A DNA stretch of 33,887 bases, taken from positions 1 to 33,887 of IMG/VR virus record IMGVR_UViG_2740892429_000002, one strand, 5' to 3'. The DNA is from a virus (Duplodnaviria; Heunggongvirae; Uroviricota; Caudoviricetes). The notes below the pieces were generated by a model. That model had not been told where the DNA came from. It searched no databases and saw nothing but the letters and a program-made list of their open reading frames with translations. Within the stretch, counting starts at the first letter, position 1. The number at the start of each line of letters is the position of its first letter. A program made the position numbers and the translations under genes. Of the stretch, positions 1-33,887 are shown piece by piece.

Positions 1-264
1 ATGCTTGATAGGATGTACCGTTTTTGAAAAACAACTAGTTATACACTTTGTGGGAGCCTATTGGGAACCTGCCATTCTTAGAAAGCATCATTTGTCCATC
101 ACTTCAATTGACCATGATTAAAGCCAGCTATAAACTTGACAAACAAGGTAACTGGTTGCTTAGGCTCAAGTGGGCACACCATAAGAAGCTCATGTTGGTG
201 ATGAAGCGACCCATGAAGTATCGAGAATAATTACAAAGTTCACTATCTTTTTGAGGTTTCTTAT

Positions 265-837
265 ATGTTTTGCGAAGAAAAAGTAGCTCAAATGGCTGCA
301 TACCTACTTCTTAAGCGAGGTGGGCGCATGGCATATCTGAAACTGATGAAGCTGCTCTATCTGTCTAACCGCAAGTCGATTTTGAAGCATGGCAGGATGA
401 TCGGCGAAGATAGCCTTTACTCTATGAAATTTGGACCAGTCATGTCGAATACGCTGAACTTGATTCGTGGTAAGGCTGAAGGCATTGGTGACTACTGGTA
501 CAACTTGATAGAGACGAACGGGCATGATGTGTTGTTGCGTTCAGATCCGAGGGAAATGGATGCAGACGAGGTCTTTGATGAGTTGAGCCGTGCAGATATC
601 CGGATTTTAGATGAAATCTATTCTCTGTATGGGCATATGAACCGATTTGATCTCGCAAACATGACGCATTTAGAAAGCGTTTGTCCAGAGTGGCACGATC
701 CCGGCTATTCCCGTAAGCCTATAGATCTGAAAGAAATGCTGATCAGTGAGGGTAAAAGCGAGGATGAGGCTAATCATATAATTGGCAAAATGGAAGAATC
801 TCAGAAACTTAAGGAATTTTCTTTGCAATTATCATGA
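265..837 (+). CDS. DUF4065/Panacea-domain protein (SocA/GepA-like), putative antitoxin
   Basis: 190-aa ORF with GAGG about 8 nt upstream of ATG. N-terminal motif AAYLLLKRGGRMAYLKLMKLLYLSNRKSILKHG...MKFGPVMSNTL matches the DUF4065 (COG3600) signature as I recall it. Stop overlaps the next start (ATGA). Confidence 0.65.
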   Translation: MFCEEKVAQMAAYLLLKRGGRMAYLKLMKLLYLSNRKSILKHGRMIGEDSLYSMKFGPVMSNTLNLIRGKAEGIGDYWYNLIETNGHDVLLRSDPREMDADEVFDELSRADIRILDEIYSLYGHMNRFDLANMTHLESVCPEWHDPGYSRKPIDLKEMLISEGKSEDEANHIIGKMEESQKLKEFSLQLS

Positions 838-1253
838 CGGATTATCAGCCATACAGGAAAGGAACTGTGCTTGCCCCAACAGGGCCATGCAATCATCTTC
901 ATGTGATTTGTAATGATCCTGTTTATTACCCCGTTAACGATTGTTATTGTGTTTTAGTTGTTAATATTTCTAGTATCAAGGATGGTGTCCCCCACGATCC
1001 GTCTTGCGTCTTGAATTCTGGTGATCATCGCTTTATCAAGCATCCAAGTTATGTTGTTTACGCTGAAGCTATAATTTGGCGAGTGGATAACATGGTTAGA
1101 AAGCAGCGATCGGGTGAGATTTCTGTTCATGATGATATGCCAGAAGCTACATTCAATAGAATTCTGGACGGTTTTGATATATCTGATGAAGTTACGCCAA
1201 AGAACCTTAAATTTAAAAATAAATATTGCGTATCATCTATTGATGATGAGTAA
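834..1253 (+). CDS. hypothetical protein, translationally coupled partner of the Panacea-domain gene (putative toxin/effector)
   Basis: 139-aa ORF whose ATG overlaps the upstream stop by 4 nt (ATGA) with no SD of its own. No family recognised; Cys/His-rich N-terminal half (GPCNHLHVICND...CYCVLVV). Confidence 0.5.
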   Translation: MTDYQPYRKGTVLAPTGPCNHLHVICNDPVYYPVNDCYCVLVVNISSIKDGVPHDPSCVLNSGDHRFIKHPSYVVYAEAIIWRVDNMVRKQRSGEISVHDDMPEATFNRILDGFDISDEVTPKNLKFKNKYCVSSIDDE

Positions 1254-1292
1254 ACAACAGGAATTTTTTCGGTATAGCTTCTGGAGTTTTCT

Positions 1293-1466
1293 ATGGAAGA
1301 TCAAAAAGCAACCAAGCCACAGGTTAAGTTCGACACAATGAAAGCATTCGCAGGTATGGGGGCTGCTGTTGAAGTTCTGATGAAGGCTGCTCCTAATGCG
1401 TTCACTCACGCTACTGTCTCTGGTAAAGAGCAGCAGGGTAAGCTTCGTCGTCGCAAAGTAGCATGA
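1293..1466 (+). CDS. small hypothetical protein (57 aa)
   Basis: ATG preceded by CTGGAG about 7 nt upstream, ends TGA about 20 nt before a strong hairpin plus T-run. Too short for the ORF track; translated by hand (MEDQKATKPQVKFDTMKAF...). Confidence 0.35.
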   Translation: MEDQKATKPQVKFDTMKAFAGMGAAVEVLMKAAPNAFTHATVSGKEQQGKLRRRKVA

Positions 1467-1485
1467 TCATAGCTGGTGCTTTTTG

Positions 1486-1512
1486 AAAACCCGCCTTTAG
1501 GCGGGTTTTTTC
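1486..1512. terminator. bidirectional rho-independent terminator between convergent transcription units
   Basis: AAAACCCGCC-TTTA-GGCGGGTTTTTT: GC stem flanked by an A-tract and a T-tract, so either strand gives a hairpin followed by a U-run. Confidence 0.65.
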
Positions 1513-1513
1513 T

Positions 1514-1795
1514 TTAGTGATGTTCTTTGCCCTTCTGTTTGCCTGTTCTGACCTGTTCCCACTCGATACGTCCTTCTTCTCGTCTTTTGTCTATGTATTC
1601 CGCAAGATCCTGAATATTGATGCAACGTTTTGCTTTTTGTGATGTGCCGATGCGATATGTTGGAACGGGCAACTTACAAGCGTTTGCTTTTGCTTCTGCC
1701 GTGGCTGGACTCATGCCAAAGTACTTTTGGCTAACTGCTGAGAGTTCAATGTTAGGGGTATTGAATTCAGCCATCAGTAAAAACAAGGTGTTCAT
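1514..1795 (-). CDS. excisionase-like / PrtN-family small DNA-binding protein
   Basis: Occupies the xis position at the end of the early-left operon. The ATG at residue 10 of the track ORF has GGAG about 8 nt upstream; motif CINIQDLAEYIDKRREEG resembles PrtN/excisionase-like proteins (from memory). Confidence 0.5.
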   Translation of the reverse strand: MNTLFLLMAEFNTPNIELSAVSQKYFGMSPATAEAKANACKLPVPTYRIGTSQKAKRCINIQDLAEYIDKRREEGRIEWEQVRTGKQKGKEHH

Positions 1796-1831
1796 AATTT
1801 TCTCCATCAAAACCGGCTGCACCCGGGAAAA

Positions 1832-2407
1832 TCATAATTCTGTGCTGGTGGCAGGAATTAATTTCTGCCAGATAGCGGAAACATATTTTGCCTGATGACG
1901 GGCATCGGCCAGGGCGTTGTGCCGTTCGCCATCGAAAGTCATGTCTATTTTGGGGTCGAATCCGATGGAACGCCCAAGCGTAACGATCGTGCGTACATCG
2001 TGGTCATTCCAGTATGCCCACGGGCAGATTTGTCCTGCTCGCTCATAAGCTCCACGTAAAATTACGTTGTCGAAGGTGGCCCCGTTACCCCAGACTTTTA
2101 AATATTTCGTATTGGCTGCGTGCCGGTTAATGAAATGATTTAGTTCTGAGAGAGCATCGCTGATCGACAAAGTATCATCAATACAGATTGCAGCTCGTGC
2201 TTCAGGGCTTTGTTTCAACCACCACAGGATGGTATCGCCGTCAGGTGTAGCTCCTTGCCCCATAGCACTTTCCAGGCTAACAACCGTATAGAATTCTTGT
2301 CCGATGTCTCCGGTTTCTGGAGTGAAGAACACCGCGCCAATGGAAACGATCGGTGCATCCTTATTTTTCCCCATCGTCTCAAGGTCGATCATTAAGTTGT
2401 TCATCAC
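1832..2407 (-). CDS. DnaQ-like 3'-5' exonuclease (DEDDh)
   Basis: 191 aa; IDLETMG near the N-terminus and HNALADA near the C-terminus are the exonuclease acid/His motifs. AGGTG RBS; ATG overlaps the upstream stop. Confidence 0.75.
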   Translation of the reverse strand: MMNNLMIDLETMGKNKDAPIVSIGAVFFTPETGDIGQEFYTVVSLESAMGQGATPDGDTILWWLKQSPEARAAICIDDTLSISDALSELNHFINRHAANTKYLKVWGNGATFDNVILRGAYERAGQICPWAYWNDHDVRTIVTLGRSIGFDPKIDMTFDGERHNALADARHQAKYVSAIWQKLIPATSTEL

Positions 2408-3219
2408 TTCACCTCTTGTGATGGTTTTGCTGCAAAATACTCGATACCTTTATCCCAGATAGATTTTATGGTCGACCACGTGACTGGCACTTTAATTTCA
2501 ATACGTCCGCTCCCGTCACAGGTATCGCAATCATCATCGCCAAAGCATTCCAGGCAGCTTATAAACGTAGTTTCTGAAAATTCACCGGATAGCACCCCCT
2601 TAGCGCCGTTCTCGGCTGTTAGTCTCTTCGGCACCATAACCCAACCATCCGGAGTTACCGGAGAGTTGCCAGACAGTGCGTTCTGCAATCGTTCCAGCTT
2701 AACGTATTCCTGAACCCTGTTTCCGTCGCACGCCTGAAGCCATTGCACAGCCTTTTGCGCATCAGTGTGAAAGGCACAAGTGCGACCGTCATCAAATTGC
2801 ATTTCGTAGAGGTCAGCAACCTGTTTAAACTGCGTTTGTGGCAACTTGTAAGCCCGGCTTGCAGGTACGGCACTATAGAGCATGGCAGCGCGGCAGGCAT
2901 TCCAGCCTGTAGCGTATGCAGCCGCTTTGCTGCTGCCTTCAACTGGCGCATCCTGCCAATACATTTCTTCCGGCACTACCGGCGCTGGAGGGACAGTGTA
3001 AAGCTGGTGCGTTCCATCAGGCAGCGAGTGACCTACATACTCACCGAACCCGTCAACACACATGCTCCCATCTTCAATAATGCATGACGCTACTGGCTCC
3101 GCTTCCAGCGATGCCAGAGCAATTTCATAAGCCCGGCGCTCAATATTGTCTCGAACGTCCAGGCTGCCTATGCGTTCTTTGATTTCTTTAATCATTTCTT
3201 TGTCGGTTAAAGTTGTCAT
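2404..3219 (-). CDS. hypothetical prophage protein with Cys-rich C-terminal region
   Basis: 271-aa ORF, GAGGA RBS 7 nt upstream, coupled to neighbours; C-terminal CLECFGDDDCDTCDGSG cluster suggests metal binding. Confidence 0.6.
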   Translation of the reverse strand: MTTLTDKEMIKEIKERIGSLDVRDNIERRAYEIALASLEAEPVASCIIEDGSMCVDGFGEYVGHSLPDGTHQLYTVPPAPVVPEEMYWQDAPVEGSSKAAAYATGWNACRAAMLYSAVPASRAYKLPQTQFKQVADLYEMQFDDGRTCAFHTDAQKAVQWLQACDGNRVQEYVKLERLQNALSGNSPVTPDGWVMVPKRLTAENGAKGVLSGEFSETTFISCLECFGDDDCDTCDGSGRIEIKVPVTWSTIKSIWDKGIEYFAAKPSQEVK

Positions 3220-3222
3220 GTG

Positions 3223-3510
3223 TTAGTCCTCATCCACTTCAACGCCATCTTTCAGCGTGATGCCGTGCCAATCATCAGCCCAACTGGTTAGCCCTGGCGC
3301 ATCAATGCTAGGCATATAAACGCTTGCAGTGTGGTAGCCCTTATCGTTATCAATGCTGGCAACGTGCTCGCCGTTGTATGCGCTCAGCGTGTCCAGGACG
3401 CTATAAAACTTTCCTCCGGCTGCCCTGAAATCCTTTACAGCCTTCACAAGGCGATTCCACGCTTTTTCCTGTTCTGGCGTCAGGTCGATTAATTCCTGCA
3501 AAGTTGCCAT
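3223..3510 (-). CDS. hypothetical protein (95 aa)
   Basis: Start moved to the Met at MATLQELIDL, which has GGAGAG upstream and sits 1 nt after the upstream gene's TGA. Confidence 0.5.
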   Translation of the reverse strand: MATLQELIDLTPEQEKAWNRLVKAVKDFRAAGGKFYSVLDTLSAYNGEHVASIDNDKGYHTASVYMPSIDAPGLTSWADDWHGITLKDGVEVDED

Positions 3511-3511
3511 A

Positions 3512-4297
3512 TCACTCTCCTTTGATGCGAATGCCAGCAAGCCAGTTTCTTATGCCGATATATTCAGCGTTCCTGAAACCGCTTTTTACATATACAAATG
3601 GCAAGCGAAGATTGTGACCATTGGCTGCCAGGTAGTCTTTACAACCCTGTTCGGTGAAACAGCAGGTAACGAATTCATCAATATCTTTCACAGCAACGCG
3701 CCGCCATTTTTCTGGTGGCTCTCGAAAGTTTTCATGAAGTAGTTCGAGACGACGACTTTGGCGTTTATTGGCTTCATTGCCATCTTCATCAACCCAGACA
3801 ATCCGGTCATAGTCATAATCAGCATCAACAACGATTTCGCGCTTTTGATACACACAAAACATAGGGTCTGACGTTATATGATTGTCCTGTGTTCGAATAT
3901 TTTCACCGATGATGCCAAACGAATCTGGTGCAGATTTTGTCTGCAACTCTGCTATGCGCTTACTTCCATCCGCGATTACTCCCTCGTAATACACACGCTG
4001 CTCGTTGAGTTTTGATTTTGTCTCCTCAAGCTCAACTCTCAGCTTCCCTACCGTTAGCGCAATATCCTCGTTCTCCTGGTCGCGGAGTTTGATGTATTGC
4101 TGTTTTTCGTCCAGCTCATCCAACAGCCCGGCGATAATGTCCACTTCCCGATGACGGATTTCTCGCTTAAACGCCGCTAAAGCTGCATCACAATCCTGTT
4201 CAGCGTTTGGACTGTCTGGCTTTTCCTGATACCACGCCAGAGTCGATTGATAGTTTTGTGCTGCCTTACGCAACGCCTGATAGTCAATCTCGCTCAC
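3512..4297 (-). CDS. hypothetical protein with coiled-coil N-terminal half (262 aa)
   Basis: The track ORF (3512..4645) has an implausible Arg-rich N-terminus. A GTG start preceded by AAAGGAGG lies inside it (VSEIDYQALRKAA...) and overlaps the stop of the upstream 82-aa gene. Confidence 0.55.
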   Translation of the reverse strand: MSEIDYQALRKAAQNYQSTLAWYQEKPDSPNAEQDCDAALAAFKREIRHREVDIIAGLLDELDEKQQYIKLRDQENEDIALTVGKLRVELEETKSKLNEQRVYYEGVIADGSKRIAELQTKSAPDSFGIIGENIRTQDNHITSDPMFCVYQKREIVVDADYDYDRIVWVDEDGNEANKRQSRRLELLHENFREPPEKWRRVAVKDIDEFVTCCFTEQGCKDYLAANGHNLRLPFVYVKSGFRNAEYIGIRNWLAGIRIKGE

Positions 4298-4532
4298 TGG
4301 TGCCTCCTTTACGGATCTGCGCTGCGATGCACGAAAAAAAAGACTCTCGCGTATGACAGTTAAGAGCTGGTGCGAACGCCGCGTTAAGAACGGCGGCATC
4401 ACAGCCGTCATCAATATAGAGCGCAATTTTTTTCTCCAGGCGCGCTTTGGCTTCCTGCAACTGCATACCCCGGCACGCACGCGGGATATACTCAGCAATT
4501 TGAGCGATAGATTTTTCGTTCTGTTTAAACAT
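4284..4532 (-). CDS. hypothetical small protein (82 aa)
   Basis: ATG overlaps the stop of the upstream 67-aa gene, and its own stop overlaps the downstream GTG start. Confidence 0.5.
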   Translation of the reverse strand: MFKQNEKSIAQIAEYIPRACRGMQLQEAKARLEKKIALYIDDGCDAAVLNAAFAPALNCHTRESFFSCIAAQIRKGGTSERD

Positions 4533-4728
4533 GCTTCACCTCGATAGGCTTGATGGTATCGATCAGCAGTCGGCGGCGAGTATTTTCTGCAAAGTGGCGG
4601 CGTCCGGTTTCTTTGTGGTAAAACTCGTTTTTTCCGACGACCCACATCCGCTTTGTCTGGTGCAGTTTTTTTACCTGCGGACCGTCTCGGGTGATAACAA
4701 TTCCTGTATGAGTTTTTATCACGCTCAT
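4525..4728 (-). CDS. hypothetical small protein (67 aa)
   Basis: ORF in the coupled early-left operon; 4-nt overlap with the upstream gene end. Confidence 0.45.
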   Translation of the reverse strand: MSVIKTHTGIVITRDGPQVKKLHQTKRMWVVGKNEFYHKETGRRHFAENTRRRLLIDTIKPIEVKHV

Positions 4729-5087
4729 TTTTTATTCTCCGGTGCTTTCGGCATTACTGCCCAGTGAGTGATATTGACGTTTTCAAGGTCCCCGACCTGA
4801 AATGTCCACTGCCATTCTCCGGTTTCTTTTTGTCCCCAGGTGTACCAGAGAGAACGCCAGCCAATTAGCCAGCCTTCTCCGTTAGCATCAAATAACAGAA
4901 CACTTTCATTTGCTGGCGGCAGTTCAGCTGACACTGGTATTATTTTGTTTTCCAGTGCCGCACATTTAGCTTCAAGCGCATCGAATTTACGTACCAGGTA
5001 CTCAGCATTTGTTTCATTCACTTTCAGATCTCGTGGTACACATTTCCCGCGAAGAAACCCTTCCATTTCGAAAACATTCATGCGCAT
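4725..5087 (-). CDS. hypothetical early-left protein (120 aa), YfdS-like by size and position
   Basis: ORF overlapping the upstream HD-domain gene by 10 nt. Size and order match the CPS-53 yfdP-Q-R-S block (recollection only). Confidence 0.5.
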   Translation of the reverse strand: MRMNVFEMEGFLRGKCVPRDLKVNETNAEYLVRKFDALEAKCAALENKIIPVSAELPPANESVLLFDANGEGWLIGWRSLWYTWGQKETGEWQWTFQVGDLENVNITHWAVMPKAPENKK

Positions 5088-5614
5088 GTGCGTAACTCCG
5101 ATAACTCGTTAAAGCGCTCCATAAACATCCCGTAGGCATGGCTCGGAGCCAGTGGAATAACTTTGAACATTTCTGTTGCCGGGATACCTTCCAGTACTGG
5201 CCAGAAAGAGCCATCATCAAGCCCGAGATCGCGGCGTTCGGTTGCCAGCATGATGAGATCGGCATATTTCACAGGCGTGCTCATAACCGGGGGTAACCCG
5301 TATTTCTCACGGATTACGGCGTCTATTTTTTCTTCCATCCGTTTATAGTCAGGAAGAAGGCGTTTCAGTGGAGCGGGAATGTCCTGGCAATACGCTTCTG
5401 TTGCATCATGCATTAACGCTTCAAAAGCAAATTCCTGCGGCACCAGCTGGCTGCAAAGCACCGCATGCTGGGCGACACTGTAGAAGTGTGAAAGATGTCC
5501 TGCAAAGCGACAGATATTTGAAAGGGAAACCGCGATATCGTTAATCACGATGTCGTCTTTATTTATCTTGTCATAATAAAAATGCTTCCCGGAAAAAGTT
5601 TTAATAAATGACAT
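5078..5614 (-). CDS. HD-domain phosphohydrolase (YfdR / 5'-deoxynucleotidase-like)
   Basis: Start set at MSFIKTF (GTGGAG RBS). Motifs ICRFAGH and HDATEAYCQDIP fit the HD metal-binding pattern. Confidence 0.7.
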   Translation of the reverse strand: MSFIKTFSGKHFYYDKINKDDIVINDIAVSLSNICRFAGHLSHFYSVAQHAVLCSQLVPQEFAFEALMHDATEAYCQDIPAPLKRLLPDYKRMEEKIDAVIREKYGLPPVMSTPVKYADLIMLATERRDLGLDDGSFWPVLEGIPATEMFKVIPLAPSHAYGMFMERFNELSELRTCA

Positions 5615-5742
5615 TTCGTTCTCCACTTTATATGCGCTGCACCGCGCTGAATTCGGGTAAAAGGAATCCCGCACCATCCGGCGATTATTGAGTTAATTAC
5701 GTTTCCATAAATGCCCCCGCAGGGGCATTTGCAGTAATGAAA

Positions 5743-6567
5743 TCAGGCGGTGAAAGTACCAATAAAGGTTTCTACTTTGCTGTCTTTGAATTTCTCAACA
5801 AGCAGATCACGAAATTCGTTAGCCATTTCTTCCTGCACTGCTTCCAGCTGAATAATGCGCAGAACCAGTACAGGACGATCGCCAGTGATAATGCTGAGGC
5901 GTAATTTAAATGGACGTTCTTTCAGACCTTCAAACGGAACGCATTTAAATTCAAATGCCACTGGCATAATATCTTTGGTTTTCGCTTCGACAGACTCCAT
6001 CAGGGAGCGTTTGCCGCTGAAGTCATTATCTTCAAAATCAGCGGTCTGGTTTGCTTCAATCGTGATTTTACGGACAGCCGCAGCCGCTTTTGTTGCCTGA
6101 ATAGCGTCACCATTAGCATCAAAGCCCACAAGGTAGTCGGCCCAGTCTTCAATCCATTCTGCCAGTGACTTCTGGGAATGACGCTCGCCGTTAACAGACA
6201 ACAGAGCAGAGAACGGTGCTGTCTTTTTCAGTTTGAGAGTGGCGGTGTTATCTGCGTGACCTGGTTCATCAATAGTACCCAGGTTAAGCACACTGACGGC
6301 TCGCATATTATCGGCATCGATAAAGCAGCGGGTGCCTTCATCTGCAAGATCTTTAGAATAACGGGTAAAGTCATCGATGCTGGCAGTGGAAAGCGCACCA
6401 CGGAAACGGAAGCGATTTAAATTAAATTTTTCCAGATCATGAATGCGGAAATTCTCAGGCAATGCCACAGCATCGGCACCAATCTTACTGATAATTTCAT
6501 TAACACCCTGAGCAGAAATAAGAGCATGGATTTGATTAATTGCGGTTGCGTCTAAGTTCTGAGACAT
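5743..6567 (-). CDS. DUF2303 / YfdQ-like protein
   Basis: 274 aa, GAGGA RBS. The N-terminus [11 protein letters not shown] and the size match my recollection of CPS-53 YfdQ. Confidence 0.6.
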
Positions 6568-6632
6568 AATAAGTCCTCACTATATAAAGATATTCAGTGA
6601 TGAGATAAATAATCAGTTAATTAAGAACGATA

Positions 6633-6995
6633 TTAATGACCTGCTGCGCGGAGTTTTCCGTCAGGTTCACCGGCAAGAGTCAGTAATTGTCCCTGGTCTT
6701 CCTGCAGAATAGTCAGGCGACCACCGCGATTGACATACATCGGCGTTTCGGTGGTGTCTTCTTCAGAAATTTTCCCGCGGTTAGTCGGGCGAACATATGA
6801 AAGTTTGTGTTTGATTTTCACACGGTTCTCATCAAACGGTTCGATTTCCAGGTTGAGCGAGACCTTACCTTTGGTTTTCGTGTTCATCACACCGGAAGCG
6901 ACTTCACTGAGAACAGCGCCGATTTTGGTTTCAAATACGCCGCCGTCCAGCTCCCCGATAAATGCCTGCACATCAGTACTGCGTTCGCTAGCCAT
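6633..6995 (-). CDS. hypothetical protein (120 aa), first gene of the early-left operon (YfdP-like)
   Basis: The track ORF extends into the leader. The Met at MASERSTDV has GAGGAG 7 nt upstream and gives 120 aa. Confidence 0.55.
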   Translation of the reverse strand: MASERSTDVQAFIGELDGGVFETKIGAVLSEVASGVMNTKTKGKVSLNLEIEPFDENRVKIKHKLSYVRPTNRGKISEEDTTETPMYVNRGGRLTILQEDQGQLLTLAGEPDGKLRAAGH

Positions 6996-7129
6996 TTTGC
7001 TGCTCCTCATCATATCGACCCTGCAAGGTCGGTTGGTTTCTCCACAAAACAGAGAAGAACACCTGCGGTGACTGCCGCCCGGATGGATTGGGTTATGAGC
7101 CCGTCGTCCGGTGATGCTCTTCTCTGTTT

Positions 7130-7178
7130 TGTAAAAAGAGCGGTACCAGCCGGAAGCAAGTGTACAAACTGGTACCGC
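7130..7178 (-). terminator. rho-independent terminator in the early-left leader
   Basis: On the minus strand, GCGGTACCAG ... CTGGTACCGC (perfect 10-bp arms) followed by UCUUUUUAC. Confidence 0.5.
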
Positions 7179-7620
7179 CAAAGCAGTGGCTGTTGTGGTG
7201 ACCGGTGCTGATCTCCGGCTTGCGGTTATTTCAGACTCTCACGGGCGTTTAATTGCCCCGCCGAACAGCTCTTTTCCGCAATAGCTGCAATGTCTTTCGC
7301 GCATCAGCCTGCGCATTCACCACAACGCTGAGAGCACTTAGCCAGTTACGGCACCACACTTTGTCGCGGTTCCATAAATGCCCTCATCGTTGCACCCTGG
7401 TCTCTTCCCAGGCGTCAAACCGAATCGCCACGCTGGTTAGGCGTCTTATCAGCATCCTCATTGACTTGCACATTCCGGCTACCTGGTTTGTCTGCTCGAG
7501 CAAGGAGTGGATTGTCCCCTTTAACGTCCCCAGACCGCTAACGACGCATGTGCCATACGCCGTGTTACAACCAAATTTTGTTAGGACCTTGTTTGTTGGT
7601 CTGGAAAGAAAGATAAAATG

Positions 7621-7662
7621 AAATTGCGTAATGTGCAAGTGTTTTGTTGCGAGATATGCAAT
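7621..7662. promoter_or_regulatory. OL-like operator pair / PL region
   Basis: Two 15-bp sites, TTGCGTAATGTGCAA and TTGCGAGATATGCAA (TTGC-N7-GCAA), 24 bp apart, the same pattern as at OR. Confidence 0.45.
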
Positions 7663-7671
7663 AGCGTGAGT

Positions 7672-7700
7672 AATGAAAAGCCACCTTCTGGTGGCTAATT
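7672..7700 (-). terminator. terminator downstream of the repressor gene
   Basis: On the minus strand, GCCACC-AGAA-GGUGGC followed by UUUUCAUU, directly after the cI-like stop. Confidence 0.55.
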
Positions 7701-7717
7701 GATGTTGAGGTAGGGGG

Positions 7718-8410
7718 TTAATTGTGTCGCTTAAGGGTTTGTGACTGACTGATTAAGACCTTTCCAAAGACCATAAACCGGTGTTCGTTTTCGCTGGTAA
7801 TTCCCCATTCGCGGTAAATCTGATTATCAGAAATTACCAGCAGTTTATCAGGTATCATTTGCAGTCGTTTGACGTAAATTTTATCATCAAAACCAAATAC
7901 ATATATACCATCCCCATCAAACTGATTGATACTGATATCAACGAAGATGAGATCTCCTGGCTCAATGGTTGGACACATACTGTCCCCACGAACGTTGATA
8001 ACTTTAATGTGATTTGCTGGTCGTCCACCAAACATCGATACAGCATTATCAGTTCTGTATTCAATGGCATGAATCACATCAATGACATCACCGCCCTGGA
8101 TAAGGCCATTTCCCGCACTGGCACTGACATCCAGCATTTCAATACGGAATACATCCTTCACCTGCGCAACATCCTCACTAATACTGTTTTTACATACAGT
8201 ATTACTTTTGAGGTCTGAGGTAAAGAGATCAGCAATATCAACACCTAAGCTCCTGGCAATATTACTCAGGGCTTGTTCAGTGAATTGTTTCTGCTTACCT
8301 GTTTCGAGGCGCGAGATATTCGCCGCATCCACTCCTATTGCTTCAGCGAGATCGGCGATTTTCATGTTCTTCGCCTGGCGAAGTTGTCTGACTCGATTTC
8401 CTATGTTCAT
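7718..8410 (-). CDS. cI: CI-like prophage repressor (HTH_XRE plus S24 LexA-type peptidase)
   Basis: 230 aa; N-terminal HTH (IADLAEAIGVDAANISRLETG), C-terminal GDSMCPTI serine motif and KR dyad. Divergent from cro across an operator-rich intergenic region. Confidence 0.9.
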   Translation of the reverse strand: MNIGNRVRQLRQAKNMKIADLAEAIGVDAANISRLETGKQKQFTEQALSNIARSLGVDIADLFTSDLKSNTVCKNSISEDVAQVKDVFRIEMLDVSASAGNGLIQGGDVIDVIHAIEYRTDNAVSMFGGRPANHIKVINVRGDSMCPTIEPGDLIFVDISINQFDGDGIYVFGFDDKIYVKRLQMIPDKLLVISDNQIYREWGITSENEHRFMVFGKVLISQSQTLKRHN

Positions 8411-8507
8411 GCGTTTATTACATTTCTTTATTGCGCGTTAAGCAAATCAACTTGCGCAAAATATTTGCGTGAAATAATATGCTCATCACGCAATATGTGG
8501 AGGTTAT
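8411..8507. promoter_or_regulatory. OR operators with divergent PRM/PR promoters
   Basis: TTGCGCGTTAAGCAA (8431-8445), near-palindrome CGCAAAATATTTGCG, and TGCGTGA...TCACGCA. Candidate PR -35 TTGCGC (about 8452) and -10 TAATAT (about 8475). No SD precedes the cI ATG. Confidence 0.55.
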
Positions 8508-8768
8508 ATGCAATCACCATTACGGAATGTGCGTAAGGCGCACGGATTTACTTTGCAGCATGTTGCTGCGGGCGTTCAGGTCAATCCAGCGACGCTGAGT
8601 CGTATTGAAAGACTGGAACAAATTCCATCTATCGATCTTGCAGAACGTCTGGCCAATTTTTTTAAGGGTGAAATCAGCGAAATGCAGATTCTTTATCCGG
8701 CACGTTTTCAATCTAGCCAAAACCAGAATGGGTTTAAACCACAGGAACAGGAGGTAAGCCGTGGGTAA
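8508..8768 (+). CDS. cro: Cro-like HTH regulator
   Basis: 86 aa with HTH_XRE motif (LQHVAAGVQVNPATLSRIE), GGAGG RBS, first rightward gene. Confidence 0.75.
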   Translation: MQSPLRNVRKAHGFTLQHVAAGVQVNPATLSRIERLEQIPSIDLAERLANFFKGEISEMQILYPARFQSSQNQNGFKPQEQEVSRG

Positions 8769-9312
8769 GCATCATTGGAAAGTGGAAAAACAACCTGAAT
8801 GGTACGTGAAAGCTGTCAGAAAAACTATCGCGGCATTGCCTGGGGGTTACGCTGAAGCTGCTGACTGGCTGGATGTAACAGAGAACGCTTTATTCAACCG
8901 CCTTCGTGCAGATGGCGATCAGATTTTCCCGCTGGGATGGGCAATGGTTTTACAGCGCGCGGCTGGCACTCACTACATTGCGGATGCTGTCGCACAGTCT
9001 GCTGGTGGGGTGTTCGTATCGCTTCCTGAAATTGAGGAAGTAGAGAACGCCGATATAAACCAGCGCCTGCTGGAAGTCATCGAACAGATCGGGAATTACT
9101 CAAAGCAGATTCGTTCGGCAATCGAAGATGGGGTCGTGGAGCCACACGAGCAGACAGCAATTAATGATGAGTTGTATCTGTCAATTTCGAAGCTCCAGGA
9201 GCATGCAGCACTGGTCTACAAAATCTTCTGCGCTCCAGAAAAGAGTGACGCCCGCGAGTGTGCAGCTCCGGGCGTCGTGGCGTTTTGTGTCTGTGGAGAA
9301 ACTAACGCATGA
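8761..9312 (+). CDS. CII-position regulatory protein (CII/YdaT-like)
   Basis: 183 aa, GTG start after AGGAGG. The position after cro suggests a lysogeny-establishment regulator; family assignment is uncertain. Confidence 0.45.
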   Translation: MGKHHWKVEKQPEWYVKAVRKTIAALPGGYAEAADWLDVTENALFNRLRADGDQIFPLGWAMVLQRAAGTHYIADAVAQSAGGVFVSLPEIEEVENADINQRLLEVIEQIGNYSKQIRSAIEDGVVEPHEQTAINDELYLSISKLQEHAALVYKIFCAPEKSDARECAAPGVVAFCVCGETNA

Positions 9313-9722
9313 ACAGTTTAACGGCAAATAACCGTTTGTCGCAACAGCTGGTGGTCAGTGTCGCTGAACACCTGTTGTTACGGCATGAATGCAGATTACC
9401 AAATCACTTGGCTGTAAGTAACCACAGAGAACTTTACCTGACTGTGGGGGGCGAGTTGTGCAGGAACTTAACCGCTGGTTTCGTGACGGAAGAGGGCTTT
9501 ATGTCCATGTTATTCGTTGGGAGCCAGAAACACAGCGCGTTATCTATCTTCGCAAAGACTACCCGCATGAGTGCTTTAGTCCTTTGTGGAAATTCAGGCG
9601 TGATTTTGTTGAGTGTGAAGGACCACCAGCACATTGATTCTGCCATTCCGGGACGTTACACTGTTCAGGCACCTTATAAAGCGGGTGCCGGGCGTGGAAA
9701 CTCGGAATTCACCAAAGCGCAC

Positions 9723-9746
9723 AACCGCGCTCTTGCGGTTTTTTTG
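9723..9746 (+). terminator. intrinsic terminator in the early-right operon
   Basis: AACCGC-GCTCTT-GCGGTT followed by TTTTTTT. Confidence 0.5.
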
Positions 9747-9914
9747 TGTAATGAGCAGCATTACGCCCAAATTATGGTGGGGCGTGCAGGGCCAACTTCG
9801 GTTGGGCCGGGTTCTTTGGTGACCGGTATTTCCACCCCTGTACGTCTCACCACCAATAAGGTCGTGGAAAGCCTTGGTGGTGAGTTATTAAAAATCACCA
9901 AAGAGGCTGCCATC

Positions 9915-10460
9915 ATGGCTACGATCCCAACCCTCACTCAACCTGAAATTGCCATCGTTGATGGTCAGGCTGTTACTTCATCCCTGGCTGTTGCCAACTT
10001 CTTCTCCAAACGTCATGACGATGTACTGAAAAAGATCCGCACGCTTGAATGCTCTGCATCATTCACTTCCCGCAATTTTTCGGCGAGTGATTACACCGAT
10101 TGCACAGGCCGCAAACTACCTTGCTATCAAATAACCCGCGACGGCTTTGCGTTTCTTGCTATGGGTTTCACGGGTAAACGTGCTGCCCAGTTCAAAGAGG
10201 CATACATCAATGCCTTTAACCAGATGGAGAAACAGCTTTCAAATCCCTCTGTACTGAGCGACGTTGCACATAACGCCAGCGTTCTCTATTCCTACATTTC
10301 ATCAATTCATCAGGTCTGGCTGCAGCAGCTTTATCCTATGTTGGCAAAAGCCGAATCTCCGCTGGCTGTTAGCTTGTATGACTATATTAATGATGCTTCG
10401 GCACTGGCCTGCCTCATAAATTTGTCGCTGAACCCTTCAGAGGTAAGGGGGCGCAAATGA
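9915..10460 (+). CDS. Rha-family phage regulatory protein
   Basis: Internal ATG (AAGAGG upstream) of the long track ORF. The N-terminal motif TSSLAVANFFSKRHDDVLKKIRTL is the Rha signature. Confidence 0.75.
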   Translation: MATIPTLTQPEIAIVDGQAVTSSLAVANFFSKRHDDVLKKIRTLECSASFTSRNFSASDYTDCTGRKLPCYQITRDGFAFLAMGFTGKRAAQFKEAYINAFNQMEKQLSNPSVLSDVAHNASVLYSYISSIHQVWLQQLYPMLAKAESPLAVSLYDYINDASALACLINLSLNPSEVRGRK

Positions 10461-10681
10461 TCCGGAATATTTTCAAACGGTTTACCAATCAGACTTTCCG
10501 TTGTCCTCGTCCGGGTCAGTGGTACACCACACCTGCAGGGCATGTTCTACGTGTTAGCCTGGTTGACCGTGAATGTCAGAAGGTGATTTGTGAACCGCTG
10601 GGCCGTAGTTACCGCGTCAGTATGCCGCTTATAGCCTTTCGCTCCGGAAAAAACATGAAGCATCTCGGAGGTGCTGCATGA
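10457..10681 (+). CDS. hypothetical small protein (74 aa)
   Basis: ATGA-coupled to Rha upstream and to the initiator gene downstream. Confidence 0.45.
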   Translation: MIRNIFKRFTNQTFRCPRPGQWYTTPAGHVLRVSLVDRECQKVICEPLGRSYRVSMPLIAFRSGKNMKHLGGAA

Positions 10682-11496
10682 GTATGGAGCTGATGGTTAA
10701 AGCGATGAAAATTCGAGTGGGTAATCCATTGCGAAAACTGGTTCTGATCAAGCTGGCTGATAATGCCAGCGATCAGGGGGAGTGCTGGCCCAGCTACCAG
10801 CATATTGCTGACCAGTGCGAGATTAGTAAACGTTCTGTGATGAATCATATTGCGGCCCTTTGTGAGTCCGGGCTGGTAAAAAAAGTCACTCGGAAAGGTG
10901 AAAAAGGTAACTCAAGTAATATCTATCTCCTTCATCTGGATGGTGCAGGAGATTCACTAGGGGGTAGTGCAAATAATTCACTATCTGGTGCAGCAAATTC
11001 ACCAGGTAGTGCAGGAGTTGCACCAGGGGGTAGTGCAGGAGATTCACCCAGAACCAGTCACTCTTTTGAACCAGTCAAAGAACCAGTCAATGAACCAATA
11101 GCTGTTGGTGCATCAGTTGATGAGTCCGTGCGAGTTCGTTCAAACCGACCGGAATACTCTCCGGAGTTTGAGCAGGCATGGCTGGCATATCCCAAACGTG
11201 CTGGTGGCAATTCAAAATCTGCAGCCTTCAAAGCCTGGAAAGCCCGTTTGAATGAGGGAGTAAACCCCGAAACCATGCTGGAAGGTGTGAAACGCTACGC
11301 GGGCTGGGTATCTGCGATGGGTAACAGCGGCACACAATTTGTGAAACAGGCTGTCACGTTCTTTGGTCCGGATCGTCATTTCGAAGAATCCTGGGAAGTT
11401 CCTGCGGTATCTGCAGCCAGACGCGAGGACCCGTACTTCAAAGCCAGTTACGACAACGTGGACTACAGCCAGATCCCGGCAGGATTCAGGGGGTGA
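10678..11496 (+). CDS. replication initiator (O-like) with N-terminal HTH and low-complexity linker
   Basis: 272 aa, GGAGGTG RBS. N-terminal wHTH (LADNASDQGECWPSYQHIADQCEISKRSVMNHIAAL); Gly/Ser/Ala linker encoded by DNA iterons; conserved C-terminal domain. Confidence 0.65.
   Translation: MSMELMVKAMKIRVGNPLRKLVLIKLADNASDQGECWPSYQHIADQCEISKRSVMNHIAALCESGLVKKVTRKGEKGNSSNIYLLHLDGAGDSLGGSANNSLSGAANSPGSAGVAPGGSAGDSPRTSHSFEPVKEPVNEPIAVGASVDESVRVRSNRPEYSPEFEQAWLAYPKRAGGNSKSAAFKAWKARLNEGVNPETMLEGVKRYAGWVSAMGNSGTQFVKQAVTFFGPDRHFEESWEVPAVSAARREDPYFKASYDNVDYSQIPAGFRG
10943..11089. repeat. iteron cluster (candidate replication origin) inside the initiator gene
   Basis: GTGCAGGAGATTCAC twice (about 10943 and 11033), GGTAGTGCA three times, and GAACCAGTCA three times in tandem (11051, 11068, 11080). 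Confidence 0.55.
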
Positions 11497-11498
11497 TT

Positions 11499-11987
11499 AT
11501 GAGTCTTTTGAATGAAGTTAAGAAATTCATTGAAGCCCATCCGGGGTGTACTTCCGGAGACATTGCGGATGCTTTTGCAGGTTACTCACGACAGCGCGTT
11601 CTGCAGTCAGCAAGCAAGTTACGTCAGAGTGGGCGTGTGGCTCACCGTTGTGAAGGAGATACACGCAGACATTTCCCGCGCCTGACTGAGAGAGCGCAGG
11701 AGCCGGAACCACAACCAGTTCGTGAAACCAGACCTGTGCGCAATTTCTATGTCGGCACTAACGATCCCCGGGTGATTTTGTGCCTGACCCGCCAGGCTGA
11801 AGAACTGGAGTCTAGGGGCTTATACCGTCGTGCTGCAACGGTGTGGATGGCGGCATTCCGTGAAAGCCACTCCCAGCCAGAACGAAACAATTTTCTGGCG
11901 CGTCGTGAGCAGTGCTTACAGAAAAGCAGCAAGCGCGCAGCATCGGGTGAAGAGTGGTATCTGTCAGGGAATTACGTGGGGGCTTAA
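11499..11987 (+). CDS. PerC-family transcriptional regulator-like protein
   Basis: ATG after GGGGG. C-terminal AEELESRGLYRRAATVWMAAF...RREQCL matches the PerC/Pch pattern. Confidence 0.55.
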   Translation: MSLLNEVKKFIEAHPGCTSGDIADAFAGYSRQRVLQSASKLRQSGRVAHRCEGDTRRHFPRLTERAQEPEPQPVRETRPVRNFYVGTNDPRVILCLTRQAEELESRGLYRRAATVWMAAFRESHSQPERNNFLARREQCLQKSSKRAASGEEWYLSGNYVGA

Positions 11988-12640
11988 TGAGTAATAAATA
12001 TTGTCAGGCACTGGTGGAACTGCGGAACAAACCAGCCCATGAACTGAAGGAAGTGGGCGATCAGTGGCGCACGCCGGACAACATTTTCTGGGGAATTAAC
12101 ACTCTGTTTGGCCCGTTTGTTCTGGATCTGTTTACTGACGGTGATAACGCCAAATGTGCCGCGTATTACACGGCGGAAGATAACGCGCTGGCGCATGACT
12201 GGTCAGAACGTCTTGCGGAGCTTAAAGGTGCTGCCTTTGGTAATCCCCCATACAGCCGCGCCAGTCAGCATGAGGGGCAATACATCACCGGCATGCGTTA
12301 CATCATGAAACATGCCAGTGCCATGCGTGATAAGGGCGGGCGCTATGTTTTCCTGATCAAAGCGGCCACCAGCGAAGTGTGGTGGCCGGAAGATGCAGAC
12401 CATATTGCTTTTATTCGCGGGCGTATTGGTTTTGAACTGCCTGCCTGGTTTATCCCGAAAGACGAGAAGCAGGTGCCGACAGGCGCTTTCTTCGCTGGTG
12501 CTATTGCTGTTTTCGATAAGACCTGGAAGGGACCGGCAATCAGCTACATCGGGCGCGATGAACTTGAGGCATGTGGTGAGGCGTTTCTGGCGCAGGTTCG
12601 CCAGCAGGCGGAAAAACTGGTCAGGGAGATGGCGGCATGA
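11987..12640 (+). CDS. phage Dam-type DNA N6-adenine methyltransferase
   Basis: Start at MSNKYCQ (overlaps the upstream TAA, TAATG). Catalytic FGNPPYS motif. Confidence 0.8.
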   Translation: MSNKYCQALVELRNKPAHELKEVGDQWRTPDNIFWGINTLFGPFVLDLFTDGDNAKCAAYYTAEDNALAHDWSERLAELKGAAFGNPPYSRASQHEGQYITGMRYIMKHASAMRDKGGRYVFLIKAATSEVWWPEDADHIAFIRGRIGFELPAWFIPKDEKQVPTGAFFAGAIAVFDKTWKGPAISYIGRDELEACGEAFLAQVRQQAEKLVREMAA

Positions 12641-12963
12641 CGACGTTAACTCAATGCCAGCAGCAGGTGCTGGATATGCTGATTTCTTACCAGAAAGAAC
12701 GTGGCTTCCCGCCAACTAATCAGGAGGTGGCAACCATGCTGGGATACCGTTCAGTGAATGCAGCGGTGGAGCATCTTCGCGCACTGGAGAAAAAAGGCGT
12801 CATCACGATAAAGCGTGGCGTGGCACGGGGGATAACGCTTCATACCGCGGTGAAGGACGACGACAGCGAGGCAGCCGGGATTATCCGCGCACTGCTTGCC
12901 GGTGAGGAAAACGCCAGACTGCGTGCAGCCCACTGGTTACATGAGAGGGGCCTGAAAGTATGA
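12637..12963 (+). CDS. LexA N-terminal DNA-binding-domain-only protein
   Basis: 108 aa. MTTLTQCQQQVLDMLISYQKERGFPPTNQEVATMLGYRSVNAAVEHLRALEKKGVI parallels the LexA wHTH; there is no S24 peptidase domain. Confidence 0.7.
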   Translation: MTTLTQCQQQVLDMLISYQKERGFPPTNQEVATMLGYRSVNAAVEHLRALEKKGVITIKRGVARGITLHTAVKDDDSEAAGIIRALLAGEENARLRAAHWLHERGLKV

Positions 12964-13349
12964 AGCTGATCCTGCCTTTCCCGCCCAGCGTGAACACGTA
13001 CTGGCGACACCCCAACAAAGGGGCGTTTGCTGGTAAGAGTCTGATAAGCGCAGCGGGGCGCAAATTCCAGAGCGCGGCATGCGCAGCAATAGTTGAGCAG
13101 TTACGTCGTCTGCCGAAACCAACGTCGGCACCTGCTTCAGTGGAGATCGTGTTGTTTCCTCCGGATAACCGGATCCGCGATCTGGACAACTATAACAAGG
13201 CGCTGTTTGACGCCCTGACCCACGCGGGTGTGTGGGAAGACGACAGACAGGTGAAAAGAATGCTGGTGGAGTGGGGACCGGTTATCCCGAAAGGGAAGGT
13301 CGAGATCACTATCAGTAAGTACGAGAAAACGGCGGGTGCAGCCGCCTGA
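12960..13349 (+). CDS. rusA: RusA Holliday-junction resolvase
   Basis: 129 aa with RusA motifs (PPSVNTYWRH, DLDNYNKALFDALTHAGVWEDD). Confidence 0.85.
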   Translation: MKLILPFPPSVNTYWRHPNKGAFAGKSLISAAGRKFQSAACAAIVEQLRRLPKPTSAPASVEIVLFPPDNRIRDLDNYNKALFDALTHAGVWEDDRQVKRMLVEWGPVIPKGKVEITISKYEKTAGAAA

Positions 13350-13368
13350 TCAAGAGGAGAAACGAAGT

Positions 13369-14166
13369 ATGAATAATCTGATGGTCATTGATGGTATTGA
13401 AGTTCGTCGTGATGCTTATGGTCGTTACAGCCTGAACGATTTGCACAGGGCTGCCGGTTCTCTGGATAAGCATAAGCCTGCATTCTGGCTCCGCAATGAG
13501 CAAACTGAACGTTTAATAAGCGAGTTGCAGATTTGCAACTCGGTCAATATAGAGCCAGTTAACGTTATTCGTGGCGGAAATAGCCAGGGGACGTATGTCT
13601 GCAAAGAACTGGTGTATGCCTATGCAATGTGGATCAGCCCGTCATTCCATCTGAAGGTGATCCGTACTTTCGACATGGTAACCAGCGCACCGGAAAAATT
13701 ATCCGGACAGGCTGCTGACAAGATGCAGGCTGGTGTGATCCTGCTGGACTTTATGCGCCGGGAATTAAACCTGTCTAACTCATCAGTGCTTGGAGCCTGT
13801 CAGAAACTCCAGGAGGCTGTTGGCTTACCGAATCTGGCACCGCGCTATGCCATTGATGCTCCTGCTGACGCGCCTGATGGCTCAAGCCGCCCCACGCTGT
13901 CACTGAGTGCACTGCTGAAGCAGTATGGTATCCGCCTGACAGCTAATCAGGCATATCACCAGATGGCGAAGCTGGGGATCGTTGAACAACGTGAACGATA
14001 CAGCCGCACTGCGATTAACAACATCAAAAAATTCTGGTCGCTGACGGCGAAAGGCTGCATGTTCGGCAAGAACATCACCAGTCCCGCAAATCCGCGCGAG
14101 ACGCAGCCGCATTTCTTCGAATCCCGGTTCCCTGAGCTGTTAAAGCTGCTCGATACCGTTCATTGA
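13369..14166 (+). CDS. KilA-N domain protein (anti-repressor-like)
   Basis: Start at MNNLMVIDGIEV with AGGAG RBS. N-terminal KilA-N-like region (GRYSLNDLHRAAG...KPAFWLRNEQT). Confidence 0.65.
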   Translation: MNNLMVIDGIEVRRDAYGRYSLNDLHRAAGSLDKHKPAFWLRNEQTERLISELQICNSVNIEPVNVIRGGNSQGTYVCKELVYAYAMWISPSFHLKVIRTFDMVTSAPEKLSGQAADKMQAGVILLDFMRRELNLSNSSVLGACQKLQEAVGLPNLAPRYAIDAPADAPDGSSRPTLSLSALLKQYGIRLTANQAYHQMAKLGIVEQRERYSRTAINNIKKFWSLTAKGCMFGKNITSPANPRETQPHFFESRFPELLKLLDTVH

Positions 14167-14167
14167 G

Positions 14168-15163
14168 GTGACCGTGAGAGCGCTACTGACCCCTGAAATT
14201 GCCCCGCGTATGGGGATCGTATTGTTCAGGCCCGGTTCAGAGCTGATGCCCCTGTTTATGCAGGGGCGTGTCCTGCTGGAGCCTGAGCCGGAACGTTATT
14301 CATCTTTCGCCAGTGGTGCCGTTCCGGCGGCATCACAACCGCTGGCGGATGATCCTGCCGTTCGGGCCGTGTTCCGCAATGAGGCAGTGATTCGTCGTGC
14401 TGGTGGAGTGGAATGTCTTGAACGCTGGTTACTTCGTGAAAAAGGTTGCCAGTGGCCTCATTCCGACTGGCACAGCGAGAACATGACCACAATGCGACAC
14501 ACGCCGGGCGCAATCCGTCTGTGCTGGCACTGCGATAACCAGCTGCGCGATCAGTTCACGGAACGGCTGGAATCAATGGCAACGGATAACTGTACCCGCT
14601 GGGTGTTGTCTGTTGTGCGTCGGGATCTCGGTTTTGATGACAGTCACGTTGTGACAATGCCGGAACTGTGCTGGTGGCTGATTCGTAATGACCTGGCGGA
14701 TGCCTTACCGGAAAGTGCAGCCCGTAAGGCACTGAGATTACCGAAGCCTGTTGTGCCGTCTGTCACCCGGGAAAGTGACCTTGTGCCTTCGGTTCCTGCC
14801 ACCAGCATCATCCAGGATAAAGCGAAAAAGGTGCTGGCGCTGAAAGTGGATCCAGAGTCGCCGGAGTCTTTTATGTTACGCCCAAAACGTCGCCGCTGGG
14901 TTAATGAAAAGTACACGCGCTGGGTTAAGACACAGCCGTGTGCATGTTGTGGAAAGCCTGCTGATGATCCCCACCACCTGATAGGTCACGGTCAGGGTGG
15001 AATGGGAACAAAAGCGCATGACCTTTTTGTGTTGCCTTTGTGCAGAAAGCATCACGACGAGCTGCATGCGGATACCGTGGCATTTGAAGAGAAGTATGGC
15101 TCCCAACTGGAGCTGATATTTCGTTTTATCGATCGTGCGCTGGCAATTGGCGTGCTGGCCTGA
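14168..15163 (+). CDS. DUF968-type nin-region protein with HNH-like zinc-finger C-terminus
   Basis: 331 aa. C-terminal [28 protein letters not shown]...CRKHHDELH. Start codon uncertain (GTG at 14168 or a downstream ATG). Confidence 0.55.
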
Positions 15164-15180
15164 TTTTGTGGAGAAAGTTG

Positions 15181-15546
15181 ATGCGTGATATTCAAATGGT
15201 TCTTGAACGTTGGGGGGCATGGGTGGCAAATAATCACGAGGATGTCACCTGGTCGTCTATTGCTGCAGGATTTAAAGGACTAATCCCTTCAAAAGTAAAA
15301 TCCCGCCCGCAATGTTGTGACGATGACGCGATGATCATTTGTGGGTGCATGGCTCGCCTGAAAAAGAACAACAGCGATTTGCACGATTTATTAGTGGATT
15401 ATTATGTAGGTGGTATGACGTTTATGGCGCTTGCCCGTAAACATGGGCGTTCTGATTGCTGGGTTGGGCGTTTATTGCAAAAGGCTGAAGGTGTAGTTGA
15501 TGGCATGTTAATGATGTTAGAAATTGAGCTAGAGATGGATCGTTAG
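15181..15546 (+). CDS. Q: late-gene antiterminator Q
   Basis: ATG after [43 protein letters not shown] matches the Q family of phage 82/DLP12 (QuuD-like) as I recall it. Confidence 0.75.
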
Positions 15547-15588
15547 AAGACCTCTTATTGAGGGGGTAATTGAATCAGTTTAATGTGT

Positions 15589-15620
15589 GGGGAGTCGATT
15601 TATTCTCCCCATTTTATTTA
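15589..15620 (+). terminator. intrinsic terminator downstream of Q
   Basis: GGGGAG-N10-CTCCCC followed by ATTTTATTTA. Confidence 0.5.
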
Positions 15621-15630
15621 ATTAGTTTAC

Positions 15631-16077
15631 TTAAGGTTTTAATTCATCAAGACGTTGTTGGATAGTGTTTTTGCTTGCGTTGTCTGTTATAGCCATTTGT
15701 TGTACTTGCCCCATTGCCATTTGAGTTTCCATCCACATATCGGCCCACACTTTTGTATCGTTATTAACTTGAGCGATAGTAAATCTGACTTTTGATACCG
15801 GGGTTGTTGAATAGGCATTTCCGATTAACATTTGTCCAAAAAAAGCAGAGCCGCCTTCCAGTTCTTTACCACATATAACACTGCTGTTATCCGCGTTGTA
15901 AATTATCAACCCTCTACTATTGCAGTAATTCACAAGGGCATCTTTGACTTTATCTTTTGTCGTATTTTGATAAACCCCCTCAGGTTTTCCTGATTGAGTT
16001 TTCTTTATCAATGGTACGGAAGAAGTACAACCTGAAATGATAGTTGCGCTAAGTAATAGTACAGTCATTTTATTCAT
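15631..16077 (-). CDS. lipoprotein of unknown function (moron, opposite strand)
   Basis: 148 aa with signal peptide and lipobox (LLLSATIISGC). Markedly AT-rich relative to its neighbours; transcribed against the flanking phage genes. Confidence 0.7.
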   Translation of the reverse strand: MNKMTVLLLSATIISGCTSSVPLIKKTQSGKPEGVYQNTTKDKVKDALVNYCNSRGLIIYNADNSSVICGKELEGGSAFFGQMLIGNAYSTTPVSKVRFTIAQVNNDTKVWADMWMETQMAMGQVQQMAITDNASKNTIQQRLDELKP

Positions 16078-16142
16078 GTTTCTTATCCATTGCTAAGGGT
16101 ATACCCACACAATTATTTTTATTGGAGATGAATAATCAACCG

Positions 16143-16170
16143 TTTACAATCGTAAAAAATCAAATATGCT
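16143..16170 (+). promoter_or_regulatory. candidate late promoter (PR'-like)
   Basis: TTTACA, 16-bp spacer, TATGCT, about 50 nt upstream of a terminator, giving a short 6S-like arrangement. Weak evidence. Confidence 0.25.
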
Positions 16171-16200
16171 GTTAAGAGTGGTTACTTCGCCACACAACTT

Positions 16201-16226
16201 AAACCCGCCGCTGAGCGGTTTTTTTT
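16201..16226 (+). terminator. intrinsic terminator (candidate tR')
   Basis: AAACCCGC-CGCTGA-GCGG stem followed by TTTTTTTT. Confidence 0.5.
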
Positions 16227-16324
16227 GTACCTGTAAACTTGGTGCAGTACAGTAAACACGCTGGTGGTCGTGAATACTGACTTTTTATCTTGCTGGCTTT
16301 TTAGACAAGAGTTATTGGTATGTC

Positions 16325-16552
16325 ATGTTAACCAGAAGGGAAAAAGACATGCTAAAACAGCAAGATATGACAGAAACCGCCGCCGCAGTCCTTCATTTCT
16401 TACCTGCTGACAAGTGGGTAACGCCACGCATGATGACGAGAACTACCGGAGTAAGCGAAGCCCGGTGCCAGTTAATACTGACTCAGTTAGTTCTGGCGGG
16501 TCTGGCGAAGGATAACGGCGGGTACGGGAATAAATTCAGACGCTGCCAGTAA
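16325..16552 (+). CDS. small putative winged-helix protein (75 aa)
   Basis: ORF just upstream of the methyltransferase; no strong SD. Helix-rich segment TGVSEARCQLILTQLVLAGL. Confidence 0.4.
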   Translation: MLTRREKDMLKQQDMTETAAAVLHFLPADKWVTPRMMTRTTGVSEARCQLILTQLVLAGLAKDNGGYGNKFRRCQ

Positions 16553-16702
16553 TGGCGGTTTCCTGCTGTGAAAATGGGCGGCTGGTGGGTGTTGGTAGCA
16601 CCTGCCAGCCATTCGCTCATGCTTACTGGTCACAAGCGAACCACGGCCCACTGCTTTAGCGCAAAAGCAGAGTGAGCCTACCAGAGTTACGCTTACTGAT
16701 CC

Positions 16703-17755
16703 ATGAAAAATACTGTAAAAATAAACAGTGTTGATTTAATCAACGCTGATTGCCTGCATTTTATTCAGTCCCTGCCTGATGATTCCATTGACCTGATTGT
16801 TACCGATCCGCCGTACTTCAAGGTGAAACCCAACGGCTGGGACAATCAGTGGAAAGGGGACGAAGATTACCTTAAGTGGCTGGACCACTGTCTGGCCCAG
16901 TTCTGGCGGGTGTTAAAACCTGCCGGAAGCCTTTACCTGTTCTGTGGGCATCGCCTGGCATCTGATATTGAGATCATGATGCGTGAACGTTTCAACGTGC
17001 TTAACCATATCATCTGGGCGAAGCCGTCCGGACGTTGGAATGGGTGTAATAAAGAAAGTCTGCGTGCATATTTTCCTGCCACAGAGCGCGTTCTGTTTGC
17101 TGAACATTACCAGGGGCCATATCGCGGCAAAAGTGACGGCTATGCGGCAAAAGAAAGGGAACTCAAACAGCACATAATGGCACCGCTGATATCGTATTTC
17201 AGGGATGCTCGTGCCGAACTGGGTATAACGACAAAACAAATTGCCGAAGCCACAGGTAAGAAAAATATGGTTTCCCACTGGTTTGGTGCCAGTCAGTGGC
17301 AGTTGCCGAATGAGGCTGACTATCGGAAGTTACAGGCACTGTTTTCCCGTATAGCGGCAGAGAAGTTTCAGGAACAACAACTGGAACAACCACACCACCA
17401 GCTGGTGGCATCTTATGATTCACTGAATCGCAAATATTCTGAATTGCTGGATGAGTTTAAATCTCTCCGGCGCTATTTCTCCGTATCAGTCTCCGTGCCT
17501 TATACCGATGTCTGGATGCATAAACCCGTTCAGTTCTACCCGGGGAAACATCCGTGTGAGAAACCGGCGGATATGCTCAGGCAAATAATCAATGCCAGTA
17601 GTCGACCAGGTGATCTGGTTGCTGATTTTTTTATGGGATCCGGTTCCACAATAAAAGCAGCAATGGCGCTGGGGCGTCGGGCCTTAGGTGTTGAGCTTGA
17701 GTCAGAGCGGTTTAACCAGACAGTGAAAGAGATAAACGAGCTGGTGGGGAAATAA
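16703..17755 (+). CDS. orphan DNA methyltransferase (N6-adenine/N4-cytosine class, DPPY motif)
   Basis: 350 aa. IVTDPPYF catalytic motif near the N-terminus and an FxGSGST AdoMet-binding motif near the C-terminus. No cognate restriction gene nearby. Confidence 0.8.
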
Positions 17756-17759
17756 TCTG

Positions 17760-17788
17760 GTGGCCACGTCAGGTGGCCTTTTTATTTC
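17760..17788 (+). terminator. intrinsic terminator after the methyltransferase
   Basis: GGCCAC-GTCA-GGTGGCC followed by TTTTTATTT. Confidence 0.55.
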
Positions 17789-17822
17789 CATTACACAGCA
17801 CCCGCATCTGCGAGGTGGGGTT

Positions 17823-18038
17823 ATGAAATCCATGGATAAGTTAACAACGGGTGTCGCCTATGGCACCTCAGCAGGTAGTGCCGGGTACTGGTTTTTACAG
17901 TTGCTCGATAAAGTCACGCCCTCACAGTGGGCGGCAATAGGTGTGCTGGGTAGTCTGGTATTTGGCTTGCTGACGTATCTGACAAACCTTTATTTCAAGA
18001 TTAAAGAAGACAAGCGTAAGGCTGCACGGGGAGAGTAA
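17823..18038 (+). CDS. phage-21-type pinholin (class II holin, dual start MKSM)
   Basis: [71 protein letters not shown] closely matches S21 as I recall it. GAGGTGGGG RBS. Confidence 0.85.
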
Positions 18039-18042
18039 TTCA

Positions 18043-18594
18043 ATGACTCAAAACTATGAACTGATTGTGAAAGGGATCCGCAATTTTGAGAATAAAGTTA
18101 CGGTAACTTTAGCGTTACGGGACAAAAAACGCTTTGACGGTGAAATTTTTGACCTGGACATCTCGCTGGACCGTGTTGAAGGTGCCGCGCTGGAGGTTTA
18201 TGAGGCAGCAGCCAGAAGGAGCATCAGACAGGTCTTCCTGGATGTTGCTGCTGGGTTATGTGAAGGGGATGAGCAGTCGCCGGAAAAGCGCCCCGTAATT
18301 TTAGATGCGAAGAATGTGTGGATAACCTACAAAGGAAAGCTACCGGGAAGAATTACTGGTTCTCTGAAGACGCCACCGACGGCATTGCGGTCAGAAAAAG
18401 ATGATATTGAATCGCCCATTGAAAAACTGGAGGGCAGAGTCGCTGATCTGAATAAAAAATTGTCGGTGCTGATCCCTTCTGAAGATGAAAAAAAACGCCG
18501 CGATGAGCAGTTTGCGGCGTTTTACGATTATTGCATTGAGGTTACTCGCAGGAATTTTGTGAAGATTTTTGAGGAGGGTAAATCTCTTCAGTAA
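18043..18594 (+). CDS. hypothetical protein (183 aa) inserted between holin and endolysin
   Basis: ORF starting 5 nt after the holin stop, GGGGAGAG upstream. No recognisable domain; charged, partly coiled-coil C-terminal half. Confidence 0.55.
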   Translation: MTQNYELIVKGIRNFENKVTVTLALRDKKRFDGEIFDLDISLDRVEGAALEVYEAAARRSIRQVFLDVAAGLCEGDEQSPEKRPVILDAKNVWITYKGKLPGRITGSLKTPPTALRSEKDDIESPIEKLEGRVADLNKKLSVLIPSEDEKKRRDEQFAAFYDYCIEVTRRNFVKIFEEGKSLQ

Positions 18595-18802
18595 GCTTAA
18601 TGGCGGACGCTGCAATTAATTCAGGAAGATCCGCAAGGTCATCTGTCAGTGGATATGATGAAAAATCGGCGGCAGTTCTGTTAAGAAGCGCTTTAACTAA
18701 TTCCTTTTCTTTCTCCGGCAACAAGTTGATTAGAGCTACGACTGCTTGCCTGAGTGCGATTAAATCAGCAAAAGTTTGTTTTGGTAGATTTGTGTAATCC
18801 AT
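18542..18802 (-). CDS. hypothetical acidic protein (86 aa), convergent with the 183-aa gene
   Basis: Start at MDYTNLPK with AGAGGTG RBS. Its 3' end overlaps the 3' end of the plus-strand gene by about 50 nt. Confidence 0.5.
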   Translation of the reverse strand: MDYTNLPKQTFADLIALRQAVVALINLLPEKEKELVKALLNRTAADFSSYPLTDDLADLPELIAASAIKLTEEIYPPQKSSQNSCE

Positions 18803-18915
18803 AGTCACCTCTGTGTTTATCAGATTGACATCCTCCTCCCGCCAGTGCCCATCACTGGCGAGGTAAGATTTAACATATCCGGGGATTTGAAGCCGATAAA
18901 TCCTGATAAATATCC

Positions 18916-19449
18916 ATGAGCGCAAAAATCAAATATGGCCTGTCGGCTGCCGTTCTGGCACTGATTGCCGTCGGTGCGCCTGCGCCTGACATTCTTGACC
19001 AGTTTCTGAATGAAAAGGAAGGTAACCATACCACGGCATACCGCGATGGTTCCGGCATCTGGACCATCTGTCGTGGTGCCACAATGGTGGATGGTAAGCC
19101 CGTCATACCGGGAATGAAGCTGTCGAAGGAAAAATGCGACCAGGTTAACGCTATTGAACGTGATAAGGCGCTGGCATGGGTGGAGCGCAATATTAAAGTA
19201 CCACTGACCGAACCACAGAAAGCGGGTATAGCGTCATTTTGTCCCTATAACATTGGCCCCGGTAAGTGTTTCCCGTCGACGTTTTATAAGCGGCTGAATG
19301 CCGGTGATCGTAAGGGTGCATGCGAGGCGATTCGCTGGTGGATAAAAGATGGTGGGCGCGATTGCCGCATACGTTCAAATAACTGCTATGGACAGGTTAT
19401 TCGTCGTGACCAAGAAAGCGCATTAGCCTGTTGGGGGATAGATCAGTGA
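18916..19449 (+). CDS. SAR endolysin (T4-lysozyme-like muramidase)
   Basis: N-terminal signal-anchor-release segment ([16 protein letters not shown]) and E-8aa-D-5aa-T catalytic triad ([18 protein letters not shown]). Confidence 0.85.
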
Positions 19450-19913
19450 GCAGAGTCGCCGCGATTATTTATGCTCTGGTTATCTGCATCATCGTCTGCC
19501 TGTCGTGGGCGGTCAATCATTACCGTGATAACGCCATCGCCTACAAAGAACAGCGAGATAAAAAAGTCAGTGAGCTGAAGCAGGCGACCGCCACCATTAC
19601 TGACATGCAGCAGCGCCAGCGTTCTGCTGATGCACTCGATGCTAAATACACGAAGGAGTTAGCTGATGCGAAAGCTGAAAATGATGCTCTTCGGCGCAAG
19701 CTTGATAATGGTGGTCGGGTGTTCGTCAAAGGAAAATGCCCTGTGCCATCCTCAGCCGAAACCTCCAGCGCCTCCGGCATGGGCAATGATGCCACCGTCG
19801 AACTCTCTCCAGTTGCTGGACGAAACGTTCTCGGTATCCGGGACGGAATCATCAGCGACCAAACAGCACTGAGAGCGCTTCAGGAATACATCAGGACGCA
19901 ATGCCTTCGATGA
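19446..19913 (+). CDS. Rz: i-spanin Rz
   Basis: GTG start overlapping the endolysin stop. N-terminal TM segment and a sequence close to lambda Rz ([26 protein letters not shown]...[17 protein letters not shown]). Confidence 0.85.
19666..19872 (+). CDS. Rz1: o-spanin Rz1 (embedded lipoprotein)
   Basis: 68-aa ORF in the +1 frame inside Rz; lipobox LIMVVGC, proline-rich PPAPPAW; AAGGAG RBS. Confidence 0.8.
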
Positions 19914-20053
19914 TAGCGATAATTTTACTTATCATCCTTCACATCTGGCTCTGTAGACAGGGTGGTGATCACTTCTGGAGTGAATCCAGATTAAACATCT
20001 CATTGCTGATGCTTGATATTGAGCATCTTGCGCGCGGTAAGGGGCTGCGTTGA
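19910..20053 (+). CDS. candidate small membrane protein (47 aa)
   Basis: Hand-translated ORF whose ATG overlaps the Rz stop (ATGA). N-terminal hydrophobic stretch [13 protein letters not shown]. No SD of its own. Confidence 0.3.
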
Positions 20054-20728
20054 GATAAGGGCCAGTCATTACAAATACCAGGATTTAGCCTCGTATTCGC
20101 GGGGCTTTTTATTGCCATTACAAAAGCCACTCCCTACAGAGTGGCTTTGATAATGGCTTATACCCTACACGGGATAACTTAACTGATATCCCTTTTAACG
20201 GATAAAGGTATTCAAGCCTGACACATCATGCGCTGTATCGTCGCCGTATTCCCGTATTAACAGAGACCGTAGCCCGACGGGGAACTCCTTCTGCGAGAGT
20301 GTGCGGGAATAATCAAAAACGATGCACACCGGGTTTTTACCGCGCTAATGATTCGCGGGTTTGTCCCTCATGCTCGCCAGTCCTGTGCGGGGGTGGAAGA
20401 AACAGGACACTCACACAGATTCTTGTGGGTACGATGCTATTCCTTTCTGGATTATCCCGATGCCATTCATGCAGGGTGCTGTATCAGACGTTCGTCATGG
20501 CTGTCAGGCTGACGGGTCCTCCCGGTGGGGTGGCCTGCCACGGGGCGGGAGCGTCGCGGAAAAAGGCTAGTTTTTGCATTTTTATTGGCCACCATCATCT
20601 TTGCATCTTATTGATTATTAATGGTTATTTGTTTTTTGCATGTCGAATTGAGTGTTTTTTGTTCGACATCGAACGCGTTTTCTTAAAGTTGTTCGCACGA
20701 TGCATGTTTAAAGCTCTCCGGAGGAAAT
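20054..20728. other. cos-proximal noncoding region upstream of the terminase small subunit
   Basis: No credible ORF. 9-bp perfect hairpin AAGCCACTC...GAGTGGCTT (about 20121-20148), a GC-rich block at 20500-20560, TTTTGCAT repeats, and inverted repeat ATGTCGAA-N16-TTCGACAT just upstream of the Nu1 start. Confidence 0.35.
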
Positions 20729-21220
20729 ATGGATCATGAGTTGAAAAACCTGGTGCTGAATATTAATCAACTGGCGGCTTTATCTGGTCTGCACCGCCAG
20801 ACTGTCGTGGCAAGACTGAAAAACATTCGTCCCGCTGGTGGACATGACAAACTCAAGCTATACCGGTTGACCGATATTCTGACTGAATTTATGGGGTTAC
20901 CACCGCCGGTTGCTGAGGGTGAAATGGATCCACATGAACGCAAAGCCTGGTATCAGTCTGAACGTGAGCGTCTTAAGTTCGAACAGGAAACGGCACAACT
21001 CATTCCGGCCAGTGATGTCAGACGGGAGTTTGCCATCTGGGCAAAAGCGGTCGTGCAGGTGCTGGAGACATTACCGGATATTCTGGAACGTGACTGCGGC
21101 CTGCAGCCTGCCGCTGTGAGCCGTGTTCAGTCCATTATTGATGATCTGCGCGATCAGATAGCCCTGCGGGTGACCGAAGCAGGTGCGGATGATGAGGAGG
21201 AATTACAGCAGGAGGAGTAA
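20729..21220 (+). CDS. nu1: terminase small subunit (Nu1-like)
   Basis: 163 aa; N-terminal wHTH (INQLAALSGLHRQTVVARL), acidic C-terminus; GGAGGA RBS. Confidence 0.8.
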   Translation: MDHELKNLVLNINQLAALSGLHRQTVVARLKNIRPAGGHDKLKLYRLTDILTEFMGLPPPVAEGEMDPHERKAWYQSERERLKFEQETAQLIPASDVRREFAIWAKAVVQVLETLPDILERDCGLQPAAVSRVQSIIDDLRDQIALRVTEAGADDEEELQQEE

Positions 21221-23322
21221 TGCTGAATCAGGAAACCGCAAAGGCAGCACGAACCGATTCAGGTTATATCCTTCGCGCACCGAGACGAATGCGGGTTGCT
21301 GATGCCGTTGCTCAGTATATGCGGGTGCCCATGGGGGCAGGGAACTCAGTCCCGTGGGATCCGCTGGTGGCACCGTATGTTATTGAGCCGATGAACTGCC
21401 TGGCCTCGCGTGAATACGACGCAGTGATATTTGTTGGCCCGGCACGAACCGGCAAGACTATCGGCCTGATTGACGGCTGGGTGATTTACAACGTGATTTG
21501 CGACCCTGCGGATATGCTGATCATTCAGATGACGGAGGAAAAAGCCCGCGAACACTCCAAAAAACGACTCGCCAGAACGTTTCGCGTCAGCCCGGAAGTG
21601 GTCAGTCGCCTGAGTCCGAACAAAAATGACAACAACGTTTATGACAGAACATTCCTTGCTGGCAACTACCTGAAAATCGGCTGGCCGTCAGTCAATATCA
21701 TGTCCTCATCAGATTATAAATGCGTCGCGCTGACGGATTATGACCGTTTTCCGGAAGATATTGATGGCGAGGGGGATGCTTTCTCTCTTGCCTCAAAACG
21801 TACCACAACATTTATGTCCAGTGGTATGACGCTGGTGGAGAGTTCCCCCGGCAGGGATGTGAAGGATGTGAAATGGCGACGGACTTCACCGCATGAGGCT
21901 CCACCAACCACTGGGATACTGTCGCTCTATAACCGTGGCGATCGCCGTCGCTGGTACTGGCCCTGTCCACACTGTGGTGAGTATTTTCAGCCCTGCGGCG
22001 ATGTGGTTGCTGGTTTCCGTGATATTGCCGATCCCGTGCTGGCAAGTGAGGCGGCTTATATTCAGTGTCCTTCCTGTTCAGGACGGATTATGCCTGAACA
22101 AAAACGTGAGCTGAACGGACGTGGGGTCTGGCTGCGGGATGGTGAATCCATCAATGCGGATGGCAGTCGTTATGGTGATCCCCGACGCTCACGTATTGCG
22201 TCATTCTGGATGGAGGGTCCGGCAGCTGCTTACCAGACACTCTCGCAACTCGTTTACAAACTGCTTACTGCAGAACAGGAATACGAGACAACCGGAAGTG
22301 AAGAAACACTCAAGACGGTTATCAATACCGACTGGGGATTACCTTATCTTCCCCGCGCCAGCATGGAGCAACGAAAAAGTGAACTGCTTGAGCAGCGGGC
22401 AGAGCCAGTTCCTTCCCGCAGTGTGCCGGATGGCGTTAATTTCCTTGTGGCGACAGTGGATGTGCAGGCGGGACGTCATCGCCGTTTTGTGGTTCAGGTA
22501 ACGGGCTATGGCAGCCGTGGCGAACGCTGGATTATTGATCGTTACAACATCACGCAGTCATTGCGCGGTGACAGCGACGGGGAGAGCCAGCGAATTGATC
22601 CGGCCAGTTATCCGGAAGACTGGGATGTCCTGCTGACGGATGTTTTTCATAAAAGCTGGCCGCTGGCCTCCGATCCTTCTCAACAAATGCGACTGATGGC
22701 AATGGCGGTGGACTCCGGCGGTGAAGACGGGGTCACTGATAATGCCTATAAATTCTGGCGTCGTTGCCGTCGTGATGGCCTTGGTAAACGTATTTACCTG
22801 TTTAAGGGCGACAGCATCCGGCGCGCAAAACTGATCACCCGTACATTCCCTGATAACACCGGACGAACGGGCCGACGGGCGCAGGCCGCAGGTGATGTAC
22901 CGCTCTGGCTTCTTCAGACGGATGCCCTGAAAGACCGGGTGAATAACGCGTTATGGCGTGACTCGCCAGGTCCCGGCTATGTGCATTTCCCTGACTGGCT
23001 GGGGAGCTGGTTTTACGACGAACTGACGTATGAAGAGCGGAGCAGTGACGGGAAATGGAGTAAGCCGGGTCGCGGTGCCAACGAAGCTTTTGACCTGATG
23101 GTGTATGCCGAGGCTCTGGTCATTCTGCATGGATACGAAAAGATCCGCTGGCCGGATGCACCGGAGTGGGCGAGCCGGGAAACCTGGCTGGAGTGTGTCC
23201 CGGACAGTACCGAACCGTCACCCTCACCGGAACCGGTATCCACGCCTGTTAAAAAACAAAAACGGAAGAAAACAGTAACTGACGATGTTAACCCCTGGCT
23301 GACTTCCGGAGGATGGTTATGA
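21220..23322 (+). CDS. A: terminase large subunit (GpA family)
   Basis: 700 aa with Walker A-like GPARTGKT and CPHCGE zinc motif, as in lambda gpA. Confidence 0.9.
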   Translation: MLNQETAKAARTDSGYILRAPRRMRVADAVAQYMRVPMGAGNSVPWDPLVAPYVIEPMNCLASREYDAVIFVGPARTGKTIGLIDGWVIYNVICDPADMLIIQMTEEKAREHSKKRLARTFRVSPEVVSRLSPNKNDNNVYDRTFLAGNYLKIGWPSVNIMSSSDYKCVALTDYDRFPEDIDGEGDAFSLASKRTTTFMSSGMTLVESSPGRDVKDVKWRRTSPHEAPPTTGILSLYNRGDRRRWYWPCPHCGEYFQPCGDVVAGFRDIADPVLASEAAYIQCPSCSGRIMPEQKRELNGRGVWLRDGESINADGSRYGDPRRSRIASFWMEGPAAAYQTLSQLVYKLLTAEQEYETTGSEETLKTVINTDWGLPYLPRASMEQRKSELLEQRAEPVPSRSVPDGVNFLVATVDVQAGRHRRFVVQVTGYGSRGERWIIDRYNITQSLRGDSDGESQRIDPASYPEDWDVLLTDVFHKSWPLASDPSQQMRLMAMAVDSGGEDGVTDNAYKFWRRCRRDGLGKRIYLFKGDSIRRAKLITRTFPDNTGRTGRRAQAAGDVPLWLLQTDALKDRVNNALWRDSPGPGYVHFPDWLGSWFYDELTYEERSSDGKWSKPGRGANEAFDLMVYAEALVILHGYEKIRWPDAPEWASRETWLECVPDSTEPSPSPEPVSTPVKKQKRKKTVTDDVNPWLTSGGWL

Positions 23323-23531
23323 ACCAGAATGATATCGAAGCCATGATTCAGCGTTATACGGAAGCTGAAATGGCGGTGCTGGACGGAAAATCCGTCACCT
23401 TTAATGGTCAGCAGATGACCATGGAAAACTTATCTGAGATCCGGCAGGGACGGCAGGAGTGGGAGCGCCGCCTTGCGGCTCTGATTACACGACGACGGGG
23501 GCATCCCGGGTACCGGCTGGCGAGGTTCTGA
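23319..23531 (+). CDS. W: head-tail joining protein (gpW-like)
   Basis: 70 aa using the second ATG (6 nt after GGAGG), overlapping the terminase stop; position equivalent to lambda W. Confidence 0.55.
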   Translation: MNQNDIEAMIQRYTEAEMAVLDGKSVTFNGQQMTMENLSEIRQGRQEWERRLAALITRRRGHPGYRLARF

Positions 23532-25039
23532 TGGCAATTCTTGATGATGTGATTGGCGTTTTTTCACCAGGATGGAAAGCGGCAAGGCTGCGTTCCCGTG
23601 CGGTGATCCAGGCTTATGAGGCCGTAAAAACGACGCGGACACACAAAGCCCGGCGGGAGAACCGAACTGCCGACCAGTTAAGCCAGTACGGGGCCGTGTC
23701 GTTACGTGAGCAGGCCCGTTACCTTGATAACAACCACGATCTGGTTATTGGTGTATTTGACAAGCTGGAAGAACGGGTGGTGGGGAAAAACGGGATTATT
23801 GTCGAGCCACATCCGGTATTACGCAATGGGGCCATTGCCCGTGATCTGGCAGCGGAGATACGCACCCGATGGAGTGAATGGTCTGTCAGTCCGGAAGTCA
23901 CCGGGCAGTTTACCCGTCCGATGCTGGAACGTCTGATGCTGCGTACCTGGCTGCGCGATGGTGAGGTGTTTGCCCAGATGGTTTCCGGGCGCATAAACAG
24001 CCTGACGCCTTCTGCCGGTGTTCATTTCTGGCTGGAGGCGCTCGAGCCGGACTTTATTCCCATGACCAGTGATGAGAGCAACAGGCTGAATCAGGGCGTG
24101 TTTGTTGATGACTGGGGGCGTCCCGAAAAATATCTGGTGTATAAAAGCCGTCCCGTATCCTGGCGGCAGATGGAAACCAAAGAAGTGGATGCAGAGCGAA
24201 TGCTGCATCTTAAATTTGTTCGCCGTCTGCACCAGATGCGCGGGACGTCTTTGTTGTCCGGTGTGCTGATCCGCCTCAGTGCCCTGAAAGAGTATGAAGA
24301 TTCTGAGCTGACTGCAGCAAGGATCGCCGCTGCTCTGGGGATGTACATCCGGAAAGGCGACGGGCAGAGCTATGAACCGGATGGTAATGGCAGCAAGGAG
24401 AATGAACGCGAGCTTACCATTCAGCCAGGCATTATTTACGACGATCTGAAACCCGGCGAAGAAATCGGAATGGTGAAGTCGGATCGTCCCAATCCTAACC
24501 TTGAAACTTTTCGTAATGGTCAGTTGCGTGCCGTGGCGGCGGGCAGTCGTCTGAGTTTTTCCAGTACGGCACGCAACTATAACGGCACTTACAGCGCCCA
24601 GCGTCAGGAACTGGTTGAGTCTACTGATGGCTACCTGATCCTGCAGGACTGGTTTATTGGTGCCGTCACCCGCCCGATGTATCGTGCCTGGCTGAAACAG
24701 GCTGTGGCATCCGGTGTTATCAGGCTACCCCGCGATCTTGACCGTTCTTCACTGTATACCGCGGTGTATTCCGGACCGGTGATGCCGTGGATTGACCCTG
24801 TTAAGGAGGCTGAGGCCTGGAAAATCCAGATTCGTGGTGGAGCGGCGACAGAATCAGACTGGGTACGTGCTGGTGGTCGTAATCCGGATGATGTCAAACG
24901 TCGGCGCAAGGCCGAAATTGATGAAAACCGCAAGCTGGATCTGGTATTTGATACCGATCCGGCCAGTGATAAAGGAGGCAGCAGTGCCGCAACGAAACGA
25001 CAGGAGCCGCAGCACACCGACGACCAGTCCGAAGAATAA
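23531..25039 (+). CDS. B: portal protein (gpB-like)
   Basis: Start at MAILDDVIG, overlapping the W stop by 1 nt; about 500 aa in the lambda B position. Confidence 0.8.
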   Translation: MAILDDVIGVFSPGWKAARLRSRAVIQAYEAVKTTRTHKARRENRTADQLSQYGAVSLREQARYLDNNHDLVIGVFDKLEERVVGKNGIIVEPHPVLRNGAIARDLAAEIRTRWSEWSVSPEVTGQFTRPMLERLMLRTWLRDGEVFAQMVSGRINSLTPSAGVHFWLEALEPDFIPMTSDESNRLNQGVFVDDWGRPEKYLVYKSRPVSWRQMETKEVDAERMLHLKFVRRLHQMRGTSLLSGVLIRLSALKEYEDSELTAARIAAALGMYIRKGDGQSYEPDGNGSKENERELTIQPGIIYDDLKPGEEIGMVKSDRPNPNLETFRNGQLRAVAAGSRLSFSSTARNYNGTYSAQRQELVESTDGYLILQDWFIGAVTRPMYRAWLKQAVASGVIRLPRDLDRSSLYTAVYSGPVMPWIDPVKEAEAWKIQIRGGAATESDWVRAGGRNPDDVKRRRKAEIDENRKLDLVFDTDPASDKGGSSAATKRQEPQHTDDQSEE

Positions 25040-25052
25040 TTCCTGGTTCAGG

Positions 25053-27011
25053 ATGCAGGCTGGTCACCAGAGTGACGCGGATATTTATATTTATGACGAG
25101 ATTGGTTTCTGGGGTGTTACAGCGAAGCAGTTTATCAGTGATCTGAATGCACTGGGCGATATCACCCACATTAATCTCCATATTAATTCACCGGGTGGCG
25201 ATGTCTTTGAAGGCATCGCCATTTTTAATGCGCTGAAAACACATGGGGCGTCCATTACCGTTTATGTCGACGGTGTGGCGGCGTCAATGGCGTCGGTCAT
25301 TGCGATGGTGGGAAACCCGGTCATTATGCCGGAAAACACCTTCATGATGATTCATAAACCATTTGGCTTTACGGGCGGTGATGCGGAGGACATGCGCACC
25401 TATGCCGACCTGCTCGATAAGGTTGAGGCGGTTCTGTTACCCGCTTATGCACAGAAAACCGGGAAAACCACCGATGAAATTGCTGCCATGCTGGCGGATG
25501 AGACCTGGATGTCCGGTGCCGAATGTCTGGCACATGGATTTGCTGATCAGGTAACGCCAGCCGTTAAGGCAATGGCATGTATTCAGTCAAAACGTACAGA
25601 GGAATTTAAAAAGATGCCGGAATCCATTCGAAACATGATTACTCCGCCACGCAACAGTGCTCCACGCGTACAGGATAATGAACCTGTAGCCTCCCGGACG
25701 CCAGTGCAGGCAGCAGCACCTGTGGTGGATGAAAACAGTATCCGTGCGCAGGTACTGGCAGAGCAAAAAGCGCGTGTAAACGGTATTAATGATTTGTTTG
25801 CCATGTTTGGCGGGCGTTATCAGACGCTGCAGGCTCAGTGTCTTGCCGATCCTGAATGTTCGCTGGAGCAAGCCCGCGAAAAGCTGTTGAACGAGATGGG
25901 GCGCGAGTCCACGCCATCCAATAAAAATACCCCGGCTCATATTTATGCCGGTAACGGTAATTTTGTGGGGGACGGGATCCGCCAGGCGCTGATGGCGCGT
26001 GCCGGATTTGAAAAAACCGAACGTGATAATGTCTACAACGGGATGACCCTGCGTGAATATGCTCGTATGTCACTGACTGAACGGGGGATTGGGGTTTCCA
26101 GTTATAACCCGATGCAGATGGTCGGTGCGGCGTTCACACACAGTACGTCTGACTTCGGTAATATTCTGCTGGATGTTGCGAACAAAGCCATTCTGCAGGG
26201 CTGGGAAGATGCCCCTGAAACCTATGAACAGTGGACGCGGAAAGGTCAGTTGTCTGATTTTAAAATTGCCCATCGTGTGGGTATGGGGGGCTTCAGTGCT
26301 CTGCGTCAGGTGCGTGAAGGGGCGGAATATAAATACGTCACCACCGGAGATAAACAGGCCACTATTGCACTGGCGACCTATGGCGAGCTGTTCAGTATCA
26401 CCCGTCAGGCCATTATCAATGATGATCTGAATATGCTGACCGATGTCCCGATGAAACTGGGCCGTGCGGCGAAATCCACTATTGCCGATCTGGTTTATGC
26501 CATTCTGACGTCTAACCCGAAAATCTCCACAGATAATGTAAGTCTGTTCGATAAAGCGAAACATGCAAACGTACTGGAGAGCGCTGCAATGGACGTGGCA
26601 TCGCTGGATAAAGCCCGCCAGTTGATGCGTGTTCAGAAAGAGGGGGAGCGTCATCTGAATATTCGTCCTGCGTTCGTACTGGTACCGACGGCGATGGAGT
26701 CTGTTGCTAACCAGGTCATTCGCTCCTCAAGTGTCAAGGGGGCTGACATTAACGCCGGTATTATTAACCCGGTGAAAGATTTTGCGACCGTTATTGCAGA
26801 GCCTCGTCTTGATGATAACAGCCAGACCACTTTCTACCTGGCTGCGTCCAAAGGCTCCGATACGATTGAAGTGGCTTATCTCAACGGTGTGGATACGCCA
26901 TATATTGATCAGATGGAGGGCTTCAGTGTGGATGGCGTGACAACGAAAGTGCGTATTGACGCCGGTGTCGCGCCAGTTGATCACCGCGGTCTGGTGAAAT
27001 GTACGGCGTAA
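25053..27011 (+). CDS. prohead protease (ClpP-like) fused to major capsid protein
   Basis: N-terminal ClpP-like region (DEIGFWGV...INSPGGDVFEG...VDGVAASMASVIAMVG), C-terminal capsid-like region. Start uncertain (first ATG after the portal stop, weak SD). Confidence 0.75.
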   Translation: MQAGHQSDADIYIYDEIGFWGVTAKQFISDLNALGDITHINLHINSPGGDVFEGIAIFNALKTHGASITVYVDGVAASMASVIAMVGNPVIMPENTFMMIHKPFGFTGGDAEDMRTYADLLDKVEAVLLPAYAQKTGKTTDEIAAMLADETWMSGAECLAHGFADQVTPAVKAMACIQSKRTEEFKKMPESIRNMITPPRNSAPRVQDNEPVASRTPVQAAAPVVDENSIRAQVLAEQKARVNGINDLFAMFGGRYQTLQAQCLADPECSLEQAREKLLNEMGRESTPSNKNTPAHIYAGNGNFVGDGIRQALMARAGFEKTERDNVYNGMTLREYARMSLTERGIGVSSYNPMQMVGAAFTHSTSDFGNILLDVANKAILQGWEDAPETYEQWTRKGQLSDFKIAHRVGMGGFSALRQVREGAEYKYVTTGDKQATIALATYGELFSITRQAIINDDLNMLTDVPMKLGRAAKSTIADLVYAILTSNPKISTDNVSLFDKAKHANVLESAAMDVASLDKARQLMRVQKEGERHLNIRPAFVLVPTAMESVANQVIRSSSVKGADINAGIINPVKDFATVIAEPRLDDNSQTTFYLAASKGSDTIEVAYLNGVDTPYIDQMEGFSVDGVTTKVRIDAGVAPVDHRGLVKCTA

Positions 27012-27034
27012 ACGTCGCAGACAACAACTCTGAT

Positions 27035-27054
27035 GGCCCGTAAGGGCTTTTTTT
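27035..27054 (+). terminator. intrinsic terminator after the capsid gene
   Basis: GGCCC-GTAA-GGGCT followed by TTTTTTT. Confidence 0.45.
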
Positions 27055-27097
27055 GTACCTGAAATCAGCCCCTGAACGGGGCTGTGCGGAGACAGTT

Positions 27098-27421
27098 ATG
27101 GCAAAGAATTTTGTAGAAGAAGGAAAAACGGTGGCGATTGTTGCCAGTGCAGCCATCAGCAGCGGAGATCTGGTGCAGGTGGGCGATGTTTTTGCGGTGG
27201 CGCTGACCGATATTCCACAGGGTGAAACAGGCGACGGCATGACCGAAGGTGTGTTTATGCTGCCTAAGCTGAAAACGGATGACATGAAAACGGGTAAGAA
27301 GGTTTATCTGAAGTCCGGAAAAGTTCAGCTGACTAACAGCGGCTCTGATCCGCTGGTCGGGGTTGTCTGGGCAGATGCCGGAACCAGTGCAGAAGAAGTG
27401 CCGGTAAAACTCAATGTCTGA
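27098..27421 (+). CDS. small head-associated protein (107 aa)
   Basis: Start at MAKNFVEEGK with GGAGA RBS; sits between capsid and head-tail adaptor. Family uncertain. Confidence 0.5.
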   Translation: MAKNFVEEGKTVAIVASAAISSGDLVQVGDVFAVALTDIPQGETGDGMTEGVFMLPKLKTDDMKTGKKVYLKSGKVQLTNSGSDPLVGVVWADAGTSAEEVPVKLNV

Positions 27422-27689
27422 TCCCTTTTCCCGGTTGGCAGCGCGTATGGATGCGATCACGGTCAGAAAGATGGGAAAGACAGCCTCGATTAATGATGTC
27501 GATATGACTGTGATCCCGGGAGAAACACTGGCAGAGCTGAATGCTCTGTCCGGACCTGCGGTCTCTCTGGTGGTGTTTTCTTCGGGATACCGCCCACGGC
27601 GCGGGGATCGCGTTGTTTATGACGGACAACAATGGACGGTCACACGGCATGAACGCTTTAACGGTAAGCCAATGATCTTTATTGAGTAA
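27414..27689 (+). CDS. head-tail adaptor (gpFII-like)
   Basis: 91 aa; RRGDRVVYDGQQWTVTRH parallels lambda FII RRGDTLTIGEENFWVDRV. Confidence 0.6.
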   Translation: MSDPFSRLAARMDAITVRKMGKTASINDVDMTVIPGETLAELNALSGPAVSLVVFSSGYRPRRGDRVVYDGQQWTVTRHERFNGKPMIFIE

Positions 27690-27700
27690 AGAGGTGTGGG

Positions 27701-28279
27701 ATGAAGGGGCTTGAGAATGCCATCCGCAATCTGAACAGCCTTGATACCCGTATGGTGCCACAGGCCAGCGCATGGGCGATAAACCGTGTGGCACAGAAAG
27801 CGGTCTCGGTTGCCACCCGGCAGGTTGCCGGGAATACCGTTGCGGGAGATAACCAGGTGAAAGGGATCCCCCTGAAACTGGTACGTCAGCGTGTCCGGGT
27901 GTTTAAAGCCAGTCCGTCAGGAAAAATGACGGCCAGGATCCGCGTTAACCGGGGCAATCTGCCCGCCATTAAGCTGGGGACAGCCCGGGTCAGACTGGCC
28001 CGGCGTGGTGGAAAACTGCAGTACCGTGGCAGTGTGCTGAAGGTGGGTAAATATCTTTTCCGGGATGCGTTTATTCAGCAACTGGCGAATGGTCGCTGGC
28101 ATGTGATGCGGCGTATTGATGGCAAAAATCGTTACCCCATTGATGTGGTGAAAATCCCGCTGTCCGGACCGCTGACACAGGCATTTGAAGATGCCCGCGA
28201 CCGCATCATTGCTGCGGAAATGCCGAAACAGCTGGGGTATGCACTGAAACAACAACTGAGGTTATGGCTGACCCGATGA
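27701..28279 (+). CDS. Z: minor tail protein Z-like
   Basis: 192 aa, the same length as lambda gpZ, with closely similar termini (MKGLENAIRNLNSL..., NGRWHVMRRIDGKNRYPIDVVKIP). Confidence 0.75.
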   Translation: MKGLENAIRNLNSLDTRMVPQASAWAINRVAQKAVSVATRQVAGNTVAGDNQVKGIPLKLVRQRVRVFKASPSGKMTARIRVNRGNLPAIKLGTARVRLARRGGKLQYRGSVLKVGKYLFRDAFIQQLANGRWHVMRRIDGKNRYPIDVVKIPLSGPLTQAFEDARDRIIAAEMPKQLGYALKQQLRLWLTR

Positions 28280-28677
28280 ACCGACATACACAAATCCGCC
28301 AGGTCGTACTGGCACGCCTTCGGGAACAGTGTGGAGACAGCGCCACGTTTTTTGACGGGCTTCCGGCATTTGTTGATGCGCAGGAACTGCCTGCCGTGGC
28401 GGTGTGGCTGAGTGATGCTCAGTACACCGGAAAAATGACGGATGAAGATGACTGGCAGGCTGTTCTGCATATTGCTGTCTTCATCCGGGCACAGGCACCG
28501 GATTCAGAGCTGGATATGTGGATGGAGAGCACCATTTTCCCGGCCCTGAATGATGTACCGGCACTTTCCGGACTCATCGACACCCTGATCCCACTCGGTT
28601 TTAACTATCAACGTGATAATGAGATGGCCACCTGGGCGATGGCGGAAATCACGTACCAGATCACGTACACGAATTAA
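28264..28677 (+). CDS. U: tail terminator protein U-like
   Basis: 137 aa in the lambda U position, overlapping the Z stop. Confidence 0.6.
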   Translation: MADPMNRHTQIRQVVLARLREQCGDSATFFDGLPAFVDAQELPAVAVWLSDAQYTGKMTDEDDWQAVLHIAVFIRAQAPDSELDMWMESTIFPALNDVPALSGLIDTLIPLGFNYQRDNEMATWAMAEITYQITYTN

Positions 28678-28687
28678 GGAGGTGGCA

Positions 28688-29431
28688 ATGACCACACCAA
28701 ATCCACTGGCAAAGACGAAAGGTGCGGGGACGACGTTCTGGATGTATACCGGCAACGGCGACGCATTTGCGAACCCTTTGTCGGACACTGACTGGCTGCG
28801 TCTTGCGATGGTGAAGGATCTGCAACCTGGCGAAATGACCGCTGATGCAGAAGATGATACTTATCTCGATGATGAAGATGCAGACTGGAAAACGACAACC
28901 CAGGGGCAGAAATCAGTCGGTGATACTTCGGCGACGCTGGCCTGGCGTCCGGGTGACAGCGGGCAGAAAAAACTGGTTCAGTTGTTCGACTCCGGTGAAG
29001 TCTGCGCGTTTCGTATCAAATATCCCAACGGTACTGTTGATGTTTTCCGTGGCTGGCTGAGTTCACTGGGTAAAACCATTGCCTCAAAAGACGTGATGAC
29101 CCGCACTGTGAAAATCAGCGGTGTGGGGCGTCCGTATCTGGCAGAGGAAGGCACTGAAACAGTGAGCGTTACCGGGCTGACGGTGGCACCGGCATCTGCC
29201 AGTGTAAAAGTGGGAGCAACCACCACGCTGACCTTTACAGTAAAACCTGACGGAGCCAGTGACAAAGCGATCAGTGTGCATTCGTCAAATCCACAGACTG
29301 CCACGGTGACCCTGAACGGGCTTGTAGCCACGGTGAAAGGCGTGAAGCAGGGCAGTGTCAGCATTGTGGGCATGACCGCTGACGGGAATTTTGTGGCTGT
29401 GGCTGCGGTGACTGTCAGCGCCGCAGGTTAA
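28688..29431 (+). CDS. V: major tail protein V-like with C-terminal Ig-like (Big_2) domain
   Basis: Start at MTTPNPLAK after AAGGAGG. C-terminal Thr/Val-rich beta segment typical of Big_2. Confidence 0.8.
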   Translation: MTTPNPLAKTKGAGTTFWMYTGNGDAFANPLSDTDWLRLAMVKDLQPGEMTADAEDDTYLDDEDADWKTTTQGQKSVGDTSATLAWRPGDSGQKKLVQLFDSGEVCAFRIKYPNGTVDVFRGWLSSLGKTIASKDVMTRTVKISGVGRPYLAEEGTETVSVTGLTVAPASASVKVGATTTLTFTVKPDGASDKAISVHSSNPQTATVTLNGLVATVKGVKQGSVSIVGMTADGNFVAVAAVTVSAAG

Positions 29432-29488
29432 CAGGACGATACTCATCATTTGCCCCGGTTATCCGGGGCTTTTTTGCAGGTGGAGAAC

Positions 29489-29878
29489 ATGATGTTTCTG
29501 AAACAGGGCACGTTTAATTATGAAAAACAGTCCGTGGTGCTCAGTGAGCTGTCCGGGCTGCAGAGAATTGAATATCTGGCGTTTGTTCAGCAGCGAACGG
29601 CAAAGTTTGATGCCGGTGAGGGAGAACTGCCGGAGGCTGAACGACAGATTGCTTTTCTGCGGATGGGGATGGATATCAATGCCTGGCTGGTTTCCCGCTC
29701 ACTGTGGAATGCGGATCAGTCTAAGGATGTAGAGACGCTTTGCGCATCCGTTATTACAACATGGTCGTATGATGCCCTGGGTGCGGGGGCGGAGATGGTT
29801 CTGTCGCTGAGCGGTATGGGGGCCATTGATAATGCCGGGGATGATGAGCATGAGGCGCTGACGCCGGAAAAGTCCTGA
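29489..29878 (+). CDS. G: tail assembly chaperone G
   Basis: Start at MMFLKQGTFNYEK after GGTGGAG; lambda gpG-like N-terminus (SELSGLQRIEYLAF). Confidence 0.7.
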   Translation: MMFLKQGTFNYEKQSVVLSELSGLQRIEYLAFVQQRTAKFDAGEGELPEAERQIAFLRMGMDINAWLVSRSLWNADQSKDVETLCASVITTWSYDALGAGAEMVLSLSGMGAIDNAGDDEHEALTPEKS

Positions 29879-30216
29879 CGCGGGAAATGCAGTTTGTCAT
29901 GCGGCTTGCCCGGGAGTTCCGGCGGGCAGACTGGCGGCGGATGCTGTCGGAAATGTCGGCCACTGAGCTTGGTGAGTGGGGCGATTATTTCCGGATGCAG
30001 AGCTTCAGTGATGTGTGGATGGATGCGCAGTTTGCCTCGCTGAAGGCATTGATCGTGAGAATGGTGTCCGGCAGCAGTGATGCTGCGGTGGCTGATTTCA
30101 GCCTTTTACCGGAAGAGAACGGGATACCGGAGCGAACGGACGAAGAACTGATGCATCTTGGGGAAGGTATTTCCGGAGGTGTGCGTTATGGACCAGATAG
30201 CCAACCTGGTAATTGA
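29854..30216 (+). CDS. T: T segment of the G-T tail assembly chaperone, expressed by -1 frameshift from G
   Basis: Frame -1 relative to G is open from 29854, with no credible independent start; it overlaps the last 8 codons of G and continues to 30216. Confidence 0.6.
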   Translation, partial: GADAGKVLTREMQFVMRLAREFRRADWRRMLSEMSATELGEWGDYFRMQSFSDVWMDAQFASLKALIVRMVSGSSDAAVADFSLLPEENGIPERTDEELMHLGEGISGGVRYGPDSQPGN

Positions 30217-33200
30217 TTTGGGGATTGATGCGGCAGAGTTTAAAAATGAAATCCCCCGTATCAAAAACCTTCTGAATGGTGCAGCCAGCGATGCAGAACG
30301 GTCTTCTGCCCGTATGCAGCGTTTTATGGAGCGTCAGACTCAGGCCGCCCGGCAGACAACGCAGGCGGCGTCTTCGGCTGCAACAGCCGCATCCGTCCAT
30401 GCGCAGACGGTGGAGAAGAACGCACAGGCTCATGAACGCATGGCCCGCGAGGTGGAGAAAACCCGCCAGCGTATGGAGGCGCTGAGCCAGAAAATGCGCG
30501 AGGAACAGGCGCAGGCCATGGCTCTGGCGGAGGCTCAGGATAAAGCGGCTGCTGCGTTTTATCGTCAGATTGACAGTGTGAAACAGGCCAGTGCGGGTCT
30601 GCAGGAATTACAGCGTATTCAGCAGCAGATCCGACAGGCCAGAAACAGTGGCGGGATTGGTCAGCAGGATTATCTGGCGCTGATTTCTGAGGTTACGGCG
30701 AAAACCCGTGTTCTTACACAGGCTGAGGAAGAGGCTACCCGACAGAAAGTGGCGTTTATCCGTCAGCTTAAAGAGCAGGCAACCCGCCAGAATCTTTCTT
30801 CTTCTGAGTTGCTTCGTGCTAAGGCTGCCCAGCTGGGGGTAAGCAGTGCTGCAGAAGTGTATATCCGCAAAATGGAGCAGGCAGGAAAAGCCACGCATTC
30901 GCTGGGGCTGAAAAGTGCAGCGGCCCGTCAGGAGATAGGCGTTCTGATAGGTGAACTGGCCCGCGGAAATTTAGGTGCGCTGAGGGGATCCGGAATAACG
31001 CTGGCTAACCGTGCCGGGTGGATAGACACATTGATGTCACCGAAAGGCATGATGCTTGGCGGGGTTATTGGCGGTATTGCCGCGGCTGTCTATGGTCTGG
31101 GTAAAGCCTGGTATGACGGTCAGAAGGAGGGGGAAGAATTTAACCGCCAGCTGTCGCTGACGGGGCATTATGCCGGAGTCACTGCCGGGCAGCTGTGGAC
31201 GCTCAGTCGTGCTATTTCCGGGAATGGTATCACGCAACATGCTGCAGCCGGTGCGCTGGCTCAGGTGGTGGGGAGTGGTGCATTTCGTGGAAACGATATC
31301 GGTATGGTGGCGAGAGCTGCCGCACAGATGGAGCGATCGGTTGGCCAGTCGGTCAGCGATACCATAAATCAGTTTAAGCGGCTGAAGGATGATCCTGTAA
31401 ATGCCGCGAAGTCTCTGGACAATGAGCTGCATTTTCTTACTGCCACTCAGCTTGAGCAGATACGCGTCCTTGGAGAGCAGGGGCGGTCCAGTGATGCGGC
31501 ACGGATAGCCATGTCTGCACTGGCAGAGGAAACCGGTCGGCGTACTGCGGATATTGATAATAACCTCAATGCGCTGGGCAGTACGCTGCAAACTTTGTCT
31601 GACTGGTGGAAGCAGTTCTGGGATGCGGCCATGAATATTGGTCGTGAAGATTCGCTGGATGCGCAGATTGCCACTTTGCAGGAGAAAGTGTCGCGGGCGA
31701 AAAGACTCCCCTGGACGGCATCATCTTCTCAGGTTGAATACGATCAGCAGCGTCTTAACGATCTTCAGGAGAAAAAACGCCAGAAGGATTTGCAGGATGC
31801 AAAAGAGCAGGCAGAGCGGAATTATCAGGAGCAACAGAAACGCCGTAATGCTGAAAATGCTGCACTGAACCGGATGAATGAAACGGAAGCTGCACGACAT
31901 CAGCGTGAAATTGCGCGTATTAATGCCATGCAGTACGCCGATCAGGCTGTCAGGGATGCGGCGATACAACGTGAAAATGAACGTTACGAGAAAGCCCTGG
32001 CATCCGGTAAGAAAAAAACACGCGAAACCCGTAATGATGAGGCCACCCGGTTATTGCTGCAGTACAGTCAGCAACAGGCACAGGTGGAAGGACAGATTGC
32101 TGCTGCAAGACAGTCAGCAGGCATTGCCACTGACAGGATGACAGAAGCGCATAAACAGCTTCTGGCTCTGCAGCAGCGCATCAGCGATCTGGACGGGAAA
32201 AAACTGACGGCAGATGAAAAGAGTGTGCTGGCCCGTAAAGATGAACTGATTCAGGCACTGACGCTGCTGGATGTAAAACAGCAGGAGCTTCAGAAACAGA
32301 CGGCACTCAACGATCTGAAGAAAAAAACAATTCAGCTGACCAGTCAACTGGCTGAAGAAGAGCGCGCTCAGCGTCAGCAACATGACCTGGATATCGCCAC
32401 GGTTGGTATGGGTGATCAGCAGCGGCAGCGATATCAGGTACAACTGAGTCTTCGCCAGAAATACCAGCAACAGCTGGAGCAGTTGAGGCGGGATAGTGAG
32501 CAGAAAGGGACATATAACACGGATGACTACAGAAAGGCCGAGCAGGCGCTGACGGAGAGTCTGAACCGACAACTGAATGAGAATCGCCGTTACTGGCAAC
32601 AGCTTGAAATTGCTCAGGGTAATTGGAAAAACGGAGTCCTGCGTGCACTCCAGAATGTCACTGAGAATGCGGATAACACAGCCGGGACAGTGGAACAGTT
32701 GTTCACGTCTGCGTTCAGTAGCATGAGTGACTGGCTGGCGACATTCTGTACTACAGGCAAACTCAATTTCAAATCTTTTACTTCTTCTGTGCTGTCAGAT
32801 ATGTCCAGAATCATGGCTCAGATAGCTTTAATGAAAGCGGTAAAAGGCATTGCTTCCGCGCTGCCTTTTGATTTTGTAGCCAATGCTGATGGCGGTGTTT
32901 ATCAGTCGGCTGATTTGAGTCGCTACAGTGGCACGGTGGTTAACCGTCCGACGTTTTTTGCTTTTGCAAAAGGCGCGGGTGTGATGGGGGAAGCTGGACC
33001 TGAAGCCATTCTGCCACTGCGTCGTGGTGCTGACGGTAAGCTGGGGGTTGTGGCGGATATTGGTGGTTCAGGTATGGCGATGTTTGCCCCGCAGTACAAC
33101 ATCGAGATCAATAACGATGGCACGAACGGGCAGATAGGTCCTGCTGCCCTGAAGGTGGTTTATGACCTTGGGAAAAAAGCGGCAGCGGACTTTATGCAAC

Positions 33201-33244
33201 AGCAGGCCCGTGATGGTGGTCGGTTAAGTGGAGCATATCGGTAA
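30188..33244 (+). CDS. H: tail tape measure protein (gpH-like)
   Basis: About 1018 aa, very long coiled-coil Gln/Ala/Arg/Glu-rich protein; GGAGGTG RBS; overlaps the T end. Confidence 0.9.
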   Translation: MDQIANLVIDLGIDAAEFKNEIPRIKNLLNGAASDAERSSARMQRFMERQTQAARQTTQAASSAATAASVHAQTVEKNAQAHERMAREVEKTRQRMEALSQKMREEQAQAMALAEAQDKAAAAFYRQIDSVKQASAGLQELQRIQQQIRQARNSGGIGQQDYLALISEVTAKTRVLTQAEEEATRQKVAFIRQLKEQATRQNLSSSELLRAKAAQLGVSSAAEVYIRKMEQAGKATHSLGLKSAAARQEIGVLIGELARGNLGALRGSGITLANRAGWIDTLMSPKGMMLGGVIGGIAAAVYGLGKAWYDGQKEGEEFNRQLSLTGHYAGVTAGQLWTLSRAISGNGITQHAAAGALAQVVGSGAFRGNDIGMVARAAAQMERSVGQSVSDTINQFKRLKDDPVNAAKSLDNELHFLTATQLEQIRVLGEQGRSSDAARIAMSALAEETGRRTADIDNNLNALGSTLQTLSDWWKQFWDAAMNIGREDSLDAQIATLQEKVSRAKRLPWTASSSQVEYDQQRLNDLQEKKRQKDLQDAKEQAERNYQEQQKRRNAENAALNRMNETEAARHQREIARINAMQYADQAVRDAAIQRENERYEKALASGKKKTRETRNDEATRLLLQYSQQQAQVEGQIAAARQSAGIATDRMTEAHKQLLALQQRISDLDGKKLTADEKSVLARKDELIQALTLLDVKQQELQKQTALNDLKKKTIQLTSQLAEEERAQRQQHDLDIATVGMGDQQRQRYQVQLSLRQKYQQQLEQLRRDSEQKGTYNTDDYRKAEQALTESLNRQLNENRRYWQQLEIAQGNWKNGVLRALQNVTENADNTAGTVEQLFTSAFSSMSDWLATFCTTGKLNFKSFTSSVLSDMSRIMAQIALMKAVKGIASALPFDFVANADGGVYQSADLSRYSGTVVNRPTFFAFAKGAGVMGEAGPEAILPLRRGADGKLGVVADIGGSGMAMFAPQYNIEINNDGTNGQIGPAALKVVYDLGKKAAADFMQQQARDGGRLSGAYR

Positions 33245-33573
33245 TGGAGACGTTTCACTGGAAAGTGCGCCCGGATATGAATGTGGTATCAGAGCCGAAA
33301 GTGGTGACAGTGAAGCTGGGCGATGGTTATGAACAGCGTCGTGCGGCGGGACTGAATAACCAGTTGTCGACTTACAGCGTGACGATACGTGTTCGTAAAT
33401 GTGAACACCCATCTTTAAAAGCCTTTCTGGAACGGCACGGTGGCGTCCGCGCATTTCAGTGGACGCCACCTTATGACTGGAAGCCGATCAGGGTGGTTTG
33501 TCGTAAATGGTCGGCAAGCGTGGGGGCGTTGTGGGTAACCATAACGGCAGATTTTGAACAGGTCGTGGCATAG
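33244..33573 (+). CDS. M: minor tail protein M
   Basis: 109 aa, the same length as lambda gpM, with matching motifs (FHWKVRPDM, GDGYEQR, HGGVRAFQWTPPYDW, FEQVV). Confidence 0.85.
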   Translation: METFHWKVRPDMNVVSEPKVVTVKLGDGYEQRRAAGLNNQLSTYSVTIRVRKCEHPSLKAFLERHGGVRAFQWTPPYDWKPIRVVCRKWSASVGALWVTITADFEQVVA

Positions 33574-33582
33574 GAGGCTCTG

Positions 33583-33887
33583 ATGCAGGATATTCCACAG
33601 GAAACACATCATGAGACGACACGCCTCACTCAGTCAGCCCAGGTGGTGCTCTGGGAAATCGATCTGACAGAGGTCGGTGGTGAACGTTATTTTTTCTGTA
33701 ATGAGCAGAACGAAAAAGGTGAGCCGGTTACCTGGCAGGGGCGGCAGTATCAGGCATACCCTATTCAGGGGACGGGATTTGAACTGAACGGCAAGGGCAG
33801 TGCTGCCCGTCCGACACTGACGGTTTCTAACCTGCACGGAATGGTCACCGGGATGGCGGAAGACCTGCAGAGTCTGGTCGGCGGAAC
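33583..33887 (+). CDS. L: minor tail protein L (3'-truncated by the window end)
   Basis: MQDIPQETHHETTRLTQSAQVVLWEIDLTEVGGERYFFCNEQNEKGEPVTWQGRQYQAYPIQG closely matches lambda gpL; the ORF runs off the window. Confidence 0.8.
   Translation, partial: MQDIPQETHHETTRLTQSAQVVLWEIDLTEVGGERYFFCNEQNEKGEPVTWQGRQYQAYPIQGTGFELNGKGSAARPTLTVSNLHGMVTGMAEDLQSLVGG

Follow-up and report, generated by a model that had tools for sequence, protein, structure and literature searches.

The block at positions 265 to 1,512 of the viral sequence IMGVR_UViG_2740892429_000002:1-33887 (33,887 nucleotides, here called the window) raises the question of whether three small genes at one edge of a prophage work together and, if so, to what end. 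A preliminary description read it as a three-gene cassette, made up of a Panacea (DUF4065) protein, an overlapping partner with no recognisable fold and a 57-aa ORF followed by a strong bidirectional terminator; it proposed the partner as a candidate new toxin and allowed that the whole block might lie outside the prophage.

The three reading frames, here named panA, panT and orf57, and the overlap of the first two were borne out by the ORF list and the sequence, and their coordinates are collected with those of the flanking features in Table 1. The start of panT overlaps the stop of panA in an ATGA at 834-837, and orf57 has its own ribosome-binding site 6 nt upstream of its start. The block had been called AT-rich, and its GC content is modestly low (0.36-0.47, as compared with 0.45-0.56 deeper in the phage). 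The excisionase-like gene expected beside the block is a PrtN-family xis, which opens the phage early-left operon and marks the right-hand limit of the cargo slot described below. This minus-strand gene has its end at 1514, so that the intrinsic terminator hairpin lies between convergent genes, and the hairpin is the end of the rightward panAT-orf57 unit. Of the bidirectional terminator described earlier, the rightward half held: the terminator scan scored the hairpin on the plus strand only, while the U-run on the minus strand is only 4 nt and went unscored. The candidate promoter upstream of panA scored no better than chance in the promoter scan and is for that reason listed as putative; likewise, the only inverted and direct repeats ahead of panA were short, chance-level matches, so that no operator is claimed. 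An Rfam scan of window 1-2000 gave sub-threshold matches only, all of them terminator look-alikes.

Table 1. Features of the panA-panT-orf57 block and its borders, in window coordinates
Feature	Position	Strand	Description
attL junction, end of truncated host dusA 5' frame	1-27	+	...APMLD, then RMYRF*; stop at 25-27
Module-associated upstream region	90-264	+	Common to SKA5; replaced in mEp460 and PhiR40_1
Candidate promoter	108-136	+	TTGACC-17-TAAACT; score 9/12 (promoter scan)
panA ribosome-binding site	about 253-256	+	GAGG, read from the sequence
panA	265-837	+	190 aa; putative stand-alone Panacea (DUF4065) antitoxin; PF13274, phrog_1281
panT	834-1253	+	139 aa; PanT cluster T6; predicted MazF/PemK/CcdB-like barrel with C-terminal helices
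orf57	1293-1466	+	57 aa; phrog_2741 match (E=2.2e-35); own GGAG ribosome-binding site
Intrinsic terminator hairpin	1485-1510	+	11-bp stem, 6 GC pairs, T-run (terminator scan)
Excisionase (PrtN family), xis	1514-1822	-	PF11112 E=4.2e-23; phrog_1300 'excisionase' E=8.4e-40

In order to place the block relative to the prophage boundary, the left prophage junction of E. coli K-15KW01, to which the window is 100% identical and where it adjoins zur, was aligned with phages SKA5, mEp460 and PhiR40_1. Host and phage diverge upstream of about window 1-10, inside the 5' coding region of dusA (...APMLD); the sequence is that of the phage from this point onward, and the host sequence upstream (locus L001) differs from the phage. 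The comparison with related phages that had been suggested for finding the att boundary therefore sets the junction at about window 1-10. The gene order in SKA5 is int (minus strand), a 40-aa mimic of the dusA 5' end, panA, panT, orf57 and xis (minus strand), and in both SKA5 and phage Lys8385Vzw the panAT block lies between int/attP and xis. The junction alignment and the SKA5 order together identify the block as phage DNA between attP and xis, at the attL end of the prophage, and rule out the earlier alternative that it lies beyond the prophage.

Integration was into the dusA 5' end, with the attL crossover at the very start of the window (window 1-27; L001 5792-6010; L002 3905-4027). A partial dusA is annotated at the junction in many genomes. 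The phage-borne dusA mimic of 40 codons next to int, annotated in SKA5 as a 'tRNA-dihydrouridine' ORF, would restore dusA at the other prophage end, beyond the window. The neighbourhood of the block has the layout of a lambdoid early-left region: the repressor gene is on the minus strand, regulatory genes follow on the plus strand beyond it, and the genes present include those for an Rv2179c-like exonuclease, Ea22, DUF551, YfdR-like and DUF2303 proteins, a CI-type repressor, CII and Rha. The gene beside xis (window 1832-2407, minus strand) encodes an Rv2179c-like 3'-5' exoribonuclease-domain protein (PF16473, E=1.4e-74); its label 'exodeoxyribonuclease VIII' in several phage records is probably a mis-annotation.

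The assignment of the first gene to DUF4065, for which a profile-HMM search had been recommended, was confirmed. PanA matched the Pfam SocA_Panacea model PF13274 over residues 27-137 with E=1.8e-18 and 67.9 bits, against a cut-off of 25.7, and all of its homologues examined (203/203) carry the same domain. An AF2 model built with database homologues as input has a pLDDT of 92.3 and consists of the Panacea core at 27-137 and two C-terminal helices, at 155-161 and 166-189; a Foldseek search with this model retrieved no similar solved structure from the PDB. In a protein collection clustered at 90% identity, the 190-aa PanA and the 139-aa PanT share one cluster of 541 members, which looks like a clustering artefact and could misdirect automatic annotation.

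The Panacea domain received its name in a survey of DUF4065 gene neighbourhoods by Kurata et al. (2022; PNAS 119:e2102212119; PMC8832971), which distinguished 88 clusters of partners and classed the resulting PanAT pairs as type II systems. The partner cluster T6 was described there as 'EndoA/PemK/MazF-family RNases' from HHpred, without a domain-database match, and in Dataset S1 of that study T6 includes numerous pairs from proteobacteria whose genes overlap (spacing -1 or -4). The T6 pair that was tested came from P. moraviensis (toxin WP_083201923.1, PanA WP_083354365.1). Its toxin proved toxic in E. coli, was neutralised by the cognate PanA and co-purified with it, and selectively blocks 35S-methionine incorporation, which marks it as a translation inhibitor (Kurata et al. 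2022).

We scanned GTDB species genomes with an alignment of PanT homologues and obtained 32 loci. The toxin of Pantoea septica LMG 5345 (L010) is 56% identical to PanT and its gene overlaps panA by 4 nt, while that of Chimaeribacter coloradensis 2016-Iso4 (L009, listed formerly as 'Yersiniaceae bacterium 2016Iso4') is 55% identical with an overlap of 1 nt. Each of these two assemblies occurs once in Dataset S1, under T6, with the matching spacings of -4 and -1. On the strength of this 55-56% identity to the toxins of two T6-listed assemblies and the equal gene spacing we place PanT in T6, and the link from PanT to the tested P. moraviensis toxin rests on the published cluster table in Dataset S1. 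The P. moraviensis toxin was not among the proteins returned by our broad-profile search. The PanA N-termini are alike (MFCEEKVAQ in the window and MIFSEQKVAQ in the corrected P. moraviensis protein), and Pseudomonas relatives reach about 42% identity to the window's PanA and, in the case of the phage Sirocco toxin, about 48% to its PanT. The partner is consequently a member of a family already described by Kurata et al. (2022), and not a new toxin as had been suggested.

The pairing itself is conserved. In 29/29 testable loci the toxin gene is preceded by a Panacea ORF of about 185 aa whose end reaches or overlaps the start of the toxin, and the upstream ORFs of all 29 match PF13274. These loci span alpha-, beta- and gammaproteobacteria, with toxin identity down to about 30%, and most of the overlaps are of 4 nt. 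Kurata et al. (2022) recognised pairs by a partner gene within 100 nt and a two-gene arrangement conserved across species, and both are found here. Read from sequence, the overlapping arrangement of Panacea gene and toxin gene is the signature of what would be a translationally coupled, antitoxin-first, type II operon. We conclude that window 265-1253 is in all probability a PanA-PanT(T6) toxin-antitoxin module inside the prophage. PanT would then be a member of a published and validated toxin family and the pair itself a new member of it, with toxicity, neutralisation by PanA and translation arrest ascribed to PanT by analogy with the P. moraviensis relative. The window pair resembles that of P. 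moraviensis in having a stand-alone Panacea antitoxin upstream of a toxin of about 135 aa, the toxin being free of database domains and predicted to have an EndoA/PemK/MazF-like fold, and a gene overlap of 1-4 nt; it differs in that it is carried on an E. coli lambdoid prophage, whereas the P. moraviensis pair was scored 'NotPhage' (Kurata et al. 2022).

The overlap is masked in current annotation. RefSeq/PGAP starts panT at GTG 867, giving a protein of 128 aa (WP_014640052.1), and this start drops 11 conserved residues and hides the ATGA shared with panA. An alignment of 32 PanT homologues of 47-76% identity retains the N-terminus M-x-x-Y/F-Q-P-Y-R-K-G-T-V-L-A-P, and because this N-terminus is conserved we take ATG 834 as the true start of panT and the ATGA overlap as real; by this conservation the RefSeq call is too short.

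At the level of sequence PanT remains as featureless as first described. Its only sequence-level match was PHROG 19071, a family without assigned function; searches of PanT and orf57 against Pfam, NCBIfam and PADLOC gave nothing usable, and a PanT profile search of all PDB sequences was empty. Matches to ICMT and DapC in the database scans of PanT and orf57 scored far under the cut-offs and were rejected as noise. The family has many members: among 1.84 billion representatives searched with its profile, 2,671 proteins passed E<=1e-3 and 910 passed E<=1e-10. The claim that the partner has no recognisable fold therefore holds for Pfam, NCBIfam and PDB sequences but not for its predicted structure, which is clearly MazF/Kid/CcdB-like, with the SH3-like barrel of MazF and CcdB. 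An EndoA/PemK/MazF-like predicted structure without a domain-database match, the trait given for T6, is thus also that of PanT. The relationship does not extend to detectable sequence homology, since none of 104 diverse family members matched PF02452 (PemK_toxin; 0/104) and hhalign of the PanT family against E. coli MazF was not significant (probability <1%). In that non-significant alignment H21-L22 of PanT stand opposite H28-R29 of MazF, and S46 stands opposite T52; because it sets Leu22 at the catalytic Arg29 of MazF, RNase chemistry is not assured for PanT. Among the same 104 members (25-50% identity) His21 is invariant, and Leu22, Asp55, Cys58, Gly63, His65, Phe67, Ser72, Tyr76, Gly113 and Ser117 are each conserved in at least 90%. 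Compared with MazEF and Kis-Kid (PemIK), the antitoxin is of Panacea and not MazE/AbrB type, the beta1-beta2 loop of the PanT model is very short, extra C-terminal helices are present at 104-113 and 122-131, and the apparent catalytic Arg is a Leu, alongside the invariant His21 and the near-invariant Asp55, Cys58 and His65. As modelled, PanT is a very divergent MazF/PemK-fold protein: it shares the fold of MazF, with neither membership of that family nor its catalytic residues established by sequence.

The third reading frame has a different history. By tblastn orf57 was found in only five phage records, all of them belonging to E. coli phages SKA5, Lys8385Vzw and mEp460, and mEp460 carries it without panAT. 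Among the loci compared, only L001-L003, which are E. coli phage loci, have it, and the 30-odd other panAT loci lack it. In Kosakonia and Pluralibacter, which have no orf57, the panT stop is followed directly by a hairpin analogous to that of the window and then by an xis that is 80-84% identical. The segment exchanged between phages extends to about window 1275 and stops immediately ahead of the ribosome-binding site of orf57. The differences between orf57 alleles, two synonymous and two non-synonymous, carry no information on coding. Since orf57 occurs without panAT and is missing from other panAT loci, we regard it as an independent phage ORF; a third toxin-antitoxin component, which would be conserved with panAT, is ruled out, and the proposed three-gene cassette reduces to a pair and its neighbour.

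The region between attP and xis appears to be a site of repeated exchange. In the junction alignment the sister phages diverge from about window 85-95, and comparison of the slot with L003 3156-3689, L004 222-1212 and L041 1650-2698 revealed at least four unrelated alleles in E. coli dusA prophages (window about 90-1275). Of 5,426 complete E. coli genomes, 208 carried an intact panAT (T6) allele of at least 97% identity, always on the chromosome and as a single copy per genome; the backbone flanks of the slot were found in 742 genomes. A second allele, found in many O157:H7 prophages, encodes an unrelated 177-aa protein without a Pfam match (mEp460 gp23 type). PhiR40_1 carries a 179-aa protein together with a YafO-family toxin (PF13957, E=1.9e-21), and in strain HH107 the slot holds another PanA (32% identical), whose 153-aa partner gave no more than a borderline local match to PanT (BLASTP E=0.012). 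Thus panAT is swappable cargo between attP/attL and xis of a lambdoid prophage in the dusA 5' end. The earlier reading of the block as a Panacea antitoxin-toxin pair carried as prophage cargo is upheld by the PF13274 match, the 29/29 pairing, the predicted toxin-type fold, the occurrence in phage genomes and the toxin-antitoxin cargo in sister slots. Like the prophage morons and defence hotspots of P2 and P4, the slot has a fixed position and takes short, self-contained and terminated units of varied cargo that include other toxin-antitoxin pairs; in contrast to them, it would be a defence site only putatively, and no allele in it matches PADLOC.

Homologues of T6 are also present in temperate phages of Yersinia, Vibrio, Pseudomonas, Klebsiella and Helicobacter, the homologue in the Helicobacter-associated phage being weaker than the others. 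An upstream gene of Panacea type or PanA size accompanies four of them (Yersinia YeP1, Klebsiella phi12.5, Pseudomonas Sirocco and a Vibrio Vinavirales element). The YeP1 pair adjoins int, and that of the P2-like Pseudomonas phage Sirocco adjoins the portal gene. The Sirocco record (L038 929-1875) annotates a short opposite-strand ORF in place of the toxin ORF. The Vibrio element PE001 (L040 139-958) is a 14.5-kb prophage element in which the pair is next to a LexA-like repressor.

With regard to mechanism, we suppose that panA and panT form a self-contained unit whose transcription runs rightwards, against that of the early-left operon, with a promoter and an expression in the lysogen that we infer, and that the ATGA overlap would couple their translation. 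During lysogeny PanA would hold PanT inactive in a complex. Should PanA be lost or inactivated, free PanT would stop protein synthesis, most probably by cutting RNA, both this chemistry and the trigger being presumptive. The most likely benefit would be an abortive-infection type of protection of the lysogen against other phages, the alternative being stabilisation of the prophage.

The role that we tentatively favour, as possible but short of probable, is thus superinfection defence. An infecting phage would remove or inactivate PanA, through host shut-off or sensing by Panacea, and PanT would arrest translation before the invader completes its cycle. Several observations are consistent with this: the att-proximal slot carries other toxin-antitoxin-like cargo in sister phages, the pair lies next to the portal gene in Sirocco, neither the orientation nor the termination of the unit depends on the lytic operons, and Ernits (2023) has proposed Panacea as a sensor and linked toxin-antitoxin networks to phage defence. 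Against it, PADLOC-DB 2.0 had no match at E<=1 for any of the three proteins, the alternative slot alleles likewise matched nothing in PADLOC, the literature yielded no experimental report or other paper testing an anti-phage role of panAT, and location alone is circumstantial.

Addiction, in which cells that lose the prophage are killed or arrested, or a selfish mobile module of no benefit to host or phage, seems to us rather unlikely. It would be the classical behaviour of type II modules, and the patchy, mobile distribution across phyla and phage types and the single chromosomal copy per genome would suit it; but excision takes the module along and the cell is lysed anyway, which leaves little substrate for post-segregational killing, and allelic turnover of unrelated cargo in the slot fits diversifying selection better than stabilisation. 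It is this turnover of unrelated toxin cargo, together with recurrence in temperate phages, that leads us to favour abortive infection over addiction. A bolder form of the defence reading is that T6 toxins have another chemistry or translation target and, with Panacea as a sensor of incoming phage, constitute a new abortive-infection system in an unrecognised attP-adjacent defence hotspot. The lack of a long catalytic beta1-beta2 loop and of a catalytic Arg, and the presence of an invariant His21 with near-invariant Asp55, Cys58 and His65, point in this direction, and we regard it as unlikely but worth stating.

That the pair fails to work as a toxin-antitoxin system in E. coli, PanT being non-toxic or of other function and the pairing reflecting some other cooperative role, is decidedly improbable. 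Eight of the 25 pairs chosen for testing by Kurata et al. (2022) were indeed non-toxic in E. coli, including those of E. coli MOD1 and Salmonella phage Emek, and the canonical catalytic Arg of MazF seems absent from PanT. The MOD1 and Emek pairs belong to cluster T1, however, while the tested T6 member was toxic and rescued, and the strong conservation of H21, D55, C58 and H65 in family members of only 25-50% identity argues for a constrained active site. The predicted barrel is shared with CcdB as well as MazF, and the tested T6 toxin acts on translation; that PanT should poison DNA gyrase in the manner of CcdB, and not act on RNA or translation, we consider very unlikely. Least probable of all is a type VI mechanism like that of Caulobacter crescentus SocAB, in which PanA, as a ClpXP adaptor, would deliver the toxin for degradation and not block it by binding: Panacea is the domain of SocA, and RefSeq names some PanA homologues 'SocA family protein', but PanA scores 13.4 bits against a cut-off of 190 with the NCBIfam SocA equivalog model (NF047745), which led us to reject this mechanism, the predicted MazF fold of PanT is unrelated to SocB, which blocks the DnaN clamp, and PanA:PanT complexes, the T6 pair included, are stable (Kurata et al. 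2022).

Taken as a PanA-PanT(T6) module, the pair is real but ordinary, and it reveals no new kind of system. What it changes is that a 'hypothetical protein' of about 200 complete E. coli genomes (WP_014640052-type, with its truncated start) is brought into a validated toxin family, that the T6 family emerges as a recurrent cargo of temperate phages of several genera, and that the attP-xis slot of dusA-integrating lambdoid phages becomes visible as a site where unrelated toxin-antitoxin-like pairs replace one another. The remaining interest lies in the conserved His/Asp/Cys/His set on a MazF-like scaffold, in the Panacea trigger and in the att-proximal cargo slot, and the window pair provides a convenient natural setting, in E. 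coli, for studying the trigger of a stand-alone Panacea antitoxin and the molecule that a T6 toxin cleaves or binds.

Follow-up and report, generated by a model that had tools for sequence, protein, structure and literature searches.

In lambda, P22 and HK620, the exo-xis, ea (eaA-eaI) and hkaD-hkaI genes, respectively, adjoin xis at the distal end of the PL operon. On the reference maps these ea genes lie between xis and an upstream Rec module, which is Red in lambda, Erf/Abc in P22 and Sak4/SSB/Abc2 in HK620. The ea region of lambda and P22 is dispensable. Among their products, Ea22 proteins bias the phage towards lysogeny, and the lambda exo-xis genes influence host replication and the lysis-lysogeny decision. 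A related gene order, yfdP-yfdQ-yfdR-yfdS-small ORFs-Ea22-like-small ORF-EaA/DUF551-type protein-exonuclease-PrtN-type xis, is found in mEp460/mEp460_4F5 and phiSTEC1575-Stx2k (and in SfV orf29-31), and the K-12 prophage CPS-53 (KpLE1) carries yfdP-yfdQ-yfdR-yfdS-yfdT. K-12 YfdR binds DnaA, and YfdQ and YfdR together with YfdS or YfdT inhibit initiation at oriC, an effect of overexpression only, which its authors concede may be an artefact. Lambdoid phages of the LLS type form the 'no Rec module, high Chi' class A, defined by 8 or more active and no more than 6 inactive Chi sites, clustered at the right end (Zheng, Casjens, Davidson, Amundsen and Smith, Genome Res 2025); the corresponding class in Bobay et al. 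(2013) is Rec- Inh-.

The window, that is, the whole stretch of 33,887 nucleotides that was analysed, is the Caudoviricetes record IMGVR_UViG_2740892429_000002 of IMG/VR, and it has the gene order of mEp460. Seven tightly packed minus-strand genes occupy 1832-5087 in the curated map, the starts of which match the PGAP and mEp460 annotation. This region is not self-contained; the operon begins with yfdP near 7000 and extends leftwards to xis (1514) and the hairpin at 1485-1510, which is probably the end of the leftward transcript.

6633..6995, minus strand: yfdP-like, first recognisable gene of the early-left operon, outside 1832-5087; 'protein YfdP' by PGAP in near-identical prophages
5743..6567, minus strand: yfdQ (DUF2303), where other lambdoid phages have the Rec module
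5078..5614, minus strand: yfdR, HD-domain 5'-deoxynucleotidase-like (PHROG 318), 98% identical to K-12 YfdR; overlaps yfdS by 10 nt
4725..5087, minus strand: yfdS, N-terminal helix and DUF551 (PF04448), identical to K-12 YfdS (117/117 residues, 100%); overlaps g67 by 4 nt (ATGA)
4525..4728, minus strand: g67, 67 aa (PHROG 1226); overlaps g82 by 8 nt
4284..4532, minus strand: g82, 82 aa (PHROG 1344); overlaps the Ea22-like gene by 14 nt
3512..4297, minus strand: Ea22-family protein, 261 aa, GTG start (PF13935, E 6e-23); gap of 1 nt to g95 (TGAtATG)
3223..3510, minus strand: g95, 95 aa (PHROG 2821); gap of 3 nt to g271
2404..3219, minus strand: g271, modular YfdT/EaA-family protein, 271 aa; overlaps the exonuclease gene by 1 nt (TGATG)
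1832..2404, minus strand: DexA/Rv2179c-type DEDDh 3'-5' exonuclease, 190 aa (PF16473, E 1.4e-74); gap of 9 nt to xis
1514..1822, minus strand: PrtN-type excisionase (xis), last operon gene (PF11112, E 4e-23; PHROG 1300 'excisionase')
1485..1510, no strand: GC-rich hairpin with an 11-bp stem (terminator scan), between xis and convergent plus-strand genes

Four of the six internal junctions of 1832-5087 overlap and the other two are gaps of 1 and 3 nt; a Shine-Dalgarno of the GGAG/GAGG type lies 5-10 nt 5' of each start, and AAAGGAGG stands 6 nt 5' of the Ea22-like start. This agrees with the original prediction, which had placed the region in the early-left operon and read its nearly continuous overlaps as a translationally coupled unit. 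Such stop-to-start packing would give one transcript translated by coupled ribosomes. Tight packing is not peculiar to this region. In a near-identical prophage annotated by PGAP, the early-right operon likewise has overlaps at about 8 of its 12 same-strand junctions. Two mechanical ORFs, of 377 aa (3512-4645) and 105 aa (3223-3540), were rejected as over-extended forms of the Ea22-like gene and g95.

The six proteins beside the exonuclease, all put down as being of unknown function, indeed received no assigned function in Pfam, PHROG and NCBIfam searches, and the ORFs do not all fall into characterised housekeeping families. Three of them can nevertheless be placed by sequence similarity in named families, namely YfdS, the long YfdT/EaA-family protein and the Ea22-family protein. 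The N-terminal 40 aa of YfdS share 75% identity with HkaH of HK620. The Ea22-like protein, found in identical form on 137 contigs, begins with an Ead/Ea22-type N-terminus and a coiled coil, which take up residues 1 to about 120, and ends in a non-lambda C-terminal domain (PHROG 3205); it is 54% identical to residues 1-102 of lambda Ea22 and is also matched by P22 EaD and HK620 HkaG. Similarly, g271 consists of a conserved N-terminal helix (residues 1-42, 81% identical to K-12 YfdT), a variable middle and an invariant C-terminal CxxC...CxxCxGxG zinc-finger domain (185-271). It shares 44% identity with P22 EaA across 94 aa and has more than 7400 mosaic homologues bearing DUF551, DUF550 or Ea22 modules; its AF2 model is poor (pLDDT 48). 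No informative homologue was found for g67, g82, g95 (PDB and Pfam), the Ea22-like C-terminal domain or most of g271, any of which may conceal an activity, and a Pfam search with the yfdP-like product gave no match.

The matches to 1832-5087 come from ea-region proteins (lambda Ea22; P22 EaA and EaD; HK620 HkaE, HkaG and HkaH), and the shared modules are the Ea22/EaD N-terminus with its coiled coil, EaA-type linkers and the HkaH N-terminus. All these regions are non-essential and mosaic. The window differs from lambda, P22 and HK620 in its C-terminal domains, in having no homologues of orf60a, orf61, orf63 and ea8.5, and in carrying yfdPQR in place of the upstream Rec module. CPS-53 has the 10-nt yfdR/yfdS overlap in common with the window but is without g67, g82, the Ea22-like gene, g95 and the exonuclease; it encodes a short YfdT of 101 aa, and its xis is TorI, not PrtN-type. 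Where mEp460 encodes an Ea22 variant of 184 aa, an ORF of 63 aa and a DUF551 protein of 250 aa in its middle cassettes, the window encodes the Ea22 variant of 261 aa, g95 and the zinc-finger protein of 271 aa.

Parts of 1832-5087 have 97-99% identical counterparts in mEp460 and in thousands of E. coli prophages, and window positions 1400-7300 show 97-98% nucleotide identity across 68-74% with mEp460, mEp460_4F5 and phiSTEC1575-Stx2k, and across 69-74% for the first two alone. Of 5426 complete E. coli genomes, 3895 contain such parts of 1832-5087, and only 5 have at least 80% of the region in one place. Related viral contigs, 62 in all, keep yfdPQR and exo-xis (xis 62/62, yfdR 60/62, yfdQ and yfdP 56/62 each) but differ widely in the genes between them (g67 and g82 16/62 each, g95 2/62, Ea22-like 1/62, full-length g271 0/62), with a yfdR-to-exonuclease interval of 637 to 3560 bp. 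Methyltransferase-like and PAPS-reductase-like genes sometimes occupy this slot in relatives.

The small proteins had been put forward as candidates for anti-defence and host-takeover roles. That at least one variable protein (g67, g82, Ea22-like, g95 or g271) counters a host defence system or, early in infection, shuts down a host process is possible, although doubtful, and it is compatible with the favoured reading of the region as ordinary accessory genes. The anti-defence half found no direct support. PADLOC models gave no match to the variable proteins and only a weak DEDDh match to the exonuclease, the PHROG matches are all labelled 'unknown function', and PDB and Pfam searches at relaxed thresholds gave no clue. 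What speaks for it is the variability of the slot, which turns over very fast among near-identical operons, as expected of arms-race genes, and whose other occupants have been mentioned above; high mosaicism, however, characterises lambdoid ea regions throughout and is not in itself a sign of anti-defence, and the dispensability of the ea region in lambda and P22 also argues against the proposal. The host-takeover half has indirect support, by analogy with the K-12 homologues, of which YfdR binds DnaA and YfdS and YfdT help to inhibit DnaA-dependent initiation, and with the lambda exo-xis genes.

The exonuclease was correctly recognised as a member of the DnaQ superfamily. Its best solved relative is T4 DexA (PDB 8KEL, E 2.6e-11), itself a PF16473 member, with 33% identity over the full length and an intact DEDDh motif (D7, E9, D112, H162 and D167). 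The enzyme is classed as a DexA-type 3'-5' exonuclease, not a 5'-3' resection partner of the Red-Exo/RecE kind. It is shorter than DexA (190 vs 227 aa), without the extra DexA loops and, unlike T4 DexA, comes from a temperate phage whose DNA is unmodified. EcD (HREX), a DexA homologue of E. coli, is reported to cleave T4 DNA and to protect cells, and 38% of bacterial DexA homologues come from E. coli. The enzyme of the window could degrade the modified (5hmC) DNA of superinfecting T-even phages instead of serving the DNA metabolism of its own phage, and it keeps the equivalent of DexA W152 (W132). However, it also retains the tetramer-forming residues S80 and D83 (DexA S87 and D90), the latter being Ala in EcD, and has Ser at the equivalent of D169, which is needed for 5hmC recognition, in a stretch where the alignment is weak. 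Expression in lysogens would moreover be doubtful for a gene ending a repressor-controlled early operon, and a defence role of this type is improbable.

The absence of Bet, RecT, Erf, Gam and Kil from 1832-5087, also predicted, extends to the whole window. Pfam, PHROG and NCBIfam profiles found no relatives of these proteins or of Sak4, Abc, RecE and lambda Exo in it, and tblastn against all six frames gave no match for lambda Exo/Bet/Gam/Kil, P22 Erf/Arf/Abc1/Abc2/Kil, Rac RecT/RecE/KilR or HK620 Sak4/SSB/HkaM/Abc2. Likewise, no Rec genes were found in 80 related loci, a sample of a single lineage chosen by exonuclease identity of at least 95%, and the annotations of an entire 99%-identical prophage and of mEp460 contain RusA but no Rec module. 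An exonuclease without a recombinase is thus a true description, but it is not a gap in a recombination module, since the region is the ea/exo-xis region, which in lambda, P22 and HK620 follows downstream of the Rec module, since the nuclease is of the DexA type, and since its site adjoining xis/int is explicitly left out of Rec modules (Zheng et al., 2025). It is highly improbable that an annealing or end-protecting protein has escaped recognition and forms a new Rec module with the exonuclease. YfdQ would be the best candidate (else g271 or the Ea22-like protein): its gene occupies the usual Rec site and accompanies that of the exonuclease in 56 of 62 relatives, deleting yfdQ from K-12 reportedly causes weak MMS sensitivity, and the deposited YfdQ structure (9O7M, 36 chains) points to a large oligomer.

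The window carries 20 Chi sites where 1.34 are expected (largest shuffle value 5), 16 on the top strand, which is the active orientation, and 4 inactive.

1844..1851, plus strand: Chi (GCTGGTGG), the sole Chi within 1832-5087, in the 3' end of the exonuclease gene
9001..19341, plus strand: 11 top-strand Chi sites, clustered in the early-right, nin and lysis region, between cI and cos

With cos placed from the terminase genes, 9001..19341 would be the right end of the packaged genome, just ahead of cos. The 20 Chi sites of mEp460 show the same 16/4 split and clustering, including a counterpart of 1844..1851 at 26021. The phage belongs to class A by these counts, read from a window that covers only part of the prophage, with RecBCD-enhanced growth extrapolated from the LLS type. 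Both share the lambdoid layout, the clustering of active Chi before cos, the lack of an SSB/nuclease/SAP/anti-RecBCD module, and the early-left yfdR/Q/P cluster and stray DnaQ-type nuclease near int that are also named by Zheng et al. (2025). The same data bear on whether the Rec module was deleted from a defective prophage, the remaining genes being relics. CPS-53, with the same yfdPQRST genes, is a defective remnant, and g271 or the Ea22-like gene is broken in some genomes. On the other hand, mEp460, recorded as a complete phage genome, shares the operon without a Rec module; all ORFs of 1832-5087 are intact and tightly coupled; none of the 80 relatives has Rec genes; and the enrichment, strand bias and right-end clustering of Chi indicate long-term adaptation, not recent loss. 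Decay is extremely improbable.

Rather than an anomaly, 1832-5087 represents the ordinary accessory genes of a recombinase-less lambdoid prophage. The full explanation, which we hold to be very probable, is that the region is the distal, non-essential ea/exo-xis part of the leftward early operon of a prophage of the mEp460/SfV/CPS-53 type, in which repressor-proximal yfdP-yfdQ-yfdR is followed by yfdS, a variable run of small and modular genes, the exonuclease and the excisionase. By analogy with LLS, the phage would depend for its concatemers on the RecBCD and RecA of the host, which its numerous Chi sites in the correct orientation would activate, and on its own RusA resolvase. The exonuclease, coming from a phage that has no recombination module, would therefore be an accessory nuclease, not an orphan Red-type partner, and most likely acts like T4 DexA, by trimming 3' ends or breaking DNA down to mononucleotides. 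The remaining operon proteins would have accessory roles in modulating the host and the choice between lysis and lysogeny. For example, YfdR with YfdQ and YfdS/YfdT-type proteins, the best-supported case, may damp DnaA-dependent initiation, and the Ea22-family protein may favour lysogeny.

Below the cI-like S24 repressor gene, minus-strand genes follow one another without interruption from about position 7000 down to 1514, and the seven genes from yfdS to the exonuclease occupy 1832-5087 of this run. The gene starts chosen match those annotated independently in mEp460 and in near-identical prophages of E. coli.

Genes and hairpin of the early-left region (window positions, strand, identity)
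7718-8410, cI-like S24 repressor gene
6633-6995, minus strand, yfdP-like gene
5743-6567, minus strand, yfdQ (DUF2303)
5078-5614, minus strand, yfdR (HD domain)
4725-5087, minus strand, yfdS (DUF551), 120 aa
4525-4728, minus strand, 67-aa ORF (product g67)
4284-4532, minus strand, 82-aa ORF (product g82)
3512-4297, minus strand, Ea22-family gene, 261 aa, with a GTG start six bases after AAAGGAGG
3223-3510, minus strand, 95-aa ORF (product g95)
2404-3219, minus strand, 271-aa ORF (product g271)
1832-2404, minus strand, exonuclease gene, 190 aa
1514-1822, minus strand, PrtN-type excisionase gene (xis)
1485-1510, strong hairpin after the excisionase gene

The early-left stretch of the original prediction was confirmed with small corrections to the junction counts and gene starts. 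Inside 1832-5087 four junctions overlap, by 4, 8, 14 and 1 nt, and two have gaps of 1 and 3 nt; on the upstream side yfdR and yfdS overlap by 10 nt, and a Shine-Dalgarno-like GGAG or GAGG is found at every start in the stretch. These small spacers and overlaps bear out tight coupling, whereas the statement that nearly every boundary overlaps holds for four of the six internal junctions. The early-right operon of the same prophage is packed likewise, and hence tight packing is a general property of the phage and not a mark of 1832-5087. Two longer reading frames were rejected during this mapping. A mechanically called ORF of 377 aa (3512-4645, minus strand), which runs across the 82-aa and 67-aa genes in different frames, is not the Ea22-like gene, whose real start is the GTG at 4297; likewise, a 105-aa ORF (3223-3540, minus strand) gives way to the ATG at 3510.

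Upstream of yfdP, about 720 bp between this gene and the repressor gene (7000-7717) are free of annotation. The interval holds a hairpin directly after the repressor gene (7679-7696) and an inverted repeat, ACTTGCACATT, at 7464-7474 and 7630-7640. Half-sites resembling CACGC(A/T)AT are common to 7610-7670 and to 8449-8500 in the cI-cro spacer, and on visual inspection they suggest OL/PL and OR, respectively. The elements in 7000-7717 are presumably OL/PL and any nut site; a promoter scan gave no convincing PL, and no N-like gene was recognised.

The absence of a Rec module was examined at the level of the whole window. The queries were Exo, Bet, Gam and Kil of lambda; Erf, Arf, Abc1, Abc2 and Kil of P22; RecT, RecE and KilR of Rac; and Sak4, SSB, HkaM and Abc2 of HK620. 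None of these Rec-type proteins matched the six frames of the window in tblastn at E <= 0.01, the anti-RecBCD proteins lambda Gam and Abc2 included. The only reference proteins that matched belong to the ea region, namely lambda Ea22, P22 EaA and EaD, and HK620 HkaE, HkaG and HkaH. In lambda, P22 and HK620 alike the ea genes have the Rec module on one side and xis on the other; hence 1832-5087 corresponds to the ea/exo-xis region and not to a degenerate Rec module, and the usual position of that module is taken by yfdP-yfdQ-yfdR. Pfam, PHROG and NCBIfam returned no strand-annealing protein of the Bet/RecT/Erf/Sak or Sak4/RecA-like kind, and a 5'-3' resection nuclease contiguous with such a protein is absent, with Exo and RecE both unmatched in the window. 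Similarly, GamL and MuGam were found neither by scans of the operon proteins against the same three collections nor by annotation, and the 99%-identical prophage has no annotated anti-RecBCD gene. Annotation of the near-identical prophage by PGAP, like the mEp460 record, shows a single recombination gene, RusA.

At approximately 11987-12640, 12960-13349 and 16715-17767 on the plus strand, coordinates transferred from the 99%-identical prophage of E. coli strain 1290, are the annotated recombination and restriction functions of the right arm, which comprise two DNA methyltransferases and the RusA Holliday-junction resolvase. One methyltransferase is a Dam-like N6-adenine enzyme and the second precedes the lysis genes; no other function of this kind is annotated.

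The exonuclease, which adjoins xis, is the only nuclease that came up in the search for a Rec module, and it is predicted to be of the DEDDh 3'-5' type. It matches PF16473 (Rv2179c-like/T4 DexA) over its full length, with 250 bits against a cut-off of 27 and profile positions 1-177 of 177; T4 DexA falls in the same family with 80 bits. The best solved relative is T4 DexA (PDB 8KEL), to which it is 33% identical in a full-length alignment, and the catalytic DEDDh residues D7, E9, D112, H162 and D167 are invariant with DexA. The published catalytic residues of DexA are D7, D119, H186 and D191, with the acidic residue of the first motif printed as E12; an invariant alignment column pairs E9 of the window protein with this residue. 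DexA degrades DNA in the 3'-5' direction, and such a polarity, as predicted here, is wrong for making 3' tails for an annealing protein. Several phage records label the protein as RecE or 'exodeoxyribonuclease VIII', a name that was rejected as there is no RecE similarity; lambda Exo was likewise rejected for want of a match.

According to a published report, the E. coli DexA homologue EcD acts as a nuclease against T4 (HREX type). The marks by which this type is judged are loss of the D90-type tetramer contact of DexA and retention of W152 and D169, through which 5hmC is recognised. The window exonuclease retains the tetramer residues of DexA (S80, D83), which EcD lacks; it has the equivalent of W152 (W132) and a serine at the position of DexA D169. 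By these published criteria the enzyme appears closer to general DexA than to the 5hmC-specific defence form, as far as may be judged from a weak alignment that is less reliable in its C-terminal third. PADLOC gave just a weak Cas-associated DEDDh match, to the exonuclease.

An exonuclease without a recombinase, as noted in the original prediction, is real and only seemingly odd, for known biology accounts for it; the interpretation offered there is borne out in part. A survey of enterobacterial lambdoid phages found 68 of 314 to be without a Rec module (Zheng, Casjens, Davidson, Amundsen and Smith, Genome Res 2025). Such phages often carry a yfdR/yfdQ/yfdP cluster, and stray DnaQ-type nucleases near int are not to be counted as Rec genes (Zheng et al., 2025). 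Their genomes are strongly enriched in Chi, in the orientation active for RecBCD entry at the right cos end and clustered towards that end; RecBCD enhances the growth of the prototype LLS, whose repressor has its closest relative in mEp460_4F5 (Zheng et al., 2025). The window has 20 Chi sites (GCTGGTGG) against 1.34 expected, the highest count among 100 shuffles being 5.

Chi sites in the window (positions)
Plus strand: 1844, 9001, 9347, 11200, 13262, 14399, 14670, 16260, 16581, 17401, 17740, 19334, 20834, 21363, 21831, 24869
Minus strand: 9623, 12366, 14799, 17395

The plus strand, identified as the top strand from its collinearity with the mEp460 record, carries 16 of the sites and the minus strand four, a 4:1 bias. 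Eleven of the 16 fall within 9001-19341, after cI and before the inferred cos (~20.1-20.7 kb). By our own count the complete mEp460 genome also has 20 Chi sites, 16 of them on the top strand and 11 of these 16 in the right-most 26%. [quoted passage not shown] The window comes from a lambdoid genome without a recognisable Rec gene, has 16 active and four inactive sites, and shows right-end clustering by position counts within this part of a genome; it has every sequence feature of class A. The sites at 17395 (minus) and 17401 (plus) overlap back to back.

A remote alternative is that a recombinase is hidden among the unknown proteins of the operon. Nothing supports it. Phage ArgO145 has the yfd cluster alongside a complete Rec module (Zheng et al., 2025). 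The model of YfdQ has neither an annealing-protein (Bet/RecT/Erf/Sak/Sak4) fold nor a clear PDB relative. For a homologue of YfdQ there is a solved structure of 36 chains (PDB 9O7M, 'YfdQ Protein'), on which a literature search found no paper.

The variability of the stretch was seen among 80 viral contigs of one lineage, selected by an exonuclease at least 95% identical, of which 62 have at least 8 kb upstream. No Rec protein occurs in any of the 80. Among the 62, the frame genes are nearly constant (xis in 62, yfdR in 60, yfdQ and yfdP in 56 each), and the middle genes are found less often: full-length yfdS in 31, g67 and g82 in 16 each, g95 in two, the Ea22 variant of the window in one, and a full-length 271-aa protein in none. 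In the 77 of 80 contigs that have both genes on the same strand, yfdR and the exonuclease gene are 637 to 3560 bp apart, and the interval holds dozens of ORF families by mechanical calls, occasionally methyltransferase-like or PAPS-reductase-like. Clearly, a zone of rapidly exchanged cassettes lies between two conserved blocks. Such exchange fits accessory, possibly conflict-related functions, and is equally normal for lambdoid ea regions.

The wider segment at 1400-7300 is 97-98% identical to mEp460 and mEp460_4F5 across 69-74% of its length, and several Stx phages match it similarly. Of 5426 complete E. coli genomes, 3895 hold pieces of 1832-5087, and only five have 80% or more of it at a single site. 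In E. coli strain 1290 the 99%-identical prophage adjoins zur and has int and dinI at its far end, a layout by which the window makes up the three-quarters of a lambda-like cos prophage nearest to attL.

Other elements of this prophage lie outside the early-left run. A Panacea/SocA-domain antitoxin-like gene (265-837, plus strand; PF13274, E 1.8e-18), named 'Panacea domain-containing protein' by PGAP in near-identical prophages, overlaps by 4 nt a 139-aa ORF without family match (834-1253, plus strand), and the two resemble a toxin-antitoxin pair of the PanA type that was inserted between attL and xis. Two Rfam matches exceed the gathering score, one to the isrK Hfq-binding RNA (9669-9745, plus strand; 62.5 bits) and one to the C4 antisense RNA (9770-9857, plus strand; 83.6 bits). 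Both sit just upstream of the Rha/antirepressor-type gene of the early-right operon, a position that points to P1/P7-style antisense control of an antirepressor.

The proteins of the stretch differ in how far they can be placed. YfdS is identical to its K-12 counterpart at 117 of 117 residues and carries DUF551 (PF04448, 22.2 bits against a cut-off of 22); the neighbouring YfdR is 98% identical to the K-12 protein. For g67, g82 and g95 there are PHROG matches only, all of unknown function. Pfam searches at E <= 1 gave only noise (LTXXQ, Pirin_C_2) for these three, for the C-terminal domain of the Ea22-like protein, for two sub-domains of g271 and for YfdP; NCBIfam gave nothing useful. Sequence searches of the PDB with the Ea22-like protein, a g271 profile and g95, the one small protein of the three compared with solved structures, yielded nothing below E 0.08, and g95 had no match.

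Mosaicism extends below the level of the gene. The Ea22-like protein has a PF13935 N-terminus (82 bits against a cut-off of 27) and a coiled coil, and is 54% identical to lambda Ea22 over residues 1-102, where the match to lambda ends. Its C-terminal domain belongs to PHROG 3205 and differs from the lambda type; the lambda domain has a solved NMR structure, which the PDB sequence search did not retrieve. Likewise, residues 1-42 of g271 are 81% identical to K-12 YfdT, with the last few residues also in common, and 94 residues of its middle are 44% identical to residues 179-272 of P22 EaA. By alignment g271 has the YfdT/EaA traits of a conserved N-terminal helix and EaA-type linker modules. In its more than 7400 database relatives this helix and a 'GWNACRAAML...PVSQTYKLP' linker occur in combination with DUF551, DUF550, Ea22 or other modules. 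Its C-terminus is an invariant CxxC...CxxCxGxG zinc-finger domain, sometimes labelled 'DnaJ' by PGAP. No Pfam match was obtained for g271, which thus lacks the DUF550 and DUF551 modules of EaA, and its AlphaFold2 model (pLDDT 48, pTM 0.27, from a 53-sequence alignment) is too poor for a fold search.

In P22 (L090) eaA, at 2759-3712, encodes DUF551 together with PF04447, formerly DUF550 and now dATP/dGTP pyrophosphohydrolase; hence some members of the mosaic family carry a nucleotide-hydrolysing enzymatic module, which g271 is without. Sub-gene shuffling is also seen in close relatives of the window prophage. For example, E. coli KE54 (L004, 7681-8708) has an 'XF1762 family' gene in place of the Ea22-like C-terminal domain, with a truncated Ea22 pseudogene remaining, and in strain 1290 (L005, 7714-8454) the 271-aa gene is represented by two pieces, a 'DnaJ' fragment and a pseudogene.

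Experiments on the functions of the operon all concern homologues. K-12 YfdR binds domain I of DnaA, and multicopy K-12 yfdQ and yfdR with either yfdS or yfdT inhibit initiation at oriC; the authors of that study warn of a possible overexpression artefact and suggest an ancestral role in host takeover. Ea22 of lambda and Stx phages favours lysogeny. The stretch is accordingly best pictured as an accessory early segment that would modulate host replication and the lysis-lysogeny decision and carry a DexA-like nuclease, in a phage that would outsource recombination to RecBCD, Chi and RecA. The PHROG and PADLOC results gave no pointer to the anti-defence activity that had been proposed for the small proteins. 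A rather unlikely extension is that the cassette at 2404-4728 is a reservoir of early effectors, in which at least one of g67, g82, g95, the non-lambda Ea22 C-terminal domain and the invariant g271 zinc finger is a hitherto unrecognised inhibitor of a host defence system or of a replication or repair factor of the host, or else that the conserved large-oligomer YfdQ has a new DNA-end or recombination-related function letting Rec-less, Chi-rich phages work with RecBCD.

The operon, YfdS, YfdT/EaA, Ea22, the DexA-like exonuclease and the recombinase-less, Chi-rich lifestyle are already known from the literature and from thousands of genomes, and apart from what the variable cassette holds and from the YfdQ assembly the finding is ordinary. 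In practical terms the window serves as an intact and clean representative of the class A lambdoids. Its sharply bounded, highly variable slot between the conserved yfdPQR(S) and exonuclease-xis blocks would be a sensible target of screens for small early phage effectors, and the exonuclease and YfdQ are cheap targets for learning how Rec-less phages coexist with active RecBCD.

Follow-up and report, generated by a model that had tools for sequence, protein, structure and literature searches.

A possible pL leader of separable RNA modules in place of an N gene in a lambdoid prophage

How the early operons are read in lambdoid phages without an N gene is an acknowledged gap, and the phage group of LLS, ST64B and phiNP has no N homolog (PMC12315714). 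The window analysed here, the whole 33,887-nucleotide stretch of IMG/VR virus record IMGVR_UViG_2740892429_000002, raises this question in the approximately 700 bases between the repressor gene and the first leftward gene (6996–7717). A preliminary description, made from the sequence alone, saw stacked terminators and no N protein in this region and proposed that leftward expression needs antitermination, possibly by an RNA of the HK022 put type. The sequence features that it listed were confirmed as real and non-random, and its interpretation was partly supported. In our reading, the region might be the untranslated pL leader of an SfV/ST64B/mEp460/LLS-type lambdoid prophage, carrying separable RNA modules instead of an N gene; taken jointly with the working proposed below, this reading falls a little short of an even chance. 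Along the minus strand, the order is repressor terminator, pL and operators, M1, sRNA-17 ending in T1, element X, a small hairpin and the ribosome-binding site:

7672–7696, minus strand: predicted intrinsic terminator of the cI-like repressor gene (7718–8410), from a terminator scan; stem AGCCACC/GGUGGCU, then UUUUCAUUAC
7610–7661, minus strand: predicted pL promoter and oL operators, read from the sequence
7393–7566, minus strand: M1, a structured and conserved RNA around +36 of the pL transcript (full module about 7582–7330)
7134–7326, minus strand: 193-nt homolog of sRNA-17, matched to the supplementary alignment of PMC7719688
7133–7179, minus strand: T1, predicted intrinsic terminator; stem GGCGGUACCAG/CUGGUACCGC, loop of 19 nt, tail UCUUUUU
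7033–7134, minus strand: element X, a three-way-junction RNA, from covariation and a covariance model
7090–7103, minus strand: apex of P2 in element X, CGGGCUCAUAACCC, a 14-nt identity to positions 29–42 of E. coli tRNA-fMet
7016–7031, minus strand: small hairpin CGACC-UUGCAG-GGUCG separating element X from the ribosome-binding site, from the fold
6633–7008, minus strand: Shine-Dalgarno GAGGAG (7008–7003) and the yfdP-like first early-left gene (ATG at 6995)

The predicted pL promoter consists of a −35 hexamer TTGCAC (7638–7633) and a −10 hexamer TATCTT (7615–7610), and its transcript probably starts near 7602. Two oL operators of the form TTGC-N7-GCAA lie at 7661–7647 and 7638–7624, and the same TTGC..GCAA half-sites are found at oR (8429–8495). 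Homology across phages of unlike immunity begins at about 7582, just downstream of the predicted promoter. The stem of the repressor terminator (7696–7679) and its U-run also lie inside the leader, a feature overlooked in the preliminary description; the same arrangement is annotated in phages Ayreon and SfV. At the other end of the leader, the small hairpin covaries as CGGCGG-UGGCA-GCCGCC in other genera, and the N-termini of homologs align with the yfdP-like ATG at 6995. Locus L110 and phage LLS have the order repressor, pL, sRNA module, T1, element X and yfdP, which leaves no space for a protein gene.

The region 6996–7717 is non-coding. A conserved N-like ORF was absent from the window and from approximately 140 related loci, and in these loci no arginine-rich ORF recurred within 1 kb upstream of element X, in agreement with the initial view that no Arg-rich N-like protein is visible. 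Leader ORFs, including one of 84 aa (7384–7638), had zero Pfam and PHROG matches, were disrupted by stops or frameshifts in homologs and coincided with no RefSeq feature among the 25 listed E. coli genomes with the whole region; the judgement that the leader contains no credible ORF thus holds. The 84-aa ORF had been said to start inside the operator, and its TTG is indeed the first base of the predicted −35 hexamer and operator. A small N-like protein encoded in the leader, either by this ORF or by a 36-aa arginine-rich ORF (7249–7359), is close to refuted, and we give it almost no credence. The 36-aa ORF ends in LLRKRAVRRGN and is the sole arginine-rich small ORF of the early region, but it is intact in only eight near-identical leaders, its codon changes comprise 37 synonymous versus 391 non-synonymous ones, and L017 and Ayreon-type phages keep the RNA hairpins beneath it with a different reading content. 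The 84-aa ORF contains internal stops in 12 and frameshifts in five of 26 homologous leaders.

At the RNA level, the minus-strand leader folded more stably than its shuffles (z = −3.7). Neither tRNA nor tmRNA was found, ARAGORN reporting no tRNA. An E-value scan of 6400–9400 with Rfam 15 gave no match at E ≤ 1. A partial match to the leader occurred in 2644 of 5426 complete E. coli genomes; matches on plasmids were prophage-like or misassigned records only and provided no new context.

Of the two supposed terminators, the upstream one was well founded. The 10-bp-stem terminator with a U-tail, originally placed at 7130–7178, corresponds to T1 at 7179–7133, whose stem GCGGUACCAG/CUGGUACCGC has a predicted energy of −21.2 kcal/mol. 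A T1-type hairpin with a T-run abuts element X in 84 of 94 distinct upstream contexts, and its stems differ in sequence while their complementarity is kept, i.e., they covary. With a G+C-rich hairpin, a U-tract on the transcribed strand and retention in homologs, T1 is predicted to be a conserved intrinsic terminator in the path of pL transcription. Two other readings of the T1 5′ arm were dropped. The segment GGCGGTAC resembles the RfaH ops site GGCGGTAG on inspection, yet its C3:G8 pair is missing and other genera vary at these positions. An antiterminator helix rivalling T1 was also sought, and nascent-RNA folds of 52 leaders revealed no consistent upstream partner for this arm.

A point overlooked in the preliminary description is that a published small RNA, sRNA-17, has its 3′ end at T1. 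It was described from an mEp460-like prophage of E. coli K1 RS218 with RACE ends and Northern blots (Front Microbiol 2020, PMC7719688), and in the supplementary alignment of that report both ends of the 193-nt sRNA-17 row coincide with window positions 7326–7134. The RACE data thereby place an in vivo 3′ end at T1 in a related prophage (PMC7719688). In the predicted fold, the 5′ segment of sRNA-17, GUUGUGGUG, pairs with CACCACAAC just upstream of T1, and the boundary of this module is kept across phages. The consulted sections of PMC7719688 treat sRNA-17 as a stand-alone, ArcA-regulated virulence small RNA; they do not place it in a pL leader, consider T1 as an early-left attenuator or describe M1 or element X. 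A GTTA-N12-GTTA motif fitting the ArcA criterion of that study lies at 7564–7583, approximately +18 to +39 of the predicted pL transcript. This position within the transcript suggests that sRNA-17 is cut from the pL leader, and its 5′ end may result from processing and not from transcription initiation. Literature searches with the sRNA-17 sequence and for small RNAs of ST64B yielded nothing relevant.

The expression data in the same report bear on the role of T1. The biggest rise in the sRNA-17 deletion strain was in the two genes just downstream, yfdP (0.5 to 47 reads) and yfdR (0 to 8.5 reads), which is consistent with T1 blocking read-through (PMC7719688). The rise in yfdP is ambiguous, however, because the strain had also lost T1 in cis and gained a resistance cassette. 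These data could also be read as the effect of an immunity or attenuation RNA comparable to P4 CI or P1 C4, in which a small RNA that the lysogen makes or processes from the leader pairs with repeated complementary segments of the nascent leader, enforces termination and keeps the early-left genes off. The approximately 96-fold rise in yfdP, the rise in yfdR and the presence of detectable sRNA-17 in lysogens (PMC7719688) would fit such a device, as would the repeated GUUGUGG/CACAAC segments at 7326–7318, at about 7204–7196 and in both arms of P1. C4 and IsrK homologs lie in the early-right operon of the same phage, which uses C4 antisense RNA; a gathering-score Rfam scan of the whole window returned only isrK and C4, at 9669–9857, and no match in the leader. 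P1/P7 C4, P4 CI and Gifsy-1 IsrK are likewise small RNAs from phage operon leaders that control downstream genes through termination or translation. Unlike them, however, sRNA-17 and element X match none of those Rfam families, and their target complementarity is putative. The complementary segments measure just 6–9 nt and lie mostly in local stems, no consistent alternative pairing with the T1 5′ arm was found, and the part of PMC7719688 used here contains no trans-complementation result for yfdP. We thus regard an immunity RNA as improbable.

The downstream hairpin proved to be of another kind. Its perfect 15-nt inverted repeat, ACAAAACAGAGAAGA (7132–7118, transcript strand) and TCTTCTCTGTTTTGT (7058–7044), compares with a longest perfect repeat of 11 nt in 300 dinucleotide shuffles of 6996–7717. 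These arms are part of P1 (7133–7113 with 7063–7043) of element X, which is completed by P2 (7111–7079), P3 (7078–7065) and a tail, GGAGAAACC. The U-rich stretch lies inside the 3′ arm and is followed by GGAGAAACC instead of a U-tail, so the hairpin is not terminator-shaped. Thus, the arms of the second hairpin stand and its role as a terminator does not: in place of stacked terminators, T1 is followed by a conserved three-way-junction RNA with covariation.

Covariance across related prophages, proposed earlier as a check, supported the predicted structures of both element X and M1. In an alignment of 39 element X sequences (A2), 13 of 31 pairs showed compensatory changes; the observed covariation was reached by 0 of 500 shuffles, and 97% of cells could pair versus 37%–56% in slid-partner controls. 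On the minus strand of the 33.9-kb window the covariance model scored 110.6 bits, against 35.1 bits for the plus strand, and it found a single copy there (next-best match, 14 bits); each related locus likewise has one copy, scoring 77–120 bits in sense and 33–42 bits in antisense. P1 forms 22 uninterrupted predicted pairs in the window and 19 pairs with two 1 × 1 mismatches in the consensus. Element X has no family in Rfam, and a literature search with its sequence gave nothing relevant. Nucleotide identity of element X across genera is approximately 85%–90%, against 57%–76% amino-acid identity for the adjacent protein; this stronger conservation at the nucleotide level speaks against a simple processing hairpin.

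The position of element X is as constant as its structure. It starts inside the T1 U-tract and stands directly after the terminator or the pL promoter and before whichever gene comes first, namely a yfdP-like gene in 92 loci, an RdgC-like gene in 16, a YfdR-like gene in six and a Xis-like gene in one. Since the following gene varies, element X belongs to the operon and not to one gene. In one locus (L133), T1 is absent and element X lies approximately 30 nt past a pL-like promoter; in a short variant (L072), P2 is kept and P1 is reduced to 6 bp. An N-terminal extension of YfdP was considered for element X, as the frame is open in some genomes, but its lengths (101–129 nt) differ by non-multiples of three and the frame shifts in Phytobacter and Kosakonia. 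A possible right-hand copy was also rejected: the 15-nt string TGTGGAGAAACTAAC at 9292–9308 matches the tail consensus, but elsewhere the same string precedes start codons, as GGAG, then 7–10 nt, then ATG. Most plausibly, this is a ribosome-binding or junction sequence common to such sites and not a nutR-like site.

M1, the promoter-proximal module, has no match in Rfam. In an alignment of 11 sequences from several genera, nine of its 27 predicted pairs carried compensatory changes. The apex UAUGGCACAUG of its hairpin H1 (7562–7542) is invariant, as are single-stranded blocks including AAUGUGCAAG, CACCAGCGUGGCGA and GGGAAGAG. M1 is missing from many phages with T1 and element X, e.g., L110 and LLS.

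Taken together, these modules could work as follows. Leftward transcripts would mostly end at T1 and yield sRNA-17, a stop that would keep the early-left genes silent in the lysogen. A fraction would pass T1 without a dedicated N-like protein, and the read-through RNA would fold into element X right after the U-tract. P1, at 19–22 bp, would act in processing and stability: RNase III or RNase E might cut or protect this stem, so that small RNA and mRNA are separated and the operon mRNA acquires its 5′ end and its level of translation. In read-through transcripts, element X would thus be a leader for processing, stability or the binding of a factor. The 22 predicted pairs of P1 in the window would have the length of a canonical RNase III substrate of the lambda N-leader or T7 type, i.e., about 20 bp or more of near-continuous double-stranded RNA. 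On the other side, phage LLS can form plaques on K-12, and its leader contains two terminator-like hairpins with U-runs, through which passive leakage would give low expression. The proposal as a whole, a T1 attenuator or insulator yielding sRNA-17 together with a processing leader, is one that we hold tentatively, at slightly less than even likelihood. What the analysis establishes is that the region is non-coding, where its modules begin and end, that their structures are conserved, that sRNA-17 is one of them and that element X follows a terminator; the conjectural parts are that some transcripts pass T1 and that element X serves processing or stability.

In this role, P1 would resemble the RNase III hairpin of the lambda N leader. 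The lambda pL leader runs through nutL and an RNase III hairpin to N, with a long hairpin just before the first ribosome-binding site. The prophage region is likewise untranslated from pL to the first early-left gene, and it, too, places a long hairpin immediately ahead of that site. Unlike lambda, it has neither N nor a conserved boxA/boxB but includes a terminator and a small RNA, and its hairpin is a sequence-conserved three-way junction. Similarly, the metY-nusA-infB leader of E. coli begins with a stable RNA (tRNA-fMet2), followed by terminators and an RNase III hairpin and then mRNA; the prophage, by contrast, copies only the anticodon arm, embedded in the three-way junction of a phage leader.

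An alternative to leakage past T1 would be dedicated antitermination. With no arginine-rich N first in the pL operon and no conserved boxA-boxB, the leader does not fit the lambda N/nut type. The CGCTCTT string (7142–7136) is the T1 3′ arm plus U-tract and reads CCGCCCTTTTT or CCGCAATTTTTT in homologs, so the suspicion that this boxA-like string reflects terminator composition was justified. Strings reading GUGCUCU, which occur where modules join and within the 3′ arm of P1, were likewise rejected as boxA, being 3′ halves of hairpins and not conserved single-stranded sites, and the leader showed no boxB-like hairpin of 5 bp with a GAAAA-type loop. For HK022-type put RNAs, a covariance model (R2) was built from eight sequences, which themselves score 67–100 bits, with stem I as CGGCS/SGUCG and stem II as GGCGGGYUCAGGAUGA..GGCAAU. 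Its best match in the window (9.2 bits, E = 0.47) lies on the plus strand at 9310–9402, and it found nothing in the leader or in 66 loci bearing element X. As the model finds nothing in the leader, the suggested put-like identity does not hold. Hairpin H1 of M1 was considered as put stem I, sharing ACGGCG and CAUGCGUCG with putL, yet the put model rejects the region.

A functional analog rather than a homolog of put is another matter. Element X or M1 could be a cis-acting RNA antiterminator that modifies RNA polymerase and thereby makes pL transcription insensitive to terminators and Rho, taking the place of N/nut in these phages. Element X occupies the nutL/putL position as a universal pL-leader element (approximately 30 nt from the promoter in L133), its very high conservation suggests contact with conserved host machinery, and its P2 and P3 form two adjacent hairpins, as in put. 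Phages with element X have neither an N-like ORF nor a put RNA, the put phages examined lack element X, and there are terminators to overcome (T1 here, two in LLS). Like the HK022/HK639 put RNAs, element X is a non-coding RNA in the pL leader of N-lacking lambdoid phages, with a pair of adjacent hairpins and a strongly conserved sequence. However, neither element X nor M1 matches the put model. Element X occurs singly and has no early-right counterpart, and paired copies in the manner of putL/putR are not found, whereas put and nut occur in both operons. Unlike put, it also lies downstream of the leader terminator; it is transcribed after T1 and thus cannot suppress it, and past element X the operon contains only one weak terminator-like hairpin (5731–5708) before its end terminator (1510–1485). 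M1 lies upstream of T1 and could in principle act on it, but its absence from many phages with T1 and element X speaks against this. We consider an antiterminator unlikely, though deserving of some weight.

The apex of P2 introduces a different possibility. It comprises three G-C pairs and a 7-nt loop, CUCAUAA, with U33, the anticodon CAU and a purine at position 37, and the tRNA-fMet sequence that it matches was confirmed in all 5426 of 5426 E. coli genomes. This copy of an anticodon arm is not explained by processing. Element X might act by mimicry and serve to decoy or bind a factor specific for this stem-loop, such as a tRNA-fMet-cleaving VapC-type nuclease, MetRS or the 30S P site with IF3, and might thereby protect translation initiation or control it early in infection. 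The 14-nt identity occupies the corresponding hairpin positions at the apex of P2, where columns GGCUCAU..CCCAAUC do not vary among the 39 sequences; GGG-CUCAUAA-CCC is exact in the window and retained by 24 of 41 variants, and L072 retains P2 despite its shrunken P1. Counter-defence functions are typical of early-left operons. The thrS operator offers a comparison, since in this mRNA leader a tRNA anticodon arm is imitated, much as element X resembles that of tRNA-fMet. However, the likeness was spotted after the fact; a match of at least 14 nt to this one tRNA arose in one of 200 shuffles (approximately 0.5% of shuffled windows), and about 40 tRNA species exist. Positions 37–38 of the loop are changed in 11 of the 41 variants (CUCAUUC, CUCAUUA, CUCAUAC), some of them with U at position 37, the third G-C pair is weaker in six, and Providencia loci keep the long P1-like stem and not the tRNA-like loop. 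A literature search for a tRNA-fMet mimic or decoy found no precedent. Mimicry is accordingly quite improbable in our estimation.

More broadly, SfV/ST64B/mEp460/LLS-type lambdoid phages could have, in element X, a leader RNA of a new class that stands in for N/nut and put by acting on conserved host machinery. The routes would be modification of RNA polymerase or a block of Rho, or engagement of a tRNA-fMet factor (P site with IF3, MetRS or a VapC-type nuclease); with both routes counted together, we rate such a class as distinctly unlikely.

N-less lambdoid phages include the Shiga-toxin 2c phages, the Shigella serotype-converting phages SfV, SfII and SfIV, Salmonella ST64B, and the laboratory phage LLS. 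The pL leaders of this group have a common, defined set of structured RNAs, of which element X and M1 are two newly defined motifs absent from Rfam, and a published 'virulence' small RNA is tied to a proposed phage early-left attenuator. If element X is only a processing hairpin, it would still provide a useful annotation of a very common prophage region; if it turned out to work as an antiterminator, or to mimic tRNA-fMet and have a binding partner, it would represent a new mechanism.

In type, the lambdoid prophage that makes up the window resembles mEp460, cdtI, SfV and the Stx2c phages. The region under study comprised the 722 bases from the repressor gene to yfdP, with the minus strand taken as the transcript.

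Features of the window to which the text refers
1485–1510 (read 1510–1485), strong terminator closing the early-left operon
1514–1822, minus strand, excisionase at the distal end of the early-left operon
After the yfdP-like gene, minus strand, yfdQ/DUF2303, then yfdR (HD domain) and other early-left genes
6633–6995, minus strand, yfdP-like gene, first of the early-left operon
7566–7393, minus strand, core of M1, a structured RNA module just after predicted pL
7562–7542, minus strand, hairpin H1 of M1, with the invariant apex UAUGGCACAUG
7638–7633 and 7615–7610, minus strand, −35 (TTGCAC) and −10 (TATCTT) of predicted pL
7718–8410, minus strand, cI-like repressor
8508–8768, plus strand, cro
8761–9312, CII-like activator
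After the CII-like activator, Rha-type antirepressor
15166–15546, Q antiterminator

Every feature named in the preliminary description was recovered in place, and the region 6996–7717 is non-coding and modular. Of 26 homologous leaders, 12 had stops inside the 84-aa ORF and 5 had frameshifts in it; this ORF matched no family in Pfam or PHROG. The sole arginine-rich ORF (36 aa, 7249–7359) was intact in 8 near-identical copies among these leaders, with 37 synonymous versus 391 non-synonymous codon changes, and no arginine-rich ORF recurred within 1 kb upstream of element X, a structured RNA at 7134–7033 (minus strand), in approximately 140 related loci. Given this ORF decay and lack of recurrence, the homologs offered no conserved N-like protein, in agreement with the initial view that the leader holds neither a credible ORF nor a recognisable N gene. 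Annotators of near-identical phages made mutually contradictory ORF calls on both strands, and RefSeq carried no features under the match among the 25 E. coli genomes listed. The leader was matched in part in 2644 of 5426 complete E. coli genomes, with at least 80% of the region in 798. The minus-strand leader folded more stably than shuffles (z = −3.7), and its perfect 15-nt inverted repeat was longer than any in 300 dinucleotide shuffles (maximum 11 nt).

The hairpins had been read as stacked terminators. The first, T1 (7179–7133), is terminator-shaped (−21 kcal/mol, tail UCUUUUU), but the second is not: what looks like its U-tail is the stem's own 3′ arm, after which comes GGAGAAACC. PMC7719688 describes sRNA-17, a 193-nt RNA from an mEp460-like prophage of E. 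coli K1 RS218 with both ends determined by RACE and a Northern blot signal. According to the supplementary alignment of that paper, window 7326–7134 (193 nt) is its exact counterpart; therefore, T1 is the terminator of sRNA-17. In the same source, the top increases upon sRNA-17 deletion were in the genes directly downstream of T1: yfdP went from 0.5 to 47 reads, and yfdR from 0 to 8.5. This rise fits T1 acting as an insulator; the deletion also removed T1 in cis and added a cassette, and no result on trans-complementation of yfdP/yfdR was found in the accessible text. A GTTA-N12-GTTA direct repeat (7564–7583, plus strand) satisfies the ArcA search rule as given there. This repeat lies at ca. 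+18 to +39 of the transcript, shortly after pL is predicted to start, and does not adjoin the mapped sRNA-17 5′ end; from its position we infer that the pL leader either is processed to yield sRNA-17 or is transcribed together with it. The sRNA-17 module occurred in several variants that shared a 5′ GUUGUGGU(G)AAU, its pairing 3′ partner CACCACAAC, and T1. T1 is conserved: a hairpin with a T-run directly abutted element X in 84 of 94 distinct upstream contexts, and T1 stems varied in sequence while retaining complementarity (GCGGUACCAG/CUGGUACCGC, GCGGCAUCUG/AGGAUGCCGC, UGCCCAUCAC/..GGUGGGCA and others).

The second hairpin proved to be part of element X. Homologs were drawn from yfdP-relative loci of 31 genomes (Enterobacterales and beyond) and from 119 viral contigs with the motif GGCTCATWMCCCAATC, yielding an alignment of 39 non-redundant sequences. 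RNAalifold predicted a long stem, P1 (19 pairs, including the 15-nt arms), enclosing two hairpins. The apex of P2 is invariant, whereas P3 differs between sequences in both composition and length (14–40 nt). Compensatory changes were found in 13 of 31 pairs (6.7 ± 1.3 in shuffles; 0 of 500 shuffles reached the observed number), and 97% of cells could pair versus 37–56% with partners slid by one to three columns. These analyses showed that element X is a conserved three-way-junction RNA. In the window its covariance model found no second copy and gave the minus strand 110.6 bits, against 35.1 bits for the plus strand; the G-U pairs fit leftward transcription better. In the window, P1 is predicted to have 22 contiguous pairs, with only a U-tract between it and T1.

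Among loci selected by protein homology alone, element X was present in 19, always as a single sense-strand copy directly upstream of the gene. The following gene was yfdP-like in 92 loci, RdgC-like in 16, YfdR-like in 6 and Xis-like in 1; therefore, element X belongs to the operon leader and not to one gene. It nearly always started within the terminator U-tract. In locus L133, a pL-like promoter and operator lay ca. 30 nt before element X, with no terminator. The arrangement, terminator-then-X or promoter-then-X, is constant. In locus L110 and phage LLS (L162), the order was repressor, terminator, pL, sRNA-17-like module, T1, element X and yfdP. L110 (7990–8060), like L123 and L153, has a different immunity type, with pL (TTGACA/TACATT) inside an 18-bp palindrome (ATGTAGGATAACCAACAT..ATGTTGGATATCCTACAT) and the sRNA-17 module beginning a few bases at most from where transcription is predicted to start. 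In Providencia rustigianii (L029, 2121–2306), a CsrA homolog (MLILTRRAGETVVIGDDVKV...) lies directly upstream of a terminator and a long-stem element before the yfdP homolog; this element keeps a P1-like stem and lacks the tRNA-like P2 apex. In two E. coli loci (L005, L013), tandem TGACGGGTCAGATTTTGA-like repeats resembling replication-origin iterons replace the leader upstream of yfdP, as would a cryptic prophage with a deletion joint at this point.

Phages whose repressors differ became homologous from ca. 7582 onward. An alignment of 11 M1 sequences contained 27 pairs, nine with compensatory changes, together with invariant single-stranded blocks, and the base of H1 covaried (CGGCG/CGUCG versus CGCUG/CAGCG), showing that the M1 structure is conserved. 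M1 occurred in only about one-quarter of the leaders with element X. Thus, given this patchiness and the variable sRNA-17 module, the leader is a chain of exchangeable RNA modules in which element X is constant.

An antitermination mechanism resembling HK022 put had also been raised as a possibility. As Rfam does not include put RNA (the HK022 immunity region, when scanned, gave no match), a covariance model was built from putL and putR of HK022, HK639, CobraSix, S9-5, phiEt88 and PdC23 (two-stem consensus, seven covarying pairs). It scored its own members at 67–100 bits; its best hit in the window lay beyond the leader and reached 9.2 bits (E 0.47), and 66 X-bearing loci gave no match. Therefore, the leader does not belong to the put family. 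Conversely, element X was absent from the put phages fetched. LLS, ST64B and phiNP lack an N homolog and put has been speculated upon for them (PMC12315714); all three carry element X. A put-like function performed by an unrelated RNA seems unlikely. A single weak terminator-like hairpin (5731–5708) follows element X inside the early-left operon, and a processive system is therefore not obviously needed. This hairpin (AAAUGCCCC-UGC-GGGGGCAUUU, minus strand), located between yfdQ and yfdR with a weak U-tract, is an annotated terminator in phage Ayreon.

The P2 apex CGGGCUCAUAACCC (7103–7090) is identical to positions 29–42 of E. coli initiator tRNA-fMet, namely the three G-C pairs of the anticodon stem and the loop CUCAUAA (tRNA sequence confirmed in 5426 of 5426 E. 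coli genomes). The match coincides with the 18 best-conserved nt of element X and has the same hairpin register, and an exact match of at least 14 nt to this tRNA arose anywhere in 1 of 200 shuffled windows. The exact arm was kept in 24 of 41 variants, with loop positions 37–38 changed in 11 and the third pair weakened in 6, and a literature search found no precedent for such an arm. The resemblance is taken as a lead rather than a result, and it is improbable that element X acts as a tRNA-fMet mimic.

In the early-right operon, the ca. 600-nt stretch from the CII-like gene to the Rha antirepressor contained Rfam gathering-score matches to isrK (62.5 bits, 9669–9745, plus) and C4 antisense RNA (83.6 bits, 9770–9857, plus), indicating a P1/P7-type RNA control module, and a terminator-like hairpin (9723–9750). 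The 383-aa ORF called 'Rha' in mEp460 (9309–10460, plus) probably starts far later, near 9918 (MATIPTLTQPE...); its first ca. 200 codons overlap both RNA genes and appear non-protein-like, and a Pfam 'Ash' match to residues 117–213, within which this stretch falls, may have arisen artificially from ORFs of this kind. In element X the tail has the consensus TGTGGAGAAACTAAC; this string is found again where the CII-like gene ends and before other start codons (window 9292–9308, plus; also L021, L087, L109, L114), and looks like a ribosome-binding or module-junction sequence common to this phage group.

The likeliest explanation, though somewhat short of an even chance, combines attenuation with RNA processing. 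T1 would attenuate leftward transcription, producing sRNA-17 and silencing the early-left genes during lysogeny. Read-through RNA would immediately fold into element X, and its P1 helix, as a site for RNase III or RNase E processing and a 5′-stability element, would set the expression of whichever gene is first. The RNase III hairpin of the lambda N leader likewise sets expression. This explanation does not account for element X being more conserved than the neighbouring protein, the tRNA-arm copy at the P2 apex, or the tolerance of two terminator-like hairpins in the LLS leader (hairpin-plus-U-run sites ahead of element X at 1498–1540 and 1774–1805). For these reasons it is put forward tentatively and three alternatives are retained: the put-like function and the tRNA-fMet mimic considered above, and a P4/P1-type RNA immunity device, which seems improbable. 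Since LLS grows on E. coli K-12, it is a handy experimental system. The original observation is confirmed and its interpretation partly supported. T1 and sRNA-17 were already known; no description of their placement in the pL leader, of element X or of M1 was found in Rfam or searchable papers. The region is the leader of a phage operon and carries a putative attenuator and a regulatory RNA, and there is a modest chance that element X is mechanistically new.

Follow-up and report, generated by a model that had tools for sequence, protein, structure and literature searches.

A probable P4/P1-type antisense-RNA module within a long open frame upstream of rha in a lambdoid phage

Between its CII-position gene and rha, the DNA analysed here (the window, 33,887 nt in full; all features below lie on its plus strand) carries an open frame that raises a simple question: does it encode one long protein, or does it run across a short gene and a regulatory zone? 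The ORF list, Pfam and comparative alignments define an ORF of 383 aa at 9309..10460, laid out as a YmfM-like N-terminal stretch, a translated RNA module and then Rha. As the earlier note on this DNA had described, its ATG overlaps the preceding stop: the TGA of the CII-position gene (8761..9312; YmfL-like, Pfam Phage_CP76) shares an ATGA at 9309-9312 with the start of the long ORF. A GGAG sits 10 nt 5′ of this ATG, and the overlap is kept in 34 of 35 close variants, which suggests that translation of the long ORF would be coupled to that of the upstream gene. There are 202 stop-free codons 5′ of the rha ATG, compared with ~12-13 stops in each of the other two frames over the same stretch, and a stop-free run of this kind is unusual. 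GenBank records for mEp460, cdtI, ST64B and SfV have the long ORF annotated as one protein; the annotation of phage 1720a-02 splits the region into a 59-aa gene and a shorter antirepressor. We consider it probable, from sequence and from likeness to characterised systems, that 9309-9914 is a P4/P1-type antisense-RNA immunity module controlling the Rha (antirepressor-like) gene and that the long ORF is analogous to eta of P4. The features found in this interval exceed chance, and the module lies in the early-right operon of a lambdoid phage of the mEp460/SfV/ST64B type, directly after a DUF4222 gene.

The first of these features is a short gene. The earlier note had drawn attention to a 59-aa peptide starting at a GTG at about 9458, in a different frame from the long ORF. 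The ORF lies at 9458..9637, its translation agrees with the sequence quoted and a G-rich Shine-Dalgarno (SD) sequence precedes the GTG. It matches Pfam PF13973 DUF4222 with 51.1 bits (gathering score 27, E 9.5e-14) and phrog_1343 at 1e-36, and tblastn recovers relatives with identities as low as 38-46%, in which it forms an independent gene 5′ of replication gene O. DUF4222 proteins share 13 invariant columns. Omega in this frame is 0.05-0.08, showing strong purifying selection, and its variable sites are distributed 11/7/22 over the three codon positions. A chance ORF is ruled out by the Pfam and PHROG matches, the distant standalone homologues and the low omega; this is a real DUF4222 gene.

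The TGA of the DUF4222 gene falls within the -35 hexamer of a candidate internal promoter, PisrK (9634..9662), which would be the analogue of PLE in P4. PisrK was recognised by reading the sequence and by conservation, and consists of TTGATT (9634-9639), a 17 nt spacer and TACACT (9657-9662), with a start placed near 9669. A simple promoter scan reports no IsrK promoter, PisrK having 8/12 consensus matches and falling below threshold. The call therefore rests on conservation, PisrK being retained in all lambdoid members of alignment A1. No LexA box was visible by eye at this promoter. A 17-nt inverted repeat between the start of the long ORF and the promoter and start site (9307-9323 / 9654-9670) was considered as a long-range pairing or an operator pair, but its conservation does not extend to other upstream contexts and the repeat was set aside as fortuitous.

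Downstream of PisrK, 9669..9745 matches the Rfam family isrK (RF01394) with 62.5 bits (gathering score 50, E 3e-11), covering model positions 1-77 of 77. Matches to the same family occur in 10 relatives, in P4 and in Gifsy-1. In this sRNA, of the seqA/a1b1 type, two hairpins and a single-stranded linker are accompanied by an intrinsic terminator, whose stem occupies 9723-9740 and whose T run extends to 9745; this is the terminator that had been noticed at 9723-9746. Folded alone, IsrK has an ordinary energy that is no better than that of shuffled sequence (z = 0.0), and its identification therefore rests on the covariance model together with the comparative data. A simple terminator scan was not significant by itself (5 found vs 2.4 +/- 1.7 expected). 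Over 8900-10000 and at E <= 1, the only Rfam match beyond isrK and C4 is a sub-threshold c4-a1b1 match overlapping IsrK, with only 17 bits vs a gathering score of 46.7, and a search for tRNA and tmRNA genes found none.

The second RNA is a C4/CI-type antisense RNA at 9770..9857, matching Rfam RF01695 with 83.6 bits (gathering score 45, E 3e-15, model positions 1-87 of 87). A long closing stem encloses two inner hairpins; the first (9792-9805) is the UUCG-tetraloop hairpin that the earlier note had placed at about 9790-9810. The segment has a folding energy of -44.6 kcal/mol (z = -4.1), and compensatory (double) changes are seen at 12 of 27 pairs among 37 sequences, for which the collection pattern fixed some positions, including the second hairpin stem. 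The 5′ strand of the closing stem contains an AUG (9774-9776) that is here in frame with rha and invariant in 37/37 aligned C4 sequences, and a 3′ motif, CACCACC, is conserved. IsrK and C4 occur as a pair, 24-35 nt apart, in 10 of 11 fetched relatives, N15 and P2-like phages included. C4 also has a competing structure. The 3′ strand of its closing stem, CTCACCACCAA (9846-9856), is perfectly complementary to TTGGTGGTGAG (9874-9884), and the resulting alternative hairpin (9846..9884), whose arms are both conserved in alignment A1 and which a T/A-rich tract follows, is mutually exclusive with folded C4.

The two RNAs and the rha leader are connected by short complementary words. C4 presents a b′ specificity loop, TCTTTGGTGA (9813..9822), on its second hairpin and an a′ specificity segment, TTTCCAC (9829..9835), in an internal single-stranded stretch. 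Complementary to these are, in IsrK, the a1 site GTGGAAA in the loop of hairpin 2 (9694..9700) and the b1 site TCACCAAAG in the linker (9709..9717); and, in the rha leader, the a2 target GTGGAAA (9864..9870) and the b2 target TCACCAAAGA (9895..9906, site 9895-9904), which overlaps the rha SD GAGG (9903-9906). In the window, the b words are perfectly complementary over 9-10 nt and the a words over 7 nt, and TCACCAAAG occurs three times in 33.9 kb, every copy inside the module, where 0.22 would be expected. The words of IsrK, C4 and leader co-vary across 93 related modules: among these unique modules 36 different b′ and 19 different a′ words occur, and every word has its match in the IsrK and leader of the module that carries it. 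The mean longest duplex with the own vs a foreign partner is 9.0 vs 5.4 for b1, 10.8 vs 6.2 for b2, 6.6 vs 5.0 for a1 and 7.0 vs 5.4 for a2.

The module ends at a conserved gene start, consisting of the SD GAGG, 8 nt and the ATG at 9915; the interval marked out in the earlier note, 9309-9914, stops at the base just before it. The pattern GGAGG-N8-ATG GCT AC is conserved even where the gene downstream differs. From this ATG the short form of rha (9915..10460; 181 aa, MATIPTLTQPEI...) resembles P4 kil (MATTLTPSHPEF...) in position and first residues, and contains a match to Pfam PF09669 Phage_pRha at aa 21-106 (aa 223-308 of the long ORF) with 108.3 bits vs a gathering score of 29.9. By analogy, ATG 9915 is likely to be the start under antisense control. 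The short gene followed by a regulatory zone that had been proposed from the letters is what we find, in the form of DUF4222, IsrK with its terminator, C4 and the targets at the rha ribosome-binding site. A role of this zone in antitermination was not borne out, as it reads as an antisense immunity/anti-immunity switch and not as a lambda-style nut/antitermination site.

There remains the long frame that runs across all of this. Among 35 close variants the frame from 9309 to rha is open in 34, the exception (L132) having a 1-nt deletion that breaks it, and polymorphic stop positions number 0 in this frame vs 16 and 18 in the others. Of the 93 modules, 88 have no stop between IsrK and the downstream start in the corresponding frame (C4 start +1), vs 0 and 14-16 for the other frames; its stops total 11 vs 360 and 205. 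In the other 5 modules, which are N15-like, the frame is interrupted by stops 5′ of C4, showing that a through-ORF is not universal. Indels in the long frame are of 3 or 6 nt, with one exception. Moreover, the open frame is fused to or coupled with differing upstream and differing downstream genes, and it starts at or beside the stop of the upstream gene in the unrelated contexts of the window, phiP27, Stx1a, P88 and P4.

The residues encoded by this frame behave quite differently from the frame itself. Third-position bias was sought over codons 2-202 and none was seen anywhere, nor any codon periodicity. Omega is ~0.7-1.2 from IsrK to the leader and 1.5-3.6 where the frame overlaps DUF4222. 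Between phages with almost identical flanks, the 276-nt module differs by 58-102 substitutions. Coding of 9312-9457 in the long frame was rejected, as the two diverged lineages have 8/12/13 and 8/13/8 substitutions by codon position and no coding signal; in close relatives the few changes there are mostly synonymous. The changes in this segment cluster in a hairpin. Pfam PF10554 Phage_ASH does match aa 117-213 of the long ORF (56.2 bits vs a gathering score of 26), and several PHROGs span aa 61-383. The residues matched by Phage_ASH are the translation of nt ~9657-9948, that is, of IsrK, C4 and the leader, and the segment is without purifying selection on its residues (no codon periodicity over 9639-9914). 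Selection holds the long frame open, and the first 202 codons are without protein-level selection. The earlier note had concluded that the region is not one long protein and had named, as the finding that would speak against this, homologues conserving a full-length 383-aa protein with synonymous-site bias throughout. What we see is divided: the open frame is conserved in the close variants, which lends no support to a mere annotation artefact, and synonymous-site bias is absent from the first 200 codons.

The frame could be kept open for translational coupling only, with ribosomes entering at the ATGA or at AUG 9774, unfolding the leader and being delivered to rha, and without any role against termination. 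In Gifsy-1, anrP translation requires translation of orf45 from the AUG in the C4 5′ strand, and a premature stop lowers it (PMC4825925); here, the invariance of the C4 AUG points the same way, as do the N15-like modules, which retain the frame just from this AUG onward, and a hairpin (-28.5 kcal/mol, z = -4.0) in which the rha leader can bury its own SD. However, coupling only leaves unexplained why the frame is open over IsrK and its terminator, 5′ of the C4 AUG, in 88/93 modules, and why it starts at or beside the upstream stop in several unrelated contexts. Against it also stands P4, where, in the part of PMC10111431 that deals with eta, eta nonsense mutations are described as causing premature termination of upstream transcripts. 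We regard coupling as an unlikely full account, while noting that a coupling role and a termination-override role are mutually compatible.

A second possibility is that the region is a DUF4222 gene followed by a non-coding regulatory spacer, as the 1720a-02 annotation would have it, with the open frame a by-product of composition and shared ancestry. The unconstrained amino-acid sequence agrees with this. When, as a simple control, the observed substitutions were randomly re-placed in each diverged sequence, just 0.4-14% of trials left the long frame open, so neutral changes would usually create stops, although related sequences share ancestry, such that their open frames are not independent. 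The other frames gain or lose stops at 33-34 positions over the 93 modules and at 16-18 over the 35 variants, whereas the long frame has essentially none. Indels keep the frame, including one compensating case in P2-like phages (-2 nt in IsrK and +11 nt in the spacer), and the same frame is joined to different genes on both sides. Such a by-product is very unlikely.

It is scarcely credible that the 383-aa ORF is a genuine multi-domain protein (YmfM-like, Ash, Rha) with a functional N-terminal 200 residues and secondary RNA matches, since, despite its annotation as one protein in four phages, its conserved frame and the Ash and PHROG matches, a real N-terminal domain is ruled out by codon positions and dN/dS (omega ~1 from IsrK to the leader and >1 over DUF4222, whose frame is the one truly under selection), changes in the “Ash” part obey RNA pairing (helix covariation and three-way covariation of the a/b words), the module diverges strongly between near-identical flanks, and the conserved SD and ATG 9915 form a separate start.

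Returning to the antisense module with an eta-like frame, which we favour, its order is PisrK, IsrK (a1, b1, terminator), C4 (b′, a′), a2, b2 over the SD and rha ATG 9915, and a mechanism can be drawn by analogy with P4, P1, N15 and Gifsy-1. PisrK activity, C4 processing and translation of the long ORF are steps that we infer. In a lysogen, the internal promoter alone would be active. Most transcripts would end at the IsrK terminator and yield the sRNA, and those reading through would be processed into stable C4 RNA. The a′ and b′ segments of C4 would then pair with a2 and b2, covering the rha SD, and also with a1 and b1 on nascent transcripts, such that no Rha is made. An excess of IsrK, which bears the a/b words of the target, could open C4 or titrate it, and Rha would be turned on, as is seen with IsrK and AnrP of Gifsy-1. 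There, co-expression of STnc1160 failed to relieve IsrK toxicity (PMC4825925), which is a poor fit to a simple titration model. With PR active, ribosomes delivered by coupling to the upstream gene would translate the long ORF through IsrK and C4, stopping the terminator and C4 from folding and pairing, and transcription and translation would carry on into rha and the downstream replication genes. Which amino acids make up the first ~200 residues would be immaterial, the open frame alone counting. The step at which C4 acts in the window may be translation, the target in P1 and Gifsy-1, or termination, the target in P4 and N15.

A further observation counts against this reading. The part of the open frame from 9309 to ~9640 is also present as a 112-codon “YmfM” ORF in phages without the RNA module, and its openness there calls for another explanation. 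We can tentatively propose, as a possibility that we would not yet call probable, that, in this large group of lambdoid phages, everything between the CII-position gene and rha forms a “ribosome conduit”: an ORF for a meaningless protein whose open state serves solely to let transcription from PR, coupled to translation, cross the built-in and constitutively active terminator and antisense switch on its way to the replication genes. If this were so, the members of the Pfam Ash family would be translated regulatory RNA or conduit and not functional proteins, and the same might hold for the “YmfM” ORF. Moreover, the filamentation ascribed to ymfM of e14 could stem from a nested, unannotated DUF4222 gene, and the 36 x 19 combinations of a/b words would amount to a combinatorial immunity code, sometimes in tandem arrays.

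For annotation, the consequences are more immediate. Records of mEp460, cdtI, ST64B, SfV and many Stx phages label the 9309-10460 frame as a single “Rha/antirepressor/peptidase/immunity region” protein and omit the two RNA genes and, usually, the DUF4222 gene, a recurrent annotation problem that the present analysis resolves. The rha/antirepressor gene of these phages, Shiga-toxin converting phages included, appears to be under a P4/P1-type antisense switch with phage-specific words, which bears on prophage induction and on cross-talk among co-resident prophages. The module also offers a clear natural case of an ORF that would be selected for being translated and not for its product.

The system is known in kind: P4 eta/kil, P1 immI, N15 CA RNA and Gifsy-1 IsrK have already been described, and earlier papers (PMC3632133, PMC10111431) note IsrK paired with C4 in lambdoid prophages and satellites, such that the window adds a new example. 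The anti-immunity locus of the phage-plasmid N15, where CA RNA controls the antirepressor operon, has isrK and C4 with matching a/b words upstream of an operon that ends in an antirepressor. Stops interrupt its frame before C4, and the open part begins at the AUG within C4 (gene 32), with no through-ORF from the upstream gene.

The immI region of P1 and P7 (a1 b1, c4, a2 b2, icd, ant) contains a C4 of the same Rfam family with two specificity segments, a′ and b′, which, as in the window, are complementary to one pair of sites upstream and one downstream at the ribosome-binding site of the controlled gene. Unlike P1, the window is without an icd-like ORF, b2 and the SD directly preceding rha ATG 9915; its upstream target is part of an sRNA predicted to be independently terminated, and its controlled protein belongs to the Rha family where P1 has Ant.

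In Salmonella, the Gifsy-1 locus isrK-orf45(STnc1160)-anrP has the same order of IsrK, C4-type RNA, a2/b2 and antirepressor-like gene. Its IsrK, whose 5′ half is matched by the Rfam family c4-a1b1 of the same clan, has a1/b1 words matching the leader, as in the a/b layout of the window, and lies 25 nt from C4. Orf45 is read from the conserved AUG within the 5′ strand of C4, the counterpart of AUG 9774 and in the same frame, and ends at an AUGA overlapping the anrP start, whereas the frame in the window enters rha without a stop. The Gifsy-1 module lies in the late region, downstream of the Q gene; that of the window belongs to the early-right operon, with the CII-position gene on one side and the replication genes on the other. 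Hershko-Shalev et al. 2016 (PMC4825925) showed that IsrK of Gifsy-1 activates translation of orf45/anrP in trans, and proved with compensatory mutants that it pairs with the 3′ end of orf45.

Finally, the likeness to P4 extends to the frame itself. The immunity region of this satellite phage comprises PLE, seqA, cI RNA/seqB and seqC, together with the nested genes eta and kil, and eta runs across seqA, CI and seqC. The Rfam isrK and C4 models match seqA and CI of P4 as both match the window, and the P4 ORF 8812..8168 spans P4 isrK and C4 in the same frame relative to C4 as the ORF 9309-10460. It opens at a GCATGA overlapping the upstream stop, where the window has its ATGA, and ends in a 65-aa “MATT...” stretch, which we take to be Kil. 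In both, the short gene starts at a homologous ...EAAIMAT... with a b2/seqC target before the start, and an internal promoter, a candidate one in the window, lies just 5′ of the IsrK/seqA element. CI of P4 acts via Rho-dependent termination at timm. The two differ in the spacing of IsrK and C4 (24 nt in the window vs 107 nt in P4), in the controlled gene (a 181-aa Rha-domain protein vs the 65-aa Kil) and in the N-terminal part of the window's long ORF, which overlaps the DUF4222 gene out of frame. Moreover, unlike P4, the window comes from a lambdoid phage with a protein CI repressor, and therefore the RNA would not be the primary immunity factor here. The passages of PMC10111431 concerned with eta, which cite Forti 1999, state that eta translation prevents immunity-specific termination and that eta is coupled to the upstream gene. 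A frame that is maintained while its protein sequence is not is, by this analogy, the pattern of P4 eta.

Our analysis established the anatomy of an IsrK-C4 RNA module in the 9309–9914 region, the covariation within it and the conservation of a reading frame across it. Rfam gave full-length matches on the + strand to isrK (9669–9745; 62.5 bits against a gathering score of 50) and to the C4 antisense RNA (9770–9857; 83.6 bits against a gathering score of 45). Within 8900–10000 no family was significant apart from these two, and a search for tRNA and tmRNA genes found none. An earlier note had reported two hairpins here. Both are present and, because the Rfam matches cover them, we identify the terminator-like hairpin at 9723–9740, with its following T run, as the IsrK terminator and the UUCG hairpin at 9792–9805 as the first inner hairpin of C4. 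Compensatory changes occur at 12 of the 27 pairs of the C4 fold, and the window's copy folds with z = -4.1; the stability of IsrK by itself is not unusual. A candidate IsrK promoter on the + strand (9634–9662) consists of TTGATT (9634–9639), 17 nt and TACACT (9657–9662). It is kept in the lambdoid members and is too weak to be picked up by a simple promoter scan. At 9846–9884 the rha leader can pair with the 3′ strand of the C4 closing stem in a perfect 11-bp hairpin. This hairpin and folded C4 cannot coexist; its two arms are kept across phages, and in many relatives a T run (GGTGGTGAGTTTTTT) comes next. The hairpin could be a second, conditional terminator.

The C4 RNA carries two words that are matched on either side of it, all on the + strand. 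The second C4 hairpin has in its loop a sequence (b′, 9813–9822, TCTTTGGTGA) that is the perfect complement both of a site within the single-stranded IsrK linker (b1, 9709–9717, TCACCAAAG) and of a leader site (b2, 9895–9904, TCACCAAAGA) that runs into the Shine-Dalgarno GAGG (9903–9906), 8 nt ahead of the ATG at 9915. The C4 segment TTTCCAC (a′, 9829–9835) has two complements, both GTGGAAA: one in the loop of IsrK hairpin 2 (a1, 9694–9700) and one in the leader (a2, 9864–9870). The b word is found at three sites only in 33.9 kb, all in the module, against an expectation of 0.22. In an alignment with ten phages (1720a-02, cdtI, ST64B, SfV, Ayreon, an Stx1a phage, phiP27, two P2-like phages and N15) the a and b words are phage-specific and have changed together at all three places. 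A pattern scan of viral contigs yielded 93 unique modules, among which b′ takes 36 forms and a′ 19, and in which the mean longest duplex was longer with the module's own partner than with a foreign one: 9.0 against 5.4 nt for b1, 10.8 against 6.2 nt for b2, 6.6 against 5.0 nt for a1 and 7.0 against 5.4 nt for a2. Between E. coli relatives there are 58–102 substitutions in the 276-nt RNA module (9639–9914) but 0–9 in the adjacent 325 nt (9312–9637). By this pattern of substitution the module behaves like a swapped or fast-diversifying specificity cassette. Two or three IsrK-C4-ORF modules lie in tandem in some viral contigs (L047, L022, L033, L034, L078, L090, L096, L119 and L135), with three copies 656 nt apart in L047; the a and b words differ in each copy, and the through-frames, open across IsrK and C4, overlap end to start by ~20 nt.

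The 383-aa ORF (9309..10460) is present as the earlier note described it, its ATG overlapping the TGA of the upstream gene. Ahead of the rha ATG this frame has zero stops over 202 codons; the other two have ~12–13 each. From the ATGA overlap to rha it is open in 34 of 35 distinct variants (76–99.9% identity), the exception having a 1-nt deletion; apart from this, indels among close variants are of 3 or 6 nt. Polymorphic stop positions in the 35-variant alignment number 0 in the 9309 frame against 16 and 18 in the others, and when each sequence's observed substitutions were randomly re-placed the frame stayed open in only 0.4–14% of trials. The frame at C4 start +1, the one with the invariant AUG of the C4 5′ strand, runs without a stop between the beginning of IsrK and the downstream start codon in 88 of 93 modules (other frames 0 and 14–16), although the compared sequences are related, so that these and similar counts are not independent events; the controls (other frames, foreign partners, substitution re-placement) lessen the effect of relatedness without removing it. 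Over the 93 modules this frame holds 11 stops, compared with 360 and 205 in the other two. Furthermore, the through-frame starts at or just past the stop of differing upstream genes in the window group, phiP27, an Stx1a phage, P2-like phages and P4. It is absent from N15-like modules.

Its residues, however, are unconstrained. The earlier note had taken full-length conservation with synonymous-site bias as the mark of one long protein; the open frame is indeed kept, but over 9639–9914 there is no codon periodicity and omega is ~0.7–1.2. Over 9312–9457 substitutions by codon position are 8/12/13 and 8/13/8. A Pfam Phage_ASH match (PF10554; aa 117–213, nt 9657–9948) coincides exactly with the translated IsrK, C4 and leader. 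Because protein-level selection is absent here over that match, what the family captures may be mostly conservation of the RNA together with upkeep of the frame. The note's reading of a short gene followed by a regulatory zone holds for the small gene and for the RNA, but misses that the long ORF is neither an accident nor a protein in the usual sense, and seems to be functional as a frame. Its first third is also a 112-codon "YmfM" ORF in phages without the RNA module, which the analogy with eta, the P4 counterpart, does not explain.

We place the short rha start at 9915, exactly where the earlier note's region ended, because GGAGG-N8-ATG GCT AC. (MAT[IV]P...) is kept in all lambdoid members, even with a different downstream gene body (SfV, Ayreon orf37), because the Phage_pRha domain starts ~20 residues after this Met, and because P4 has a homologous start. 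The latter, ...EAAIMATTLTP..., opens the last 65 residues of the P4 long ORF, which we take to be the kil gene.

The 59-aa ORF with a GTG start (9458..9637), also reported earlier, is a real gene, with matches to Pfam DUF4222 (9.5e-14) and, over its full length, phrog_1343. By tblastn it has relatives at 38–46% identity in Yersinia, Serratia and Morganella phages, where they are annotated as a standalone gene directly 5′ of replication gene O. Thirteen residues are invariant among nine aligned homologues. Omega in the DUF4222 frame is 0.08 against ST64B and 0.05 against an Stx1a phage; read as the long ORF, the same nucleotides have omega values of 3.6 and 1.5. Variable sites by codon position are 11/7/22 (35 variants). 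The stop codon sits within the -35 hexamer of the candidate IsrK promoter. In E. coli K-12 e14 (3323–3681) and SfII (1271–1629) the ymfM ORF overlaps DUF4222 out of frame. The e14 ymfM (b1148, 112 aa) is annotated "cell division inhibitor YmfM", and the 59-aa DUF4222 ORF there (TTG start at 3502) is unannotated; in the window's relatives purifying selection falls on the DUF4222 frame. A published ymfM expression clone carried the annotated ORF (bioRxiv 10.1101/2020.11.19.390815), so most of the DUF4222 ORF was in it too. Which product, YmfM or DUF4222, is responsible for filamentation may need re-testing. Between the CII-position gene and DUF4222 lies a hairpin without a T run (9338–9386), whose inner stem is wholly different in three sequence types with pairing kept (-25.1, -17.2 and -24.1 kcal/mol; z = -3.4, -1.6 and -3.2).

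Around the feature mEp460 is 99.9% identical to the window, and SfV, ST64B, cdtI and Stx1/Stx2 phages belong to a large E. coli/Shigella/Salmonella lambdoid set at 85–99% identity to the region. Genes of the 8508–11496 operon overlap at almost every junction (cro/CII-like, 8761–8768; ATGA at 9309, 10457 and 10678; GTGA at 11493), which fits an uninterrupted chain of translational coupling, kept intact by the long ORF. Within the CII-position gene, the minus strand carries a T-tailed, terminator-like hairpin (9060–9073) in a position that recalls lambda oop.

The layout of the window is the a1 b1, c4, a2 b2 arrangement of P1 immI and the seqA, CI, seqC arrangement of P4, in which Rfam also finds the isrK and C4 families. 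An ORF of P4 (8812..8168, 214 codons from the first ATG) crosses both matches in the same frame as in the window, starts with MMM at a GCATGA overlapping the upstream gene's stop and ends in a 65-aa, Kil-length stretch. As PMC10111431 summarises Forti et al. (1999), the constitutive transcript from the internal P4 promoter is soon terminated via CI/seqA interactions and processed to CI, Kil is translated on read-through only, and full-length Eta is translated from the upstream promoter only, coupled to the upstream gene, its translation preventing termination. IsrK-C4 pairs in lambdoid Salmonella prophages were noted earlier by Barquist et al. (PMC3632133). In Gifsy-1 the read-through RNA of IsrK is translationally silent. 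Supplying IsrK in trans switches on orf45 translation, and the antirepressor-like AnrP is then translated as well by coupling; the middle of IsrK pairs with the 3′ end of orf45, as proven by compensatory mutations; and orf45 is covered by a stable processed RNA, STnc1160 (PMC4825925). In our comparison the start of orf45 is the AUG inside C4, a1 and a′ are the counterparts of the paired segments, and the P1-type target family c4-a1b1 (Rfam) matches the 5′ half of Gifsy-1 IsrK. The Gifsy-1 module (34076–34349) lies directly 3′ of the gene for the antiterminator Q, in the place that PR′ and tR′ occupy in lambdoid phages, whereas that of the window is in the early-right operon.

We therefore infer the mechanism in the window, including an active promoter, the processing of C4, how rha is repressed and how this is overridden, from the comparisons with P4 and Gifsy-1. 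In the lysogen the candidate promoter, PisrK, would give IsrK plus some C4, which would cover the rha ribosome-binding site; surplus IsrK, bearing the same words as the target, could lift this block. When PR is active, ribosomes coupled from the CII-position gene would translate the long ORF across the terminator and C4, overriding both, and expression would go on into rha and then the replication genes from 10457. The feature is a further case of already known systems of the P4, P1 immI and Gifsy-1 type, and is nothing new in kind.

Follow-up and report, generated by a model that had tools for sequence, protein, structure and literature searches.

A putative replication origin inside the initiator gene of an SfV/mEp460-type lambdoid prophage, and a DnaT-like tail that may borrow the host helicase loader

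How can a lambdoid phage with a single initiator gene and no helicase-loader gene start its own replication? This question is raised by the DNA analyzed here (the window, a whole stretch of 33,887 nucleotides), a 33.9-kb lambdoid prophage of the SfV/mEp460/CPS-53 type. The textbook model of lambdoid replication is the O-P-DnaB relay, and a viable variant lacking the loader has, as the literature acknowledges, no explanation so far. We propose, with a probability of about 0.6, that the origin lies within the coding sequence of the protein that initiates from it, and that a DnaT-like tail on this initiator recruits the host DnaB-DnaC, in which case no phage loader would be needed.

The window was 98.6% identical to the viable phage mEp460, and its initiator gene displayed 98.6% nucleotide identity to mEp460 gp43, annotated as 'replication protein'. 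Records deposited as complete phage genomes and carrying the same module included mEp460, SfV, ST64B, Stx2c phages and PhiR phages. About one in two complete E. coli genomes carries the module (initiator gene matches in 2718 of 5426, 897 of them near full length), and it is also present in Stx2-, Cdt- and serotype-converting phages. It would therefore control the induced copy number of medically relevant prophages.

Initiator gene and iteron array

The features in and directly upstream of the initiator gene were as follows.

10457..10681, + strand: small upstream ORF of 74 aa, its stop overlapping the initiator start (ATGA); PHROG 1153, unknown function
10678..11496, + strand: initiator gene (ORF), 272 aa, with the putative origin inside; PHROG 270 'replication initiation protein', E 1.7e-88
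10678..10935, + strand: N-terminal winged-helix DNA-binding domain, aa 1-86; Pfam HTH_36 at aa 17-67, E 1.8e-11
10943..11047, no strand: five iterons GTGMA-N5-TKCAC, each a 15-bp dyad, starting at 10943, 10967, 10988, 11009 and 11033
11048..11101, no strand: common element AGAAYCAGTCAC-TCTTTT-(GAAYCAGTCAWW)x2 plus a degenerate copy; top strand A-rich
11140..11412, + strand: C-terminal helical domain, aa ~155-245; large family without a Pfam model
11455..11493, + strand: DnaT-like C-terminal tail NVDYSQIPAGFRG-COOH; 8 of 9 residues equal to the last 9 of E. coli DnaT

The initiator was arranged as a winged helix, a disordered linker encoded by the putative origin DNA, and a helical C-domain. 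AlphaFold2 predicted the N-domain with a pLDDT of about 90 and the topology H-H-H-H-E-E, and predicted residues 91-156 as disordered. The DnaD_N profile (PF21984) scored 24.3 bits on the head of the protein, under its 27-bit cut-off, and Foldseek hits of the full model were confined to generic winged helices, DnaD-N 2v79 among them. The Pfam profile Phage_rep_O (PF04492) did not match the initiator even at E<=10, and a PDB search with the initiator sequence and family profile gave only spurious low-complexity matches. The initial annotation had called the gene O-like. This holds for the HTH_36 N-domain and for the architecture, but neither for Phage_rep_O nor for the C-domain, which is unrelated to that of lambda O. 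The 74-aa upstream ORF had no Pfam match and is annotated at the same position in mEp460 and cdtI.

The iterons were spaced at 24, 21, 21 and 24 bp, about two helical turns, and corresponded to aa 89-124, between the winged helix and the C-domain. Five copies were observed where 0.18 were expected from whole-window shuffles, and none of 100 shuffles reached five. No copy was present outside the array on either strand of the window. Three sets of direct repeats had been described at this place, GTGCAGGAGATTCAC (at 10943 and 11033), GGTAGTGCA (10963, 11005 and 11029) and GAACCAGTCA (11051, 11068 and 11080). All of them were found, as fragments of a larger regular array, and the statement that they encode a Gly/Ser linker agrees with a Gly/Ser/Ala/Pro-rich stretch at aa 89-141.

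Phage mEp460 contained five iteron copies in its entire 44.5-kb genome, all within gp43. Iteron number and spacing were identical in 74 of 80 copies of the module from IMG/VR, which are near-identical and serve copy-number statistics, not diversity. More distant relatives from Phytobacter, Kosakonia and Leclercia (56-65% amino acid identity) each carried five copies, no more and no fewer, at aa 89-120, and their loci contained none outside this stretch. The iterons were kept in these relatives despite differing encoded peptides, and some copies were inverted. Alanine was encoded by GCA in 32 of 36 cases within the iteron block versus 24 of 90 outside (p 1e-10). In relatives with the recognition helix CEIGRSTVKSHVRAL, the iteron was replaced at the same position by GTGGGGCAGGAGCTGAC (class B), which was read in two frames with the ORFs intact. 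A third type of recognition helix was accompanied by a third iteron, so that three helix types corresponded to three iteron types at one position. Selection thus acts on the repeat DNA and not on the linker peptide, since the codons are fixed, the sites persist across differing peptides and the iteron is swapped with the recognition helix.

A different explanation is that the repeats are an expansion-prone, low-complexity Gly/Ser linker without a DNA function, the origin being elsewhere or the prophage decaying after loss of its loader. Near-identical proteins had between 1 and 9 repeats, a variation seen in slippage-prone coding repeats. Some close relatives had only one or two iterons, and either few sites suffice or these prophages are defective. 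A frameshift was located inside the repeats of the Erwinia locus L013, and K-12 CPS-53 retains only a remnant of such a gene. A plain linker, however, conflicts with the dyad symmetry of the sites, their codon fixity, their persistence under differing peptides and in inverted orientation, the reading of the class-B iteron in two frames, the co-variation with the recognition helix and the presence of exactly five sites in 74 of 80 copies. A decaying prophage conflicts with the occurrence of the same module in plaque-forming phages. We consider this explanation highly improbable.

The proposal of origin iterons within the initiator gene, on the model of ori-lambda, is in agreement with their dyad symmetry, interdomain location, conservation as DNA and co-variation with the recognition helix. 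That the repeats are iterons of an origin nested in the initiator gene is strongly supported by this comparison, from which we infer that they are bound by the initiator and act as an origin. No DnaA box was detected near the putative origin within one mismatch, the nearest being at 9292. A literature search on the iterons of replication genes of the SfV/ST64B type retrieved no paper.

Next to the iterons, GAAYCAGTCA was present in three copies (11051-11089) versus 0.13 expected. This common element was conserved across the three iteron specificity classes, with its codons fixed (GAA 21/21, GTC 14/14). The region 11050-11109 had a GC content of 0.42 and an AT skew of +0.20 to +0.24, and its AT-richness was mild. 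We regard the common element as a candidate zone for unwinding or loading. A change of frame in the common element of Erwinia L013 was discarded as evidence, the gene being frameshifted. Together, the iterons and the common element offer a candidate minimal origin, of use for plasmid vectors and in prophage incompatibility typing.

Neighbouring genes and the loader position

Pfam scans of 29 window ORFs detected no helicase, loader or primase family between 265 and 21220, and none is among the 65 annotated genes of mEp460. Searches with two DnaC-like queries (phmmer) found no DnaC-like gene within 4 kb on either side of the initiator. The profile scan of neighbouring ORFs and the mEp460 gene list thus bear out the earlier remark that no helicase-loader gene is evident. 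The idea that a loader lies elsewhere was not supported, as none was found in the window or in complete viable phage genomes.

The next genes 3' of the initiator were PerC-like, Dam, LexA-like, RusA, KilA-N, DUF968 and Q. The first of these occupies the place where a loader gene usually stands:

11499..11987, + strand: PerC-family gene (yfdN homolog) in the usual loader position; Pfam PerC E 6.7e-9

This match confirms that the next gene is PerC-like and not P- or DnaC-like. Its product shared 96% identity with E. coli K-12 YfdN, and mEp460_4F5 carries the yfdN of the window.

A loader need not be an ATPase, as is known from lambda P. The PerC-family protein might accordingly be a non-ATPase loader like lambda P, and the tail of the initiator would then dock onto the YfdN homolog and not onto DnaC. 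The position of the gene, whose start abuts the initiator stop, would fit this. Among 47 diverse loci, yfdN was found only behind two loader-less HTH_36 initiators, those of the window and of a Leclercia locus (L008). The tail DYSQIPAGFRG and yfdN also travel together, even behind an unrelated C-domain of lambda-O type. On the other hand, phage cdtI has no yfdN and carries dam directly after the initiator, yet the C-domain and tail of its initiator are 100% identical to those of the window; cdtI was reportedly published as an inducible prophage. The yfdN homolog of Stx2a_WGPS2 is interrupted by an IS element, and the Evi-type loader-less lineage (47 loci) has DUF977 downstream and no PerC. Moreover, PerC proteins are transcriptional activators, and a PerC-type loader leaves the identity of the tail with DnaT unexplained. 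We therefore regard a loader function of this protein as distinctly unlikely.

The phage lacks a Rec module. Its Chi sites are very numerous (16 on the + strand, 4 on the - strand; about 0.5 expected per strand). In Zheng et al. (2025; PMC12315714), 34 of 314 lambdoid phages are described as having an O homolog only. The absence of a loader from such modules is stated there independently, with a mechanism 'not yet understood', and the window corresponds to the loader-less lambdoid replication module as defined in that paper.

C-terminal domain, DnaT-like tail and loader type

Clustered at 50% identity, the C-domain family comprised 4493 clusters with a cut-off of E<=1e-3 and 2122 with E<=1e-10, and the domain was nearly always at the C-terminal end of proteins of 240-340 aa. 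It had no Pfam match even at E<=10. AlphaFold2 predicted three to four helices with pLDDT values of 62-82, and fold searches with the C-domain model yielded no significant match, which is a weak negative because the pLDDT of the model was about 66. The DnaT profile PF17948 did not match the initiator at E<=10, and a PDB profile search returned no DnaT chain. Alignment (hhalign) of a 140-sequence C-domain profile with DnaT, as a single sequence or a 105-sequence profile, gave a probability of 3.7-6.5%, and did not reproduce a DnaT_C assignment. Therefore, the helical domain is not claimed as a homolog of the three-helix, ssDNA-binding C-terminal domain of DnaT (84-153). A link of the C-domain to the 'DnaT_C' of DopC through a Microbulbifer locus (L046) was also set aside as unproven, as this locus is an ordinary prophage (NinB/NinG).

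The likeness to DnaT was confined to the tail. In BLASTP of the initiator against DnaT (sequence checked against PDB 9zbt_D), only the last nine residues aligned; along D-Y-S-Q-I-P-A-G-F-R-G the identity was 9/11 if Asp is counted. The DnaT tail motif [LIV]S[EQ]PDxxIPxGFRG was invariant in 105 DnaT orthologs. The tail of the window agreed with it except for the upstream SxP, and is a more diverged version without the SxPD of DnaT. Related initiators reached 12/14 (VSEPDTEIPPGFRG versus VSEPDSQIPPGFRG in DnaT). The tail recurred on other initiator scaffolds: K-12 YfdO and phage 569R4 displayed the same tail on an unrelated lambda-O-type C-domain, with no loader. All named clusters with a GFRG tail were from Enterobacterales. 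A literature search for the motif PPGFRG gave nothing relevant.

Tail type was compared with loader type in about 280 related loci. DnaT-like tails occurred only with a loader of the E. coli DnaC type or with none, while DCNW and NLNF tails were almost always accompanied by a different loader type. Loaders after GFRG tails were 45-51% identical to E. coli DnaC over their full length. Those after DCNW/NLNF tails were 30-33% identical, and their N-terminal stretch did not align with DnaC residues 1 to ~45. This second loader type was found with DCNW/NLNF tails in 10/10 and 79/80 loci, and a GFRG tail with an EcDnaC-type loader in 8 genome or phage loci and 30 IMG/VR loci, counts that are not independent events, as the loci are related prophages. 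At least 130 loci had a GFRG tail without a loader (80 window-type and 47 Evi-type loci, plus those of the window itself, of Evi and one from Shigella flexneri); the 80 window-type loci were taken as loader-less from the annotated neighbours of mEp460 and neighbour identity. Linkage exists as well between the window-type tail and the yfdN module downstream, and a recombination boundary could account for part of the association.

These patterns suggest that the initiator borrows the host DnaC loader by means of its DnaT-like tail. The suggestion in the initial annotation that the initiator may recruit host DnaB/DnaC directly fits both the tail and its pairing with loader type. In the mechanism we propose, initiator dimers on the five iterons would form an O-some-like complex, which would destabilize the adjoining common element. 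The C-terminal part of the initiator would then recruit the host DnaB-DnaC complex directly, through the last ~11 residues, a copy of the conserved tail of the host restart protein DnaT. With an initiator adapted to host DnaC, the phage would need no loader of its own.

The tail might instead contact PriA, PriB or PriC and not DnaC, so that replication would follow the host PriA-PriB-DnaT restart route. The initiator would then be a site-specific surrogate of DnaT, or replication would be mainly recombination-dependent with host restart proteins. In favour of this, DnaT has the same tail, and the contacts mapped for DnaT are PriA (through its C-terminal domain) and PriB (through its linker) only (PMC13377028). 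The lack of a Rec module and the very high Chi content also match the host-recombination-dependent LLS class (PMC12315714). However, a peptide binding PriA or PriB should serve any loader, whereas tail type tracks loader type almost perfectly, and regular iterons co-varying with the DNA-binding domain argue for origin-specific initiation. The cited DnaT papers describe no role for the tail of DnaT. We consider the restart route rather unlikely.

A broader reading, to which we give slightly less than even odds, is that the tail [LIVM]SxP[DE]xx[IV]PxGFRG (~14 residues) is a portable docking peptide for E. coli-type DnaC or DnaB6-DnaC6, found both in DnaT and in phage initiators with several unrelated scaffolds. 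About a tenth of lambdoid phages are loader-less, and these would display it at the origin and act as sequence-specific mimics of DnaT. A phage initiator-loader pair may have been the ancestor of the host dnaT-dnaC operon. The gene order is alike, with dnaT directly upstream of dnaC and the phage initiator followed by the loader. No direct contact between DnaT and DnaC has ever been shown (PMC5778457; PMC11087952), and DnaT's N-terminal domain has been suggested as the recruiter of DnaB/DnaC (Ducos et al., 2026; PMC13377028). The pairing of tail and loader provides a molecular handle, a peptide of 11-14 residues. Since the same peptide is invariant in DnaT, the phage data point to a specific element of the host restart machinery. 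If the docking-peptide reading is true, it would answer how single-gene lambdoid replication modules work and also how the PriA-PriB-DnaT preprimosome recruits DnaB-DnaC.

Relation to known replication systems

The module resembles ori-lambda/O/P in that the putative origin lies in the initiator gene, in the DNA encoding the linker that joins the DNA-binding domain to the C-terminal one. Several dyad iterons about two helical turns apart are followed by an A/T-biased element in both, and iteron specificity co-varies with the N-terminal domain, as in lambda O. HTH_36 has been assigned to lambda O by HHpred (Brezellec et al., 2017; PMC5509034). In contrast to ori-lambda, the five iterons differ in sequence and the adjoining element is only mildly AT-rich. 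The C-domain is unrelated to the lambda O domain that contacts P, and the initiator gene is followed by neither P nor a DnaC-like or DnaB-like gene. The proteins K-12 YfdO and phage 569R4 O differ from the initiator of the window in having a C-domain of lambda-O type.

DnaT is presumed to act as the adaptor by which DnaB-DnaC reaches a marked site. The initiator shares with E. coli DnaT the extreme C-terminal peptide ...SQIPxGFRG, and in the host as in the loader-carrying phages the gene is directly upstream of an EcDnaC-type loader gene. Unlike DnaT, the initiator has an N-domain predicted to be a sequence-specific winged helix, and it would recognize duplex iterons, whereas DnaT acts at a PriA/PriB-marked fork.

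DopC, a domesticated O-like protein of Cellvibrionales and Oceanospirillales which combines an HTH_36 N-domain with a 'DnaT_C' motif (HHpred >95% to 2ru8_A; PMC5509034), is the only described protein with an O-like head and a DnaT-like end. In contrast to the initiator of the window, which has iterons and no P-like neighbour, DopC is chromosomal, has no iterons and always occurs with the P-like DopE.

Relatives were also found in modules of an initiator and a DnaC-like loader, with C-domains 45-75% identical to that of the window: Shigella phage 75/02 Stx gp15-gp16, Burkholderia phage DC1 gp19-gp20, and prophages of Klebsiella, Citrobacter and Enterobacter. Two loci (L006 and L007) also shared the N-domain and iteron class of the window. 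These modules differ in having an AAA+ loader directly downstream, and the members most similar to the window in N-domain and iterons have the ending ...DYGxSDCNW, without a DnaT-like tail.

Phage LLS and the 34 of 314 Enterobacterales lambdoids grouped with it resemble the window in having a single O-like gene and neither helicase nor loader, and LLS likewise lacks a Rec module and is rich in Chi sites. That study (Zheng, Casjens, Smith et al., Genome Res 2025) differs in dealing with gene content, and the passages searched mention no iterons, C-domain family or DnaT-like tail. According to the same paper (PMC12315714), the repressor of LLS is closest to that of mEp460_4F5.

Prophage context and the initiator protein

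The window is an SfV/mEp460/CPS-53-type lambdoid prophage, in which the genes around the initiator gene are arranged as follows:

7718-8410, cI-like gene of the immunity region, followed by cro-like and cII-like genes
9309-10460 (+), 383-aa ORF of an Ash/Rha regulator, followed by a 74-aa ORF
10678-11496 (+), initiator gene
downstream of 11496, genes for PerC-like (yfdN), Dam, LexA-like, RusA, KilA-N, DUF968/HNH and Q proteins, lysis and head/tail genes

Phage mEp460 is 98.6% identical to the window over bases 10400-12000, and this stretch was also found in SfV, ST64B, cdtI, many Stx2c/Stx2a phages and PhiR phages. Of 5426 complete E. coli genomes, 2718 have a match to the initiator gene, with a coverage of at least 80% in 897. 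A decayed copy of the neighbourhood, yfdO-yfdN-yfdM together with yfdPQRST, is located in the K-12 cryptic prophage CPS-53. Its products are 96-100% identical to those of the window except YfdO, which is alike in the tail only, and YfdT (81% over the first 42 residues). The module is functional in viable phages, as Ayreon, which carries it, was isolated in free form on a K-12 derivative.

In the AlphaFold2 model, aa 1-86 form a winged helix predicted with confidence (pLDDT about 90), followed by a disordered linker (aa 91-156), a C-domain of three to four helices (aa about 160-225, pLDDT 62-82) and a disordered tail. Pfam assigned HTH_36 to the protein (E 1.8e-11), with DnaD_N below threshold, and gave no Phage_rep_O, DnaT or DnaB_2 match at E<=10. 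Thus the label "O-like" of the initial annotation holds for the architecture and the N-terminal domain but not for membership of the lambda O family, from which the different C-domain also separates it. The C-domain belongs to a family without a Pfam model, comprising at least 4493 clusters (50% identity) at E<=1e-3, and almost always forms the C-terminal part of 240-340-aa proteins. Its conserved core is F-E-x-x-W-x-x-Y-P-x-R...TFFGP...F...W (window 11140-11412; compared proteins P0193-P0335), and fold searches with this domain gave no assignment. Within the family at least four modes of helicase supply were observed, namely an EcDnaC-type loader, a second DnaC-like type, a Toprim-DnaB primase-helicase (Burkholderiales loci L017 and L032) and nothing. 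The recurrent classes of the extreme C-terminus were GFRG, DCNW/NLNF and xPxWA[RK][GD].

The iteron array and the adjacent element

The repeats quoted in the initial annotation are all present, as parts of one regular array. Five copies of the 15-bp dyad GTGMA-N5-TKCAC start at 10943, 10967, 10988, 11009 and 11033, spaced by 24/21/21/24 bp or about two helical turns, and the fourth copy, GTGCAGGAGTTGCAC, has perfect inverted arms of 5 bp. The dyad occurs on neither strand of the 33.9-kb window outside the array. Dinucleotide-preserving shuffles gave a mean of 0.18 copies, and none of 100 shuffles reached five. In mEp460, five iterons were found genome-wide, all within gp43, and among 80 IMG/VR copies of the module, 74 show the same count of five and the same spacing. 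Among close relatives (proteins P0001-P0120; 242-302 aa, with nearly identical N- and C-domains) the number varies from 1 to 9, with five by far the commonest. Variants with one or two iterons are present on many contigs, and cdtI (locus L050, 4249-4419) has eight through duplication of a three-unit block. Such variation in copy number is the usual behaviour of iteron arrays.

Five lines of comparative evidence show that selection acts on the DNA of the repeats rather than on the linker peptide. Firstly, in the window and three relatives, Ala codons were GCA in 32/36 cases within the iteron block versus 24/90 in the rest of these genes (Fisher p 1e-10). Secondly, initiators from Phytobacter, Kosakonia and Leclercia prophages, only 56-65% identical to that of the window, each have exactly five iterons at the same codons (aa 89-120) with a spacing of 21/21/21/24, and no further iteron was found in the 7-9 kb of these loci, yet the encoded peptides vary (GAGDS, GANRS, GAAVS, GANAA, GESPA). 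Thirdly, two iterons are inverted in Leclercia; GTGAATCTCCTGCAC, one of the two, matches the reverse complement of GTGCAGGAGATTCAC of the window exactly, which is sensible only for a symmetric DNA site. Fourthly, relatives with the recognition helix CEIGRSTVKSHVRAL instead of CEISKRSVMNHIAAL carry another repeat, GTGGGGCAGGAGCTGAC, at the same place, and a third helix type, CECSKSAVREHIAAL, goes with a third repeat type. The repeat GTGGGGCAGGAGCTGAC is read in two frames of one intact ORF, giving GGAGAD and VGQELT (4293-4393 in both loci L009 and L010), which is an unusually clean case of DNA-level repeats overriding protein-level periodicity. The fifth line is the constancy of the array, given above for mEp460 and the IMG/VR copies. 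The reading of the repeats as origin iterons within the initiator gene thus gains comparative support, and the putative origin is of an ordinary kind in a new family. The alternatives of a mere linker and of a defective prophage were excluded by this evidence together with the presence of the module in viable phages.

In Erwinia rhapontici (locus L013, 4001-4861) the initiator gene is frameshifted in the iteron array, so that frame 0 encodes the N-domain and frame 2 the C-domain. This is either a prophage gene inactivated by slippage or an assembly error in the repeats.

Directly 3' of the iterons, GAACCAGTCA occurs three times (11051, 11068 and 11080; 0.13 expected), with a degenerate fourth copy at 11092. 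The stretch CCAGAAYCAGTCAC-TCTTTT-GAAYCAGTCAWW-GAAYCAGTCAWW is kept across all three iteron specificity classes. Codon usage is again biased: Glu codons were GAA in 21/21 cases versus 56/111 outside (p 4e-6), and Val codons GTC in 14/14 versus 20/106 (p 2e-9). The element occupies the position of the A/T-rich unwinding region of lambda; its top strand is A-rich, and with a GC content of 0.42 it is not strongly AT-rich. Its independence of DNA-binding specificity and its lambda-like position suggest a common unwinding or loading zone.

Absence of a loader and the DnaT-like tail

That no helicase-loader gene accompanies the initiator was borne out. Scans for helicase, loader and primase families gave no match in the ORFs scanned between 265 and 21220, none of the 65 genes of mEp460 encodes such a protein, and phmmer searches with two phage DnaC-like proteins found nothing in the window. 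The suggestion of a loader elsewhere found no candidate among these ORFs or the mEp460 genes. The arrangement agrees with the survey by Zheng, Casjens, Smith and colleagues, where LLS and 34 of 314 Enterobacterales lambdoid phages have an O homolog alone; according to that survey, none of these phages has been studied and their replication "is not yet understood" (PMC12315714). The loader-less arrangement is an acknowledged open question.

The initiator ends in ...NVDYSQIPAGFRG and E. coli DnaT (sequence verified against PDB 9zbt_D) in ...SEPDSQIPPGFRG. Eight of the last nine residues are common to both, each motif lying at the extreme C-terminus, and no significant alignment was found beyond the tail. 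Across 105 DnaT orthologs of 71-100% identity there is essentially no variation in the tail [LIV]S[EQ]PDxxIPxGFRG. Forms up to 12/14 identical to that of DnaT (VSEPDTEIPPGFRG) end phage initiators with the window C-domain and different N-domains, including gp15 of Shigella phage 75/02 Stx, phage Evi and prophages of Citrobacter, Kluyvera, Raoultella and Pluralibacter. An unrelated, lambda-O-type C-domain carries the exact window tail as well, in K-12 YfdO and in O of phage vB_EcoS-569R4. YfdO (locus L291, 4879-5247), a remnant comprising the C-terminal part of a different initiator, is 38% identical to the C-terminus of lambda O and ends in DNVDYSQIPAGFRG. The 569R4 O (locus L292, 2428-3369) is the intact version, with its own iterons GTCAAAATCTGAC (5-6 copies, 15-bp spacing), and is followed by yfdN-dam-lexA-like-rusA without a loader. 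This recurrence on differing N-domains and an unrelated C-domain argues that the tail behaves as a portable module. All tail clusters with an organism given by the source were from Enterobacterales, and a literature search found no mention of the motif.

Tail type tracks loader type, as counted over loci that are related prophages and so are not independent events. The nearest relatives of the window outside E. coli have the same N-domain and iterons, end in ...DYGxSDCNW and have an AAA+ DnaC-like gene directly 3'. DCNW/NLNF tails went with this second loader type in 10/10 genome loci and 79/80 IMG/VR loci, the lone exception retaining a 146-aa loader fragment. This second type shares only 30-33% identity with E. 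coli DnaC, with no alignment between its N-terminal stretch and DnaC residues 1 to about 45. Loaders accompanying GFRG tails, where present (8 genome/phage and 30 IMG/VR loci), were always of the other type, with a full-length identity of 45-51% to E. coli DnaC. GFRG tails without a loader were found in 80 window-type and 47 Evi-type loci, the latter a second loader-less lineage, and in the window, Evi and a Shigella flexneri prophage. Among the loci compared, the loader-less state was confined to initiators with the DnaT-like tail and spanned at least three scaffolds. The host gene order, dnaT directly upstream of dnaC, mirrors that of initiator and loader in the phages. The simplest reading is that the tail would be a docking peptide for EcDnaC-type loaders, so that a phage with a GFRG-tailed initiator could do without a loader of its own and rely on the DnaC-DnaB complex of the host. 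The literature to date demonstrates no contact between DnaT and DnaC (PMC5778457, PMC11087952), and Ducos et al. 2026 favour the DnaT N-terminal domain as the recruiter (PMC13377028). The tail and its pairing with DnaC type are a new, testable lead, which also bears on the recruitment of DnaB-DnaC by the host preprimosome.

Alternatively, the PerC-family gene that occupies the loader position might encode a P-like, non-ATPase loader, since it co-occurs with two loader-less HTH_36 initiators in a diverse set and travels with the window-type tail. However, in cdtI, whose initiator has an identical C-domain and tail, dam directly follows the initiator gene and yfdN is missing; in one Stx2a phage yfdN is interrupted by an IS element; and the Evi-type lineage has DUF977 in its place.

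Chi sites and other prophage genes

Chi (GCTGGTGG) is strongly over-represented and strand-biased in the window, with 16 sites on the + strand, 4 on the - strand and about 0.5 expected per strand; one lies inside the initiator gene:

Chi (+): 1844, 9001, 9347, 11200, 13262, 14399, 14670, 16260, 16581, 17401, 17740, 19334, 20834, 21363, 21831, 24869
Chi (-): 9623, 12366, 14799, 17395

The left-operon ORFs showed no Exo/Bet-type Rec module. In both respects the phage resembles the LLS class, which relies on host recombination (PMC12315714). Both this lack and the Chi density fit a rival explanation in which the tail contacts PriA, PriB or PriC and replication proceeds via the restart pathway, but the tracking of tail and loader type is then left unexplained.

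In the 383-aa Ash/Rha ORF upstream of the replication genes, the Ash domain spans aa 117-213 and the Rha domain aa 223-308; the N-terminal ~100 residues match no family, and the start, which was called mechanically, may lie too far upstream. Among the nin-region genes, 12637-12963 (+) encodes a 108-aa protein that is a LexA DNA-binding domain alone, without the S24 peptidase domain, and is kept in mEp460, cdtI and 569R4.

The (-) strand ORFs at 3094-6995 include the following, 98-100% identical to their CPS-53 counterparts in K-12:

6636-6995 (-), yfdP
5746-6567 (-), yfdQ (DUF2303)
5081-5614 (-), yfdR
4737-5087 (-), yfdS

YfdR binds DnaA at Phe46 and competes with DnaB-DnaC for DnaA-oriC (PMC4776307). 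Speculatively, a YfdR-like block on DnaB delivery to oriC could free helicase for a phage borrowing DnaB-DnaC. The left end holds an ORF whose product has a SocA/Panacea antitoxin domain (265-837 (+), E 1.8e-18) and, overlapping it, a 139-aa ORF without a family (834-1253 (+)); the two may be a prophage-borne toxin-antitoxin or defence pair.

Follow-up and report, generated by a model that had tools for sequence, protein, structure and literature searches.

What does a lambdoid prophage do with a LexA DNA-binding domain that has no peptidase attached? The question is raised by a gene, here named mLexA, in a stretch of 33,887 nucleotides (the window) that represents a lambdoid prophage near phages PhiR40_1 and mEp460. 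The original prediction for this gene was a protein that binds LexA-box-like DNA without being cleaved by RecA, and that could act as a decoy or super-repressor which changes the SOS response or prophage induction.

The mLexA gene and its protein

The mLexA gene occupies positions 12637-12963 on the plus strand, exactly as predicted, and encodes 108 amino acids from an ATG to a TGA at 12961-12963. A Shine-Dalgarno-like GGGAGA (12624-12629, plus strand) was read in the sequence 7 nucleotides 5' of the ATG. The product matches PHROG 362 over its full length (residues 1-108 to positions 1-106 of 106, E = 1.2e-58) and carries the RefSeq name 'LexA family transcriptional regulator'.

The Pfam model LexA_DNA_bind (PF01726) covers residues 1-65 with all of its 65 positions (E = 2.9e-19; 69 bits against a cutoff of 23.7), and the protein matched the E. 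coli LexA structures 1lea, 1jhh and 3jso (E ~ 1e-15). According to Pfam, AF2 and Foldseek, residues 1-69 (12637-12843, plus strand) form a LexA-type winged helix-turn-helix with helices at residues 6-22, 28-35 and 40-52 and a two-stranded wing at residues 56-68. The AF2 structure is a model of the monomer with a mean pLDDT of 79, and its alignment by Foldseek to the LexA-DNA complex 3jso gave an rmsd of 1.0 Å over 68 residues at 50% identity. A low-confidence linker (residues 71-74) is followed by a conserved C-terminal tail that AF2 models as two helices (residues 75-103, with helices at 75-87 and 93-103; 12859-12945, plus strand), and block pLDDT values for residues 81-100 were 87 and 85.

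The S24 peptidase domain of LexA is absent from mLexA, as the chain ends at residue 108 and PF00717 was unmatched in the Pfam search. A frameshifted or displaced peptidase 3' of mLexA was ruled out, since the downstream reading frame encodes RusA. Because the domain that contains Ser119 and Lys156 is missing, mLexA cannot cleave itself in the LexA manner upon stimulation by RecA. The predicted LexA winged helix that stops short of the peptidase, and thereby escapes the RecA route, is thus borne out.

It may be asked whether a trace of the cleavage region is left. HMMER aligns residues 70-90 to the linker and cleavage region of LexA, where LLAGEE (residues 86-91) stands opposite LexA VAAGEP at the Ala84-Gly85 cleavage site, and the NCBIfam lexA equivalog model TIGR00498 reaches position 91 of its 203 positions, with a score of 67.7 that is below the cutoff of 110.95. 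A vestigial LLAGEE could let the protein engage S24 peptidases or RecA* as a pseudo-substrate or decoy. However, the wider family does not conserve the Ala-Gly pair, AF2 predicts a helix here rather than an extended strand, and mLexA has no catalytic domain that could use the site. In addition, RecA* engages the C-terminal domain of LexA (PDB 8trg), which mLexA lacks. For the latter reason a role as a RecA decoy is unlikely, and we regard a pseudo-substrate role in general as very improbable.

The gene is under purifying selection. Across 716 pairs from 62 distinct homologues the pN/pS was 0.18 for the whole gene, with 0.12 for the winged-helix part and 0.29 for the tail. All 62 proteins are intact and 106-111 amino acids long. 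Ala97 and Leu101 of the tail are invariant, and the tail is conserved down to relatives of approximately 40% identity. The resemblance to LexA is far beyond chance. The truncation itself would fit a decaying, functionless remnant of a captured lexA gene, and nothing more speaks for it; the selection analysis effectively refutes this explanation, the intact lengths, the conserved tail and the occurrence in 41% of complete E. coli genomes speak against it too, and we regard it as barely credible.

Searched alone against solved structures, the tail gave no significant homologue. We infer that it is a dimerisation or partner-binding module, and dimerisation through the tail would be expected because the isolated LexA DNA-binding domain binds poorly without a dimerising partner. 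The PADLOC defence-system models gave weak winged-helix resemblance to mLexA only.

Operon position and distribution of the family

The genes around mLexA are those of a lambdoid early region. The cI repressor gene (HTH and S24 domains) is located at 7718-8410 on the minus strand. It is followed by cro (8508-8768), a cII-like gene (8761-9312), an Ash/Rha gene (9309-10460), a replication protein gene (10678-11496), a PerC/YfdN gene (11493-11987), dam (PF05869; 11987-12640, plus strand), mLexA, rusA (PF05866; 12960-13349, plus strand), a KilA-N gene (13369-14166), a DUF968/HNH gene (14168-15163) and Q (15166-15546), with the late genes beyond. The rightward early operon therefore has the order cro - cII - replication - perC - dam - mLexA - rusA - kilA-N - DUF968 - Q. 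The mLexA start codon overlaps the TGA of dam in an ATGA at 12637-12640, and its stop codon overlaps the ATG of rusA in an ATGA at 12960-12963. Between Q and the late genes we also observed a reverse-strand reading frame of 147 amino acids (PHROG 3152, 15631-16077, minus strand) and one of 75 amino acids (PHROG 331, 16325-16552, plus strand).

From the replication gene to Q no promoter-like or terminator-like sites were found beyond chance, and none that would belong to mLexA itself. The SfV record annotates a weak promoter for dam, which the window does not preserve. Therefore, the rightward transcript probably yields mLexA as a delayed-early product. Its synthesis would follow infection or the release of prophage repression and would not take place in the quiescent lysogen.

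The gene is common. Of 5426 complete E. coli genomes, 2233 (41%) contained DNA at least 90% identical to mLexA, in up to four copies each, and in all the E. coli matches listed it was flanked by dam and rusA and annotated as 'LexA family transcriptional regulator'. It is found in mEp460, SfII (gp44, 'LexA DNA binding domain protein'), SfV (orf42), cdtI (orf48), phage 1720a-02 and many Stx2 phages. The lambdoid members of PHROG 362 (mEp460, SfII, SfV, cdtI and the Stx2 phages) have a protein of the same family in the same dam-mLexA-rusA cassette, and the gene of the window is an ordinary member of this family. The copy in 1720a-02 (KF030445.1) is annotated 'SOS-response repressor and protease LexA'.

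In an exhaustive HMMER search, relatives of 40-50% identity were found to keep the whole architecture of mLexA including the tail. The same search returned many other proteins with a LexA DNA-binding domain only, and proteins with tandem domains. Tandem LexA DNA-binding domains in one chain without S24 were observed in the metagenomic proteins P0130, P0132, P0144, P0150 and others, and represent a different way of placing two DNA-binding domains on a palindrome. According to BFVD, proteins with a LexA DNA-binding domain only occur in many phage groups. The mLexA family is thus already annotated, real and selected, and belongs to a recognised class of phage proteins. Full-text literature searches aimed at the function of the enterobacterial family found no functional study of it.

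The gene order was compared in 80 IMG/VR viral-contig loci that encode an mLexA relative of approximately 45% identity (the distant loci). In 78 of these, and in all loci with the recognition helix of the window (type T1, below), rusA is located directly 3' of mLexA, usually with overlapping or abutting codons. The 5' neighbour varies and is a different adenine methyltransferase with a 75-amino-acid reading frame, perC or another gene. This methyltransferase (5091-5780 in locus L004, and its equivalents) is not the Dam PF05869 of the window and matches the 'adenine specific methyltransferase' of HK639. A DNA adenine methylase beside mLexA therefore recurs with non-homologous enzymes.

The constancy of rusA next to a variable 5' neighbour could indicate that mLexA is an accessory DNA-binding protein for recombination or replication that is partnered with RusA, and not a transcription factor. 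In phage lambda the small DNA-binding protein NinH is encoded beside the resolvase gene rap, and this analogy is what the idea draws on. On the other hand, the adjacency may merely reflect a fixed order in the nin region, and the recognition helix is conserved within each helix type, as expected of sequence-specific binding. Also rusA presumably occurs without mLexA in DLP12 and phage 82. We consider an accessory role with RusA improbable.

Recognition helices and SOS boxes

The recognition helix of mLexA, residues 39-53 in the alignment to LexA (12751-12795, plus strand), reads SVNAAVEHLRALEKK, compared to SPNAAEEHLKALARK in LexA. The listed DNA-contact residues of LexA are Ser39, Asn41, Ala42, Glu44 and Glu45 (PMC3091678). 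With S-V-N-A-A-V-E-H in place of S-P-N-A-A-E-E-H, mLexA keeps four of the five, namely Ser39, Asn41, Ala42 and Glu45, while Glu44 is changed to Val. This helix is the part of the window allele that is most similar to LexA, and Ser39, Asn41, Ala42, Ala43, Glu45, His46 and Leu47 are identical.

The change at position 44 is not a peculiarity of the window. Among the tail-bearing family members found, position 44 is never Glu and is instead Val, Ala, Phe, Thr, Leu or Tyr. In contrast, 10 of 11 full-length, S24-bearing LexA proteins, taken as the nearest database representatives, have Glu44, with position 45 varying between Glu, Asp, Gln and Ser. The only sampled full-length LexA that lacks Glu44 is P0197 (209 amino acids, with S24), which has Val44-Thr45 in SINAAVTHL and could represent a divergent second paralogue of LexA. 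Since a residue kept by nearly all true LexA proteins is lost, mLexA is probably not a simple LexA copy, as far as can be judged from its helix.

At least three types of recognition helix were found within the same gene order (loci L004-L083): T1 with SVNAAVEH, as in the window, T2 with SPNAAAEH, as in loci related to mEp390, and T3 with SGNTAAGH. The T3 loci form a large sister subgroup, which also lacks Glu45 and Ala42, and the mLexA family as a whole is therefore under no constraint to recognise the SOS box of the host. This diversity of helix types resembles the immunity-type diversification of phage repressors.

The original prediction had found no canonical CTGT-N8-ACAG box in the window, which is incorrect. 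There are four exact matches (at 3647, 8184, 9412 and 16713) compared to 0.42 expected, and none of 100 shuffles reached four. When multiple testing is considered, many other palindromes of the window are at least as enriched as CTGT-N8-ACAG. Two of the matches lie in strong 20-bp SOS boxes. With a PSSM built from approximately 28 E. coli boxes, which themselves have a median score of 20.4, the two boxes scored 24.9 and 22.2, and shuffles gave 0.003 hits of at least 20 per window.

The box with the score of 24.9 (TACTGTTTTTACATACAGTA, 8182-8201) is a candidate operator in cI, approximately 209 nucleotides into the gene in the linker between the HTH and S24 domains, and is a perfect 9+9 palindrome close to the consensus. 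It could serve as a roadblock, or as a promoter within the gene that reads in the sense or the antisense direction. Positions 8179-8204 were observed to be an island of nucleotide conservation in 16 distinct cI genes (68-99% amino acid identity), with flanking codons and amino acids that vary. The box with the score of 22.2 (TACTGTAAAAATAAACAGTG, 16711-16730) is a candidate operator downstream of Q in codons 3-9 of a late N6_N4 DNA methylase gene (16703-17755). SfV and cdtI contain the same 20-mer.

The boxes and the mLexA gene are distributed independently. The cI box is also found in phage Eeyore, which has no mLexA, and locus L001 has an identical mLexA gene and no strong SOS box in 28 kb. 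The presence of SOS boxes did not co-vary with the type of recognition helix, as both loci with Glu45 and loci with Gly45 carry them.

In some related loci an SOS box (AACTGTTCAAACATACAGGT) was observed to overlap a -10-like hexamer TATAAA between rusA and the KilA-N gene (L071, 6665-6700; also L074, L075, L079, L082 and L083). This suggests that the KilA-N or antirepressor-type gene beside mLexA-rusA is LexA-controlled in L071-like phages. The window has no such box because the gap between the two genes is only approximately 20 nucleotides.

Operators other than the SOS box were also searched for. When all inverted repeats of 4-mers separated by 4-12 nucleotides were enumerated in the window, no new operator candidate emerged. 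When CTGT-, CTAT-, CTTT- and CTCT-N8 palindromes were analyzed for positional clustering near mLexA in 85 loci, no recurrent site was found beyond the known SOS boxes. The variant box CTWT-N8-AWAG, which would be expected if Val44 prefers an A:T pair, had one hit compared to 1.8 expected, and a search near the late region for a palindromic site like that of GIL01 gp6 (below) gave no candidate. Palindromes that discriminate T2 from T3 loci were rejected as operators, since every one of them falls within linked coding regions, such as the mLexA wing and rusA.

These data bear on the question whether mLexA is an uncleavable LexA mimic that binds canonical SOS boxes and restores repression after host LexA has been destroyed. 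Its targets would be host SOS genes, the LexA-controlled antirepressors of competing prophages and the SOS-box elements of the phage itself. The identity of 50% to the LexA DNA-binding domain, the four kept contact residues in the most LexA-like segment of the protein (helix 3) and the two strong boxes of the window, against 0.003 expected, all argue for such a mimic, and so does the box over TATAAA 5' of the KilA-N gene in related loci, where a substitute that resists cleavage could take over from cleaved LexA. It is also established that LexA(1-87) regains repressor activity when joined to a dimerising module. However, Glu44 is changed to Val where genuine LexA proteins keep Glu, the sister subgroup has also lost Glu45, and the boxes and the gene are distributed independently of each other. 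Furthermore, a 2025 preprint on the 'bully phage' 1720a-02 names Cro as the cause of its interference with a co-resident prophage, and the mLexA gene goes unmentioned there. We regard the mimic as doubtful, although it is the main rival of the explanation favoured below.

The super-repressor of the original prediction fares in the same way. The part of it that calls for a LexA DNA-binding domain without autocleavage, with four of five contacts, holds. The part that calls for binding to SOS boxes is weakened by the family-wide loss of Glu44, the loss of Glu45 in T3, the lack of co-distribution with the boxes and the precedent of GIL01 gp6 (below), an activator with a different palindrome, and judged from these comparisons SOS super-repression by mLexA is rather unlikely.

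Proposed role and comparison with known systems

The explanation that we favour, at slightly less than an even chance and from sequence comparison, is that mLexA is a LexA-derived, RecA-insensitive, delayed-early regulator with sequence-specific DNA binding that dimerises through its tail and has an operator related but not identical to the SOS box. The protein would descend from the LexA N-terminal domain and act as a phage transcription or DNA-binding factor that RecA* does not inactivate. As a tail-linked dimer it would bind a palindromic operator, which may differ from the host SOS box because Glu44 is replaced throughout the family and at least three helix types exist. Binding to canonical SOS boxes could still occur, because the helix is the most LexA-like segment and two excellent boxes are present in the same phage. 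The promoters regulated during lytic growth may be those of the phage, of a co-resident prophage or of the host, and the mode of action would resemble that of GIL01 gp6 more than strict mimicry of LexA.

The consequences depend on the operator. SOS induction drives toxin release in the Stx2-converting phages that carry mLexA. If mLexA touches SOS-box promoters, induction dynamics, prophage competition and possibly Stx output would be altered. That it would go further, and as a RecA-proof replacement for LexA close SOS-box promoters again after LexA cleavage, is in our judgement from the sequence a step less probable than the mimic as such. In that case the host SOS regulon with its toxins would be closed again, and so would the LexA-controlled antirepressors of rival prophages, as well as the boxes of the phage itself in cI and the methylase gene. 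Lambdoid and Shiga-toxin phages in approximately 40% of E. coli genomes would then carry their own means to shut off the SOS response and to compete with other prophages. If mLexA instead has an operator of its own, it would add an unmapped regulator to a phage group that is among the most studied.

E. coli LexA (TIGR00498; 1lea, 1jhh, 3jso) is the closest known protein in the DNA-binding fold, with the 50% identity and 1.0 Å rmsd given above for the winged helix and with Arg64-Gly65-Ile66 of the wing kept. mLexA differs from it in the absence of the S24 peptidase and dimerisation domain, and hence of RecA-dependent autocleavage, in Val at position 44 and in an unrelated two-helix tail. E. coli LexA is an autoregulated host gene product, whereas mLexA is encoded by a phage in an early lytic operon. 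Without S24, with an equivalog score below the cutoff and with Glu44 changed, mLexA falls outside LexA proper and shares its DNA-binding fold.

[quoted passage not shown] They differ from it in being engineered and in keeping the wild-type recognition helix.

The only characterised phage protein that consists of a LexA DNA-binding domain alone is gp6 of GIL01, a tectivirus of Bacillus thuringiensis. This truncated LexA homologue recognises a palindrome of its own and switches on the late promoter P3 (PMC6182141). Its site, GaCACAn nTGTGaC, is located at -43.5 of P3 and overlaps the -35, and the role as an activator is experimentally established (PMC6182141). Its recognition helix is marked by Lys38. 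Unlike mLexA, gp6 comes from a Gram-positive tectivirus and has no two-helix tail at its C-terminus. By the description of gp6 the two proteins have in common that they are phage-encoded, consist of a LexA DNA-binding domain without the peptidase, are products of an early operon and are insensitive to RecA.

Follow-up and report, generated by a model that had tools for sequence, protein, structure and literature searches.

In the 33.9-kb stretch of viral DNA analysed here (the window), a single-gene moron cassette encoding a 148-residue lipoprotein is inserted on the reverse strand between the antiterminator gene Q and a candidate late promoter pR’. We have high confidence in this cassette anatomy and in the identity of the product as a lipoprotein. 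By analogy with other slot cargo and with known phage lipoproteins, superinfection exclusion or another form of envelope-level phage defence is put forward as its role, a tentative reading that is possible rather than probable. Prophage morons are a main route to envelope changes, virulence traits and phage resistance in E. coli. About 3% of complete E. coli genomes, that of the model uropathogen UTI89 among them, carry the moron described here, as do plaque-forming phages; its product belongs to a sizeable lipoprotein family without described function, and it marks a sharply delimited cargo slot.

Anatomy of the cassette and of the late control region

The features of the region are listed in Table 1. 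On the left, the Q gene shares 82.6% DNA identity with DLP12 quuD up to position 15540; more generally, homology to DLP12, 434, Perceval and 569R4 ends at about 15540 and restarts at 16142-16171. The cargo enclosed by these breaks has two of the marks of a moron: its base composition deviates (36.6% GC versus about 50% in the flanks), and it places an extra gene between otherwise adjacent genes, the distance from Q to the pR’ core being 625 bp here versus 96-105 bp in five relatives in which the slot is empty.

The first-pass annotation had described 15547-16324 as an AT-rich moron with a reverse-strand, 148-residue lipoprotein bearing the lipobox ISGC. The composition is as it claimed: GC is 37.4% over 15547-16324 and 37.6% over the lipoprotein ORF versus 50.3% for the whole window, and no other 778-bp stretch of the window has a lower GC content (mean 50.4%, sd 4.2). 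The ORF (15631-16077, reverse strand) and its signal peptide are likewise present, in a self-contained AT-rich cassette that lies between Q and the late genes and is transcribed against the phage operons. The extent needed correction, as only 15547-16141 is cargo, while 16142-16324 belongs to a conserved late region shared with phages that do not carry the lipoprotein.

Table 1. Features of the Q-to-late-gene region (positions in the window)
Feature	Position	Strand	Evidence
Q antiterminator gene, left border of slot	15166-15546	+	PF06530 Phage_antitermQ E=2.1e-51; phrog_79
Variable cargo (moron cassette), 595 bp, 36.6% GC	15547-16141	-	homology breaks on both sides
Hairpin GGGGAG-N10-CUCCCC then AUUUUAUUU, terminator-like, just after Q and within cargo	15589-15619	+	terminator scan; function putative
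Lipoprotein gene, 148 aa	15631-16077	-	ORF call and full-length phrog_3152 match
Signal peptide and lipobox, MNKMTVLLLSATI-ISG↓C	16027-16077	-	translation
Candidate sigma-70 promoter of lipoprotein gene, TTGATT-16-AATAAT	16112-16139	-	consensus scan, 9/12 matches
Candidate late promoter pR’, TTTACA-16-TATGCT	16143-16170	+	consensus scan
pR’ leader/tR’-like module: initial transcribed region and intrinsic terminator	16171-16228	+	conservation and terminator scan
First late-operon genes past tR’: 75-aa ORF (phrog_331), type II-like DNA methyltransferase	16325-17755	+	

The right border of the cassette is formed by late control sequences. The -35 element, the spacer ‘CGTAAAAAA’ and the -10 element of the candidate pR’ are all conserved in DLP12 upstream of essD, and a -10-like hexamer (TAnnnT; CAGTAT in L048) abuts the pR’ core in every relative examined. 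A 39-nt core is identical, or differs at two positions, in UTI89, PhiR40_1, 569R4, DLP12, 434, Perceval and ev243, all of which have this Q type. Phage Ayreon, which has another Q type, lacks the 39-nt core yet shares the sequence from the terminator onward, and ‘terminator’ is annotated there; in the window, the stem of the intrinsic terminator is at 16207-16219 and is followed by a U-run. Judged by this conservation, 16143-16228 is a block of late promoter, leader and terminator that goes together with this Q type; the conserved core after pR’ may act as a qut/pause site. With the late promoter placed here, the lipoprotein gene lies upstream of pR’ and is divergent from it. Downstream, the plus strand carries the 75-aa ORF, the DNA methyltransferase, a holin, an endolysin and Rz, the Rz-type spanin gene being at 19431-19913.

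The candidate promoter of the lipoprotein gene belongs to the cargo; it precedes the ATG by about 35 nt, stands back-to-back with pR’ and, from its sequence, may be the one used. Ahead of the start codon is a weak Shine-Dalgarno sequence (GGAUAAGAAAC-AUG). The divergent promoter region contains no Fur, LexA or CRP box, and Rfam gave no match on 15300-16800. The hairpin just after Q folds with -24.4 kcal/mol (z=-2.9) on the plus strand and -15.8 kcal/mol (z=-2.2) on the minus strand; it is also 3’ of the lipoprotein ORF on the minus strand, there without a U-run, and is a weak candidate for the terminator of that gene.

The lipoprotein and its family

The lipobox I-S-G-C occupies residues 14-17 (positions 16038-16027), is preceded by a typical n/h-region, MNKMTVLLLSATII, and agrees with the pattern [LVI][ASTVI][GAS]C after an N-terminal signal peptide. 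Cys17 is predicted to be the acylated residue, and counting from it the mature lipoprotein has about 132 residues. Thr at +2 would, by the +2 rule, direct sorting to the outer membrane by Lol; among the 118 relatives with a recognisable lipobox, 108 have A, T, V or S at this position and none has Asp. The lipobox cysteine is at least 90% conserved across the family and, in an alignment of 46 diverse relatives, two further cysteines are conserved with it; a Cys52-Cys69 disulfide is probable. Two motifs, GNxYSTTP and W-x-ETQM-x-x-GQ, are strongly conserved, the most conserved residues forming polar surface motifs and not the lining of a hydrophobic pocket. The C-terminus is polar (...NTIQQRLDELKP). 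Compared with its relatives, the lipoprotein ORF has a pS of 0.72-0.87, which is saturated, versus a pN of 0.19-0.30. By this measure the ORF is under strong purifying selection, and saturated synonymous sites together with a low pN indicate that it is a real gene.

The protein had initially been said to match no recognised family. This holds for curated families, while phrog_3152 is matched over the full length (E=5.5e-104, residues 1-148 versus profile positions 1-148 of 148), its annotation being ‘unknown function’. In Pfam, NCBIfam, PADLOC and PDB sequences, neither the protein by itself nor a profile of 46 sequences found anything except the lipoprotein signal, and none of the defence-protein models of PADLOC-DB 2.0 matched at E≤0.1. 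Structure prediction gives a generic alpha/beta fold, for which the best Foldseek hit had an E of 1.7e-3, with TM-scores of at most 0.44 on the query and identities of 6-13%. Our literature search found no paper on the lipoprotein or on its neighbouring pR’ sequence. The orf6 and orf10 genes of an APEC prophage (PMC7724020) appear to be other genes, encoding a tail fibre and a conserved hypothetical protein, and are set apart here by description only. A u-spanin reading is ruled out, as the protein has no C-terminal transmembrane segment; nor is the gene placed as an o-spanin gene would be. Genes of that kind encode small lipoproteins of about 60 residues and are paired with, and often embedded in, the i-spanin gene Rz, whereas the gene here is outside and opposite to the lysis cassette, with a separate Rz-type spanin gene present.

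Of 5426 complete E. coli genomes, 185 have a copy with 98-99% identity and an intact ORF. Among these carriers are the uropathogens UTI89 (WP_001033965.1, ‘hypothetical protein’) and NU14, as well as numerous isolates from humans and animals; others come from river water, food and the environment, i.e. the gene is not confined to pathogens. A near-identical gene is present in the inducible, plaque-forming phages PhiR40_1 and PhiR55_1, besides which tblastn of phage records detected no homologue, and a Lom gene is part of the same prophage (UTI89, PhiR40_1). The gene is essentially absent from plasmids.

The wider family comprises about 800 clusters at 50% identity, has no Pfam or NCBIfam model, and keeps the lipobox, the two cysteines and the two motifs across hundreds of clusters. 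A profile scan of genome contigs with a narrower alignment located homologues in only 13 species. Homologues are single-gene AT-rich cargo of lambda-like, P1-like and Mu-like prophages. The lambda-like homologues are found in tail modules, in the K/I gap in Salmonella, Jejubacter and Morganella and in the H/M gap in Citrobacter; the Haemophilus homologue follows the tape-measure gene, with Rha and Bro genes on either side, and the Phytobacter homologue is in the nin region. The P1-like element has DarA/DdrB as neighbours and the Mu-like prophage DUF3164. Prophages of Photorhabdus, Xenorhabdus, Symbiopectobacterium, Phytobacter and Halomonas, hosts that are insect-, nematode- or plant-associated or marine, also carry homologues. 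In other enterobacterial prophages the GC content of the homologue is 8-15 points below that of its flanks. No conserved partner gene accompanies the homologues, the only common neighbour being tail protein I. Members also occur in non-phage contexts and, in other proteobacteria, as fusions with PDZ or TPR domains, a range that suggests that the ancestral role in the envelope was a housekeeping one.

We compared the C-termini of J among carriers and found no coupling of the lipoprotein gene to a receptor-binding type. The J receptor-binding end of the E. coli carriers is a common type, present in 260 phage records of which two have the lipoprotein gene, and carriers in other genera have J ends unrelated to those of the E. 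coli carriers. Since the common J type is mostly without the gene and the J ends elsewhere are unrelated, there is no sign of coupling to a single receptor.

Cargo of the Q-to-pR’ slot

The survey of the slot covered 94 IMG/VR contigs that combine this Q type with the pR’ core. The slot is filled in 89 of them and empty in 5; in 84 of the filled slots the reverse strand bears the largest cargo ORF, and cargo GC averages 38% versus 49.5% in the flanks. The Q-to-pR’ slot is a cargo hotspot. An NmpC-type porin is the cargo in 42 contigs. Elsewhere the slot holds Kiwa (KwaB, E=2e-150, with a transmembrane partner), PDC-S20 (E=2e-176), PDC-M68A (HNH-like, E=7.5e-27), several two-gene cassettes of a transmembrane and a cytosolic protein, an unrelated lipoprotein (L083) and the lipocalin lipoprotein Blc (ev087). 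Such cargo can be expressed in lysogens: by RNA-seq of LF82, NmpC of prophage Perceval is 10-fold over the prophage background (PMC9928086).

As related phages fill the slot with porins and anti-phage defence systems, the lipoprotein probably alters the host envelope. The location is circumstantial evidence, because porins, which may bring a nutritional or virulence-related benefit, occupy the slot as well. Since Kiwa, PDC-S20, PDC-M68A, porins and many cassettes without annotation share this site between Q and the pR’ -35, new genes of defence or envelope conversion could be sought there.

Possible functions and likeness to known systems

In the mechanism that we tentatively propose, the cassette, inserted as a single-gene moron between the Q stop codon and the pR’ -35, would be transcribed from its own candidate promoter, divergent from pR’. 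Such a promoter would need neither Q nor the late operon, and the gene could be expressed in the lysogen. After export by Sec and lipidation at Cys17, the product, which has no Asp at +2, would reach the inner leaflet of the outer membrane through Lol. At that site its compact alpha/beta domain of about 130 residues, with the one probable disulfide, would bind a conserved envelope component via the two surface motifs, and the lysogen would most likely be protected at the stage at which incoming phages adsorb or deliver their DNA. The likely target would be that conserved component and not the receptor of the carrier phage itself. Cor and Llp, annotated in HK022 and T5, are precedents for exclusion by a lipoprotein. 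Several observations stand against it: neither PADLOC nor the comparisons with Cor, Llp and Bor revealed homology of the protein to a known exclusion or defence protein, the family has non-phage members, the gene shows no sign of coupling to a single receptor, the same slot also holds porins, and the candidate promoter and terminator are consensus matches. Overall, that the lipoprotein works like an exclusion lipoprotein is plausible, and the evidence from the slot and the neighbourhood modestly strengthens this view. A bolder form of the proposal, which we think rather doubtful, is that the lipoprotein founds a new widespread family of mobile-element outer-membrane lipoproteins that, as one-gene cassettes in Gammaproteobacteria prophages, would give broad, receptor-independent protection from phage entry, with the GNxYSTTP and ETQM motifs as the contact to a conserved envelope component. 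If true, the mechanism would be distinct from receptor plugging by Cor and Llp.

Four other explanations were weighed. Firstly, the lipoprotein could be a conversion factor for host fitness or virulence that aids lysogen survival through serum or complement resistance, as Bor/Iss do, or through tolerance of stress or antimicrobial peptides. This is unlikely in our view, although the 185 E. coli carrier genomes include UTI89, NU14 and many human and animal isolates, the gene appears from its sequence to be autonomous and Q-independent, and Bor and Lom, which have such roles, are common in lambda-like prophages, Lom even in the same prophage (UTI89, PhiR40_1). The lipoprotein has no homology to Bor/Iss, its carriers include river-water, food and environmental isolates, and the family extends to insect-, nematode- and plant-associated and marine bacteria, where serum resistance is irrelevant. 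Secondly, a helix-grip-like domain tethered to the outer membrane could bind lipids or other hydrophobic ligands and tune outer-membrane homeostasis or permeability, the same functional area as that of other cargo near Q (the lipocalin Blc, the lipid A deacylase LpxR and porins). We consider this improbable: the structural likeness is as generic as the Foldseek values above, there is no sequence relation to BamC, and conservation is highest in polar surface motifs instead of the lining of a pocket.

Thirdly, a periplasmic inhibitor or immunity protein could act against an envelope attack factor such as a phage-tail muralytic enzyme, a bacteriocin or a type VI amidase/glycosidase effector. The predicted periplasm-facing position of the lipoprotein, the single-gene cassette without a partner, the carriage on many kinds of mobile element, which is typical of orphan immunity genes, and the strong conservation of the polar motifs over distant hosts, which suggests one conserved molecular target, would all agree with this. 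It is nevertheless quite improbable, as searches of Pfam, PDB and PADLOC linked the protein to no known lysozyme inhibitor or immunity family, and no cognate toxin gene is near the homologues in any context examined. Lastly, H-NS typically silences AT-rich DNA, and an ORF in such DNA with a weak Shine-Dalgarno and a promoter of only 9/12 consensus matches could be silent or decaying and without function in the lysogen, yet this is scarcely credible for a gene that is under strong purifying selection over saturated synonymous divergence, intact at 98-99% identity in 185 genomes, conserved in its lipobox, two cysteines and two motifs over hundreds of clusters, and captured repeatedly and independently in different prophage slots.

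Exclusion remains our preferred, if tentative, reading, and its closest parallels are Cor (HK022, phi80, N15) and Llp (T5). These too are phage-encoded single-gene outer-membrane lipoproteins independent of virion genes (the location being predicted for the protein described here), and cor and llp, like the homologues of the lipoprotein gene, often adjoin tail or receptor-binding genes. FhuA, which Cor and Llp block, is the receptor that their own phage uses, whereas the lipoprotein carriers show no receptor link and include P1-like and Mu-like elements. The first-pass suggestion that the protein is Cor/Llp-like or Bor-like fails as a statement of family membership. Aligned by hhalign, the family profile and HK022 Cor match over residues 1-32 only (signal peptide and linker), and T5 Llp matches over 21 columns of signal peptide; the precursors of Cor and Llp have 77 residues versus 148 here, the mature domain here is about twice theirs, and the predicted fold is different. 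For Bor/Iss there is no PF06291 match at E≤0.1, and hhalign covers only the first 34 columns, the signal peptide. Bor of lambda resembles the lipoprotein gene in setting, being a reverse-strand, AT-rich lipoprotein moron by the lysis genes of a lambdoid phage; it sits downstream of Rz, whereas the gene described here is between Q and pR’.

Helix-grip/KA1-like lipoprotein domains (the BamC domains, Flpp3/DUF3568) are a further likeness, which is generic and uninformative on function; Pfam was negative for them, and BamC obtained an hhalign probability of 3%, with a match to the signal peptide only. Lpp021 and Lpp010 of the mEpimmI coliphages are lipoproteins encoded in structural-gene clusters that exclude OmpA- or LamB-using phages (PMC11893012), an arrangement shared with most homologues of the lipoprotein gene. 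They belong to different families, to judge from tblastn matching only PhiR40_1 and PhiR55_1 in a phage collection that may not include their genomes. A study of the E. coli pangenome has a lipoprotein among its validated single-gene defence systems (PMC9519451).

As to the slot, the first-pass annotation had called it the classic moron site of both stx and nmpC, which is right for nmpC of DLP12 in place and orientation and wrong for stx. Like the lipoprotein gene, stx of the Stx phages is an accessory gene that lambdoid phages carry between Q and the lysis genes. It is located on the late strand downstream of pR’/tR’, co-oriented with the late operon and hence Q-dependent, whereas the lipoprotein gene is on the opposite strand and upstream of the pR’ -35; the position equivalent to that of stx is occupied here by the 75-aa ORF and the DNA methyltransferase. 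The nmpC/lc porin morons of DLP12, PA-2, 434 and Perceval differ in their cargo, about 1.7 kb versus 0.6 kb, and in their product, a 16-stranded porin of about 360 residues unrelated in sequence to the lipoprotein. They occupy the identical place in the same orientation, on the reverse strand between a Q of this type and the pR’ core, and, as with the lipoprotein cassette, they are GC-poor, have their own expression signals and encode an outer-membrane product, the expression signals of the lipoprotein cassette being candidates and the outer-membrane location of its product being predicted.

The lipoprotein gene and the borders of its cargo

The window is a lambda-like prophage with an immunity region and replication, nin, Q, lysis, terminase, head and tail genes, and it is closely related to the prophage adjoining prfC in uropathogenic E. 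coli UTI89 and to the inducible ECOR phages PhiR40_1 and PhiR55_1. The first-pass annotation had described an AT-rich segment with a reverse-strand lipoprotein gene after Q, and this was confirmed: the gene upstream of the cargo is a Q antiterminator (Pfam PF06530, E=2e-51), 15547-16324 has 37.4% GC and is the lowest-GC 778-bp stretch of the 33.9-kb window (mean 50.4%, sd 4.2), and the ORF begins with a standard lipoprotein signal, MNKMTVLLLSATIISG followed by C, with Cys17 as predicted acylation site. The protein matches PHROG 3152 (unknown function) over its full length (E=5.5e-104). Copies 98-99% identical to it are carried by 185 of 5426 complete E. coli genomes, in every case chromosomally and between the same flanks, and are annotated as ‘hypothetical protein’ (UTI89 WP_001033965.1). 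Homologues from Salmonella, Jejubacter, Citrobacter, Phytobacter and Enterobacter are 58-72% identical in amino-acid sequence, with pS saturated (0.72-0.87) and pN low (0.19-0.30). Judged from these substitution rates, the ORF is a real gene under selection.

Features of the lipoprotein locus and of other parts of the window
Feature	Position	Strand	Remarks
Two-gene pair at prophage end	265-1253	+	190-aa Panacea-domain protein overlapping 139-aa partner
LexA-box-like match, 17 of 20	about 8182-8201		Immunity region; inside or next to repressor gene 7718-8410 (-)
Hairpin then AUUUUAUUU	15589-15619	+	Directly after Q, within cargo
Lipoprotein ORF	15631..16077	-	148 aa
Candidate lipoprotein promoter TTGATT-16-AATAAT	16139-16112	-	Consensus scan
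Sigma-70-like promoter TTTACA-16-TATGCT	16143-16170	+	First element of shared right-hand block
39-nt initial transcribed region		+	Shared right-hand block; core compared across phages
GC-rich hairpin and T-run	16207-16228	+	Terminator scan; annotated ‘terminator’ in phage Ayreon
75-aa ORF	16325-16552	+	phrog_331 (unknown function); first ORF past terminator
LexA-box-like TACTGTAAAAATAAACAGTG (CTGT-N8-ACAG), 16 of 20 to consensus	16711-16730		Inside codons 3-9 of DNA methyltransferase gene
183-aa ORF	18043-18594	+	Between holin (17760-18038) and endolysin (18916-19449)

Comparison with relatives confined the variable part of the locus to 15547-16141. Homology to DLP12 quuD ends at 15540, six bases short of the Q stop, and restarts on the right at 16142 in DLP12 and at about 16151-16171 in phage 569R4. 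Of the moron originally drawn at 15547-16324, the part up to 16141 is thus cargo, and the remainder is a right-hand block shared among phages. The 39-nt core of this block is identical or carries 2 differences in UTI89, PhiR40_1, 569R4, DLP12, 434, Perceval and ev243, i.e. in all phages examined with this Q type; Ayreon, which has a different Q, is devoid of the core, its sequence agreeing with the others from the terminator on. Because the core co-varies with Q, as expected of such a module, we infer that the block is a pR’/qut/tR’ module; our literature search found no paper giving the pR’ core sequence. The lipoprotein gene would therefore lie upstream of pR’ and point away from it, its candidate promoter standing back-to-back with the pR’ -35 across a gap of three bases. 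The hairpin after Q could halt Q read-through before it enters the lipoprotein gene in antisense; on the - strand this hairpin has no U-run, so the gene’s own terminator appears weak or undefined. The moron had been assigned to a slot used by both stx and nmpC. The stx-equivalent position lies past tR’ on the late strand, and in the window it is filled by the 75-aa ORF and a DNA methyltransferase; only the nmpC assignment, upstream of and divergent from pR’, is retained.

Several other features were observed. The predicted pR’ transcript (16171-16228, +) would run for only about 50 nt before the terminator stops it, yielding a short leader whose position can be compared with that of lambda 6S RNA; the leader region has no Rfam match. 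A CG(T/C)AAAAA motif in the spacer between -35 and -10, which relatives retain even if their -35 has diverged, may be the Q-binding element. The 75-aa ORF gives a weak winged-helix/MarR-like signal (E=0.058), and many lambdoid phages, some with a different Q, have kept it in front of the methyltransferase gene. The N-terminal part of the 183-aa ORF belongs to the DUF1327/YdfR family (PF07041, E=3e-40; phrog_2091 over the full length) and about 70 aa are added to it at the C-terminus, local GC being about 44-45%; no PADLOC match was found for this ORF, and at its position UTI89 has nothing and PhiR40_1 a shorter YdfR-family gene. At the prophage end, the pair of a Panacea-domain (SocA-like antitoxin) protein (PF13274, E=2e-18) and its partner (phrog_19071) forms the window’s second most AT-rich part (39% GC) and resembles a toxin-antitoxin or defence pair; at the equivalent end of PhiR40_1, YafM/YafO are annotated.

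The Q-to-pR’ slot as a site of cargo

IMG/VR was scanned for the pR’ core, which was found in at least 120 contigs; the census sample comprised the 94 contigs among the matches listed with a Q of the same family upstream in the DNA examined. In this sample, the slot was empty (Q to core 96-105 bp) in 5 contigs, and held an NmpC-type porin in 42, a 569R4-type two-gene cassette in 4, the window’s lipoprotein in 2 and other cargo of 0.7-2.3 kb in 41. Of the 89 filled slots among these listed matches, 84 have their largest ORF on the reverse strand; mean GC is 38% for the cargo and 49.5% for the flanks. The porin gene of DLP12, 434, Perceval and ev243 is a reverse-strand one of NmpC/OmpD type, while the 569R4 cassette encodes a membrane and a cytosolic protein (31% GC). 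Lambda_ev087 has a reverse-strand Blc lipocalin lipoprotein gene (lipobox LIAC) directly after Q; a search of the examined sequence of this phage did not recover the pR’ core. Among ten representative proteins of the other cargo, PADLOC identified KwaB of Kiwa with an adjoining membrane partner (locus L049, E=2e-150), PDC-S20 (L114, E=2e-176) and the HNH-like PDC-M68A (L075, E=7.5e-27), as well as a weak NYN-nuclease match. Several gene pairs of unknown type, encoding a small membrane and a roughly 310-aa cytosolic protein, are also part of the other cargo, and locus L083 holds a different 159-aa lipoprotein, unrelated to the window’s. Defence and envelope genes alike are found in this slot, which is a compact cargo hotspot. 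Cargo placed here can be expressed from the prophage, since Perceval NmpC was 10-fold over prophage background in LF82 RNA-seq (PMC9928086).

Slot cargo was noted in further related IMG/VR contigs (L151, L055, L108), and nearly all of it in related contigs is reverse-strand and of 31-42% GC. In phage 434B (L035, 1286-2452), a lambda-Q N-terminal fragment is followed by a reverse-strand gene for an LpxR-like outer-membrane lipid A deacylase, upstream of the functional Q and nmpC slot: a second reverse-strand outer-membrane cargo, beside a Q remnant.

The protein family and its genomic settings

A first search gave 31 close relatives, all from Enterobacterales and unnamed or called ‘lipoprotein’; the ‘VirB7’ label on one UniRef relative probably reflects the lipid-attachment motif only. 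An exhaustive profile search extended the family to 823 clusters at E<=1e-3 (408 at E<=1e-10), and searches of Pfam, NCBIfam, PADLOC and PDB sequences gave no match to the domain. The family lipobox has Asp at +2 in none of 118 members, and the conserved motifs are SG(K/R)PE, GNxYSTTP and W-x-ETQM-x-x-GQ. Two cysteines, C52 and C69, are invariant and probably form a disulfide, as would suit a protein located in the periplasm. AlphaFold2, run on a 21-sequence alignment, gave a confident model (pLDDT 85, pTM 0.76) with beta-alpha-beta-beta-alpha-beta-beta-beta-alpha topology. C-terminal domains of PDZ, TPR (YfiO/TPR_6-like) or SHOCT type occur in some distant members (family proteins P0092, P0129, P0174, P0086 and P0101; locus L027, 5740-6699), and P0037 and P0040 have at the C-terminus a Cys-rich module (…GPGFETY…C…GD…RCEFGNCR), for which Pfam gave no match.

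Homologues lie between tail genes K and I in lambda-like prophages of Salmonella, Jejubacter and Morganella, between tape-measure gene H and M in Citrobacter, after the tape-measure gene with flanking Rha and Bro genes in Haemophilus, in the nin region in Phytobacter, beside DarA and DdrB in a P1-like element of Enterobacter, beside DUF3164 in a Mu-like prophage of Halomonas, and beside integrase and resolvase, or primase, on metagenomic contigs; the PDZ-fused form of Sphingosinicella and Erythrobacter looks chromosomal or plasmid-borne. In enterobacterial prophages, gene GC is 8-15 points under the flanks. Because the settings vary and no conserved partner gene was found beside the homologues, the gene is a one-gene cassette captured repeatedly in different prophage slots.

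Proposed function and comparison with known lipoproteins

The lipoprotein is a new, uncharacterised family member in an element of a well-known kind, the prophage moron encoding an envelope lipoprotein. The cassette, lipoprotein signals, slot and selection are directly supported; beyond these, a promoter of its own would drive the gene in the lysogen, and the product would be anchored in the outer membrane, face the periplasm and bind a conserved envelope component. Tentatively, and as the function with the most support, we propose that it shields the lysogen when incoming phages adsorb or bring in their DNA. Four observations argue for this: firstly, known defence systems and outer-membrane proteins abound in the slot; secondly, homologues adjoin tail-tip/tape-measure genes, a position shared with exclusion lipoproteins proven by experiment (PMC11893012); thirdly, many kinds of temperate phage carry the gene; and fourthly, a lipoprotein is among validated single-gene E. 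coli defence systems (PMC9519451). A host-fitness or virulence factor is an unlikely reading of the same gene, a lipid- or ligand-binding homeostasis protein somewhat more so, and a periplasmic inhibitor or immunity protein is improbable. A silent ORF, given the selection, is very improbable.

The ends of J were compared to see whether the protein might be a plug coupled to the receptor of its own phage. The C-terminal 250 aa of J are 81-88% identical among UTI89, PhiR40_1 and PhiR55_1, and this J-end type is common (260 phage records, the lipoprotein in only two). A different J end is common to the Salmonella, Jejubacter and Morganella carriers, and a third is found in the Citrobacter carrier, yet the lipoproteins of these carriers are 63-72% identical to the window’s. 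P1-like and Mu-like elements carry the gene as well. Because J ends vary, carriers are diverse and polar motifs are deeply conserved, these comparisons point to a conserved envelope component, rather than one variable receptor, as the putative target.

The finding is of moderate interest, mainly for a family that is large, mobile and unstudied, for a gene that both UTI89 and culturable phages carry, and for a slot that concentrates defence and envelope cargo. The lipoprotein was not mentioned in the literature retrieved by our search. Cor/Llp-like or Bor-like roles had been mentioned initially; kinship with these families did not survive, since in profile comparisons with HK022 Cor, T5 Llp and lambda Bor the alignment covers only the signal peptide and a few residues past the Cys. 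The profile comparison with E. coli BamC gave a probability of 3%, and membership in the Llp, Cor, Bor or BamC families was rejected on these comparisons. The genes for the Cor and Llp exclusion lipoproteins too lie beside tail-tip/tape-measure genes, as the homologues do here.
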